From positions 682,001 to 746,000 of the forward strand of contig CM102285.1 of the NCBI GenBank assembly GCA_046563655.1: a stretch of DNA of 64,000 nucleotides. Direction: 5' to 3'. How positions within the stretch are numbered: position 1 is the first letter of the stretch; each line of letters begins with the position of its first letter. A program made the position numbers and the translations under genes. Below are positions 1-64,000 of the stretch, in pieces. The notes under the pieces are model-generated. The model ran no database searches. It was not told the origin of the DNA and was given only the letters and a program-made list of their open reading frames with translations. This stretch comes from Yuukianura sp. NJ FZ-2021. Taxonomy: Eukaryota.

Positions 1-466
1 TGGCGAATTGTTGCAAAAAATGTGCGAATTGTGAGTAGTCAGACCAAAAACGGAGGACTTAAGGGCCCTTTAACTTGTGAAGTGTTTTGGTGGTGCCTTG
101 ACTTGGATTTGAGGGTGGAGTGGGTGTTATATAAGGTCACAAACATCACTTCTTACTAGAGCACTCTCATTTTGGCATGTCATAATCTCACATACACAAC
201 TTCAAAAAAAAATTCAACATTTTTTTTGAATAGTTTAAAAAATTTCAGTTTAGAAATTAAAAAAAAGTCTCTTGACTAAAGTGAATCGAAATTTAGTGTA
301 ACACCAAATGAAGTGACGGAAATAATTGGATCACTATGAGGGTAAAATTGTTGCAGTTTTGTTTAAATTTTAAATTAAATTAAATTAAACCTTATTTATT
401 ATTAAATTATAAATATATTTTAACACTTTAATAATGCTTTTAAAATTATAATAACAAATTGGAAAT

Positions 467-2365
467 ATGTTTTTGTTTGTGCTAAAAAAGTTTTTAGCGT
501 TTTTTCTCATTCTGCCGTTTGTGCACTGTGTTGTGGCTGTTCCTGGGTTCGGAAACTACGGATACGATGGACGTGGACACCGTGGATACAACGCCGTCGG
601 ACAGAAATATAAATCACATGACTACTACGTAAGTAATTTTCAAAAAATGTTAGAAAACATTTCCAACAAAATTTTTAGAAAAATTTAAAAAAATACACAG
701 CGTTACTGTAAAGTATTACTTTTCTTTAAAGTTGAGATATTTAATAGGTTTTAGTAGAGAAAGAGATTATGAATAACTTAAAGCATTTTCAGTTCTGAAA
801 CCCAGTAATTACATAATTACATTGCAGTAATTATCTGAAATTTCGTAATTACAGAGAATAGAGAAAGTCGAATAATTAAGTCGAATTCAAACAAATTTGG
901 GCCTAAATTGTTAAATCAATTAATCAATTTTTAGGCGAAGCCCCAGTACGCATTTGGTTACGAAGTAGATGACTACTACACGCAACTCTCGCATGGACGC
1001 TGGGAAGTTCGTGATGGTGACGTAACACAGGTAAAACTTAAAAAAATCATGCGCGGTAAAATTCAAAATTTGTTTCGAAAAAGCGCCAATTCAAATTTGA
1101 AAATTTTCAATTGCAGGGTCAATACCGTGTACTTTTACCCGACGGACGCATACAGGTAAGAACTAGAATTCAATTTTTTTCTTGAAGTAATTTATAATTG
1201 TAATTAGGGGCGGAGTTAATTTAGGGCTATTAAAAAATCAAGTTGGTTTAATAGAAAGTAAAATTTTAGGCAGCAAAAGAGCGCGAAAATTTAAATTGGT
1301 ACTTAAAAATTATGTAACGCCTAGTAAATTTACGCATTTTCCATTTCGTTTTGAGTTGTTCTATTTTTTGATCCGCATTTTCATCCTGTCATACACGGTT
1401 TAACAACACACAAAAAAGTGAAAGTTTTTCACACTTTGAGCTTTGTAATTAACACCCAATTTTTATTAGCAAAATTTTTTTTAAGTTTTGTTTTCCAAAA
1501 ATTAATTATCAGAGACAATCATTTTTTTTTCGTACAAAAATTGATTGATTTTGTGTTTGGAGTTTGTTGGTTCTCAGTATCTCGACAATGCATTTGCGAA
1601 ATTTTTGCACAAACAGAGCGAAAGTTGTAACAGTTTGAAATCCGAGTGCTAGGTACTAATTGGAAGAGAAAATTAATTAGTTCAACGGAGTTTAATTAAT
1701 TAGCTGACAGTTTTTAAGGAGTAGTTGCGAAATGTAACACGGCTCAGCACTGCGCAAGCGCAGTTAGGCCTAATTGCAATGCTCAAATTTTCGCTACAAT
1801 TTTCTCAATTGGTGCATTTTTTGTTCAAGTGGCGATGTTGCGTAATATTTGTTTTTATTAAAGTGGAATGAATTTGTGGAAATTCATAAAAATGTTTGAA
1901 TTCGTTTTTCTCTGACATTGTTTTTAATTTTTTTTTTTGAAAAAGATTGTGTCGTACATTGCTGACAAAGGTGGGTATCGACCCACTATTCAGTACATTA
2001 ACAAGGGAGTGCACCCACCACCACCCCCACCCTACGTCAACATCAAACCGCCCAAGGGCATTCCGGATCCGTATCTCCATGGCAACAATTTTGTAGCAGC
2101 GGCACCTTTACCTCTACAACCACCAATCACAAACTTCGGAGGACCGTTGAAAGTTGATGTGAAGCCGCTGGGATTCGACCTGGCGCCTTACGGTCACGGA
2201 GGTCAAGGTCACTACGGTGCAAGTGATCAGCTTTTGTTCGGACCAAGTTCAAAACGGGAAGTGACACTCTCTCCGGACAAAATTTCCCAGCGCAGAGCTC
2301 TCCTTTATGATCGCACTCTATTTCGACGTGACATTCCCCAACCAGCCACAACTCCTCGCAAATAA
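467..2365 (+). CDS. Cuticular protein, RR-2 chitin-binding type; exons 467-628, 935-1030, 1117-1155, 1946-2365
   Basis: Signal peptide. GT-AG splicing gives PQYAFGYEVDD...EVRDGDVTQGQYRVLLPDGRIQIVSYIADKGGYRPTIQY (Rebers-Riddiford consensus), then a Pro-rich tail. Confidence 0.9.
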
Positions 2366-2842
2366 GTTAAACTGAATTACATAATTAAAATAAATATTTA
2401 AAAAAAATCTCAATTTCATATTTCTAAAAAAATCGAATTACAAAATTTATATAAAACAACGATTTTAGTAATTTTTTTAATTACTTAACCAAATTTTTAG
2501 TAATTCTCTTTTTTAGTGTTGAAATTTATCAAAAATTTCTTTAAAAAAAATCATAATCAGTTTGAAATGAATTAAATTTTTTTGAATAATTTCGAAATAT
2601 CTCAAAACATAAAAAGTCAAAAGAGATTTATGCGAGTGACATTATAAAAATGCAAAGAATCTGAATTCCGAAAAGGCAGTGTTATAGCGGAACCATAAAA
2701 ATTATTTTTGCAGAGTCATCACACTACAGTAAGCCTAAAGATATAGTTTAATTTCACACTTTTTCCAAAAGTGTCATAAATCCTATTCATTTCAATTTTA
2801 AGTGCACCACTTACTGTGGCTCAGCGGGTCACTTTTAGTAAA

Positions 2843-3120
2843 ATCTGACCTCAGCCCCCTGCAAATGGCGCCCATAGCAACCAACGCAATTTTTTGTTTG
2901 TGACGTCACCAGCTGAAAAATACCGTAATCGTGAAATTGGAATCCGCTGGCATTTATGTAAACAAGATGTGTCTTACGGGTTTCTATAGGACACCACCAA
3001 TAATTGGCAGAATTCCGGTATTTTCAGCGGGTGACGTCATTTTTTTCTCCACATGGCAACCAAACAAACTTTCCATTCGCACTACCTAGTAGTATTCTAT
3101 TTACCTTGATCTGACCTCAG
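2843..3120. mobile_element. Small insertion with 12-bp flanking direct repeat and internal inverted repeat
   Basis: ATCTGACCTCAG at 2843-2854 and 3109-3120. Internal imperfect inverted repeat TGACGTCACCAGCTGAAAAATACCG / CGGTATTTTCAGCGGGTGACGTCA. Confidence 0.5.
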
Positions 3121-4686
3121 TTTTTATGTTTTTGAAAATTGCACATTAACAACTTGCATAAAAAATAGTTACAATAGCAATTTTATATAATTTTTGTGTC
3201 AAGTGCCTCCACAGAATTTTTAAAATCCGTCTGCTGTTGATAATTTTCGTAATAAAAGTAGTATTTAGCAAGTTTTGAGGACAAAATTTAAACAAGTATA
3301 ACTTAAGTTAAAGTTTTTGAAATTTTGAATTTGCACAAATTTTTTGTTAATGGGGGGGAACTAGTCTGAAATGAGTGTTTTTTAGAGACAAAGCCGTGGG
3401 AAGCTGTTCAAGGTCAAAGGTTAGCCGATTTAGACTCTTCCTTTGTCCAGTGAACTACTAACTATAGTTAGCGTTGCGTGCCAACATGTGTCATCATTAT
3501 ATTGGCATGTAGAATCAAGGTCAGTGTGAAGATGAATAAAAACAGGTCGTTATAGTTTGTTCAAGTAGTTAATTCAACACGAAATAACAACTTAATTTTG
3601 CAAAACATTTCGCAACATACAAAAAACTGGAACTGCCTTCACGTACCCGCAAAAAGTCAGTTTTAGTTCCTACAAACAATGTAAAAAATGTTCACAGAAA
3701 CAGATTTCATTAGTATTAGAACTTTGAAATTGTGATTTCTTTACATGAAATGCTATGTGTTGAAGCTAAATGGAGTAAATGCTGAGTGGATGCTAAATGT
3801 GGGTGATAAAAGTGACAGCTAGAAGATAGATTAACCAGTGCATTGCAAGGTCAAAGGTCACCAACACAAATCCTGTTTGAATCCTCTAAGCTTAGTAATA
3901 GCTTTAACATGTCGAAGAATTTCCAAAACATGCAAGAATTCAAGGCTACCACTACCAATAGGAATAAATTTCCAAATTTCAAGAAGTTTGAAGGAGCTGG
4001 GACTCCTCTGGACGGACATTTCCGGACGTTAGGTCTATCGGAGTGTAGTCTCGACTGAGGTCGAAGTGCCATGTACAATATGAACTTATGTGAATTACTC
4101 GTTTGTGTATGTCGGATTCTGTACAGAAAAGATCACATGACCGACCGCAAATCTCCGAACACAATTGACATGGAATGATGAAATTATGTGACTAGACTGT
4201 GTTAGCAGGTGACCAAATGGAGATATTACGTAAAATATTATGCTAATCTTACAAAGTCAATTAACAAAGTTGTTCATGGCCTGTCCAGAATCCAGAATGC
4301 AAGGACGATTGTATAATACGCAGATAACTAATTTCAAGTAGTTTTTCATTATAAAAACAGTACTTGTGTTGAATAATTTTTTGTGCTACAGGTAGGCGAG
4401 TCCGTCCATGGAATGTCCAGAACGAAAAATGCTCATCTCTAAAACCATAGTGCACCATTACACTGTCAGTTTGGAGTAGCCAGTTGACTTGAAAGGACCT
4501 TCGAAGATCCCGTTACGAAACTTGTCACAACAAGCAATAAGGGCCACTCATTTCATTGCTATTGATCGCTTCCGCAGGGTAAGTCTATTACTAATTCAGA
4601 ACAATTGCATATTTCATGTCGATTGTCACGGAAAGACTCATACCTTGGAAACTTTCTCTGTTTAGGTTTCGTCTCCGTTCTGAATC

Positions 4687-7062
4687 ATGTCGGGTACAGT
4701 TGGTGAAGCGCAACATGGTAACGCAGGTCACGGTCATTGCTGTGATCATGGTGACGGTCACCAGGTAGCGGATAACGGTAACTGTCGTCCTGGATACAGA
4801 ACACCCGAAGAGGCAATGAAGGGACCGAGAGAGCAGATTCTTTACATTCCTTGCATACATGCGGACAAAACGAAACCGGACTACTTAGCAACGGTGGACG
4901 TTGACCCTACGAGTGACAAGTTTCTACAAGTAAGTTAGTCCAATCAGAACGTCAAATTCACCAAGGTCATTCATAAGTTGTTAAATTTTTAGGTCATTCA
5001 TCGTCTCCCAATGCCTAACATCGGAGACGAACTTCATCATTCCGGTTGGAACATTTGCAGCAGTTGCCACGATGACAATAAGGACAATATCTGTCGTGAC
5101 AAGCTCATTCTTCCGTGCCTTCTCAGTGACCGAGTGTATGTCGTTGACATGTCGAAGGATCCAAGGGCCCCTATTTTGCACAAGACGATTGAAGCTGAGT
5201 GTCTCCATAACCTTGATCTGTCCACACCGCATACCACCCACTGTCTTCCTACAGGAGAGATCATGATCTCTACAATGGGCAAAAAAGACGGCTCAGGTCA
5301 AGGATCTTTTCTCATGCTGGATGCCAAGGACTTTAAAGTCAAAGGTAAGTACTGAATGAGTGTTGATAAATGAGTGTTGGTGGACTACTAAACTTCTAGT
5401 GGCTTAATTGACACCTCCACTAAATATCCACTGGAAGAAATGTACCCAAAATGGATGAAAGTATTAGTGGATAGAAAAAATTAAGAATTTAGCGTGAAAT
5501 TAAAGAAAATCAAATTTAAAATTACAAAATAATAGCAAAGAGTTTCTTTCAGTTAATTATTTACTTAAAACTCCTACAAAAAGGATATTTCCTTTGCTTT
5601 TGTACGGTTTTTGAATTGTGTAAGCTTTTTGTATTTAATTAATTCAAATCCCGCGGGCAAAGCTCATCTCCTTTGGATTCATCCATTTTTCTATTTCTTC
5701 CACTAGATATTGAACCGTGGATGAAATCCCAAAAACGTGGATATCCACCAACACTGTAAAAATGATATTTAAATCACAGATAATCATCACATGTTGTGAT
5801 ATAATAAAAGATTGTCTAAACAGTAATAAGACGGCAGTTTTAGATACGAGAGAAATTTAAGATTGCAGTTGGGTAGATAGTAAACTAACATTAGTGAGTA
5901 ATTGAGTTCGGATATTTTGATTGACAGGAACGTACTCATGTGACACGACTCCATTTGGATATGACTTTTGGTATCAACCGTACTTTGATGTAATGATTTC
6001 TTCTCAATGGGGAGCTCCAAAGGCATTCAAGGCCGGATTCAACCCAGCAGACGTTGACGCTAGTAACTGAAATCAAAGTTATTTGAATTCCCGCGCCTTT
6101 TTGCATTAACAATCTGAATGTAACTTAACTTAATTTGAAATTTCAGAACTCTATGGAACTGCCATCGACGTCTGGAGTTGGAAAGAGAAGAAGGTCAAGC
6201 AGACGATTGACTTTGGGAAATCTGGAATCATGCCCTTGGAAACCCGTTTTTTGCATAACCCAAAGAAGGCTCTTGGATTTGTCGGATGTGCCCTATCTAC
6301 TACCGTGTTTCATTTCCACCAATCAGCGGACAAAACGAAATGGGAAGCTGAGCAAGTCATTGCCATTGAGCCGAAGAAGGTCACTGGATGGCTGCTGGAT
6401 GAAATGCCCGGAGTTATGACCGACATTTTGATTTCCATGGATGACCGATTCCTGTACTTTAGCAACTGGATCCACGGAGACATTCGACAGTACGACATTA
6501 CGAACCCTGCTTCTCCGAAGCTGGTTGGACAATGCTGGGTCGGAGGATCCATTGTCAAGGGAGGTCCTGTAAAAGTCATCGGGGATGAAAATGTAAGTTT
6601 AGAAGTTCAATGTCTAGAACAGGTGAAGTTTATGTTTGTATTTTTTTACGTTTTCAAAACAAATGTTTTCAGAATCAACCAGAGCCACTTGTAGTCAAGA
6701 ACAGAACGGTCACCGGCGGCCCGCAAATGTTGCAGCTCAGCTTGGACGGAAAGCGTTTGTACGTCACAACTTCCCTCTTCTCTCCATGGGATCGTCAATT
6801 CTATCATAACTTGCTTGAGTAAGTTTTACATTTAAAATTTTTTTTATAAAGAATTAGGATAATCCTTTTTTTCTTGATTTGCCTTAGAACTGGAACCGTT
6901 CTGCTCCAGATTGACGTGAATACTGAAACAGGAGGATTGACCGTAAACCCAGATTTTTTGGTTGATTTTGGGAAGGAGCCCGATGGTCCAGTTTTGGCAC
7001 ACGAAATCCGATACCCTGGAGGAGACTGTACTTCGGACATCTTTCTTGCCTGTTGTGACTAA
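4687..7062 (+). CDS. SELENBP1: Selenium-binding protein 1 / methanethiol oxidase, copy 1; exons 4687-4929, 4993-5344, 5928-6062, 6147-6592, 6673-6818, 6888-7062
   Basis: Family motifs [77 protein letters not shown]. The spliced frame is intact. Confidence 0.95.
5373..5755. mobile_element. MITE-like insertion in intron 2 of SELENBP1 copy 1
   Basis: Terminal inverted repeat AGTGTTGGTGGA / TCCACCAACACT. This intron is about 580 bp versus about 120-130 bp in copies 2 and 5. Confidence 0.6.
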
Positions 7063-8027
7063 TTTACCTACCATAAACTCAATATTCTGCCTTGGACCAA
7101 TCAGCTCTAAGCTCAACCCATATTATAACTATTGGTCAAACTCTTTCCAATTTATATTTAGCTTCAATCAATACATATTTAGAAAATATTTCTTCAGTTA
7201 TTAGTGCGAATAATGCTCAAGAAAATTTGATATCGATTATTGCAAAACGGAATTTTTCAAGTTTGAGACACCTTAAATTTTAGAATTGGAATACACTTTT
7301 CAAAATCCTAACACGAGCAAATTTTAGAGTTGGAGATATGAAATTTCTGCGAAGGGTCAAACTATGAGTGAAAATTTCTTCCCGATTTTGACGGCTAACT
7401 TAACTTACATAAGTGAGAAGGCCAAATCGTTTTGAGATTCGCACAAATTTTGTGTTGGTGGGATTACTAGTTTACTCAGGTGTAAAATGACAAAATGAGA
7501 AATAGCTTGTTTAGATCATCGTCACCAGCAGAAATGTTGATTGGATCTTCCAAGTTCAGGATTAACTTGTCAAGTATCCTGTCGAAAACCTTTTAAATCA
7601 AATATACAAGGTGACCTATGCCATTAAATTGAATTTCCAATCAAAGGAGCTGGGACTCCTTTGCACGGACATTTCTGGGCGTGAGTCGCTATCGGTGTCT
7701 ACTTTCGACTGAAGTGGAAGTGTGTTGTACATTTTTGACTTATATGAATTACTCGCTAGTGTATTTCACGGGCGCTGTACAAAAAACATGTCATGACAAA
7801 CCATCAGTCTCCGGAAGCAAATGACATGGAATGATGGAATTATGTAAACTAGATATCATCAACAACTCAAAAACTTCAGCTGATGTAATAAAGATATTAA
7901 GGCTAAGCATACAAAGTTAATTGGGAGGTTTTTCATGGCCTGCCCGCACTCCGGAGTTGAAGGACGATCGTAAAATAACCTAATGAGGACTTAATCCAAT
8001 CCAGTTAATTAATAAAATTTAATTACT

Positions 8028-8249
8028 TACAGTAAAACATCTAATATATGCTGGCGCCCAGTATATAATCATCTCTATAATATAATTATTTATAACCAGC
8101 GTCTAATAATATAAATATATAACCAGCGTCTAATATAAGCATAATGTAGAGCGGAATTTTGAAATAGAAGCTGGTGTCCAGTACAGTCCCTGTGTCCGGA
8201 TGAGCAAAAAATAGTAATAGAATAGGCTTCTGTGAGGAGTTTTATGGTA
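8028..8249. mobile_element. MITE-like element, TACCGTAAAAC-terminal family
   Basis: Ends TACAGTAAAACATCTAATA...GAGGAGTTTTATGGTA. It is absent from the homologous upstream region of copy 5 (~17490). Related ends occur at 9179 and 24983-25150. Confidence 0.55.
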
Positions 8250-8565
8250 AACGCAATCGGTTGATCGTAAACAATTAATTTAAAGTTGCTTTTCGTCAGA
8301 ATATTTTTTTTCTGCTAATAGGTATGTGCTTGCGTCCATGGATCGTTCCTATAAAAAGTCGTGAAAAGGCCCAGTTGCAAAATTCGTCCCACAGTATTCG
8401 TTCAACAGTAACAAAAGCCGGTGGTCTCGTCGCTTTTATTCGTTTCCGCAGAGTAATTCAATTACTAATTCAGAACAATTGCATATTTTATCGTCTATTG
8501 TCACGGAGAGAATCATGCCTGAAAACATTCTTTTTTTTGGTTAGATTTCGTCTTCAATCTTAATC

Positions 8566-10446
8566 ATGCTGGGATCAGCTTGTGACAACAAAGGAACGGG
8601 TAAAGGTAACTGTCGTCCTGGATACAGAACACCCGAGGACGCAATGAAAGGACCGAGAGAACAGATTCTGTACGTTACGTGCATTCAAGCGGACAAAACA
8701 AAACCTGACTACTTGGCCACCGTGGACGTTGACCCAAGGAGCGACAAGTTTCTGCAAGTAAGTCTCCGATCAGTCGGTCACCAACGTCACTCACAAGTTG
8801 TTAATTTCTTTAGGTAATTCATCGTCTCAAAATGCCTTACGTCGGTGACGAACTTCATCACTCGGGTTGGAACATTTGCAGCAGTTGCCACGATGACAAT
8901 AAGCATAATATCCGTCGTGACAAGCTCATTCTTCCGTGCCTTCTCAGTGACCGAGTGTATGTCGTTGACATGTCGAAGGATCCAAGGGCCCCTGTTTTGT
9001 ACAAGACGATTGAAGCTGAGTGTCTCCATAACCTGGATGTATCGGCACCGCATAGCCCCCACTGCCTTCCGTCCGGGGAGATTATGATCTCCACAATGGG
9101 CAAAAAGGATGGATCAGCTCAAGGATCTTTTGTCATACTGGATGCCAAGGATTTCAAAGTGAAAGGTACGTAATGCAATACCGTAAAACTCCTAATAAAC
9201 GCACGTGCGCTTACTCACAATCATGCTAGTTAACAGTTATCAAGTCGGTTGACATAAGTAATTTTTGCGTATTTTGATTAACAGGAACGTACTCATGCGA
9301 AACAACTCCATTCGGGTTTGACTTTTGGTATCAACCGTACTTTGATGTGATGATTTCTTCGCAATGGGGAGCTCCAAAAGCATTCAAGGCTGGATTCAAT
9401 CCAGCTGACGTTGACGCAAGTAACTGAAATTAATATTATTTAAAATCTCACACATTTATTACCTTTATAACCTGTGTCTAACACTAAAAAAATAACAACA
9501 TAATATCAATTTATAGAACTCTATGGCAATTCCATCCATGTCTGGAGCTGGAAGGAGAAAAAAGTCAAGCAAACGATTGACCTTGGAAAATCAGGAATCA
9601 TGCCGTTGGAAACCAAATTTTTGCATAATCCAAAACGGGCTCATGGATTTGTTGGATGTGCCTTGTCAAGTACTGTGTTTCATTTTCACCAATCAGAAGA
9701 CAAAACGAAATGGGAAGCTGAACAGGTTATTGCCGTTGAGCCGAAAAAGGTCACTGGATGGGTCATGGATGAAATGCCGGGAATTATGGCCCACATCATG
9801 ATTTCCATGGATGATAGATTCCTGTACTTTTGCAATTGGTTCCATGGAGACATTCGGCAGTATGATATTACGAACCCTGCTGCTCCGAAATTGGTTGGAC
9901 AATGCTGGGCGGGAGGATCCATTATAAGGGGGGGTCCTGTTAAAGTGATCGGGGATGAAAATGTAAGTTTTATTAGTTCATGTTCTGAAAAAGTTGAAGT
10001 ACTTTTAGTTTGTACTTTTTCATAGTGTTTAAAAAATGTTTTTAGAATCAACCGGAACCGCTCGTCATCAAAAACAGGACAATCGCTGGCGGACCGCAAA
10101 TGATACAGCTCAGCTTGGACGGAAAGCGTTTGTACGTTACAACTTCTCTCTTCTCTGTATGGGATCGCCAGTTCTATCCTGAGTTACTTGAGTAAGGTTT
10201 TCATAAAAACGTAAAAAATATTATAAAAATTGTTGTTTTGCAATTTTCGTTTTTTTCTCTCTTTTTCTGAGAACTGGATCCGTGATGCTCCAGATTGATG
10301 TAAATACAGAAACAGGAGGGTTGACCGTGAACCCGGATTTTTTGATTGATTTTGGAAAAGAACCCGATGGACCAGTTTTGGCCCATGAAATGCGATACCC
10401 TGGAGGAGACAGTACTTCAGATATCTTCCTCGCCTGTTGTGATTAA
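8566..10446 (+). CDS. SELENBP1: SELENBP1 / methanethiol oxidase, copy 2 (6 coding exons)
   Basis: Same motifs and intron positions as copy 1; ends [21 protein letters not shown]. Confidence 0.93.
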
Positions 10447-11539
10447 TTAACCCCACCCAACCTGAGCCCATTCAAACCTTTTAACCAATCACAAGCTCAA
10501 TATCCGGCCTTAGTTTAGTTATTAATCCAACTAGTTTCAATTTTTATTTAGCTTCATTCATAAAAGTCAAAAACATTCAAAACCTTTTTCAAACTCCGTC
10601 ATGTGAATAATACTGTGCTCAAAATTCAGTACAATCTTTTTGCAATTTCTTCCTTGAGTTTTACTTTTCGCACTAACGACCACTACAATTATTACAAAAC
10701 GGAAAAATTTTCCCTAAATGGTCGAAACCGCACAAATGTTTCCTTTTCGGACTATTTGCGGCAGATCATCAACTTTTCAACTTTTATAGTAGAAAATACT
10801 TTTTCATTTATTTGTACTTTCATTTATACTTTTCAACTATTTCAGTAAAATTATATTTTTGGACTCAAAAAATTTTTTCCGAAAACAACCGCAGACTGAC
10901 ATACGCATTCAAAGTGTGGTGCAAAAAGTTATTCTTAAAATTACAAAAGTTGAACTTTCTTGCGGAAGAAGTTCTATTTGGAGGAAACTTTCCTGGTCTA
11001 AGTTCCAAGTTCACAAAGCTAAATATAATTTAAATTTTCCCGCATATTGGTTTTAACGTCGTCTTCACGCATATAACGCAGGTTGTTGTCCCAGGTTGAA
11101 AAATTCTCGGAATTTTTCTTCTTCAACTTTCCAAATTTCCAATTTTGAAAAAAAAAAAACAACAACAGAAAAGAGTCAATGAACTTTTCAGCTTTAGCTT
11201 ATTTTTTAAATTCTCCCTCCAAACGGCGCGTATAAATATGTGTGGATTCAACTTCATGAATTTATACTTCAAAAACTTCACAAAAGGTACTTCACTAAAC
11301 AGAAACCAAAAGTATTTCACGGCGCAGAAGCTGCAAACACTTCACTGCGCAGGAGTAGAAATTAGACTCCAACTTTTGCACTACTTCATTTCCGCTGAGT
11401 TTGTGGTGAGTTTCTAAAAAGTTTTTGCGTTCTGCTCATCGTTGTTTCTAAAATTGAACTTTTTAAGTTTTCGAATGAGACTTCTGAAAAACTGTCTTTC
11501 TAATTAACTTTGTTTGAAAATTGTTCCTTAGCAACAGAG

Positions 11540-14207
11540 ATGGATTTGATGGACAAAGGCGATGATCCTACCGGATTGGGGAGTGTAACAGGCGGGCTAG
11601 GCGGTGCTGTGCAAGGAATCGTTGACAAAGTTGCCACTGCCGCAGCACAAGCCAATCAAAAACCGCAGTGCTCCGCTGGGTATGCTTCTCCAGCAGAAGC
11701 CATGAAGGGCCCTCCAGAAAAACTGCTCTACATTCCATGTATTCAAACGAAACCGTTTCCTGACTACTTGGCCACCATTGACGTCGATCCAGAAAGTCCG
11801 ACTTTCCAACAGGCATGACAACAAAATCAACTTTTTTGAATTTGGCGCTCTTTTTAAATCGTTTGGCGCCATTTCTAATTAATTTTGACTCGTCTAAGGT
11901 TATTTATCGGACCGAGTTTCCTTTCATTGGAGATGAGCCGCACCATACTGGGTGGAATGCTTGCAGCAGTTGCGATGGGAACGTAATGTGTCGTGACAAG
12001 TTGATCATGCCGTGTCTCGGGTCGGACCGGATCTACATTATTGACATGGCGAAGGATCCGAAGAAACCTGAACTGTTCAAAGTCATTGGAGCAGAGGAAA
12101 TGCACAAGTTTGGTCTCGCTAGTCCGCACACTCCGCACTGTCTCCCGACTGGAGAAATCATGATAAGTACCATGGGCAACCCCAATGGAGATGGTCTAGG
12201 GTCATTCCTTATGCTTGACTCTCGGAACCACTACAAGGCCATTGGTAAGAACCCTCTACGTTAATGACATAAGTTAATCTAAAAAAAAACATGTAAACAA
12301 AAATTTTAAGTTACGAAAACTACTTCATGATTTTGCTATTCTTGTCTAGTTGTCCAACTGTCTGTCTGTCCGCCTGTTTGTCTGTTTGTCCGGCTTAATT
12401 ACTTTGCGGACTAACTTCATCGACCAAACTAGTTTTCATTAAATGACGAAAGCTACTTAATGATATCCTGTACCTGTCTCTCTGTCCGTCCGTCTGTCTG
12501 TGCTACACCACTTATTTCAAATAATAATATTGATGAAACAGATAATACAAATATTTGAACATAACATTAATATAAACTATTTTATTATTTTTGATTAGGA
12601 ACGTACTCTTCTGATACGACGAAATACGGATATGATTTTTGGTACCAACCGTACTTTGGGGTCATGGTGTCCACGGAATGGGGAAAACCATCTGTCTTCA
12701 AAAAAGGATTTGATCCCAAGGACCTTGGAAGTAAATAAATAAATTTATATTATATATAATAGATTACATATTTAAAATATATTGATATTTTAAGAGCAAT
12801 ATGGACAATCCATCCATATCTGGAACTGGGGCCAGAGGAAGAAGATCCAAGACATTTTCTTGGGTGACAGCGGGCATTTGCCTCTGGAAGTTCGGTTTTT
12901 GCACAATCCGCGTGCACCGCATGCGTACGTGGGCTGCGCCATTTCCTCAACCGTGTTCCATGTTGGGCGAAATGAGAGTGAAACTGATCCAAGTAAAAAG
13001 TGGTTTGCCAAGAAGTGTGTCGCTATTAAGAACAAGAAGGTCAAGAATTGGGTGTTGCCGGAGCTTCCTGGAGTTGTCACTGACATTTTGATATCGATGG
13101 ATGACAAGAGGTTGTTTCTAAGCAACTGGCTCCAAGGCGACATCCGATGCTACGATCTATCTGATCCAAATGCTGCAGAACTACCGTTGCTCGGTCAAGC
13201 TTTTGTAGGAGGAGTGGTTGACACGAAATCCAAGGCACAATACGTTGATGAGGCAAGTTGATACGATTTTTTTATTAAAACCTAAAAATTACTTAACTTT
13301 TTAGTTATTACCTAACAAAATCTGATAGTTGTTTGTCCGTCTGTAACTTATGGCATGAGAGATAAAGAACGAGAATAGAAAAGAATAAGGCTCCGAGTGA
13401 GATTCGAACCCATGTCTCTTCAATCCGGTAAGAGCTCTAACCCTTGAGCTAGCAGGCCCCACTCTAAAAACTCTCGAAGCATGGAGCAGATGGAAGCGCA
13501 GCTACTTCCGCTCTTCTCTTCAATGCGATCTTCATCCTGTGGCGACTAGGAGGGAGACTGCCCCATCCTCTATCCTAATAACGTGATAGTTCAATGGTTA
13601 GAGCTCTTCTAGTATTGAAGAGATGTGGGTTCCAGTCCCATTCGGTTCTTTATTTTTTATATGAATAAATATGAATATTATATTATATTATATTATATTA
13701 TATTATATGAATAAAATGTAACGCATTTAATTTCCGGACAGAAACCACGTGAGCGGCTTGTGATTAAGGGACGGACGATTCACGGTGGACCTCAAATGCT
13801 GCAATTGAGTTTAGATGGAACACGGCTGTACACTACGACATCTCTGTTCTCACCGTGGGACAAAGAATTCTACCCGGATTTGATCAAGTGAACTCTAGAA
13901 TCTCAAAATTTAAAAAAAAATTCCGAAAGTATTAAAATTTGAATTTTAACTTTTTAATCTAGGTATGGATCTGTATTGCTCCAATTGAACGTGACGCCAA
14001 AGGGAGAACTGTTTGTGAACAAAAACTTTTTGGTTGACTTTGGGAAAGGAACCGAACGGCCCTGTTTTGGCACACGAAATCCGATACCCGGGAGGTGACT
14101 GTACTTCCGACATTTTCTTGTCGTGTGGAATCGATTCGGGAAGCACCGGCGGTAGATCTGCTACCCAGAATGCGGAAAGTTCTGAGATTGCTGCAGAAAC
14201 TTCATAA
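11540..14207 (+). CDS. SELENBP1: SELENBP1 / methanethiol oxidase, copy 3 (divergent; two GC-AG introns; +1 frameshift near 14045, probably an error)
   Basis: [71 protein letters not shown]. Both termini are extended. Confidence 0.9.
13388..13460 (-). repeat. tRNA-derived (SINE-head-like) sequence in an intron of copy 3
   Basis: Reverse complement has A-box TAGCTCAAGGG and B-box GGTTCGAATC. The anticodon loop is irregular (9 nt). Confidence 0.6.
13582..13655 (+). repeat. Second tRNA-derived sequence, inverted relative to the one at 13388
   Basis: TAGTTCAATGGTTAGAGCTCTT...TTGAAGAGATGTGGGTTCCAGTCCC, alignable to the reverse complement of 13388-13460. Confidence 0.55.
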
Positions 14208-14737
14208 TTCTGATTTTGAAATTTCAATAAAAATTCAATAAAGCTTTACATAACTTGACATATGCTTTGTTTTTTTTTTTGCTGCTAGGTCCGACTAATC
14301 CACTGAATTGTCTGAATTTTGCGATTGCAAAGGTCATAGTCCTCTCAGACAAACATTACAAGGATAACAGACAACTCTTACCGCACATCCGTTGTAATGT
14401 TTTTGCTGATTGCTTTATAATTACTTTTTTACGAACCTTAATTACTCATCAAATTTCGAAAAAAAGTTTGATCAAATTTTCTTCCTTATAAAAACTGCTC
14501 CGCTTGTACTTTTTCCTCCTAGTCGATACTGGCGCAGTACACTGGTTGCGCTAACAAAAAAAGGACTTTCGCTACGAATTTTTTTTTTAAATTTGGAGTT
14601 CGCTAAAAAAATTTTAAATTCAATTGGCTAAAAAAAACTTTGAATTTGATTCTGTAAAAAATCTTAAATTCAGTTGGTTAAAAAATCTTGAATCTGATTA
14701 GTTGAAAAACCTTGAATTTGATTGGCTATTGCCCAAA

Positions 14738-16909
14738 ATGAGTGGACTGGACACACTCAGTGCAGATCTTGGAGCAGCAGTGGATGAAATTTGTACCAAT
14801 CCTGCTCATGCGCCAATTGAAAACGAATTCCCAGATTCTGCCGATTTTGAAAACGTTGAGCGCGGGAAACAATGTGGTCCAGGCTACCAATCACCCACGG
14901 AAGCCATCAATGGTCCAAAAGAAAAACTTTTGTACATAACTTGCATCAATCCAAGAAAAGACGCACCGGACTTCTTGGCCACCGTGGATGTCAATCCTAG
15001 TAGTAAAACGTATCAGCAGGTAAGTTATACAAAATTTCTGACTAAAAATTTTCAAAATTTAAAATTTTTAAATTTTCGAAAACGATTTCAGATTATACAC
15101 CGTTTGTACATGCTTGACCTTGGAGACGAGCTGCATCATTTTGGGTGGAACTCTTGTTCTAGTTGTCATGGAGACGTCAATGCCTGTCGTGACAAGCTCA
15201 TACTGCCAGCACTTTTGGGCAACAAAGTCTACTTTGTGGATGTGAAAAATGCTAGAAAACCTGCGCTGTTGCCTCTGAACACAATTACGCCTGTGCAATT
15301 TGGGTTGCTCAACATCAGCGCACCGCATACTACGCACTGCCTCCCAACTGGAGAAATCATGATTTCAATCATGGGAGATGCACAGGGCAAAGCACAAGGA
15401 AATTTCCTCATCCTGGACGCCAAAACGCTACTCATCAAAGGTAATTGTACATAAACCTTACATAAATCACACCAAACTTACATAAATTACATAAATCGTA
15501 CATGACGTAAGCAAACCTTACATAAACTTTAGGCCTCTACTCTCAGAAGCCAACGAAATTCGGATACGATTTTTGGTACCAACCGAAATTCGACGTCATG
15601 ATTTCTACCCAATGGGGAGCTCCGAAAGCCTTTAAAAGGAATTCAACCCGTCAGATATCACGGCTGGTAAGAAACAGTTGTGTACAAGGATTGTTGACTT
15701 TGATTTTCTTTAACAGGTTGAGCACTACCTCATGTCTTTTCGATTTCGCAAAAAAAGTGTCTTTCATCGATGTCAAAACAATACAGCCGAATTTTTTAAA
15801 TTTTACGTACGAAATGCTACCATTTTTTTCTATTTTTGTCAACAAGCGAGGTGGTGCTCACCCTGTTAAAGAAAGTTCATTTTTCCTTGTCAAGGTACCT
15901 TGGTTGTGGGGCTTTTCTGGAAAACTAAAATCTCAAAAAAAATTGTTTAAAATTTTCGAAATTTTAGGATACTATGGTCACGAACTGGATGTTTGGGCTT
16001 GGACAGACAAGAAGTACTTGTACTCCATAGATTTGGGAACAGCAGATGGACTGTTGCCCTTGGAGATCAGATTTTTGCATAACCCTGAGCAACCAATCGG
16101 ATACGTTGCCTGTGCAATCTCATCTACTGTGTTCTATTTACATCGAAATGACAAAAGAAAGTGGGTGGCTGATTTGGCAATCAAAATTCCCTCTAAAATG
16201 GTGTCAGGTTGGGTGATGAACGACATGCCAGGAGTGATTACCGACATTCTCGTATCCATGGACGACCGATTTCTGTTCCTTAGCAACTGGGTCCATGGCG
16301 ACATTCGGTGCTACAGTTTGGATGAACCATCTTCACCTCAACTTGTGTCAACTATTTGGATTGGTGGATCCATTTATAAAGGCGGCAAGGTCACGGTCAT
16401 GAATGACCCGGAGGTGAAAAATTCAAATTTCAAAAAATTCTCATATCAACTTTCATATCTCAACAAAATTATATCTGAAGTTTTTCAAACAATTTCATGG
16501 GAAATGAATTTTATGACTTTTTTAGTTGAGTGAGCAACCAGATCGCCTTATAGTAAAAAATCGACCAATCACAGGCGGCCCTCAGATGCTGCAACTCAGT
16601 TTGGACGGAACACGATTGTATGTGACCACTTCCTTGTTTTCGGCATGGGACAAACAGTTTTACCCGGACCTCATCACGTAACTTCCTTTACAAAAAAATT
16701 TCTTTTTTTGTAAAAATTTTCAAAATTTTGAAAATTTTGTTAGAACTGGAGCCGTTCTGCTCCAAATCAACGTCGACGAAGGGCAGATGACGCTCAACGA
16801 GGATTTCTTGGTGGATTTCGGAAATGAAAGCAGTGGTCCATATTTGGCACATGAAATGCGATATCCAGGAGGAGACTGCAGTTCAGACATCTTCCTACCT
16901 TGTAATTAG
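14738..16909 (+). CDS. SELENBP1: SELENBP1 / methanethiol oxidase, copy 4 (frameshift near 15634-15641)
   Basis: [55 protein letters not shown]. One base is missing in the expected AFKxGFNP segment. Confidence 0.88.
15711..15868. mobile_element. MITE-like element in intron 3 of copy 4
   Basis: Terminal inverted repeat TAACAGGTTGAGCACTACCTC / GAGGTGGTGCTCACCCTGTTA. Confidence 0.65.
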
Positions 16910-17849
16910 TTGAATTAGAAAAAAATAATATTACATTATAATAAATTAATACAAACTGTATATATACTCAATTAACAAATTAAATAAATTCTGCACAAAA
17001 AAGAATTTTGCTATGTTTCTCACCAAGTGAATTCTGCATCCGCAACTTTTCTGCACAACTGAATGTTAACAATGTGTAGAGTTTTCTTTCCAATATTCAA
17101 ATTTTTAATTTGAAAATTTTTCAATTACTAAACTTATTGCTAAACGTCAGACGCTGCAACTCAAAATTCAAATTGAGGGAAAGAAAGAATAACCTGGCCA
17201 CAAAGCAACTTTTTTTCCCTGTTTTTGGCAAAACCAGGATTCGGTAGGTTTTGGGAAAAAAAAACAAATTAAAACAAGCCTAACTCAAGCGCTCAAATTT
17301 ATGAAAATTCGTTCAAAATTTTTGAAATTCGCTCAAATTTTTTGTAAGAGCTGGGATTGTTCTGGACCAGATGTAATTAAGATGTTAGTCTATTCCAACA
17401 AAATTCCTTGCCCTGCCCAAAAGTCGGAGTTGAAGGACGATCGTAAAATGGGTTATTCAGACGCAGTTTATCCATTAATTAAATTTAATTAATCAAATGC
17501 AATCCGACGATCGCAAGTAATTAATTTAAAGTACCTTGCTTTTCTTCATAATAAAATTTTTTTTTCTGCTACAAGTAAGTGTGTGCACGTCCATGGATAT
17601 AAAAACACTCTCTCTAGTAATTAAGCTCAGCGTACTCTGACATGTTGACTCGGAAGGACGAGGAAAGAGCTAGTTACAAAATTCGCCATATGTACAGCAA
17701 CTAGAGCCATTTCATCGCTATTCATCGTTTCCGAAGAGTAATTCAATTACTAATTCAGAACAATTGCGTATTTCATGGGTCTATTGTCACGGAAAGGCTC
17801 ATACTGTCTGCATACTTTTTCTGTTAAGGTTTCGTCTCCGTTCTGAACC

Positions 17850-19933
17850 ATGTCGTGTACAGTTGGTTATGGTCACGGTCACCAAGGAGCGGATAACAGT
17901 AATTGTCGTCCTGGATACAGAACGCCCTTAGACGCAATGAAGGGACCGAGAGAGGAGATACTGTACATTCCTTGCGTCCACGCGGACAAAAAGAAACCGG
18001 ACTACTTGGCTACTGTGAACGTCGACCCCAAGAGCGACAAGTTTCTGCAAGTAAGTAGTGGAATTGGAAGCTCACGGTGACCAAGGTCTTTCATAAACTG
18101 TCAATTGTTTAGGTAATTCATCGTCTCCCAATGCCTAACGTCGGTGACGAACTTCATCATTCCGGCTGGAACATTTGCAGTAGTTGTCACGATGACAACA
18201 AACATAATATGCGCCGTGATAAGCTCATTCTTCTGAGCCTTCTTAGTGACCGTGTTTATGTCGTTGACATGTCAAAGAATCCGAAGGCTCCTGTTTTGTA
18301 CAAGACGATTGAACCTGAGTCTCTCCATAACCTTGATCTGTCCTCTCCACACTCGGTACATTGTCTTGCCACCGGTGAGCTCATGATATCTACAATGGGT
18401 AAACAGGATGGATCAGCTCAAGGATCTTTTTTCATGCTAGATGCCAAGGACTTCAAGGTCCAAGGCAAGTATATGATATTTAAACTACAGATTCTTATCA
18501 AAGGTTGTAAGATAAACATTTTAAAGATATGTTTAAGATATTTTAAGGGAGTAAATCGACGTTAGTACTTACGTATGCATATTTCGCTGACAGGAACGTA
18601 CTCATGCGACACAACTCCGTTTGGCTTCGACTTTTGGTATCAACCGTACTTTGACGTAATGATTTCTTCTCAATGGGCAGCTCCAAAGGCATACAAGGCC
18701 GGATTCAATCCGGCTGATGTTGACGCAAGTAATGGAAATCAATGTTATTAATCGTAAGTAGCGAAGGCTACTTTTTGTCTGATCGGCCGACCGTCCGTTT
18801 CTCCGTCTCCGGCGATTTTCTGAGAAACTGTTCAACATTTTGGCGATCTCAGTGTACTGAATCATACCATAAACAGTGTATTAACTCAAAGGTCAACGAG
18901 CCTTTGAGCTATATCCACCCTAGGGCTACCACCCTATACCCGGTTTTTCAATTTGCTTTTTACGTTTACAAAACAATCTGAGTCTACTTAACTAACTTAA
19001 TTGGAATTTCCAGAACTCTATGGAACTGCAATCAACGTGTGGAGCTGGAAAGAGAAGAAGCTAAAACAAACGATTGATTTTGGAAAAGCCGGAATCATGC
19101 CTTTGGCAACCCGCTTTTTGCATAACCCAAAGAAGGCTCATGGATTTGTTGGATGTGCCCTGTCAACTACTGTGTTTCATTTCCACCAATCAGAGGACAA
19201 AACGAAATGGGAGGCTGAACAGGTCATTGCCATTGAGCCGAAAAAAGTCACCGGATGGCTACTGGATGAAATGCCGGGGGTTATGACCGACATGTTGATT
19301 TCAATGGATGACCGATTCTTGTACTGTAGCAACTGGGTTCACGGAGACATTCGACAGTACGACATTACGAACCCTGCGTCTCCGAAACTGGTTGGACAAT
19401 GCTGGGTCGGAGGATCCATTGTCAAGGGGGGCCCTGTTAAGGTCATCGGGGATGAAAATGTAACTTTTTTAGGAGTTCCGTTTTGAAAAAATTTGGAAGG
19501 TTTTGTTCGTGTATGCTTAAATTTTGAGTTTTTTAATTACTTTTTTCCAGAATCAGCCAGAACGGCTCGTCGTTAAAAGCAGGACGGTGACCGGCGGACC
19601 GCAAATGCTGCAGCTCAGCTTAGATGGAAAGCGTTTGTACGTGACGACTTCCCTATTCTCTTTATGGGATCGTCAATTCTATGATAACTTAATTAAGTAA
19701 GTTTTACATTAAAAAAATATTACACAAAATGCTAAGTTGTTAAAAAAAATTTTTTTAGATCTGGAGCCATGTTGCTGCAGATTGATGTAAATACTGAAAC
19801 AGGAGGATTGACCGTGAACCCAGAGTTTTTGGTTGACTTTGGGAAAGAACTCGATGGACCAGTTTTGGCCCATGAAATTCGATACCCTGGAGGAGACTGT
19901 ACTTCGGACATCTTTCTTTCCTCTTGTGACTAA
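17850..19933 (+). CDS. SELENBP1: SELENBP1 / methanethiol oxidase, copy 5 (close to copies 1 and 2; GC donor at 18465)
   Basis: Same six-exon structure; ends [21 protein letters not shown]. Confidence 0.92.
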
Positions 19934-20116
19934 TTAACCTATCCTTAGCTCAATATTCTGCCATGGAGCAATCATGTTAAACTAAAAGCTCATCCCTACT
20001 TTAATTATTAATTAATGAATGCGGTCATGAAATTTGAAATCAACAAACTATAGGCTGATATGCAATTCCGGAATGACAGGAGCTTATATCATTAGTACAT
20101 AATACATAAATTGATA

Positions 20117-20516
20117 GAAAAGCAGGAATGGGTAACTGATTTGGCCATCAGAATTCAGCTTGGGTGATGAACGGCATGCCAGGAGTGATTACCGACATTC
20201 TCGTATCCATGGACGACCGATTTCTGTTCCTTAGCAACTGGGTCCATGGCGACATTCGGTGCTACAGTTTGGATGAACCGTCGTCACCTCAGCTTGTGAC
20301 AACTATTTGGATTGGTGGATCCATTTATAAAGGCGGTAAAGTCACGGTCATGAATGACCCTGAGGTGGAAAATTCAAATTTCAAAACGTTTTAGAAACAT
20401 GCATATTAAAATTTAAAAATTTCACTAATTTTTTAAAGTTGTGTGAGCAACCAGATCGTCTTGTAGTCAAAAATCGACCAATCACAGGCGGCCCTCAGTT
20501 GCTCCAACTCAGCTTA
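20117..20516 (+). pseudogene. SELENBP1: Truncated SELENBP1 fragment, duplicate of the 3' part of copy 4
   Basis: [26 protein letters not shown]... is nearly identical to copy 4. It breaks after GGPQLLQLS and is followed by a copy of copy 4's 3' flank. Confidence 0.85.
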
Positions 20517-20996
20517 TAGCTTTAGAAAAAATAATATTATATTATAATAAATTAATACAACGATATGTAATATATATACTCAATTAACAACCTAAGCTAA
20601 ATAAATTCTGCGTATAAAAGAAATCTGCTATTCGTTTCTCGCCTAACGAATTCTGCACAACCGAATGTCGGCAATGTGCAAAAGTTTCCAATATGCAAAA
20701 TTTTCAATTTGAAAAATTGTCCATTTGCTAAGCATCCCAAAATGTCTTACGTTGTAACTTAAAATTCAAATTGAAAAGAATAAAGAATAACCTAGCCAAG
20801 AAGCAATTTGTTTGTCTTCTTTCTTTTGTTTTTTTTTTAGTTTTTGATTTTTTTTTAAATTATGGAAATTGTTCCCTATAAAAGCATGCTGCATGCTTCC
20901 TTTGCACATTTAGTTTTCCTTGACATTTGGGCGAAAGAACAAGAGGTCAAGCACTTTCCGCGTGACCTTTGGATTTCAAAATTCTCCAATTTCAAA

Positions 20997-21401
20997 ATGG
21001 TGCGAATTACTGCTCAAATGACCACTGGAGGCCAAGCACCTAAGAAACAACTGCAAACAAAAGCTGCCCGCAAGTCTGCTCCATCATCACACGGTGTCAT
21101 GAAAGCCGCTCCGTACCGTCCCGGAACCGTCGCTCTTCGGGAGATCCGACGATACCAGAAATCTACCGAGTTACTCATTCCGAAACTTCCGTTCCAGCGA
21201 TTGGTGCGTGAACTTGCTCAACCTTTGATGATCGAATTGTGGTTCTCGAAGTTAATGTTGCTAGCACTTCAAGAAGCCTCTGAAGCCTATTTGGTCCGAC
21301 TTTTTGAAGACACGAACGAGAGTGCCATCCATGCCAATAGAGTGACCATCATGCCCAAAGACATGATCCATTCCCGCCGAATCCGAAGAGAACTGAACTA
21401 A
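20997..21401 (+). CDS. H3: Highly divergent histone H3 variant (134 aa; K9M, K36M, K79M, K14Q, no K4)
   Basis: [41 protein letters not shown]. Intact, intronless ORF with a downstream stem-loop. Confidence 0.92.
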
Positions 21402-21545
21402 AACATGGCCAGATAAAGACTAAATGTACATTTGATTCTGTACAATTGTTTCTGTAAAATTGATTCTGTACAATTGTACAATTGTTCGCCGCATTTGTTT
21501 AGTAGTGATAGTCATGTCGTGTCTAGATTTGTCCAAGCATTATCC

Positions 21546-21561
21546 GGCCCTTTTAAGGGCC
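21546..21561 (+). promoter_or_regulatory. Histone 3' stem-loop
   Basis: GGCCCT-TTTA-AGGGCC followed by ACCAC and a purine-rich AAAGAG element. Confidence 0.92.
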
Positions 21562-22025
21562 ACCACATTCTACAAAGAGCAAAAACATTTTCAAAATTTT
21601 AAACCAATTTGACAACTTTTTTGAACGGCAAAAAAGTTTCAGCTTTTTTTTTTGTTAAAACGACTGGAGGCAAAAACAAAAGATTCAAATTCGCCTAAAA
21701 CGGCATTAGCAGAAACTTTTGGCTTGACTTTTTTTTGTAAAAATTAAAAAAAAAATTACTTGCAAGTAACAAACTTTTTGAAAAAAAAACGACAAAAATG
21801 CTGATTTGCATAATTTTGATCAACTGAAAGCAAAACTTAAGTCAACGAACAAAATTTTTTTTTCACACAATTCTTTTCTACTTGTCGTAAAATCTCTGAC
21901 TATAAAAGCAGTCTGGAGCATTCCAGTGACAATCTAGTCTTTTTCAGCCATTGAGCCAACTTGACACAAGGTCAAACAGACTCCGTTACCTTGACCTTTG
22001 ACCTTTGACCTTGACCTTTCCCAGA

Positions 22026-23063
22026 ATGGCTCGTACTAAACAAATTGCTCGGAAGTCAACTGGAGGCAAAGCACCTAGACTGCATTTGGCTACAAAAACT
22101 ATCCGGAAGAACAATCAACCCTACGTCATCCTCTTGTAGCAACACGAAAATGCAGGTATCTAAACAGTTAACTAAAAATAATAGCTTAATTACATTTCAA
22201 TCTAGATCAGTTCAACTTTGGAACAATTTGAATGAAGAAGTAGTAAAGTCAAGCAACTTAATGAATTTTAAAAGAACACTGAAAAAAGTTTTACTAAAAG
22301 AGCAAAATGAAAAATATGATAAGTAATTAAGGTAATTAATTAGTGTAGGTTAGAATAGATGTAGGTATTAATTAGCAAATTAGTTAAGTAAAATTATATT
22401 ACGATCACACAGACTCTTAGTGTAGGGTAGACTAGGTATAAATTAAGAGTTAGTTAAGATAGATTACTTGTAATACCAACGATCTTTTTTGTGTAAGACC
22501 ACTTAAGTGGGTACAATTAAGAACAAAAATTTAATATCGAAAAGCATACATTGAATAAACCAAAAATATGAACTCAAAAAAAAAAAAAAAAAAAAAACAA
22601 TCTACCCGTTCCAGCTACCCGCCCTGTCCGGAAATACGCATCGAATAGCAATCCTGACCATGCGCAAGATGCTGATGACTGGTCACTTGTCCATGTCGGT
22701 CCTCGACACACACGTCCAGCATCTAAGTTCCGGAGCGATACCGTGCCGGTACCGGTACCGGTCCAGAAACACCGTCGCTACCGTCCCGGAACCGTCGCTC
22801 TTCGGGAGATCCGACGATACCAAAAATCTACCGAGTTGCTCATTCAGAAACTTCCGTTCCAGCGATTAGTTCGTGAGATAGCGCAGGATTTCAAGACTGA
22901 CTTGCGATTCCAGAGTTTAGCGATCGGTGCCCTCCAGGAAGCGTCGGAAGCCTACTTGGTCGGACTCTTTGAAGACACGAACTTGTGTGCCATCCATGCC
23001 AAACGAGTCACCATCATGCCAAAAGACATTAATCTCGCTCTACGACTCCGCGGAGAACGTTAA
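22026..23063 (+). pseudogene. H3: Long-tailed histone H3 variant interrupted by a LINE fragment
   Basis: [28 protein letters not shown] at 22026-22109. The frame resumes at 22596 and runs without stops into a near-canonical histone fold ending at 23063. Confidence 0.85.
22122..22595 (+). mobile_element. 5'-truncated non-LTR retrotransposon with poly(A) tail and target-site duplication
   Basis: ORF end SRSVQLWNNLNEEVVKSSNLMNFKRTLKK resembles an L2/CR1-type ORF2 C-terminus. A-tail of about 20 nt. TSD AACAATCAACCC (22110-22121) / AACAATCTACCC (22596-22607). Confidence 0.85.
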
Positions 23064-23226
23064 CAAACGCAAACTTTGACAGTTTTCGGAGAAAAATGAC
23101 CGAAAACAAAATTCCGACACAATTATTTCGAAAAAAAAAAACTGTCTGATTTCAACTCTCATCACTGACACACGTCACGTCAACAATCGTCACGTCTAAA
23201 TAAGTCATTTCAACTAACCCTGTGAC

Positions 23227-23242
23227 TGCCCTTTTTAGGGCA
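23227..23242 (+). promoter_or_regulatory. Variant histone 3' stem-loop
   Basis: TGCCCT-TTTT-AGGGCA followed by the same TTCTACAAAGAGCAAAAACA seen after the other two H3 genes. Confidence 0.8.
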
Positions 23243-23862
23243 ACAATTTCTACAAAGAGCAAAAACAGTTTCAAAATTTTGAAACTTTAAAAAAAAATTG
23301 AACTTCCTGACCTGCTGGTCCTTTTTCCTGCCACATTTTTTACGAAAAATAAAATCCATAGAAAAGTTCATCCTAACTACAAAATGAGCGCTCACTCCTA
23401 CAAATGCCAAGGAAAAAAATAGCATTCGCAAAATTTTTAGCATTTCCAAAAAAAAACGCTAATTTCCAGAATTTGCATTTCAATTTTACCGTTGGCAAAA
23501 AAAAATGTTCACTTCCAGAATTTGCATTTTAATTTTAGCATTTACAAAAAAACGTTCATTTCCAAAATTTGCATTTTAATTTTATCATATGCAAAAAAAG
23601 AGTTGTTCATTTCTAAAATTTGCATCTTAGTTTTACCATTTGCAAAAGCATTCAGCAAGGTCAATAATGCAAACTGCATGTTTTAAGCCGACGAAAAGCA
23701 AAACGTTATACGTCGTGTTCAATTTTTTTTTTGAATTTCCTTTCTATGGAAGTTGAGCCCTATAAAATGAAGCTGGGTGAGTCAAGTCAATGCTCAGTCT
23801 TCGTCAATCTGCTGGCCAAACAACCTGGACTGGACGATAAACTTCACAGAGTTTGACCTTGA

Positions 23863-24303
<441 letters not shown>

Positions 24304-24472
24304 ACTGCGCAGAATCAGAGCAGGACTAGCTAAAACTTCGGCTGTTTCCGGAAAAATGTACAAAAATCAAAAACTTCAAAAAAAAAGTCAATCCAATGTT
24401 GCCAATTTTGTTAATTGTTGTGAATCTTCATCAAAATTTCTGCCCTGTGTTTACAATTTCAACTAACTTCAA

Positions 24473-24488
24473 GGCCCTTTTAAGGGCC
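24473..24488 (+). promoter_or_regulatory. Histone 3' stem-loop
   Basis: GGCCCT-TTTA-AGGGCC-ACCA. Confidence 0.92.
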
Positions 24489-24982
24489 ACCAAATTCTAC
24501 AAAGAGCAAAAACACTTCTTCTTTTTTCAAATTTTTTGACCTTTGACCTCAAAAAGTTTCCTTTTCCTTTAAAACTTTTACCAACTCTTTTCTAAGAAAA
24601 CTTCTAAGGGTACATACACCAAAGATGCGTCATTCTCACTATGTTATGACTTTGTCTGACCAACATGGAATGTTTAGTTATGAGCATGCGCGTAAGAATG
24701 GACATGAAAATGTCCAAGGTTCGTCATCAGCACTCCATATACAAAAAACAATAGTTCTCATTTGCATAATATTGCCAATATTCTCTTTGTTGCTAAAAAT
24801 CAATCCTGACAGTCCGTCAAGTCATGTAAGGAATGTATTGTTTTAGAATTGCAATTTTTGTACGTTCATTAGCATTCGATTAAAATGAAACACCAGCATT
24901 TTTGGAGACACAAATAACTTTTTGGCATACGTTGAACATTTTTAGCAAATGAAGCTACACCCATTGCCTTAAAAATATCCGG

Positions 24983-25150
24983 TACCGTAAAACTTCTTAT
25001 AGAATCCTTGGGCTTGTTTTTATGCATAGGGAATTACCATGGTTTACATTTAAAACTGTCCTGTGTTACAGGAGGTACATAAGTCTGTAATTATAGGCTT
25101 GGCTTCTGGGCTGCTATTGAGAATAGGCGTCTATTAGACGTTTTACGGTA
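24983..25150. mobile_element. MITE-like element, TACCGTAAAAC-terminal family
   Basis: TACCGTAAAACTTCTTATAGA ... TCTATTAGACGTTTTACGGTA inverted ends. Confidence 0.65.
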
Positions 25151-26821
25151 ACTTTTTAATTGTTTTGGCTTTTGGTGTCAAGGCACTGCTGAGCCCATAT
25201 TACTACCTCCTGTAAAAGCGAAATCTACACTGAAGAGCAAGCAGGTATAGGAATTGGCTTTTGTGTTTTTTGTAAAGTGATATTCGCAGAAGCAAAAAAA
25301 ACTTATTCAGCAGGCAGATGCAAACCTTTGCAAAAGTAGTTGCGCAAAGACTCAAAGGTTTTTAGATTTGCGAAAGTTGTGGCATCGACTCTTCTTGTTT
25401 TGGCTGTTGACTATAACGGACAGTCTTTTCTCTGTGACTATCAAAAATAGATTTTTCCTTGGAAAAGTAAGAAAATCTTACTCACAGTTGAGAAAAAAAC
25501 GAGAACCAGTTCTAAATTTACTTCTTGTTTAGTAAAATTTCAATTGAAGGACAAAAAACATGAGGGAGAAAAGATTGCAAAAAATTTCTTAAAACTTCAA
25601 ACACAAAGTAAGTCCTAAAAAGCTAACTTTTAAGTTACATTAGAACATAAAACATGAAAAGAGTTTTAATTTTAACATTAGAATGAGTGGACTTTTTTTT
25701 GCAAACTTGCAAAAATTTTAGTTATGTCATCTGTAAAGTCATGCATGGCTAGCCATCTTATGATTTCAATTTGCTGAAACTCCCATGACGCTTCTTTTTA
25801 ATGAGAATCCGGCAGTAAATTTCATTTTCAATTTGCAATTTCAGGGTCATGCACTCAAAACTGTTTTGTGAGGAGCAATTTCCAGTTTGATTAACATTCC
25901 AATGCATAAAGTTAGAGTTAAAGTTAAAGTTACCTTAACTTCGCACTAACTTTTGCGTAATCAAGAGTCTAATCAAGTTTCTAGTGTAGTAAAAAAAGTT
26001 TAGTCACTTTAGTAGTTCCAGGAAGTCGTGCTTCAACACTTAATTTTTAGTTCTCCAAAAATTATTCGGTGACGTGAGTTGATAATCTCTTTTTGCGATA
26101 AATTGTGCTAAAGTTAGCAAAAACTGAAAATATAAAAAAAAAAACGCCGTCACGACTTTTGGTATTGATTTTTTCTTTGTGAGTTGAAGATAGAAGTGAT
26201 AACCCAAATTTATTATTGGTTTAGCCCACTTTGCAATGTCGGAGGTCAAAAGTCTAAAAAATACAATAGAAAAAGTTGCTAAATCTTCCTGTTCTGTTAC
26301 TCATATCAGATGTATGAAAAGTGAGGTCAAATTCCAAAATTACTTTTAAAAAGGTATTTTAAAGCACGTTTTTCACGCCTACAAGTTGAGTCAACATCCT
26401 TCTCAACTTCCAGCTAGTTTTCACTGCTCCAACAGCTTAAGTTACAATTTTATGAACCAAAAAAGAGTTCAAAATTTTGAAACACTTAAAAGATTAAAAT
26501 AAAAAGCAAACTATAAGACAGCCTAACGTCCACTTCACTGAAGCTAAAGTTCTTGACAGTAAACAACACATTTTTTCAAACTAAACTGGAACTAAAAACT
26601 TCAAAACCGGGACTGTTTTTGGTTTAACTTTGAAAACGATTTAGTTAGTCCAAGTTTTAGTCCAAAACGGTAAGCTAATTATCATGCTAATGAAATTGGA
26701 GAATGCCAAAAGTCACCTTGAATTGTCATCGCAAATTCATAATTCATAAACCATTTCTGAGAAAAAAAACTCATTTATAATTCCAGATCGATGCTTCAAA
26801 GAACAGCTTACCACAGTAGCT

Positions 26822-26958
26822 GAAGAGTCAAAATTGACTCAACCTCGAAGAGTCAAAATTGAGTCAAGCTCGAAGAATCAAAATTGAGTCAAACTCGAAG
26901 AATCAAAATTGAGTCAAACTCGAAGAGTCAAACTTGAGTCAAAGTCAAAGAGTCAAAA
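26822..26958. repeat. 25-bp tandem repeat, about 5.5 units
   Basis: Unit approximately GAAGAGTCAAAATTGAGTCAAACTC. Confidence 0.9.
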
Positions 26959-26979
26959 CTTTGGAAAAACACGCCGACT

Positions 26980-27441
26980 ATGACCAGAATCCAGTTGCAC
27001 TTCGTATCGATTGCTGTCGTTTTAGTTTTATTTTTGGCTCCTTTTCATGTTTGGAGTCAAGGAGTGAAAGACTATGGAGATGATTGTGACGCAAGTAAAA
27101 GTCACGGAAACAATAATGACGCAGACAAATGCAACGCCAACAGAGGGCTCTACTGCAATCCAGCAGTAAGGGAATGCAAATGTGCAATTTCAGATGCTTA
27201 CTATCAGCAAGGAAAGTGTCGTGCCAAGATGAACAAGCCTTGTGGTGCAATGGATGGGTTCCTTTTAGAGTGTGTTAAGAACGGCGTCTGTTCGAACGCA
27301 ACCGTCGGAGGAGTTTGTGGCTGCAAAGAAGGATTTTTAGCTAACGACGAAGGAACGGCATGCTACAGCTCTGCGACAAATTCAGTTCCTGCCATCATTT
27401 TAATTTCTGCAATTTTGATGGCACTTTTAACGCAAAAATGA
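26980..27441 (+). CDS. Small Cys-rich secreted or GPI-anchored protein (EB-module-like), single exon
   Basis: Hydrophobic N-terminal signal, about 12 Cys with EGF/EB-like spacing, and small residues followed by a hydrophobic C-terminus. Confidence 0.8.
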   Translation: MTRIQLHFVSIAVVLVLFLAPFHVWSQGVKDYGDDCDASKSHGNNNDADKCNANRGLYCNPAVRECKCAISDAYYQQGKCRAKMNKPCGAMDGFLLECVKNGVCSNATVGGVCGCKEGFLANDEGTACYSSATNSVPAIILISAILMALLTQK

Positions 27442-27681
27442 ATTTTTAGTTGAAAATGTTTAGCGCCATTTCTGTTTTCTGTTGGTTGAAAAGCGCAGGA
27501 ACAGAACTGATTTATGTAAAGTAATCAGAAAATAGCTTTTAGAGTTTTGACTTTCGAAATTTAAATTTTCTTTAGAATTAATGTACACAAATTAGACCAA
27601 TTCAGTATTTAGGTTTCTGCGGTGTATTTCTTTCACTTAACATGACAACTTAACCCACCTTGCCATTGTCCAGTTCCACTA

Positions 27682-27695
27682 GTTACCATGGTAAC
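27682..27695. promoter_or_regulatory. Perfect palindromic RFX X-box-like motif
   Basis: GTTACCATGGTAAC; target gene unknown. Confidence 0.35.
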
Positions 27696-28116
27696 TGCTG
27701 CAGTAGTTAGGTCATACAGTTAACCTAATTGTTAGTGAACAAAGTTAGTTAATAGTTAATTACATTTAGTATATTTTTAGTTTAATTATGATTAGTTTTA
27801 ATTACGAATAGACTTACTAGAAAATACATCGAGGTTAGCTAAAAATTCAAGCATATTTTTTGTAGTTTTAATATTTAAATTAGTGTGATTCAGATCTCGT
27901 TCCTACAAATAAAATTTCAGGCAGGTTTCTAAAACTAAAATTTTCAAAATGTTATCTTTTTTGAAAAAAGGTCTGTTACGTTTCCGTATTTCACGTTTTT
28001 GCATTTCTTTGAACCACGCCGATATTAACATATAGGTGATAACTTGTTTAACAAAATCCAATGTATTTTCTAAAATACCAAAATTTTCCGTTAATTTTGA
28101 AAAGTTTTGAAAAAGT

Positions 28117-29709
28117 TCAAAATTGTGAAAGTTCAAAGGTCAGGAGAAGGTTGATTGAGCTGGAGAGGTTGAAGTTAATTGAAGTGAGGACAGTGGAGCG
28201 TTTAACAATGAAGAAATTCCCAACACAAATCTGAATTGGGCGTAGACTTGTAACGGTTTTATGCAGAAACCGCTTTTCGGATCGACTCAGCGTACCGTTT
28301 CGGGTTTCGGTACGGCCGCTAATGAGCGACTCGTTGCTCACATTTTGAAGTAACTTTTTTGAACAGACTGTCGCCAGTGAACTAAAACTTAAGCAGATAT
28401 GAATCAAGACTTGGGCCATGACGCCTAGCATGAGCACTGAGCATGCGCCTGGGATGCCCAGGGTTTTGTAGTACTTCATGAAAACGTAACTACTCAAAAT
28501 GGAAATGATGCTGCAGAACCCAAATCCTGCAGCAACAAGGCGATCGGTTGATTTGTATTGGAGGAGGTTGATAAAACAAATTTTACGGTACTGAATTATT
28601 TTGCACATTTTTGCGGCGACTGGAATCCGCAATCCGAGGTTTAGTCGTACCTCTTTCAACTGGTTCTTGTCTGTGTCGTTGGTTCTGCAAATTCAGAGTT
28701 TTAGATATTATTGTGAGGAGAAATGAGACCCGATAGAAATTTTTGGCGCGAAACTAAAATTCAAAACAGTGAGTGCTAGCTTACCAGAAAAAATGGCAGT
28801 AAGTTTTCTGATTCCCACGTTTTTGAATTTTGCACCAAAAATTTTCATGTTGTCTCACCTTGCCCCAAAAATTTGTAAAATTTACTTACCCATTGACGTA
28901 CTTTGTCCAGTACAGCATAGAATTAGCGCTGCCAACAATCAAAAAGTTATAAAAGTTGGCAATAGTGAAATAGGCTGAAGCGAAAACAAATTCTACCGCT
29001 TCGTAGATCAAAAGATAAGCCCAATTTTTCCCGCCAAGGTAACTACACAAATTTTGAGTTCCCAATTTCCGGTAATACATGTACGGATAAAAGGAGAGGA
29101 GAAATAAAGCTGTCACTCCTGTATAGAATTTAACGTACAATTCCAAACCGTCTTTCACCTTACTCGATTTGAGTCCCCTTGCTACGACAAATGAAACGAA
29201 ACTTAAAATTTTGAACTTTTGAATTATTTTTTGAAAAACTTACCACAATTTTGGTTGAGAGTGACAACGTAGTTGAAGAGAGCGGGAACGTCGTCTACGT
29301 AGACCACTGTGTTCAAATGAAAAACCATACCAAAGGTTAAGCTTAAACTTACCAAAAGTTCAAGCGTTTTGACCTGACTCGAAGCCGTAGACATTTGAAT
29401 ATAGTAAAATAAAATACATGTTTTGGTACAAGTAAACAGAACTCCAATGACTACAAACACTTTCCATAATCTCCATTGTAGACCGTGTCGACATTCTAGC
29501 CTAATTTGAAAATGGCGCTCGCCGATTGGCTGGCCCGACTTTTGCAGATCGCTGATTGGTTGATTTGACTTCTGAAGATCCCTGATTGGTTGGTTTTGCT
29601 GCAGCGAATTGCTTGTGGCTGAGAAGTGGCACTTGTAGGGAAGAAATCCCACACGAGATCCAAATTGACAAACTTGTCCAATATGTTTCAACGTCGCCGG
29701 AGAAAACAT
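28117..29709 (-). CDS. Multi-pass membrane protein, putative GR/OR-superfamily chemoreceptor (3 exons)
   Basis: Three spliceable hydrophobic ORFs. C-terminus SLRPIQICVGNFFIVKRSTVLTSINFNLSSSINLLL resembles 7TM chemoreceptor ends. The family assignment is inferred. Confidence 0.65.
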
Positions 29710-30419
29710 TTCCACCCAAATTTTTAAATTTGTTAAAAAAAAATTTTCAAAATTTTGTGATGAACTGCAGTGTACCGCGCGGTGCTCGAATACATCCAAG
29801 CTTGTGTGACTCTGCTTTTGTTTTTTCCAAAAAGTCAATGCGAACGCTACACAACTTTAAGTACTGCCAAGTTTCTTAAAATACCACCAATAATTGACTT
29901 CGCAAACGTTTTCAAGCAAACCAATTTTATTTGTTTATCAAAATTTCAGAAGAAAATGAAAATGGGAGGGAAAGTGGTAAAATTTTAAACCAAATTTCCA
30001 AATTGATTTTGATTTGACAGATAAAGTCACTCGTAATTGTGTTTTTTGAAACAAACATATTGCTCAACAACCGTTTTAAAATAAACAACTGACTTTCCGA
30101 AATTTTGTAAACGTTTTGTTTAAGTTTTTCGGAATCTAGCAAATTGCAAAATACTGCAATTTTGAGTATAATTTTGTGGATACAGCTTTCTGAGATGAGT
30201 TCGAAACGTCATAATTTTTATTATTAACTAGAAAAAGTAGTTTGCTTACTTTATATTTTCCCCCGAGTCTGTCGGTCTGACTGTCTGTCTGTCTGGTGGT
30301 CACTATTAACTCTAAATCAACTGAACCAACTTTTAAGCTGTTTTCACTTATGGAAATTGTTTGGTGGGAATTAATCGGTTTCCCCTTTGACCGGAAATGC
30401 ACAGCTTCCATGTCAAATG

Positions 30420-30928
30420 TGTGGGGTGTGTGACTAGGCCAGTCACACGGAGGATAGCAAAGTCTGGTTGTTTACCTCTAGTGGGCCAGGAGGTAGCCAT
30501 GGTGCAGTGGACAACACTGCCAACCTTACTTTTGCTTCTTCACATGTGGGGACCTCAGACGGGTTTCGATTCCCCCGTGGCCAAGAAAATTTTTCTTGTC
30601 ATACCCTAGCCTGAGCCGGGTTGACCATTGACTGCTGGACAGCAGAATAGGTAACTGTCTTTAAGACGCTACGTCCCGAGAGCCTACTCCCCTTCCCCGA
30701 CTTTATTAGTCCGACCCAACTGATAAGGTGCTCTGCTTGTCCAGTGTGATAGTGGGAGCTTGAAGGTTGAGACCTGGGGTCCAGGTCTTAATGTGCGGGG
30801 GCCTGTGGGGTGTGTGACTAGGCCAGTCACACGGAGGATAGCAAAGTCTGGTTGTTTACCTCTAGTGGGCCAGGAGGTAGCCATGGTGCAGTGGACAACA
30901 CTGCCAACCTTACTTTTGCTTCCTCACA
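30420..30928 (+). mobile_element. tRNA-headed SINE-like or TRIM-like element with 125-bp terminal direct repeats
   Basis: 30420-30544 equals 30804-30928 with one mismatch, ends TGT...ACA. A-box TGGTGCAGTGG and B-box-like GGTTTCGATTCC. Confidence 0.7.
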
Positions 30929-31177
30929 AATATGAAGGTCACATACGGACATTGACAAATTGTCTGTACAAAAGTTCATTGCGTCGACTCAAAAAATTTG
31001 TATGGGTGACCTGACCTTTGACCTACCTTTTTGAAGGAATCACAGTAACCCTCTTAAGTTTTTCATTTTTACATGTTTATTTCGCTACTTCTTTACGCCG
31101 GTTTATTATTTTTGTGTAACTTTTCTGTGAATTTGTTCTGCTTTTTAAAAATCCCAAAAAATTTACTGAAACATAAG

Positions 31178-34100
31178 TCAAACCAAAGTGTTTGAAAGTT
31201 CTTGCGTTGTAGAATTTGACAGAGGCTGCGCAGACGCCTGAGGGGTTTCACGAGGGTGTGCGGCGCTAGCTGGACTTTGAATGGTTCTGGACTGCTGTAA
31301 TTTAAACTCTGGGAATTCAAAATCTAGAAGCTCCAGAGAAGTTTTGATGCGGTTGAACACATCTCGTTCCTTAAAATCAAAATCTTGAGTTTTTGAACCA
31401 AGAATTTTTGAAATTTTGAAATTTTCGAAAGTGAAGCCTTACTTCCTCCTCAATTTTGATTTCGTTGTCGTCATAGTACTTGGCAGCTTCCAGAAGGTTT
31501 TTATGAGCATCTTCAAATTTTTTGTGATTTGCAAGTGAAATGGCATAGTTCAAATAGAGTTTAAACGGGTCCGTTGTTGCGTGAAGTTTGTTCAATCTAA
31601 GTGCCTGGTCATAGGCTTCCTTCGCATGCTCAATGTCATCCAGATGACTAATGGCAACTAGTAACCAAAATTTAGAAAAAAAAAGTTTTTCGAAATTGTG
31701 AAATTTATGTTTTCGAAAATCTTACTTGCAATGAGCATGTAGTTGTGACTTTGATCTGGTTTGAGATTAATTGCTGCTGTTAGAAAGTGAAATGCCGAAG
31801 CGTACTGCTGCATGTGCAGATGCACTAGACCCAAATTGTGCAAAATTTTCCAGTCAAAAGCACACAAGTAGTTGGCTTTCTTGAGGCAACTTATGGCCTA
31901 TAATTACAAAAAGAAAAATTGAAACATTTCAAAATTTCAGAAATTTAAAAAAAAAATCCAAAATTTTGAAACTTACCGCCACGTATTTCTTTTTGCCAAA
32001 ATAGCACATGCCGATGTTGTTCCAGAGAGAAGCGGAGTCTGGAATAGACTGAGTTGCGTTTTTGTATTTTCCGAGGGCGTAGTCATAGTCCTCATATGTC
32101 TAAAATTTAAAAAAACTTTTTTTTTAAATTTGAAAATTTTTGAAAACCAAAACTGTAAACAAAATTTCAAATTTTGAGATGTTAAAGAATTCGTAGGCAT
32201 CGCCGTAAAGCCGTTGTTGTTTTTATACAAAGTTTTTATTTTTCTCAACTTAACTTAATATTATTTCAGATTTTGACCCGGTTTTGTAAAATTTGAGCTT
32301 TGGGTTTCAAAATTTCTAAAATTTTGAAAGTTCAAAGGTCAGCAGAAGGTCAATCAAGCAGGAGAGATTGAAATCAATCGAAGTGAGGAGACTAGAGCGC
32401 TCCAGAACAAAGAAATTCCCAATGCAAATCAGAATTGGCCGAAGACTGCCAACGGTCTTGCGTAGAAACAGCGCTTCGGATCGACTCAGACTACCGTTTC
32501 GGCGTTCGGTTTTCCCGGATCGAGTTGGAATACCGTTTCTGGTACCGTTCTCACTTTCCCCCGTCATTGCCAACTCCTGTATAAGACTTGCAAGCAACTT
32601 GTTTGAACTGTGTGTCGTCAAAATGCCGGCAGTCATGCAGACGACAATGATGACTTGCGACATAACAGCAATGATGAGGACTGAGCCTGCGCCTTGGACA
32701 CCAAGAGTGTCGTAGTACTTCATGACAACGTAGCTACTCACGATAAACAGGGCGGAACAGTACACAAGTCCTGAGACAATGAGGAAGCTACGGATGGATT
32801 TTACATAAAGGAGGTTGATCAATCCGATTTTTCGGTACTGGATTATCCTCCAGAGTTTCCTGGCAACTGGAATCCGAAATCCGAGGTTTAGCCGCACCTT
32901 TTCCAAATCAAAGTCGGCGATTTCCCTTGTTCTAAAATTAAAAATAGTAAAAAAAAATATTAAACAAACAAGCATAAAGCTAATTATTATAATAATTATC
33001 GTAGTGTTATTAATACAAAATTATAATTATAATAATATATTATAAAATTATAATTCGGTATACCGATTGGATATCGAAATAAAAAATGTACTGTAAATTA
33101 GCCGTTGTAAGCATAGTACAGAAGTAGCGAAAAGAGCACAAAGACTTGTGAAGTAACACTAATACGTTTACAGCAATAGGTCAAAGGAGGTCAAAGGTCA
33201 AGGTCACTAGTACTTAACGTTTGCCTCAACTAAAGATACTACAGACAGACACAAAAACAGACAGACAGAACGAAAGACAAGATAAACCAGATACAGACTG
33301 CGCAAGCACTGCGCAAGCACTGCGCAAGCACTGCGCAAGCACTGCGCAAACTGCGCAAGCACTGCGCAAGCACTGCGCAAACTGCGCAAGCACTGCGCAA
33401 ACTGCGCAAGCACTGCGCAAGCACTGCGCAAGCACTGCGCAAGCACTGCGCAAGCACTGCGCAAGCAATGCGCAAGCAATGCGCAAGCAATGCGCTAGCA
33501 ATGCGCAAGCAATGCGCTAGCAATGCGCAAGCAATGCGCAAGCAATGCGCAAGCACTGCGCAAGCATAACTTTTCATGATCGGATCACCGTGATCCGGCA
33601 TTATGTATACGAACATTACGTTTTTGTTTTGCATAAATTTTGGCCTACATTATGCTTACCGAGTGACGAATTCGATCCAGTAGAGCATAGAATTTGCGGC
33701 GCCAACAACCATAAAGTTATAAAACGTCGCAAGTGTGAAATAGGCCGAACAAATGAAAAATTCGACCACTTGGTAAGTCAATCGAATAAATTCATTTTCC
33801 CCGCCAACGTATGTATACAAATTTTTAATTTCCGATTTCCGGTTGTACATGAACGGATAAAAGGACACGAGAAATAGAAGTGTCACTCCCGTGTAGAATC
33901 TGACGTAAAGTTCCAAACCGTCTTTCGCCTTATTTTGCTTGAGTCCACTTTCTACAAAAACAAACTTCAGTTTTTCATCAAATTTTAAAATTTTGAGTTT
34001 TTTTTAGACAAGCTTACTAAAACTTTGGTTGAGACTGATAACATAGTTGAACAAATCTGCCACTTCGTCTGTGTAAATGACCGTGTTAATGTGGAAAACC

Positions 34101-36380
34101 ATACCATAGGTTATGCCCACTACCATGAACAATTCCAGTGCTTTTTTCTGACTTGATGCTTAAGATGTTTGAATATAGTACACCAAAACTACTGTTTTGA
34201 GACAACTAAACAAAATTCCAATGACTACGAACATCTTCCATAGCGTCCATTGGAAACCGCGCCGACGCTCTAGCCTAATTTGAAAATGGCGCTCTCTGAT
34301 TGGTTGATTTGGTTTTTGGAGTTCGCTGATTGGTTGCTTTTGTTCCTGAGAATTGGTTGAGATGAATTTGTAAGGAATAAATCCCATGCGACATCCGAAC
34401 TTACAGACTTGACCAACATGGTTCAGCGTCGCTGTTGAGAACATTTTTAAACGAATTCCTACGTCTGTCTATTCAATTTGAAACGCACTGTACATTTAAA
34501 CGTACACAAACTAAAATACACCACGGTTTTATAAATTTCTATTTCCGTAATTGACTAACTTTCGTAAACATTCTTAAACTGTAACAATGATGTTTAGTTT
34601 TAGAAAGTTTTAGGAGGAAATGTCTCTAGTTTGTCCAAAATTTTGAAAGAAATTTAATAAAGTGGTTTTGATTTCGCCGAAAAGTGGTTCGTATTTGACT
34701 TTTCTAAACAACCACTTCAAAATAAATATTGGTTTTCAAAATTAATTTCAAATTCGGGTAACTTTTGAAAAAAGAATCGGCATGTTTGGAAATCACTTTT
34801 GAAAAGTTATGATTTGGTATGTTCAGAAATCAAAAACAAAAATTTGAGCAATTTTTCAACTATTTTGTCCAATTTCTTATTGCTGTTCCAATTTTTGAAC
34901 AATTTTCAAACGCTCTTAGGTGAACTCTAAATATATTGACTCTCAGAATTATTTTCTGAAACGTTTGGTGGCAATTTGAAGTAAAATATTTGTTTTTCAA
35001 GACTTTTTGACGTGAATTTTTTACGCGTGCGTGTGAGCAAGTTTTGACGCATGACGTACCTGCATCATTGATGCCATGGCAACAATTGCTTTACAGTTTG
35101 TCGGTTCAAATGCTAAAGCTGTACTGAGCTTTCCAAAGGAAACCGGATCTCTGCCAGCCTTCATGTACAGAACGCCGAGGTGGCTCAACAAGTCTGCATT
35201 TTCCGGAAAAATCCTGAACGGAAAAACCAAAATTTAGAAAAATTTTGAAAAGAAAGTAAGGAATTTTTATAGAAAAGATTTTTTTTTTGAAATTGTTACT
35301 TGACAGCTCTTTCGTAGATTGTGATTGCTTCGAGAATGCTGTCACGTGTGAGAGCAATTTGCGCTAAAACTTGAAATGCTTCATGTGATACTCTCGCTTG
35401 CAGCGATAGATTCATATGGTCACGTGCTTTCGTTAGATCATGCATGTACAGGTAACATAAGCCCATGTTGTAGTGCGTCTCCCAATCAGCGTCGTCGCTA
35501 AGTTGGAGCGATTTGTGGTAAGCGTTCACTGCCAACTTGTGACGACCGAGTAAAAACCTGATACATTTGAAAATATGAAATTTTGAAGTTTGATTTTGTA
35601 AAATCCTTGTTTGAAATTTTGGTAAACCCACAATGATCTCGCAATTTGTCTAATGGTGTCCACGTTTTTTGGTTCAAGATGATGACAGACTTGGAGTCGA
35701 TCCAAACTCTCTTGCATTTTCCCTTCATTTCGAAAGATGAGCGCCTGTGGTAGAAATTTACATTAGTTTGAACTAACCTTGTTACGGTCAAAGGTCAAAT
35801 GAGAATTCAAAAATACCGGGAAAGTAAAACTTACCAAAATGTAGTTGGCGTATTCCGAGTTTCCGTTGAGACGCTGAAGTTCTTCATGAATGATGGCTTT
35901 GCATGTATCAAATTCCTTCCGCACGTAGTGAAGATGTATAAGCCAATTCTTACAAGCGGGATGTTTGAAATCAACTTTTAGTATATAAAAAACATGTACA
36001 TTTAAGTATAAATTAATACATTTTAGTAACTCAAAACACAACTGAACATTCCAAAACCAGGTTGCTATAGCCCCCATTTATACAAATGCACCAACAGGTT
36101 ATGCCATAACTCCGATTTTAAAAAAAAAACGAAAAAAAATAACTTTTGTACCACTTTGGTTTGTTTTTACTATAACTTTTTGAAATTTGTTAATTTTCAC
36201 GTTGGTGAGTCATAGTTTTGAATTTCTAAACAACGGAGCCGCGTCAAATGTGCGGTTCAAAAAATTTAAAAAGTTGAGAAAATGAGTTACGGTATAACCT
36301 GTTAGGAAAAAAACAAAATTTCGATTGAAACTACCTTGTTCCAAAACAAAAGTAACAAAATCTCACCTTTTTTGTACATA
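31178..36380 (-). CDS. BBS4: Bardet-Biedl syndrome 4 protein (TPR BBSome subunit); 5' end uncertain, may extend to ~36579
   Basis: [97 protein letters not shown]. Confidence 0.93.
32316..34444 (-). pseudogene. Chemoreceptor-like gene nested in a BBS4 intron; in-frame TAA at 34160-34162
   Basis: Paralog of 28117-29709 with the same three exons. QTS*ASSQ aligns with QMSTASSQ and the frame continues past the stop. Confidence 0.7.
33298..33566. repeat. 11-bp tandem repeat (CTGCGCAAGCA / ATGCGCAAGCA)
   Basis: About 25 units, with some 9-bp variants. Confidence 0.95.
36093..36303. mobile_element. MITE-like element in a BBS4 5' intron
   Basis: AACAGGTTATGCCATAACTC / GAGTTACGGTATAACCTGTT inverted ends. 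Confidence 0.6.
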
Positions 36381-36841
36381 GATCTCAAATTTGGTTTGGT
36401 ATTTGTAATATTAGAAGTTATAGAAGTTGCAGAGTAGTTTGGTTGTGCAGAAGATTGTAATTGGAGAAATTTGTTTACAGGAGAGGGTAAAATTCCTGCA
36501 GTAGGACTGGCTCCCCTGGCGATGCATCGAACACTGACGTCTTCTTTCCACCACCTCCACCACTATACTCAAATGCCATTTAGTATCAGATAGCAGACGG
36601 TGGTGATTAATTTAAATGTGGAATCGATTTCACATGAATAACAAATACACTTATAATTAACACAACCCACTACTACACTCTTATATAGCCAACTGTAAGA
36701 AAGAATAAGATATCAAATTGACAACTGACATGACACATTCACTTTTTTCAAACACAGTCACGAAACCCCAAAAACACATATAAAAAGTTCCAAACTTTGC
36801 GGACTTCTGGGCATGAATGTCAAATTTGTTGTCATTTTTAC

Positions 36842-36854
36842 GTTGCTAAGCAAC
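36842..36854. promoter_or_regulatory. RFX X-box upstream of BBS4
   Basis: GTTGCTAAGCAAC fits GTNRCY-N(0-3)-RGYAAC; ciliary BBS genes are known RFX targets. Confidence 0.65.
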
Positions 36855-38099
36855 GGTTGTTTCTATATTTGTATAGCCTTTATTCCAATAACCTAATCAG
36901 TATAAGCAGTAGATGGTAGGCAACATAACAAGAAAAAAAAATTTAGCACTCAAGTAGATACAAAAACTTAACTACACATTTAATACATCGACATGTTTAC
37001 AATAATTACAACACAAATTTTTAACAAACCTAAACAAATTTTTTCAAATCTCTAACGCCAATGATTTGCGGGGAAGTTTTGTGTTGATGCAGTTAGTGTT
37101 TATGTAAAATGTGTGTATGTAAAACTGGCTATGACACCGTACAATGCTAGTTTTTAAGATTTACTTTTCTAACAAATTTTTTTCTGGTTTCAACAAAATT
37201 TGGTAGAAAAAAATTTGTAACAAAAGCTCGTTTTTCCGCAATACAGACAATAAAGATCGAATTTAAATGTCACTAACATAAAAATGTCGCGTCAAAATTT
37301 GAATATCTAAAATAATTTGTCACATGCACCCGCATTAATTCTTGTCTTGAAAAGTACCATGTTATTTCCAATTTGGATTTTGAAATACTAAAAAATTGCT
37401 TCCATTTATAGACTTCCTCTGCCAATTGCCATTTCGAGACACAGCATTTTGTTTGTTCCGCTCTTATGATGACAGAATCTGTAAAAGGCATTGACTATTG
37501 CTCTCAGCTTCACCGGAGGACACAAACTGTGGCATCGTGACAAGTCACAAGTGACAGGATTTTGAAGTGGCCATTAACAATCCTTAGCATGCAATTGATG
37601 AGGATCGTTTGGTGGCTGCGATCTGGTCCAAACAAGGAATTGCACATGCGCACAACTCCATTTTCCTCCTAAGCGTCACTTCTCTTCAAAGACAATCGAC
37701 AATCTCAAGTGGACTTGCGAAAGTGATACAATTTTGAGTGCAGAGTGATTGAAACCAGTTTACCTTAGGTGTGTTAAAGTAAACACAAAATTAGGCTAGC
37801 TAACCTATCTTAACATTTGGAACAAAAAACTACGCATCAAAAAGTTTAATTTTATGTGGATAAATTTTTTTGGAATTTTGCAAAAAGTGTAGATTTTTAA
37901 AAAGTTTTGACAAAACACGCAGTTTTATTCTTGTCAGATGAAAGCAAAAGTTGGATTTTTGCAAAGTTCTAAGTAATTTCAGTATTTTTTGTAAGTTTGA
38001 ACGTTTGCGGAGTGTTGGATACAAAATTTGAAAAAAAAGTGTTTTGACCTTTGACCTCGTCAAAAAGAAGTTGACCTTTTGACCTTGGTCGGTGCAGAC

Positions 38100-38510
38100 C
38101 TACGTGCAGTTAAGTTTTTGTTTCAAGTTGACGAGGCCCAAATTTTGAAAAATTGAAGTTAGCGCTGGAACTGTTGCTTTTGGACCATGGACAAGGACCC
38201 ACTGTCTCAAAATTTTTTGAAATCCAATGTAAGCCAAAAATGAACCAGTTGAAAGTTGGTGCTCTGCGGCCACATCACAAGTTGTCTGGGTCAAACTTCT
38301 TTTCAAAATTCCAAAATGTGATGGCGGGAGATCCATTGCGAAGTAAATTTTTCGAAAATTTTGTTTCGCTTCAGCATCTTCTGAAAGGAGCAACGCCAAG
38401 GAATGGATTTGACCTTTAAAAAAATTGTCAAGAATTTTTTTAAATGCCCATTTTTATACTAAACTTATTAGAAAAATTTCAAAAAATTTACCTGGAGCTG
38501 AGAGGAGCAT
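38100..38510 (-). CDS. Small death-domain-like protein (exons 38510-38492 and 38413-38100)
   Basis: ATG exon MLLSAP splices in frame to an ORF containing ILRQWVLVHGPKATVPALTSIFQNLG, a death-domain helix 5-6 pattern. Confidence 0.5.
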
Positions 38511-39233
38511 TGTTCACTTTTTAGTGCTTAGGAAAATGAGTTTTCCAAAAACTTTTTCGTCTCAAAAAATGTTAAATTTTTGAAAACGGTGTCAGCTCAT
38601 AGCCACAAACTGACATGGTTAGGATAAATTGTCACTTTGTTCAATCTCCAAAGTGTTAAAGTTGCGCTGGAGCTCTCTTATCACCTCACCTCTCTACTGA
38701 TTACAACTTGTGCAAATTCTGCTCATTTTTTGCAAGGTCACACATACACTTGCAAAAAAATTGCAATTTCGAAAATTCATCAATAAATATTTAGTGTAGT
38801 GTCATAAATTTCTATTATTTCTACGCCAAGAAAGAGTCAACGGCGGTTTCTTTACGACTGCTTTCATCTTTTTTACAAAAACATTTTCGCAAAATTCAAA
38901 TTTTGGGCTTACTTATATTTCGAATTAATGGTGTTCTTTTTTTTAAAACTTTGAGGTACTAAATTCGGAAACATGAAAAAAGTACTGTCATGCATTGTGC
39001 TAAATTGATGACGCCACAATTTGCATTTTACAAAGTTTAATTTTAAACAAGCCTGTCATAAAAGTGTAAATGAACGTTTAACACCTCTGATTAAGTACTT
39101 GACACCTTTTGTTCTTTTTTCACACCTCTAATTAATTAACGCCTATTGTTTCTAGTTTGACGTTACTAATTTTTTATTAATTGTCCTCCTTTGTTACATA
39201 TTGCAGTCATTTGCAACTTAAGCTGAGCTCAGC

Positions 39234-42200
39234 ATGGCTCCACTCATCCCTGCTCAAATTCCGCGCTTTCTCACTTCGCCCCAACCTCAAGTCGTCAAAG
39301 CCGGGGACACGGTGACCTTTGAGTGTCTCCTCTGGGTCAAAGGTCAATCTCAAACGACGTGGTCAAAGGACGGACATGTCATTTCGTCCAAGACGGACAG
39401 CAGAGTGACATGCTTCGAGGGCGCGGAACTCCGAAAACTACAAATTTCACGCGTCGAGGGCCCGGATTCAGGAATTTATGTGATCAGCGTCGAAAATCAG
39501 CGTGGTAGTGCCCAAAGGAGTATGCGGTTGAATGTCATTGGTTAGCTCCAAAACTCAAAATTAAAATTTTAAAAATTTCATAACTTATTCCAAATTTCCA
39601 AAATTTCAATTTCTCTCATTTTTTTCAAGTTCGTGAAAAAATTAACATGAAAACAATTTGTTGTTCACCTGCTGCCGGAATTGTGGTAGAATCTGTTCCA
39701 GCTTTCACTATTCCAAACACCAGAGGTCACGAGGTCAATGACCCTAAAGGTCACAAGGTCAATGACCCGAGAAGTCAAGAGGTCACCAGCACACGGTAAT
39801 TTTTAAAATAGACTCACGTATTAAAACTTACATTATGAACTAATACCTCTGTTCTGATAACAATGTGCCATTTGTCATTGAGGATGATGACAGATATTGT
39901 GGTTTTTGTCTCCCCTCTTGTGCATATTGATGTTTTTGCAATATCGCAATGTTACGAAAGTTTGCAAATTCCCAATCCCCGAATTGCAAATTGTCAATTG
40001 CCTCGTTAGCTCAGTCGAAGCAGGACCTCAATAATACAACCTCTGTGCACCATTAAACTAACAAAGTTACGAAAGTTGAACTATTTAGTTAACAATTGTT
40101 TAAATGTGAATAGTTTTAGGAGAAGTGGGGGCGGGGCAAGTAGAGCAGAAGTGATTAGCATGGCTAATTCCTCCCCACCCACATTTTTGCAGCATCTGAA
40201 CGATGCCACGTCGGTGGAAGGCTCTCCGCTCGAATTGGTGGCGCAGGTCAAAGGTAAGTATTTCAAAAAAAAGTTTTCAAAAAAAAAAAAAATTGAAATT
40301 TTTTTTTTGACTCATAAAGGATCTTTTCATTTTACAAAGAATGTTTCACAAAATTCAAAGATGTGTCTGCATTGCATTGCAACAAACACAAATTTTGAAA
40401 TATAGAGATGAAATAATTTGTTTACTTAACACAAAAACTGTGTTTTTCATTGCTTTTTTTGCATGAAGCGAATTTTACCAACCGGCTTTGTATAAAAGTA
40501 AGAAACGATTGGCTATATTTACGCATGACAAAAGAACAAACTGTGTGAACATGTCTATGAATTAATTGAGGTATAAATTACAAATTGAAAACATATCTTT
40601 TTCCACTTGAATTTATTTTTGTAGGTGCTGCGGAAGTTGTTTGGTTGAAGAATGAGCAGCTACTCCCAAACTCACCATATTTTCAGTACATTTCGGATCG
40701 GAAGCGAGGTTTATTCAAATTGGTCATTCGAGATCCTTTCGTCCAGGACTCAGGATTATACGTCTGCGAAGCCTACAACGGATCCGGTGCAAGCATCACT
40801 TTTGCAACAGTAACCATCATTCCAAGTAAGGTCTCAAAATTCTGAAAAACTGCTTCTTCTTTTTTTTCAAAATTTTGAAGTTAATACAGGCTTTGAATTT
40901 GTTGAATTTTAGCCGACACTGATCAGAAATAGTTGATTTTTGTACATTTTATAGAGCAAAATTGGAATCTTTTTGGTTCTTTTTAGTTTTTTTTAGCTTT
41001 GAAAGTGTTATGACCGCGGTTTAATTTTGAAATTTGTAAGTGATTTGTTTATGTTTGTAGGTTCAGAAAGATACAAGAATTCGGGGTCAACCAAGGTCAA
41101 ATATTTGAAAGCGAGGTCAAAAGGTCACGAAAGTGTTGATACAAACGGAATTGACGGTGACTTTGAACGGACACCAACCGTAGAGTTGCCTACGTCACTG
41201 CGCATGCTCAATGGCAAAGTGGAAGTCAGTGAGTGTGGCTCCTCCCTCATTTTAACGCCGCACCACTCCAAAAATGGTTCTGCGCAGGTCAAACAACCTT
41301 TGACCTTGACTTCTGCGCAGGTCAAGCATCCCTTGACAGGTCAAATGTCCCCATCCGACGAGTGCTCAAACATGGCCAGCATGACAGTTATACCACAAGA
41401 AGTGTCTTCCCAGATATCTGAACATGACAAAATCGACTCATGCGCAGAACTCCAAAACCTTGCACAACAAGCCGTAAAGGGAATCATTGCCTCGGCGCAT
41501 CACTCTGTCGAATTTACCCAAGCAGAAGTGCATGACCCTCCACTCCAAGTTGTCAACTGTACAGAAGAAACTTTTCACCAAACCGAAACTGCGCATGCGC
41601 AGAAGTCTTTTGATGACACAAACGACGATGGTCGACATGACTCTGGCATTATTGCATGTCTGGACAGTTCCGATGACTTGTCTTCAGCGGAGCACAACTC
41701 TCCGTCCCCAACAGTCGAGGAATTCAACCCTACCACAAATTTGAATTTTTCCCGCGCAGACGCAGAACAGAGGCTGGGCAAGTGCCCGGTAGTGAACGGC
41801 CCAACGTACCTCATTGCTCTTCTAGGAGAACAAGTCCATATTAGGATCAAGTACTCTGGAATTCCACAACCTAGGGTAGAGTGGACCAAAAACGTAAGTG
41901 TTGACGAAATTGCTGATGACAAAATGTCATTGTTGATGAAATCGTTGTTGACATATTTGACATGACCTCTAGGGCAAGGAATGTGGACAGGTTGAGGATA
42001 ACAGTGAGTTGTCGAGTGTACGGATTGCGCAAGTGAGCTACGAAGACAGCGGGCGGTACGTGGCTCGGATCTCAAATGACCATGGCACAATTCTGCATCA
42101 TTGTTTCCTGGCTGTCGAAGGTGACACATTCCTCTAATACATTAACACTCCCTTTGACATCTTCACATGTCACTCATAACAATGAAAACTTTCAAAATTT

Positions 42201-45156
42201 TGAAAAATAAAGAAAGAAATTCTCAAAATTTTGATCCGAGAAATTTTGAATTTCTGATAAAGTACGGCAGAATTTAGCTACGTCTTGGCACATTTCTGAA
42301 GGCAGAATTTTTTCCCCCGCTTCTTTATGACTAATTCTTGCAGTTTTTTTTTTGAGTATTTTAAACTGTTTCTATTGAATGAAATTGAACTTTTTGAAAA
42401 TTGTTGTTGTTTTGTCTAAAGATTGATATTTTTCTAAAAATTGACATTTTAAATCTTGAACTTTTTAGAAATTTTTGTTTCCGTTAACTCAAAAGTGAAA
42501 ATGGTCGAGGGTGTACAGAATGAATGAATTTTATAGATTCAATTTTCAGAATTTTGGTGTGTCACAGACAGAAATTCTGAAAACTTTTTAAACTGCTAGC
42601 ACTGGGAGGAATTTGCAGGAAGTGTTCGCATTGTTTCTAGTTTTGCAAATGAGCAAATTTTTGCAATGTGTTTTTTTTTTGCGAGTCATTGCACAATTAG
42701 TAACAGTTGATGTATTGTTTGTGCCAATTTTAGGTCCACCTCTGCCTCCCTCAACTCCTCCATCGACGATTTTCAACTGCCAGAGTGGAACGGGGTCAAT
42801 TTCAGTTTCATGGTCAGGGTCACCGTACGGTAAGATCACAATCTTATCTCAAAGTTTGACAACCATAACGAGAATAACAAGAAACACAAGAAAAAGCAAC
42901 AAAATGGGTCCAATTTAAAAAAAAAAGTTGTTGAAAAGTTGAATTTCAAATTTTGAAAGTTCATTTTTTTCAAATTTTTGGCGGGTGGTAGATGGTGGTT
43001 CAATTCTGAAGGCGTACATTGTTCAAGTATCTGTCGACAACTCAGAGTGGAGTCAGCTCGGAGCGGTGTAAGTTACAGCATTTTGAATTTTTAAGAATAT
43101 TTCAAAATTTTGAGTTTTTCAAGTTAGTTTTTGACTTTTTTTTTAAGGAATTCACTTACTTTTACACTGACAAATCCAATTCCCGGTGGAATTTACCGGT
43201 TCCGAGTCGCTTGTGAGAACATGTACGGTATTGGACCGGTCAGTGCCCCTTCCGAACCATTGGAGTTTCCGATGACCTTGACCTCTGCAGAAGTCGAAGA
43301 TTTTGAAGCTTGTCAAGGTCATGACTTCGAACAAACCGCTGTGGTGTACCGTGACGTTCAAATTCGGCGCGGAACAATTCAAGATTTTTACGAGAAAGGG
43401 GAGGAGCTTGGCAAGGGCAGGTTTGGAACAGTGTTCAACGTAAAACTGAAAGAAACAGGAGAAAATTTCGCGGCAAAAATCGTACGGTGTATTAAAGTGG
43501 CTGACAAGGTCAAAGTTCGACAAGAGATTGAAATTATGAACAGTCTGAGACATGCCAAACTACTACAAATTATGGATGCCCTGGAGAATGACAAGGAACT
43601 CTGCATCATCACTGAAAAGTAAAAATCGTCGAAATACTTGTAATTGCTTGATTTCCAAAGTAATTCAAAGTAATTACACAAAGTGGTCAACGATAAGCAG
43701 ACAGTTTTATACTTGCAGTATCTGAACCAGCTGGAGTTGAATATCGCCAAATTTTCAATGAATTACTTTCAGTAATTACGGTAATTAGACGGTAATTCCT
43801 TGATGTAATTGAACTACTTTCTTAGGATCAATGGAGGTGAACTATTTGAGAGAGTAGTAGCAGATGACCAACCATTGACAGAGTTCGATTGTATTGGATT
43901 CATGCGACAAATCTGTGACGGCGTGCGATTCATGCACGTAAAAAATATTATTCATTTGGATCTGAAAGTAAGTCTAGCAAAACAATTTCAAAAAAAAAAT
44001 TCAAAAAGTTTTCAAAATTTTGAGATGTTTTTAGCCCGAGAATATCCTGTGCCTCACTCACTCTACGTACAATATCAAAATCATTAGATTTCGGTCTTTC
44101 TCAAAAATACGACAGTGCAGTTCCACTACGGGTTTTATTCGGGTAAATTCCAGAAAAATGTGAAATTTTGAAAATGGATTCAAAAAAAGTTCAAAATTAT
44201 GAAATTTCTATGTTTTTTTTAGTACTCCGGAGTTCATAGCTCCAGAAATCATCAACTACGAACCGATTAGTCCTGCTAGTGACATGTGGGCCGTAGGTGT
44301 CATCACTTATGTGCTCCTGTCCGGTCTGAGTCCGTTCATGGGTGACACAGACAGCGAAACTTTCTTCGAATATTACACAAGGCAATCTTTGACTTTGAAC
44401 GATGAGTCATTCGATCCTATCAGTGAAGATGCCAAGGACTTCATCTCAAAGCTACTTATTCGGAAGACAAGAGTAAATTACAATTAAAAATAAATTTCAA
44501 TTATAACCTAATTATTTTAATTACAATTTATTAAAACTTATTTAATTTCAACAGAAAACGACTAACTGCAACGCAATGTTTGGAGCACAAGTGGCTAGCA
44601 TATCCCGAACCAAAGAAAAACATTGTCATTCAAACGGATAAGCTGAAACGGTTCATCATTCGCCAGAAAGTGGCAGGTAATTCATGTAATTTAAATTTTG
44701 TTTCGTAATTACTTTGTAATTTGCAGTAATTACTTGGTAATTACATGTAATTCAGATCTTTCCTATTATTATTTCGTAATTACATTGTACTTTGAAGTAA
44801 TTACTTTGTAATTACATATAATTTCACATATTTTCTAGAAAACTGGAAATGCAATAAGAGCATTGGGGCGCATGACAAATTTGTCTCGAAAAAGCAGCGA
44901 AATTTCTTCACAGGGAAGCCACAGATGTGACTCAGAAAGTAAAGCGCCAGGTATGATTCTGTGTTCAAAATTTTTGAACAAAGTTTTCAAAATTTCAATC
45001 GAAATATTTGAAAATTTCGAAATTTTAGATTCCTTGAACTTGGATGTCGAAAAAGTATCTGAAACGGATGAAGATGATAATTTTGCAGAAGGAACTTTGA
45101 ACACCGTAAACGCCAACTTCAAAGGCAACAAAAGAATCGACAGTGCCAATAGCTAA
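39234..45156 (+). CDS. Myosin light chain kinase-like protein (Ig domains, Fn3, CAMK-group kinase); several +1 frameshifts at 44080-44675
   Basis: Ig motifs (DSGIY, DSGLYVCEAYN, DSGRY), Fn3 YRFRVACEN, kinase ELGKGRFGTV, GGELFERVV, IIHLDLKPEN, GTPEFIAPE, DMWAVGVITYVLLSGLSPFMGD. Confidence 0.9.
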
Positions 45157-46631
45157 GTTAAATTATATTCCTTTTGTATAAGATCAAAACTAATTACAGA
45201 ACTTAATTAACTTTTTTGTTAATTAACTGTTTAAGTTTAGGTTAAAATTAAAACATATTTGATAACACCGCCAGTCGTTGTGCGTACCATTCCCGTTTCC
45301 ACATTTTTTTCTGTGTTGGTTTTTAAAATTCCGATTGCGTGTTTTCTTTTTTCTAAAACCTCAGATTTATTTATTATTTTTTTAAACAAGAGTTTTGTGG
45401 CGCCAAAATTTTCGTTTCTTTCGCAAGTAAGATTGGGATGAAGTTGTAAAACACTTTTTATCGTGGCTCATAAAACGGAATTTATTTTTAGTTTCTGCTG
45501 TTATAGAATTAGTCTATTTATAGATTGGAATGAAGATCTCATCTTATTGTCTTTTCTCATCCAAAGTTAAAGTGGATTCACATAATGTACAAAATGCCAA
45601 CGCTTATCTTAATTTCATCTTGGAGTGGCGGCAAAATTTCAAAAATTTCACATAAAAAGATCAATTTTGGAAAAAAAATCACAACTTGAAATGCCAATTC
45701 TGAATGAAAAAAAAATCTCTTAAACCCAACCTAAAAAAAACGCAACCGTGTCAAATTTGGCGAAAAACATAAATTCGGGTGTCATGTTTTTTCTTTCAAA
45801 AGCAAATAAAAATCCCAATATAAACAATTCTAGTCAAAATTCAGTAGTTTCAAAAATGTATAATTCAAAAAAAAAAAAAAGATTACAACGTATCTCAAGT
45901 TGGAAGTTTTTCCAATTAGTTGTGTTGATTTTTTTCATCTTACAGCGTGAAGCGTTCTAATAGAACATTTCAATTTTTTTTTCAAAAATTCTTCATTTTT
46001 AACAGGAAGTAGGACATTAATGTCTTGATTTTGTAAGGCAGAAGAGCGTTTTTTAACTAGCAATTTACTTTTGTGTTTTTGTTTTAGTCATGTGACCAAA
46101 AGCATTGAAATTTTTAGTTGTAAAACTCAATGTCTATAAATAAATGACTAGCTGCGGCTGTCCTAGAAGTAGAATTTGAGGTCATTCAAAATTCAACAGG
46201 TAGGAATAAAGTCAATATCACAAGGAAGCAATTTATGACTCAAAACTAATCATTAGGCGATTCAAAAACAACAACACAGTCCAACTGTTCTCAAAAACAC
46301 AGCTAATGTAGGCGGAAATCAGGTTTTTTTAAAACTACAGCTCAAACTTCGTAGTTTCAATAAAGTTGTTTTTTGTAATCGATATTTTAGACTCAAGTTT
46401 TTCAAAAACTTGTTCAAATGCACCAAATTCGGATTAGAAAAAGTTTCTACATTTTTTTCAATTTTGTTCCTGCTTCAATTCTTCATACGGTAGATTTTTT
46501 CCCAAAGCCGCAACACAGTATTGCAACCAACTTTTCCCAAAACCAAACAAATTTTTCTGTTTAAAAATTCCATTCAATATTTTGAAATCTTCGTTCAAAA
46601 TTTTCAATTTCATCGTGTTTTTCTTGTAAAG

Positions 46632-49600
46632 GTCAAGTAGCTGCTCATTCTGGGTATTCCCAGGGGACAATGACAACGCCGTGGCAAGGTCAACCGCCGT
46701 AAATCGAGAGGTCATTGACCCCGAACCATTGACAAAAGGAGAGGTCATTGACCTTGAACCCGTCTACAAAACTTGAGGCCATTGACCCCAAGCTATGCAA
46801 TTTCGACGGATCCAAAATTGTTCCACAGAATTACAACATCAACCTTCCGCCTCCAACTGTCAACGGTAAGCATTTTAAGCAAAACCGGCACAATTTTTGA
46901 AATTTCGGAAAACAGAATTTGAGTTTGCTACTATCAAAAGTTTCAATTTGGTTTTTGATTTATACTTTACAAAAGCGTAAATTCTGTAAATTGTAAACCG
47001 TAAAAGTTGACTTTTTTGCGTAAACTTTACGGCTGAAGTGATGACACTGAAATTTCAACGCGTTGGAGAGGTTGTCTGCAACATCTAACCTCTACAAATG
47101 CCAACAACTTAAATCAAGTCGATTCCTTGCTCTAAAAATTCTAAAAATACATTTTTGAAAAACTGCAAAAGTTTTTCAAAAAAGTATTTTTAAAACATTT
47201 TTATAAAAATACTTTTAAAAAACTATTTTTACTTAGGGACTCCAACTACTGTTCAAGTGGCGATTCTCATAGTGAATATTCGTGATATCAAGGATCTGAG
47301 TGAGGTGACAACTTTTTGCAACAACTTTGTCAACACTACGACATATTTTCGTTTTTCAAAATCAGGAATGTCCTTTTTCAAAAAAAGTATTCTAAACTTG
47401 AAATTTCTAAGAACAGGAACTGACACTGGAAATGAACTTGAAAATGGGTTGGAAGGACTCACGTCTGAAGCATTTGGGCGAATTGGCAAAATCTCAAAAT
47501 CAAAGCTTCATTGTACTGCATCCCGATACGCTTCACAAACTTTGGCATCCAGACATCTACATTGGTAACACAAATTTCAAAATTTCAAAACAAAAATTCA
47601 TTTTTTAGAAAAAAAAAAATCATGAAACCACCTCTCTTCAGATAATTTTTGGCACTCCGCTAATTTTTTTTTAGTCAAATAATTTTTTTCTGCTCATACT
47701 AAAAAATTTACGACTAAAAATAATCTTTACGAAAAACTTAAATTCTTTCAAAAAATTTACTCGAATATTTAAAAATTCCGTAAATATGTGCTCTCGCATC
47801 ACGTGATGTAACTTTCAAATAGACATAAAGTGTTATGTAATCAATCATGCAAGTTTTGTGCATAGTTCATGTATCATGCAAGTTTTATGTAAGAATCACC
47901 TCATCAGCATACCATATTAAGCATCGTGCAAAAAATCATGTAAATTATGTAACGGAGTAAAAAAAAACATCGTGGCACGTGACACAGAGATAAGCGAGCG
48001 ATTCTAGAAACGACTAGAATTACTAGAAATCTTGAGTTCTAAATTTAAAGAATTTTTTTTTAAAACAACTTTGGTTTAAATTTTCTTGTTCTAAACAGAT
48101 CATGTGAAGATGATTGCCCAACCTTCGATCGTATCTAAACCAGCATCTCTGCGTGCCTATGTCGACGGTACACTTCGGTATTCCGCCAGGTAATTAATCA
48201 ACATGTTACAAAACTTACGACTTCCTGTCAATTCCCAAGGGCGTGCTCAAACTTAAAAGAGCGACAGACCGTTACTGTAGCAGTTAAGCACAACCGGGAA
48301 TGTGACACGAACATTTCTTCAGCGCCAACATTTGAATTTGATTTTGAGTTTTGAATTTCCCGTCTGGTTTCTGTTTTCCAATTGGCCTAACCTACGTTCA
48401 TTAATCATGTGGAAACCTTGGTAGTTTTTTTTTAAACTTGAGTTTTTTAAATTTTAGGCGAAGTGCCAAATGCCAAGTACCTCCTTTGCTTAGCGGTCTG
48501 AAAACTGCTAGTGCTAATTTTTCCAAAACGATTTTTTAAAAAGTTTTTCTAATCTGTTCAAACAGACCTTGAAAAACTTCAATTTGTATTGATTGACATT
48601 TTCAAAATTGGAAGATGTTGAGGAAGCTCATTTTCAACTAATTACCCCTAAGGCTAAAATAACTTTTAAAAAATGCAGGTTGACGTTTGCTCAAGCTTGC
48701 CAAATGGATTTTTTGTTCTATCCTGCCGGTGAGTTTTTGTTGATATTTTTGATGTTGATGAAATTTAATGTTGCACTATTTACTTTTGTACTAACACTGT
48801 GTGTTTTAAATTGACGTATGGACAAATTCCAGTTTAGATAAACTTTGCTCTTGAAACTTATTTTGGCCAAAGATGAGTTGTGTTTTCTGGTGACACTTTC
48901 AAAATAATTTATTAGTCAAAATTCTAATTTCATTTTCATTTCACCGGATTATGACAAGTGAAAATTTATTGAAAACATAATTTTTTTTAAAACTTTTTTT
49001 TAAACAAAATTGTGTTCTGTTTGAACAGGATAACTCAAAATTATCACTTCACACAAATTTTATTAACTAAAAGTTTGAGGTCCTTTTTTTTTCTAACAAG
49101 CTAACGCTGTTGAACGGTGCTGTAAAAAGCATCTGCAGTTTGAAATTTTGTGCTATGTTAAGTTTCGTTTATTTAAATCTTGAAATTTTATTTTTCTGTT
49201 TTTTTCGTTGGACAGATACGCAGCATTGTAGAGTGGATTTGATGTCGTACGCTTACAGCGACGACAAATTGATGTTGACGTGGAAGAATCCTCGCGGTGC
49301 GTCGTTAGTCCATAAGTTGAAACTGCCAAATGTTGACGTAGGCATGGACGATCCAGAAACGTTTCGAAATCATAACAAGTTCAGCAAAGTACGCAGGACT
49401 GCGATTCACGATTCTGCTGCGTCGCAAACTTGCGTACCACCTACTGCAAACGTACTTACCAAGCTCACTTTTTGTCTTCATCTCATGGCTGTCTTTCTTA
49501 GTAAGTAACGCTATTTTGCAAAAAAACGTGCAAATTTATTTTAAAAATGTTTTGTTTTACATGTTCTTTTTTGCTAGGTGCCGCTTGACTCTGTACCAGG

Positions 49601-50913
49601 TACATAAATCACAACAGATAAAAATATTGCTTGGTTTTTAAAATTTTTCAAAAAGCAAAATTCACAACTTTTTAACTTTGTGCTTCTAGGTCGAATGGCA
49701 CTTTGCATGACGTAAGCTACGCTCTTTATAACTCGTTTTAGTATGCAATATATTTTTACGAATGTATTTTTAAAGTTTTCAATTTCAAAAAAAAAATTGA
49801 AATAGGACGTTACTGACGCTGACATCAATGTTCGCCTCCGTCAGGTACGTCATACGCCCATTTCCAGTTGGATTTTAATTTCACTTGAAAAATGTTGGCT
49901 TCACTTCAATTTTTTAACTGTTTTTTTTTAAAAAAAGTTTTATGGAATTTTACAAACCAATGAAATTGACTCATAATGTTATCTCATATTTCATAACGAC
50001 TGCAGATCAATTTCAATTTGGATTTTTCAAAAATCAAAATTTTGAATTTGTGAAAATATTTGTATTGCGAATCATAAAACTTTTTGAGAAATGATTTCTT
50101 GTCAATAGGCAAAACATTCCGGTTGTCTCTTACATCAAAGTAAGCACCACTTCATCAATTTCATTCCTTTTTCTTTTGCAAATTTTCAAAAATTCATTGT
50201 TTTTTACTACTAAATTGTTTGATTTCCTTAGGCAATTGACGTATGGATGGTTTCTATGATTGTATTTGTTTTCCTCTCACTCTTGGAGTTCACATGCATC
50301 CTCAAGTAAGATGACTTTTCAAATTTGATTCAAATCAACTCAAAATTTTAAATTTTGCATGAAAAAACAACAAATGTTTGAAATTATTTTTTAGACTAAA
50401 AGCTGCTGCTGCTCGTGAAGCTGCTAAAAGAAAGGAAGGAAAAGTTGACGACATTCCAATGAAGGAAATCAAGTCTAGTCCAGCTACAACTACTCCAGTC
50501 GCTCAAAATTTTGAGTCGTCTTCGTCTCATTTGTCTTCATTTGTCGATACTACTCAGGTACCATAACTATGATTTAAAATAAACAAATTCACACACACAC
50601 CATGACATAGTATAAGCTAATTCAAAGTAACTGTTAGGATGAAGGCGGCCTTAATGCGTCTCCATCACCGCCGCTGCTCAATAGCGATACACAGGAGACT
50701 AAGCCTTCAGTAGCTCCTGCGCTCACTGCGGAGGTCAAAGGTCACTGGGAGAAACGACTCGAAAAATACCCGCCAGATTGGATCGAACACTGGACTTCAA
50801 TAGCTCTCCCATGCCTCTTCTTTGCGTTCCAACTGGCCTACTGGCCATTACTCCTCTTCTTGGCCAAATACTACGACAAGTTCACAAACACAGTCTACTA
50901 CTCCGCAGCTTAA
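46632..50913 (+). CDS. Cys-loop ligand-gated ion channel subunit A, likely anion-selective; start uncertain, many short exons
   Basis: LWHPDIY, Cys loop CQMDFLFYPADTQHC, M1 YHLLQTYLPSSLFVFISWLSFL, M2 SVPGRMALCMTTLLTL, VSYIKAIDVW. Apparent +1 frameshifts near 46770 and 49387. Confidence 0.85.
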
Positions 50914-51781
50914 ACATAATCTCAATTATATATTAATTAACTCAATTATATTATTTAATTTAATTATATTATATTTTGCTATTTAACTTGAAAATATATT
51001 TTAGATCGGCCAATGCACAACGCCCACATTATATTTTCTGACTTCTGCATGATTTTGTTATAATCGCCTTGCACAATTTTCATCATGACATGTTTTTGTT
51101 GACTTTTGCTGCTTTTTGTGAATTTTCTACTTAAAAATTCAATTTTCTAAATTATAATTAAATTATAATTCAAGTCTCAACATTTCCAAGCCTTTAAACT
51201 TTAATTTAATAAAGTTAATTAATTAGCATTTGAGATTTGAAGTGTACAAATAAATAAATTTGAAATGTTGAGTCGTTTTCGAGATTGAACAGACAGACAG
51301 ACAAGGTCAATGCATAAAGTAGGTTTCGCTACTTAATAAAGCATAGGTTATGTTATAATTAGAGGAAATTTTTGCACTGAAGAAAAGTTTTGGACTAAAA
51401 AGTTCTAAAAAGTTTATTTTTGAGACGGATCGATTCGTAATTTTTTTTACTCATCTTCAGTTTGGTTTCTGTTCAACTTTTTGAGATTATTTCGGATCAT
51501 TCGCTTTTTCCACTTCACTGAATTCAGTTCCTATTTCGATTTTGTGATCTTTTAGTAAAGTGCAGCACACACTTAGGACGTTGAGTGAGTGTGCTCAATT
51601 CAATTGCACTTCAAGAATTATCTCCTCCTACAATTTTCTTTAAGTAATGCACTAAAAAACTAACTGAGAAAAGAGGAAGAAAGTGCTTTGGCGTCATTAT
51701 AAAACTTCTGCAAAAAAAGCCAGAGACTCTGCAAAATTTTTAGATTTTTTTTGTTTTGCAAAACAGCGATTACTGTGCACT

Positions 51782-54251
51782 ATGACAAAAATATTGATGC
51801 AACATTTTCAAATACTTGTCATCTTTTGTGTTCTTCAAATCCCGTTTTTGGATGTCTGGTAAGTCCTTGCTTGTAAAAACGGTTCTTGAGACAATAGCGC
51901 TATGATCCTATTGTTCTAAACATTTTAGAGTGCAAAGATTACAAGAAAGTTTGACATGCGAATTAGAAATGTTGCAGTAATTTTTCAGCTTCGGAGTTGA
52001 AACTATAAATACGTGAATGTCTTATAAATTTTTCATTGGATTTCAGTAATGCTTTGGGAAATTTTGACTTTTCGTGGCAAAATTCAAATCAAGAGGGCCA
52101 TCTCTCTCAGATTTTTGAGCATTTAGATCAGGGGTCATCGGGGTCAAACCGAATTCCGAGGTCACTTCCTCAGCACTTCAAAGCTCTTGAAATGTATGAC
52201 AAAGAATCTCCGCCCCCAAAAGTAAATGGCACTGGAGTTCCTGTTAAATTTACAGTCCTCATCTACAGTGTACGCGGAGTCAACGAAATTGAGCAGGTCA
52301 ACTTTCGAAAATTTTGTAAAAAAAAAAGAAAAAGAAAAAGAAAAATTTCAAAAACATCATACAAATTTTTTTTAAAGGAACTAACAATTGAAATGCGTCT
52401 GCAAATTTGGTGGTTGGACTCTCGACTAGATGCGTGGAAAAGTCACGTGCCAAAGAAATACATTTCTATTACTAAAGACGTTGATGCTAAACTATGGCAC
52501 CCAGATATCTGCATTGGTACAAAAAATCACAAATTTGAAGAAAAAAATCCAAAAGTTCCAAAAAATGAACTCTTTTTTTTTTTTTTTTTTTGAAATTTTC
52601 AGACTTTGTGAAAGAAATTATACAACCAAAACTGCTAGGAACGACTGCAGTTTCAACGCGTTACTACAAAAATGGTTATATCCGAACTTCGGCCCGACTT
52701 ACAATTCGTATGGCATGTCCCATGGCATTCCACTACTATCCAGTAGACCAACAAGTAAAAACATATTATATTATATAAATTTGAAATATATATTATTTAA
52801 ATTAATATAATAATATAACTTAATCAGGAATGCCACATAGACATGAAGAGTTACGCCTACACCAATGACATTTTGGCGCTGCAGTGGGACGAAGGAAAAA
52901 ATAATTTGGTTTTGATGAAACCCGGCTTGGATTTGCCCAACTTTGCATTGGCTTTGGATTTCCCAAGATCCTCATCACTCCGTACAGGATCAGGTATTTT
53001 GAAATAATATAAATAAAATAATTAATATAATATTAAAATATTTTAATAAATATAACTTAGTATCTGTCTGTGTACAGGCAACTACTACTCATCAGTTGCG
53101 TTCACGGTTCTCTTAAGAAGGAAACTTGCCTACCATTTTATTCAGACCTACCTCCCTTCCTTCGTCTTTGTTGTTATTTCTTGGCTTGTAAGTTGAAAAA
53201 ATGCCACCATTTTTTGTTTAAATTTTATGTTTTTTGAAACCAAAAATTTTGAAGTTCACTGACCTATGACTTTTCTAGTCATTTTTAGTGCCGCCAGAGT
53301 CAGTGCCAGGACGAATGGCCATTTGCATGACAACGCTCCTCTCATTAGCAACTATGTTTGGGGGTATTCGTCAATCGGTGCCTAAAGTGTCCTATCCTAA
53401 AGGTTACCGTAGTTTTCAAAAAAAAATTTTTTGACATAATCACAAAAATTTGATTTTCAATTTTGATTTTGCGTTTTTTTTAATTTGAATTTTAGCTCTT
53501 GATATCTGGATGGTAGCTTGCATATTCTTTGCCTTCCTTGCTCTCGTTGAGTACGCCCTTGTACTAAAGTAAGATGATCAAAAAAGTTCTAACACAGTAA
53601 ATTCTTCTGTTCATGCTTAAAATAATATAAAAATTTTATAATACGTATAATTTTATAATTTTATGATTTTATAAATATGTAATCATTTTTCTTTGTACAG
53701 AATGCGAGCGTTGGTTCCAAAAGAACAAGAACGACAAGTTAGGAAAGCCAGTCTTGCACCACCGCCGTTTTTAGAAACTACTGATGAGGTATGAAATTAA
53801 CTTTTAACATATAGTTTATTTATTTATATATTTATAATTTAGTTATTTATATACTTAATTTAATATTTAATAATATACTATTGTATATCATACAATTTTG
53901 GTATTCAGACAAAACGGGCGGGAACAAATTCAGAAGTTACTCAACCTCCGCCTGTTCCCTACAACAAGTATGCATATTTGGTCAGAATGGCAGAGAGCTA
54001 CACTTGGCTACTAGTTATCATAATGTTCGGAATATTTAATTTGGTAAGAACATATGCAACTACACCACATTTACATAATATAAATTTAACTAAACTATGA
54101 AAATACTTGGCAGTACACTATGTATTGTATACCGCTCACTACTACATTTTTTTGCATGCAGATTTATTGGCCATGGCTCTTAACTTCTTCAGGCTATTAC
54201 ACCAAATTTGGAGAAGATTTGTTCTACAATAAAGATGATGTATCCACCTAA
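51782..54251 (+). CDS. Cys-loop ligand-gated ion channel subunit B, likely anion-selective
   Basis: Signal peptide, LWHPDI, Cys loop CPMAFHYYPVDQQEC, M1 YHFIQTYLPS, M2 SVPGRMAICMTTLLSL, KALDIW, M4 FNLIYW. Confidence 0.9.
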
Positions 54252-55002
54252 TTACAGAAATTATGTAGAAAATTTTATGAAAGTGCATGTGAACTTTTGG
54301 GTTTAACAACTCATAAAAGTATTACATCTTATGTATTACATACATGTTACCTGAAATAAACTTTTGCTAAAACTAACAACATTCAAGCAAACAAAATGCA
54401 GCATTACCATTTACGAAATTTTTGTGTTCAATAAAAACTTGATAATTTGAATCCTTTTTGTTTTCAAATGAGAAATTTTGGCACTTTATTTTTTGTGACC
54501 TACAGCGCCTTATAATTTATGTAATTACCGATGTAATTATGTGAACGGGTAAACTTCATACTAAAACTGTGAAGGTTTAATTGCATGTTCATAATATATA
54601 TTTTTTATATCACCTGTGACACTATCGTCAGTTACACTGCCATATATTACACTTTATGCATTATTAAGTCGAAAATTGTTCGCTACTTTATGTTTTCCCG
54701 TCTGTCTGTCTGTCTGTCACTAGGCTGGTGACCATAACTCGAAAAATGGACCAATTTTGAATCTGTCCTCACAGATAAATTTAACATAGTCTGAGAGTTA
54801 CCAGTTTCAGGTTTGACGTATATTTTTGTGCCACAAAATTTTAATTTTCACAAAATTGGCATTTTACGATTATGTAGTTGATAGCCTACGCGGACAGAGC
54901 TGCTACCCAGATTCATCCAGCGTTGGTTCGATTCCCGTACAGACTAAAAAAACTATTAGGCTAGGCTATGTTTCCTGTCGCCGTTACTAACACAGTCTAT
55001 GT

Positions 55003-55498
55003 TTATTGTGTTCCCATAAGCACAAATGCTACGCCTCGGGCAATGTTGTCCAGCAAAGTCAACTTGGCTTTTGCTTCCATGTAGTAGAAGGACCCAATTT
55101 GACATTTCAAAGTGGGTTGACTCTTCAGCAGTCTGCTCAGATATGCTCGTTCAGTAAGTGTGCAACCACGCGTCTCCATGGCAACAGTCACATTTCGCTG
55201 AAATTGGACGCTCGTATTGTACACTTTTGACATCATGATTGCTCCAGGGGGAATGATGACCATTAAAATAGCAAAACACATAAAAAAGATAATGTTGAAT
55301 GCCAGCGAGATTTGATTGCGCAGGCGTACGACGCAGTACACCGAAATGTAAATTGCGAGCACTCCACTTAGCTTGAATACTGGAATATTGATGGTTCCGT
55401 AGACAATGTTATGCAGATCGGTCAAGAGCCGCATGACTCTGTATACGGCTGCGCAGTCAGTTCGGTCGATTCTGCGCAGGCCATTGCAAACTAAAGTA
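55003..55498 (-). CDS. GR/OR-like receptor, last exon only (cut by the gap)
   Basis: KSQPTLKCQIGSFYYMEAKAKLTLLDNIARGVAFVLMGTQ*, paralogous to downstream copies. Confidence 0.55.
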
Positions 55499-55599
55499 AN
55501 NNNNNNNNNNNNNNNNNNNNNNNNNNNNNNNNNNNNNNNNNNNNNNNNNNNNNNNNNNNNNNNNNNNNNNNNNNNNNNNNNNNNNNNNNNNNNNNNNNN
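55499..55599. other. Assembly gap
   Basis: Run of about 100 N. Confidence 0.99.
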
Positions 55600-56542
55600 T
55601 ATGCAGGTCCGTCAGAAGGCGCATGATTCTGTACACTGATGCGCAATCGGCCAAAGTCGGTTGATTCTGCGCAGAAAGTTTGCGCAGACGTTCTGAATTC
55701 ATCGGCCATTTCAAACTAAAGTAAGAAGAAACCATACTAAGAGTGGAACTTAATTTAGGGATGAAAATATTTAAAAAATCAGTCAAATTTGGTATTTTAG
55801 CAAAACTTTGGGAAAATGGCGAGAAAGTGCAGTTTTTACATAAATTTGAAAAACTTTGAAAATACTAAGAGGCAGCACGTACCAGCATTTGTTGAGCCAA
55901 AATGTTGTGACAAACATGGACGGAATGAAAGTAGCTAACAGAAGAATGAGGTCATACACAATGATCAACGCAACAACAATTGCGTATGGCACGTACATAC
56001 TCAATTCCATGAAATTTAAAATTTCGTACGTCGGAGTTAAGTTGATTGCAACGCCGGTAAGAAAAGCCACTGGACATACAACAAGCACAAAATGTTTGTG
56101 GAGGTACTCACGCAATTTTGTATTTCCGTTTTCTCCATACAAGTATTTTTCTGTAAGAATTTCAAAATTCAAAATTTTGATTTTTGAATTTTCGAATTTC
56201 CTTACGCATGAAGACATTGGTCTGGAGGAGATTTGCAACCAGATGGAAAACTTCCGTCGACCGGAGAAGAAATCCAAATCGTACCAAAATTGACGCCATT
56301 GATACATACATTCCAAACAAAAGTAAAACTATTTTGTCCAATTCTAAATTTTGAATTTTGGAGAAGAGAAATAGAATGTTTCCCATTTGAACACAAAGTG
56401 CCAAAATATTTAAGATCACAACTTTTAAGTTGGATGTGATTTCAACAACGAGTTCTTTCCGATAAGAAATCGGTCCCAAGTTAAAAATTGTCAAAATTTG
56501 AAGCGTCTTTTCGAAAAAACGGATTTCCCTCAACGACAACAT
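55600..56542 (-). CDS. GR/OR-like receptor, 5' portion (cut by the gap)
   Basis: MLSLREIRFFEKTLQILTIFNLGPISY..., highly similar to 59606-60947. Confidence 0.6.
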
Positions 56543-57030
56543 TTTTCAACTGTTATACCTTTGACAAAAATTTCAAAACGTCCGCAAACATTCTCGCCCT
56601 ACGTTTATCGGCAAACTGACAACAAAAATTTATTCCATTTTTTTGAAATTCAACAGACGAGAATTTTTTTTTTAATTTTTAAAATTACCGACATTACATA
56701 TGCCACTTGCTACCTAATTTTTTTGTCTAACTTTACAACAGTATGCAATCAATGTAGAAAGCGTGTGATAATGCAACTGTAGCCACCAAAATTATGAAGT
56801 GTGTATTTAAATACACACGCGTGTGTATAATTTAATGTAATTGACATTTGTTAATTATGAACTAAAAATCTTGAATTTACTAGTTTAAAAGAAAACTTAA
56901 TAACTACTTTCCACCTCCTAAAGTGTCAAAAACTGTCACTATCATTATGGTTTTTTGAAAACTCAACACATCATTTATTCTTTACCAGCGTTTTAGCGCC
57001 TTTTTTTTCAAAATTTACTAAATTTTGGTT

Positions 57031-58625
57031 TTACTGTGTTCCCATAAGCACAAATACAATTCCTCGTGTAATGTTGTCTGCCAAAGTCAATTTAGCCATT
57101 GCCTCCATGTAGTAAAAGGCGCCAATTTGACATTTCAAGACTGGTTGACTCTTCACCAATCTCGTCAGATACGCACGCTCTTCGCGTGCGCAAAGTCGCG
57201 TTGCCATAGCAAGGGACATTTGTCGTGGAAACTTTACCGTCGTATTGTACACGTTAGACATGATGATTGCCCCAAGAAGAAGAGCGAATAGGGAACTGGC
57301 CAAGCAGAAGCAAAATATGATGCTGACCAGAGGCGAGATCTCACTGCGTAAACGTACTGTACAGTACACCGTAGCGTAAATGGCTGTCACTGCACCTAGT
57401 TTTATTGCTGGTAAGAAGATGGAGCCATAGACCATGTTGTTCAGGTTCATCAAAAGACGCATCAGTTTGTATACTTCGATGCAGTTAACGAAATTCCCTG
57501 GATACTGCGCAGAAGGTATGCGCAATTCCTCAGTTTCGCTTGGGTTCAACAGCCATTCCAAGCTAGAAACATGCATTACAGTGTAAAAAAAATCTCAAAA
57601 GTGGTTATAAAACTATATATGCCATATACTATATATTATATACTATATTATATGTGTGTATGCTATATACTATATACTATATTATATGATGTGTGTATGC
57701 TATATACTATGTACTATATTATATGATGTATGTATGCTATATACTATATACTATATTATATGATGTATGTATGTAATATATTATATACTATATTATATGA
57801 TGTATGTATGCTATATACTATATACTATATTATATGATGTATGTATGCTATATATTGTATACTATATTTTATGATGTATATATGCTGTATATTATATGCT
57901 GCATATTATATACTATATATAGTATGTATGTACTTACCAGCATTTTTTGAGCCAGAATGATATGACAAACATAGATGGCGTAAATGTAGCAAATACAAGA
58001 GTAATGTCATGCGCAATGGGCACAGTTGCAATAAATATGCATGGCACAAATGCACTCAACTCTGGCAACGTCAAATTGTCGTAGATTGAAATAACATTTG
58101 CTGCAACAAGTGTAAGTAGAGTAGTGGGGAAAACTATAATCAAAAATTGCTGGTAACAGAATTCACGCAATTTGGTTCTCGGAATTTCCTTTGACGAAAG
58201 TTTTCCTAAAATAACAAATATTTTCAAAAAAATGTTTGAACCTTTTTTAAGCTGAATTTTTTATCCGTAGTTGATTTAGGCTTACGCATAAGTTTGTTGA
58301 CTTGCAGTAAGTTGTTTGCAAGATTGGCAAACTGATTTGCATAAATAAGGAATGCAAATCGGTATAATATTCCGCCAACTATTGTACAAAAAATTGCAAA
58401 CGCTATTACAATCCTTTGGTTTTCTGTTGAATTTGGAATTTGGCGAGAAGTAAACCAAATGACTCCAATTTGAAGTGTAAGCGCCAAAATATTCAACACT
58501 TCAATTCTTTTTCTGGATGTAGCATCCACAGCGTGGCCACTTCGAAACGAAATCGGTCCAAGACCAAATGCGGACGAAATTAGAAGCATCTTCTTCAACA
58601 CAGAAACTTCCTTTGGCGACAACAT
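57031..58625 (-). CDS. GR/OR-like multi-pass receptor (3 exons), divergent member
   Basis: Hydrophobic exons; C-terminus KSQPVLKCQIGAFYYMEAMAKLTLADNITRGIVFVLMGTQ. Confidence 0.65.
57612..57932. repeat. AT-rich ~37-bp minisatellite in an intron
   Basis: Unit approximately TATATACTATATACTATATTATATGATGTATGTATGC. Confidence 0.9.
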
Positions 58626-59605
58626 TGTTTGGGTTTGATAAATAACTCAAATTCGTATGTTCAAGCAATTGAATTATTGTTTTATTCCAAGACTGACTAA
58701 ACCCTGAGGTGGCAAAATCTCCAATCAACCTGCACCAGCACACTGAAAATGTTTAAAAAAATTTTTGCCAGGTAAAAACGCTAAAAAGTAAAAAAAATGG
58801 TTTCAAATTTTCAAAATTAGACGTAAAGTCAATCAAAAGCAGACATTTTAACTTATTTCAGAATTTCCTTCAACCCGTCTTTCACTTCTGTAATCATGTA
58901 ATTCCGTCATCTGCCATGCACTTTTAACTGTCAAGTATGAACCATAATTATGGTGAACACTATTTTGAACGATAAGTTGTACTCGAAGGTGTTTTGCAAC
59001 TTTTTTTTAGTTTAGTTTAGTTTATACTATACACAATTATTCAAACGTTTTAAAAAGGTGTGCAAAGGGGCGACGCCCCAACCCGCCACTCACCTTGTCA
59101 CTTTGGTGTCGAAACTTTCTCATTTTATTTTCCATGCGCTCGTGTAATTATACATATTTGACAAAAATCAAAAAAATATAATTGTCCACAATTCAACTAA
59201 AATTCCGAAAAAAAAACATCAGATGGTTAGCTGTTACAAACCGCTGTATTTTTGCTACAGTCTAATAACCAGACTTGCCAAAAATATTTAGCTTGAACCC
59301 TGTACTGTTAACAAAATCAATATTTCGGGCATTTTTGCAACGAAATATTTATTTATTTTTCAATGCCTTTAAAGTTAACTTTAGTAAGTTAAATAATGTT
59401 CAGTAAATTTTTCGAGCTTTTTCAGTATAACTCGTATTTATTTAATATTTCGATAGTTTTTAGTAATTATTTTTGGCAGCCATACAAATAGCGTTGAATT
59501 ACACAAGAATTACTATTAGCAGGTTTTTCCTAATCCATACTACATTGACCTTGGAACTTTCAATTTTAAACTCCCGCCCAGATCACCACGTCGGGCAACC
59601 GCTGC

Positions 59606-60947
59606 TCACTGTGTTCCCATTAGAACAAATGCAATGCCGCGTACAATGTTGTCCAGCAACGTCAACTTGGCTTTTGCTTCCATGTAGTAGAAAGAGCCAA
59701 TTTGACACTTCAAAGTGGGTTGACTCTTCAGCAGTCTGCTCAGATATGCTCGTTCAGTAAGAGTACAGCGACGCGTCTCCATGGCAACAGTCACATTTCG
59801 CTGAAATTGGACGCTCGTATTGTACACTTTTGACATCATGATTGCTCCAGGAGGAATGATGACCATTAAAATAGCAAAACACATAAAAAAGATGCTGGTG
59901 AATGCTGTCGAGATTTGATTGCGCAGTCGTACAACGCAGTACACCGAAATGTAAGTTGCGAGCACTCCGCTCAACTTTATCACCGGAATATTGATGGTTC
60001 CGTAGACAATGTTATGCAGGTCGGTCAGAAGCCGCATGACTCTGTACACTGATGCGCAATCGCCCAAAGTCGGTTGATTCTGCGCAGAAAGTTTGCGCAG
60101 ACCTTCTGAATTCATCGGCCATTTCAAACTAAAGTAAGAAGAAACCATACTAAGAGTGGAACTTCTCTTACAACTGAAACTATTTAAAAAAATCACTTGG
60201 TATTCTAGTAAAATTTCTGGAAAATGGTGGGAAAGTACAGTTTTGACATAAATTTGAAAAACTTTGAAAATACAAAGAGGCACGTACCAGCATTTGTTGA
60301 GCCAAAATGTTATGACAAACATGGAAGGAATGAAAGCAGCGAACAGAAGAATGAGGTCATACACAATGACCACTGCCACAACGATTGCGTATGGAACATA
60401 CAAGCTCAATTCCGCCAAATTTAAAATTTCGTACGTTGGAGTTAAGTTGACTGCAACGCTGGTAAGAAAAGCCGCTGGATATACAGCAACAACAAAATGC
60501 GTGTAGAAGTACTCGCGCAATTTTGCACTTCCGTTTTCCCCATCCCCGTATTTTTCTATAAAACTTTGAAAATTCAAAATTTTGATTTTTGAATTTTTGA
60601 ATTTCCTTACGCATGACGGCATTGATCTGAAGGAGATTTGCAACCAGATGGGCAACTTCTGTCGAGTGGAGAAGAAATCCAAATCGTAGGAAAATTGACA
60701 CAATTGATCCATACATTGCAAACAAAAGTAAAACTATTTTGTCCAGTTCTAAATTTTGAATTTTGGACAAAAGAAATAGAATATTTCCCATTGGAACACA
60801 AAGTGCAAAAATATTCAAAATCACAACTTTTAATTTTGATGTTATTTCTGCAACGCGTCCATTCCGATAAGAAATGGGACCCAAGTTAAAAATTGTCAAA
60901 ATTTGAAGCGTATTTTTCAAAAAGTTGGTTTCTGTTAAAGACAACAT
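59606..60947 (-). CDS. GR/OR-like multi-pass receptor (3 exons)
   Basis: MLSLTETNFLKNTLQ... to ...RGIAFVLMGTQ*; same intron positions as paralogs. Confidence 0.68.
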
Positions 60948-61687
60948 TATTTTTCGATAAACGGAGGTTCGGTATTTGTAAGCTTTGAAGTCGACGTCTA
61001 TTTTCAGTATGACATCAACATTCCACATTACCAGGAATTAAAGAAACTACTTCTTTTTTTAAATTATAGACAATGTAAAGTATAAAACTTTTTCACGCCA
61101 CGCGTGTCAATAATGACATTTCTCATGTCATATGTATGAACTCCGGTTTTGTGAATCTATCGGGTGTACCATAAGTCCGTTGGATCTTTTTTCTCCCTGT
61201 GTAACTTCTCCATCTCATCTCCTATCTCTCCCTGTGGAGTTTTTGGAGCTTATAAGCTTTGTGTGGAGAAAGACCAAACGGACTTATGGTACACCCGATA
61301 TAATTGTGTAAAAGAAAAAATTCCTGAACAAAAAAATTATGTACAAAGCGACATATGAAAAGACGCCTAAAAATTAAAATTATATCGAGAGACACGATTA
61401 TTAGAAGCGTTGAGAAGGTAAATACAGTAGACTCCGTAAATTCTGAAATACTAATTTATGCCTTTACTTTTCATTCAGTGCTGAATTTAGCGAAGCCCTT
61501 AAGTTACAACCTTCACTAAAAGCTATGTTAATTGAACACCCATTTGATTTACAATCATAATACTACATACCACGCAATACAGCTCTTGGATTTTCTAAAC
61601 AAAAATGTAGTTAGATACCTAGAAATTTTACAATTTTGAATTGATTTTGAAATTTGTCGCATGAATTTGTGGCTGATCGTGAGTTGC

Positions 61688-63047
61688 TTACTGAGTTCCC
61701 ATAAGAACAAATGCTATTCCTCTTACAATGTTGTCAGCCAATGTCAGCTTAGCTTTTGCTTCCATGTGGTAAAAGGCGCCAATTTGACATTTCAAAACGG
61801 GCTGACTCTTCACCAGTCTAGTCAGATATGGACGTTTGTCACGTGAAACATGAGTCGTCATGGCTACCATCATATTTCGACGCGTCTCCATGGCAACAGT
61901 CACATTTCGCTGAAATTGGACGCTCGTATTGTACACTTTGGACATCATGATTGCTCCAGGGGGAATGATGACCATTAAAATAGCAAAACACATAAAAAAG
62001 ATGATGTTGAATGCCAGCGAGATTTGATTGCGCAGGCGTACCACGCAGTACACCGAAATGTAAATTGCGAACACTCCACTCAGCTTGAATACTGGAATAT
62101 TGATGGTTCCGTAGACAATGTTATGCAGATCGGTCAGGAGTCGCATGACTCTGTATACGGCTGCGCAGTCTGTCAGATTCGGTCGATTCTGCGCAGGCCA
62201 TTGCAAACTAAAGTAAAAAAAAATAATCAGTAGTGGGAGTTTTAATTTACGGCTCAAAATATGTTCAAAATTCTCTCACTTACACAAAATTTTCGAGAAC
62301 AGAATGGAGAAAAATGCTGTTTTCACACAAATTCAAAAACTTTGAAAACATAAAGAGGCACGTACCAGCATTTGTTGAGCGAAAAAGTTATGACAAACAT
62401 GGACGGAATGAAAGTAGCGAACAGAAGAATGACGTCATGCACAAGAACCAATGCCACAACAGTTGCATATGGCACGTAAGCAGTCAATTCCGCCAAATTT
62501 AAAATTTCGTACGTCGGAGTTAAATTAACTGCAACGCCGATAAGCAAGGCTGCTGGGTATACTGCTGTAACAAAATGCGTGTAAAGGTACTCACGCAATT
62601 TCATATTTTGGTTTTCTCCATACTCGTATTTTTCTATAAAAAATTTGAGCATTTCAAATCTTGGGTTTCAAAAAAGTTGTTAAATTTTATAAAATTGTGT
62701 TAAATCTTACGCATGATTGTATTAATCTGAAGGATATTGGCAACAAGATGGACTAGTTGCCTTGAGTGCATAAGAAATCCAAATCGTAGCAAAATTGACA
62801 CAATTGAGCCATACATTCCAAACAAAAGTAAAACTAATTTGTCCATTTCTAAATTTTGGATTTTGGACAAAAGAAATAGAATGTTTCCCATTTGAACACA
62901 AAGTGCCAAAATATTAAAAATGACAACTTTTAAGTTGGATGTGATTTCTGCAACGAGTCCATTCTGATAAGAAATCGGTCCCAAGTTAAAAATTGTCAAA
63001 ATTTGAAGCGTCTTTTCGAAAAACCGGATTTCCATTAACGACAACAT
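61688..63047 (-). CDS. GR/OR-like multi-pass receptor (3 exons), apparently chimeric
   Basis: MLSLMEIRFFEKTLQ... to ...RGIAFVLMGTQ*, with an internal ~10-aa duplication. Confidence 0.65.
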
Positions 63048-64000
63048 TTTGAAACTTTTGCACCTTTACAAAAAATTCAAAATATCCTCTGACATTCCCG
63101 CTCTACGTTTACCTGCAAACTGAAAAGAGAAATTTATTGAATTTTTCCGGAGTAACACATGAGAATGTTTTCTTAAAATTTAAAATTATAGGTTTTGAAT
63201 ATGTCATTTATTACTTAACATTTTTATCATTTTGTAGCACCAGTTTATAATTATATAGAGAGCGGGATGATGCAATTGTAGCCACCAAAATTATGTGGTG
63301 TATATTTAAATAGAATTTAATGTAATTAAAATTTGTTAATTACAAACTAAAAACTTTGGGTCTAGTAGTTAGAAAACGTAATAGGTACTTTACACCCGAT
63401 AACGTGTCAAAAACTGTCACTATCATTATTAGATGCCTCAACTTCGAACTTTAGAGTTCGGACATTAGAACTTGAACCGGGCTGTTTTCCTATGTTGGTT
63501 CCAAGGTTGCTATAACCACCAATCTACAACCAGTCTACAAGAGGTTATCCAGTACCTCAGCGTTTCCAAAATCTTACTTCAAACAAATTTCTGCACCAAT
63601 CCCATTTACATTACATGCACAAAGTTACCATAAAAAGTAAAATATTTTTTGTTCCAACAAATTTTAAAACTTCCAGTTACTGGACAACCTGGTGTAGAAA
63701 ATGTTTTTTTTTGGTTTACGAACCTTGGTTGGTTCGAAGTTGGAACTTGACCCAAAAGAGTTGGAACGTCAATATTGGCAAATATCGAGCAATGCAAGAA
63801 TTTCAACCAAAACTAAGGCATATTTGCCAAAACAAAATTTGTTTTAATCCGCTTTAAACCTATTTTTTCAGTTGAAAATGAAGTCAAATACTGGAGAAAA
63901 TGCACTGCAGATTTGAATTGTAATAGCCCGAGACTAATAACTAACGTTGAATTACAAGAGAATTACTAAGCATATTTTTTCTAATCCGTACTATATTGAC

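Follow-up and report, generated by a model that had tools for sequence, protein, structure and literature searches.

The window analysed here, by which we mean the whole 64,000-nucleotide stretch of DNA, from a genome that is probably an arthropod's, holds three tandem genes for histone H3 variants on the forward strand. The first of these, gene 1, encodes a divergent H3 in which methionine occupies three lysine positions of the canonical protein. The genes and their associated features are:

20877..20884, + strand, TATA-like box TATAAAAG of gene 1, approximately 113 nt 5' of the ATG
20997..21401, + strand, coding sequence of gene 1, stop included, for P0001, a divergent histone H3 of 134 aa (translation, Pfam)
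21018..21020, + strand, ATG at the K9 position (codon 8, context AQMT; alignment, X1 and X2 contigs)
21099..21101, + strand, ATG at the K36 position (codon 35, context HGVMKA; alignment, X1 and X2 contigs)
21228..21230, + strand, ATG at the K79 position (codon 78, context PLMIE; alignment)
21425..21476, + strand, 14-nt tandem repeat, 3.7 copies, in the unusually long 3' UTR of gene 1
21541..21586, + strand, histone 3' stem-loop match followed by a conserved 18-nt element (RF00032)
21901..23266, + strand, gene 2, an H3 variant gene that looks broken (TATA at 21901, ATG at 22026)
23761..24513, + strand, gene 3, encoding a near-canonical H3, P0002 (coding sequence 23887-24303)

The reading frame of gene 1 runs without a stop from 20997 to 21398 (134 residues) and closes with the stop codon at 21399-21401; it is intact, as a preliminary description of this DNA had held. 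Its product scores 118.3 bits against the Pfam Histone profile (PF00125, cut-off 26.4) over residues 6-130, and H3-specific blocks, among them a 22-residue run at codons 40-61 and further identical blocks, are collinear over the full length. P0001 shares 69-72% identity with the database H3s P0103 and P0064 and with the near-canonical neighbour P0002, differing from P0103 at 42 of 134 positions. Alignment to these three proteins places ATG codons at the K9, K36 and K79 positions, in agreement with the preliminary description, and comparison of all 13 lysine codons of P0002 with gene 1 shows that each of these three changed from AAG to ATG. The remaining lysine states were likewise recovered as first described: K14 is glutamine (AAA to CAA), K115 is asparagine (AAA to AAT), K4 is lost (deleted in one alignment and K4R in a MAFFT alternative, non-lysine both ways), and K18, K23, K27, K37, K56, K64 and K122 are all kept. 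The K27 motif (KAARKSAP) is unbroken, and R8Q, G33H and P38A lie beside the Met sites.

The preliminary description had also called for the codons to be confirmed in raw reads, and this succeeded for two of the three. Logan contigs of the runs X1 (covering 20561-21143) and X2 (20561-21135) carry the K9 and K36 codons with no differing letter; because both derive from a single sample, possibly the assembly's own source, their agreement is not independent support. The K79 codon is unspanned in the listed pieces of the window's own version and is read from the assembly and depth only. From a second organism comes a contig in run X4, with a depth of just 3.9, that spans 21359-21626 with seven differences, and the two listed within the coding sequence both fall in the S126 codon. 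Run X3 shows another copy, roughly 89% identical.

The signals around gene 1 resemble those of a stem-loop-class histone gene. Genes 2 and 3 share its TATA box together with a short block upstream, its start codon sits in the context CAAAATG, and the hairpin GGCCCT-TTTA-AGGGCC lies at 21546-21561, followed by the 18-nt downstream element at 21569-21586. The stem-loop had been described as a consensus one; the hairpin is indeed present and identical to that of gene 3, and its Rfam Histone3 score over 21541-21586 (RF00032; 32.1 bits, E 2.3e-6 in a 6-kb search) falls just under the gathering score of 34, which is why a whole-window search at that score came back empty. Both the exact hairpin and the exact 18-mer are common to genes 1 and 3, with 43 of 44 bases the same across the two elements and the remaining UTR unalignable. 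The 18-mer has three exact sites in the window, against a chance expectation of 0.31 matches at three or fewer mismatches. Both in gene 1 and in gene 3 it begins 7 nt past the hairpin; it is a candidate U7-dependent downstream element. In the bins of the gene 1 hairpin, X1 depth reaches 3577-3789, compared with approximately 200, as if the hairpin were shared with many histone genes. No signal for H4, H2A or H2B was found in the 64-kb window, judged by the hairpin and 18-mer, which occur there only at the three H3 units. Gene 1 lacks the short 3' UTR and the clustered histone repeats of replication-dependent genes, and its stop codon stands 144 nt from the hairpin, where an ordinary H3 copy on a read contig has 29 nt.

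The two neighbouring genes have fared differently. Gene 2 contains an in-frame stop (22137-22139), a repeat element (22198-22512; X1 depth 747 versus approximately 190 in unique sequence) and an A-run (22576-22597), and its H3-fold frame (22572-23063) is without an ATG and carries K36Q, R63Q and S87L. Its hairpin is degenerate (23227-23242), with the same 18-mer at 23249-23266, 6 nt past it. Rescue of gene 2 by splicing was considered and rejected on reading, as no donor/acceptor pair was seen that would link its first ORF with the H3-fold frame. Gene 3 has its own stem-loop (24473-24488) and 18-mer (24496-24513), and the neighbourhood of its K27 is rewritten.

Gene 1 and gene 3 are separated by a dN of 0.216 and a dS of 0.519 (custom Nei-Gojobori-style scripts), and this divergence can be read in more than one way. 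Gene 1 could be a decaying or near-neutral duplicate whose frame stays open by luck and whose K-to-M pattern is a coincidence of the scan, a reading to which we give a minority but substantial chance. In keeping with decay, over codons 40-132 there are 37 private site changes on the branch of gene 1, versus 11 for gene 2 and 5 for gene 3, and the gene 1 substitutions drift toward AT (40 GC to AT versus 25 AT to GC). Branch pN/pS is approximately 1 at codons 73-89 (the loop 1 region) and 123-134 (the C-terminus) and 0.58 in the tail, values that relaxed constraint fits as well as adaptation does. Radical changes at conserved residues of P0001, the in-frame stop and repeat insertion of the adjoining gene 2, the extended 3' UTR and the lack of a clear ortholog in the protein sets searched all lean the same way. 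Codons 40-72, moreover, have diverged little at synonymous sites, perhaps through gene conversion by other H3 copies, a process by which a dead gene 1 could keep looking alive.

Several observations stand against decay. The flanks of genes 1 and 3 differ by 15 (5') and 19 (3') gap events across 127-227 nt, at approximately 74-78% identity in ungapped columns, whereas the 402-nt coding sequence of gene 1 shows a single in-frame 6-nt deletion relative to gene 3 and no frameshift; the TATA box, hairpin and downstream element are preserved in the same scrambled surroundings. The probability of meeting no stop in the frame after 65-94 random substitutions is 0.03-0.08. Branch pN/pS is 0.54 overall (binomial p 0.005 versus neutrality) and 0.16 in the fold core (codons 90-122; 5 nonsynonymous versus 9 synonymous changes, p 0.001), the regions for these tests having been picked after inspection of the data. 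The longest unchanged run, of 22 residues, has a permutation p of 0.004, and GC3 is 0.50 in gene 1 and 0.536 in gene 3, compared with a GC content of 32-40% for the window. Every AAG lysine codon that was substituted, three of three, turned into ATG. The mutation spectrum of the branch itself gives this outcome a probability of 0.0007-0.003, and since the window came from a very large scan, a 1-in-1000 pattern of this kind may arise somewhere by chance; Met gains make up 5 of the 43 replacements. A possible link to a second K36M protein, P0069, also speaks against decay. A compensated frameshift behind the changed run at codons 76-89 was rejected, the in-frame nucleotide match being better by eye than the shifted one.

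Gene 1 is intact in its anatomy and under partial purifying selection, with a distinct residue pattern and a non-random K-to-M bias. Because the frame, TATA box, hairpin and downstream element are kept amid diverged flanks, and because pN/pS is 0.54 overall, 0.16 in the fold core and approximately 1 at loop 1 and the C-terminus, we consider gene 1 to be probably functional and fast-evolving. Our favoured explanation, which we give roughly an even chance on the strength of its sequence, is that gene 1 is a functional, lineage-restricted, rapidly evolving stem-loop-class H3 variant that would be mark-poor in cis. We infer that it is expressed and incorporated into nucleosomes and that it acts in cis; it may be restricted to certain cell types.

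Under this favoured explanation, gene 1 would have originated by tandem duplication away from the main histone repeats, and P0001 would pair with H4 and enter the nucleosome. Once there, it would accept no methylation at K4, K9, K36 or K79 and no acetylation at K9 or K14, with K18, K23 and the whole K27 motif retained. With these lysines lost, P0001 would be mark-poor in cis and blind to most methylation systems. The altered loop 1 and helix 2 start, together with the changed C-terminal helix, would probably shift chaperone choice or tetramer pairing.

Those last changes raise the question of whether P0001 enters the nucleosome at all. Radical replacements occur at conserved residues of P0001 (R63P, R83W, L109E, C110S and L126H), positions that we take to be H3 DNA contacts or four-helix-bundle residues. 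L109, C110 and L126 belong to the H3-H3' four-helix bundle, and H3 mutants of the C110E/L126A/I130A type block tetramers. The bundle changes seen in the P0001 alignments (L109E, C110S, L126H) could bar tetramers and leave a non-nucleosomal protein, present as a dimer with H4 or as a decoy bound to chaperones; H113, D123 and I130 are nevertheless kept, and we regard such a protein as very improbable. An AlphaFold2 monomer model from a 17-row alignment was uninformative (mean pLDDT 63.4, pTM 0.27, helices 1 and 2 fused). Two known H3 classes were also rejected. Residues 87-90 of P0001 are L, M, L, L, versus A, A, I, G in H3.3-type matches, and an H3.3-type replacement variant is further rejected because the gene has a stem-loop. 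A cenH3/CENP-A identity was rejected, the tail being alignable throughout and loop 1 being of H3 length.

The preliminary description had offered two roles for such a protein, a genome-encoded methyltransferase inhibitor or a 'marks-erased' H3 writable only at K27, and the residues around the Met sites bear on the choice. As in K-to-M inhibitors, Met stands at the K9 and K36 target positions of P0001, but of the recognition residues R8Q and G33H are changed, with G34 and V35 kept and P38A tolerated. Recognition motifs are lost at K4 (N-terminal residues changed or deleted), at K9 (AQMT, with no R-K-S) and at K36 (HGVMKA). In excerpts of PMC8303541, SUV39H1 loses its activity whatever residue takes the place of R8, with G9a and SUV39H2 similar. 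According to parts of PMC4973290 and PMC7495481, G33-G34 pass through a tunnel shaped for side-chain-free glycines, G33 is among the four positions that SETD2 reads most strongly, and SETD2 tolerates Ala at +2 (P38A) and prefers R40. DOT1L, in the available text of PMC3885631, is not sensitive to K79M.

These data limit how far P0001 could act as a trans-acting 'oncohistone', in which K36M, and perhaps K9M, would block SET sites and lower K36 and K9 methylation dominantly. In favour of such an action, K9M and K36M transgenes at a few percent of H3 lowered H3K9me3 and H3K36me3 (PMC3885631, excerpted), and it would draw on the non-random K-to-M choice, on the K36M common to P0069 and P0001, on the retention of G34, V35 and K37 beside a +2 Ala that SETD2 tolerates (same SETD2 excerpts), and on EZHIP as a cellular precedent (PMC12713659, in excerpt). 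Against it, R8Q alters the residue that SUV39H1 needs, and G9a and SUV39H2 similarly (PMC8303541), G33H puts a bulky side chain into the glycine tunnel of SETD2 and relatives (PMC4973290, PMC7495481), R40 is Pro in P0001, and DOT1L is insensitive to K79M (PMC3885631), all as given in the excerpts above. The inhibitor role is weakened by these substitutions, and we think a trans-acting P0001 unlikely. Since R8Q (for SUV39/G9a) and G33H (for SETD2) break the strongest determinants, a cis mark-poor H3 is favoured over a trans inhibitor, the enzyme data behind this comparison being all mammalian and host enzymes possibly differing. To judge from its sequence, P0001 probably yields chromatin unable to carry K9, K36 and K79 marks rather than an enzyme poison, and selection more likely favoured its methionines as uncharged, unbranched substitutes for lysine than as traps for the enzymes.

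The 'marks-erased' role fits better, in that the lysines and the K4, K9 and K36 motifs are gone and the K27 motif is untouched. Its further claim, that P0001 is writable only at K27, carries a caveat: when K36 is replaced (K36R or K36A), PRC2 methylates K27 of that same nucleosome far less (PMC7725500, in the part available), and loss of K36 may also lower K27 methylation in cis here.

The preliminary description had proposed a search for orthologs in related genomes as a check. No clear ortholog of P0001 was found in 5.8 billion clustered proteins or 1.84 billion representatives, where the closest matches, at 60-76% identity, are ordinary H3. A search with the whole protein scored 8000 of 8000 candidates, the 120 listed being at 52-74% identity, and one with the tail only scored 763 of 765, the best being ordinary H3.3-type tails, with no K-to-M in the six matches inspected. 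The representative search returned 17072 matches, the best 150 at 60-76% identity, and JGI metagenome contigs contained no match to two degenerate DNA patterns built on the contexts of K36M and K79M. A possible relative, on sequence features, is P0069, a 137-aa H3 variant found in ENA assemblies on three contigs (the longest 1086 bp). It has K36M, R40P, F78L, G102R, I124M and a Val near the N-terminus in common with P0001, 6 of the 42 derived states of P0001 and the top count among 374 H3-like proteins, a count biased upward because P0069 was found by its likeness to P0001. The two proteins group with support 90/90, possibly through long-branch attraction. P0069 differs from P0001 in retaining K4, K9 and K79, and it shares 69% identity with P0001 (91/131) and 83% with P0002. 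A 6-residue motif before K27 occurs in P0069 and gene-2 exon 1 only, two of 409 sequences.

Taken further, this resemblance might indicate a selected animal family of K-to-M H3 proteins in which K36M (with R40P) is ancestral and conserved and K9M and K79M came later, at once resistant in cis and trapping or excluding K36 and K9 methyltransferases, and deposited by the stem-loop pathway in cells like those of the germline or early embryo. We hold this combined proposal to be improbable; if true, it would supply a histone-borne cellular counterpart of EZHIP and a physiological oncohistone mechanism.

Natural H3 variants that escape marks are found elsewhere: human testis H3.5 is without K37 and has K79N, and the Arabidopsis sperm variants H3.10 and H3.15 escape K27 methylation. 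Like P0001 under the favoured explanation, these are additional copies of H3 that evade particular marks in cis; such paralogues often evolve fast and are expressed in the germline. They lose one or two sites, and not to Met, whereas six are missing from P0001 (K4, K9, K14, K36, K79 and K115), with Met in three of these places, and gene 1, unlike theirs, has a stem-loop 3' end. EZHIP (CXorf67), a cellular PRC2 inhibitor of the K27M-like kind, mimics an oncohistone and is expressed only in the germline according to excerpts of PMC12713659. It resembles P0001 in being genome-encoded and in carrying Met where H3 has a methylated lysine; it differs in not being a histone and in mimicking K27, P0001 having a full histone fold and an intact K27 motif.

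K-to-M histones are familiar as mutations in cancer and as tools of the laboratory. Full-text literature searches, judged from the entries listed, turned up no cellular H3 gene that encodes Met at K9, K36 or K79, and the excerpts of PMC12153100 and PMC12439981 contain nothing on a natural K-to-M H3. If expressed, gene 1 would be a natural experiment in chromatin with K27 but no K4, K9, K36 or K79 methylation on H3, and would bear on the evolutionary use of the oncohistone mechanism and on the birth of histone variants from tandem duplicates; if decaying, it would be no more than what the duplication of histone genes ordinarily leaves behind. The H3 K36M and K9M oncohistones are likewise H3-like proteins in which Met takes the place of K36 and K9. 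They are, however, somatic or engineered and one residue away from normal H3 with the recognition context kept, whereas gene 1 is germline-encoded and its product departs from P0103 throughout, R8Q and G33H included. Among solved chains, the best-scoring against P0001 is an engineered H3.2 with Met at K36 (9gw2, 181 bits).

Three H3 units lie on one strand, starting with gene 1, and each is equipped with a TATA box, a hairpin and an identical 18-mer. This 18-mer has three exact sites in 64 kb, against a chance expectation of 0.31 at up to three mismatches. The features of the units are:

20877-20884: TATA-like box of gene 1
20997-21401, forward strand: gene 1 coding sequence, 134 uninterrupted codons plus stop
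21546-21561: gene 1 hairpin, 144 nt past the stop
21569-21586: 18-nt element after the gene 1 hairpin
21901-23266, forward strand: gene 2, an apparently broken H3 variant
23887-24303: gene 3, near-canonical H3 (product P0002)

The gene 1 product, P0001, can be aligned to histone H3 along its entire length and scores 118.3 bits against the Pfam core histone profile (cut-off 26.4). Its identity is 69-72% with P0002 and with two H3s from databases, P0103 and P0064, with 42 of its 134 positions unlike P0103. P0001 belongs to the H3 family and is of the kind represented by lineage-specific H3 variants. Identities as a cenH3 and as an H3.3-like protein were considered and rejected.

A preliminary description had reported an H3 with K9M, K36M and K79M, loss of K4 and retention of K27, and a codon-by-codon comparison with P0002 bears this pattern out. 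ATG codons starting at 21018, 21099 and 21228 occupy the K9, K36 and K79 columns of the H3 alignment, each an AAG to ATG change, while K4 is deleted (or replaced by Arg in MAFFT's alternative alignment), K14 has gone from AAA to CAA and K115 from AAA to AAT. Lysines K18, K23, K27, K37, K56, K64 and K122 are unaltered, the surroundings of K27 are untouched, and the flanking changes R8Q, G33H and P38A are likewise present. Loss of single marks is a feature of other H3 variants, namely human H3.5 and, in plants, H3.10 and H3.15. Among the five AAG lysine codons, one was deleted, one (K27) was kept and all three that were substituted became ATG. Under the gene-1 branch's own spectrum, a single non-synonymous, non-stop step from AAG yields Met with a probability of 0.088-0.144, giving P 0.0007-0.003 for three of three; Met is also in excess among gene 1 replacements as a whole, at 5 of 43 (P 0.002-0.009 at a 2-3% background). 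These values are suggestive of selection for Met, with a very large scan behind the choice of the finding, so that a coincidence of such size is possible.

The hairpin of gene 1 scores 32.1 bits against Rfam Histone3 (E 2.3e-6, 6-kb search), just below the gathering score of 34, so the whole-window search at that threshold was empty. Gene 1 appears to be of the stem-loop histone type in its 3' signals but differs from such genes in UTR length and genomic setting: its 3' UTR is long, with a 14-nt tandem repeat inside it, whereas a read contig has only 29 letters between the end of an H3 coding sequence and the hairpin, indicating a short UTR in ordinary H3 copies. A longer ORF of 179 aa, from an in-frame ATG at 20862, is unlikely to be used since this ATG sits upstream of the TATA-like box. 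Contigs from sequencing runs X1 and X2, a single sample that is possibly the source of the assembly itself, match 20561-21143 and 20561-21135, respectively, with zero differences. Depth over unique parts of gene 1 in X1 is ~170-210, which indicates a single copy, and exceeds 3500 in hairpin-containing bins, as expected if the hairpin is common to many histone genes. Among the best-supported 40 of 334 read differences, a second version of gene 1 in X1-X3 contigs carries the reversions R101 to Gly and S126 to Ala and three synonymous sites, and retains the gene-1-type Glu at codon 108. A contig of a second organism (depth 3.9, in run X4) spans 21359-21626 with seven differences; the two coding differences among those listed both fall in the S126 codon.

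Outside the coding sequence, the flanks of genes 1 and 3 are all but scrambled relative to each other: aligning them takes 15 gap events upstream (127/133 nt) and 19 downstream (199/227 nt). Despite this divergence, the TATA box survives in both genes, the hairpin plus 18-mer agrees at 43 of 44 bases, and their coding sequences differ by one indel only, an in-frame 6-nt deletion (dN 0.216, dS 0.519, ratio 0.42). GC3 is 0.50 in gene 1 and 0.536 in gene 3, and window GC is 32-40%. With changes polarised by gene 2 wherever possible, private site changes over codons 40-132 number 37 on the gene 1 branch, 11 on that of gene 2 and 5 on that of gene 3.

Changes on the gene-1 branch by segment, with segment borders picked after data inspection (nonsynonymous/synonymous; pN/pS; p versus neutrality)
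All codons (1-134): 54/35; 0.54; 0.005
Codons 1-39 (tail): 22.5/15.5; 0.58; 0.072
Codons 40-72: 1/3; 0.12; 0.063
Codons 73-89: 16.5/3.5; 1.15; 1
Codons 90-122 (fold core): 5/9; 0.16; 0.001
Codons 123-134: 9/4; 1.03; 1

These comparisons show that the fold core was under protein-level constraint through much of the history of gene 1, and that change elsewhere was relaxed or adaptive. The longest unchanged run is 22 residues (permutation p 0.004). Codons 40-72 are near-identical in nucleotides across the three genes, which suggests gene conversion among H3 copies. Such conversion could refresh a dead gene, and the constraint results are compatible with a recent death; that gene 1 is a decaying duplicate is nonetheless the less probable reading, given the low pN/pS of the fold core and the finding that only 3-8% of simulated frames stay open under 65-94 random substitutions. 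Our own reading, held with about even confidence, is that gene 1 is a real, intact and partly constrained H3 variant that would be mark-poor in cis.

Gene 2 looks broken: an H3-like start at 22026 runs into an in-frame stop after 37 codons (22137-22139), followed by a repeat element (depth 747 vs ~190) and an A-run; the H3-fold frame resumes at 22572-23063 without a start codon, and the hairpin is degenerate. Genes 1 and 2 are both changed at three positions (K36M, R63P and S87L in gene 1; K36Q, R63Q and S87L in gene 2), so their common ancestor had probably lost K36 already. Judged by eye, synonymous changes outnumber nonsynonymous ones among those private to the gene 2 fold. TTGACCT repeats (7-nt unit, 4.3 copies) precede the gene 2 ATG at 21991-22019 and recur at 23860-23870, just before the gene 3 ATG, and at 24538-24550, past the gene 3 downstream element; a 49-nt tandem repeat (4.3 copies) lies between the two genes at 23435-23647. 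In gene 3 the stretch just after K27 is rewritten, with two residues added, and copies lacking its 6 extra bases are present in X2, X3 and X4 read contigs. P0002 departs from canonical H3 only around K27 (A24V, S28M, A29P, P30S and the two extra residues), roughly a mirror image of gene 1, where the K27 motif is kept and others are lost.

In a set of 374 H3-like proteins, one has Met at K9, two have it at K36, and none has it at K79 or K27. P0069, a 137-aa variant from ENA assemblies (a singleton cluster on three contigs), shares 6 of the 42 derived states of P0001, the highest count in this set: Val near the N-terminus, K36M, R40P, F78L, G102R and I124M. Its position 33 is also non-Gly (G33S); it keeps K4, K9 and K79 and is 83% identical to P0002. 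The two proteins cluster at 90/90 support (not starred) in the maximum-likelihood tree, and the AU test does not reject a tree in which the gene-2 fold joins P0001 and P0069 (p 0.144). Moreover, a six-residue motif before K27, which played no role in finding P0069, is common to P0069 and exon 1 of gene 2 and to only those two of 409 sequences. P0069 may belong to the same variant lineage as gene 1, with the caveats that it was ascertained through its likeness to P0001 and that long branches are involved. If this kinship is real, K36M with R40P would be old in the lineage, and K9M, K79M and the loss of K4 later. Two further Met-bearing proteins, P0161 (a truncated protein with K36M) and P0159 (with K9M, its frame breaking off past helix 2), are apparent fragments or errors.

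K-to-M inhibition needs enzyme binding to the surrounding peptide. The preliminary description had proposed either a methyltransferase inhibitor or a 'marks-erased' H3. In the experiments described in PMC3885631, K9M and K36M transgenes reduce H3K9me3 and H3K36me3 in trans, K4M has just a slight effect of this kind, and DOT1L is not sensitive to K79M. However, P0001 has Gln at position 8, where any replacement of Arg is described as abolishing SUV39H1 activity, with G9a and SUV39H2 similar (PMC8303541). Its positions 33 and 40 are His and Pro: in SETD2, G33-G34 are described as threading a tunnel 'perfect for side chain-free glycine', a feature that is also conserved among NSD1/2/3 and ASH1L (PMC4973290), and the positions reported as most strongly read are G33, G34, V35 and P38, with Ala tolerated at +2 and Arg preferred at R40 (PMC7495481). 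With the recognition context so altered, these mammalian enzyme data, from which the host's enzymes may differ, disfavour a trans-inhibitor, which we regard as improbable. The 'marks-erased' alternative fits the sequence better: P0001 would simply be unmarkable in cis at K4, K9, K14, K36 and K79. Writability at K27 alone needs a caveat, since K36R/A nucleosomes are reported as poorer PRC2 substrates (PMC7725500). EZHIP, the known cellular K-to-M-type inhibitor (PMC12713659), is a K27 mimic and, unlike P0001, not a histone. No report of a cell-encoded H3 with such K-to-M changes was found in the literature listings searched. P0001 resembles oncohistones at the substituted residues only, and its best solved-structure match is an engineered H3.2 K36M nucleosome chain. 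Loop 1 and the start of helix 2, which hold residues read by H3 chaperones, are altered in P0001, as is the C-terminal helix, and these changes may redirect its deposition or pairing; that it is a non-nucleosomal decoy seems very improbable.

The H3 units are flanked by two gene arrays:

4993-20394, forward strand: tandem array of selenium-binding-protein (methanethiol oxidase, PF05694) genes, at least five two-exon-like pairs in the ORF list
55003-63065, reverse strand: mutually related seven-transmembrane-like ORFs that match no Pfam family

For one selenium-binding-protein exon, identity to the best database match reaches no more than 60%, indicating a poorly sampled host. The nearest Atlas clusters to the downstream seven-transmembrane array are of arthropod 'odorant receptor' type (score 0.96), a lead towards an arthropod host. 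Near 55.5 kb there is a stretch of N that reads as X in translation. Large forward-strand ORFs at 41003-43622, which end in the first part of a protein kinase domain (PF00069, 54 bits) preceded by a fibronectin-like stretch, suggest a giant muscle-type kinase gene.
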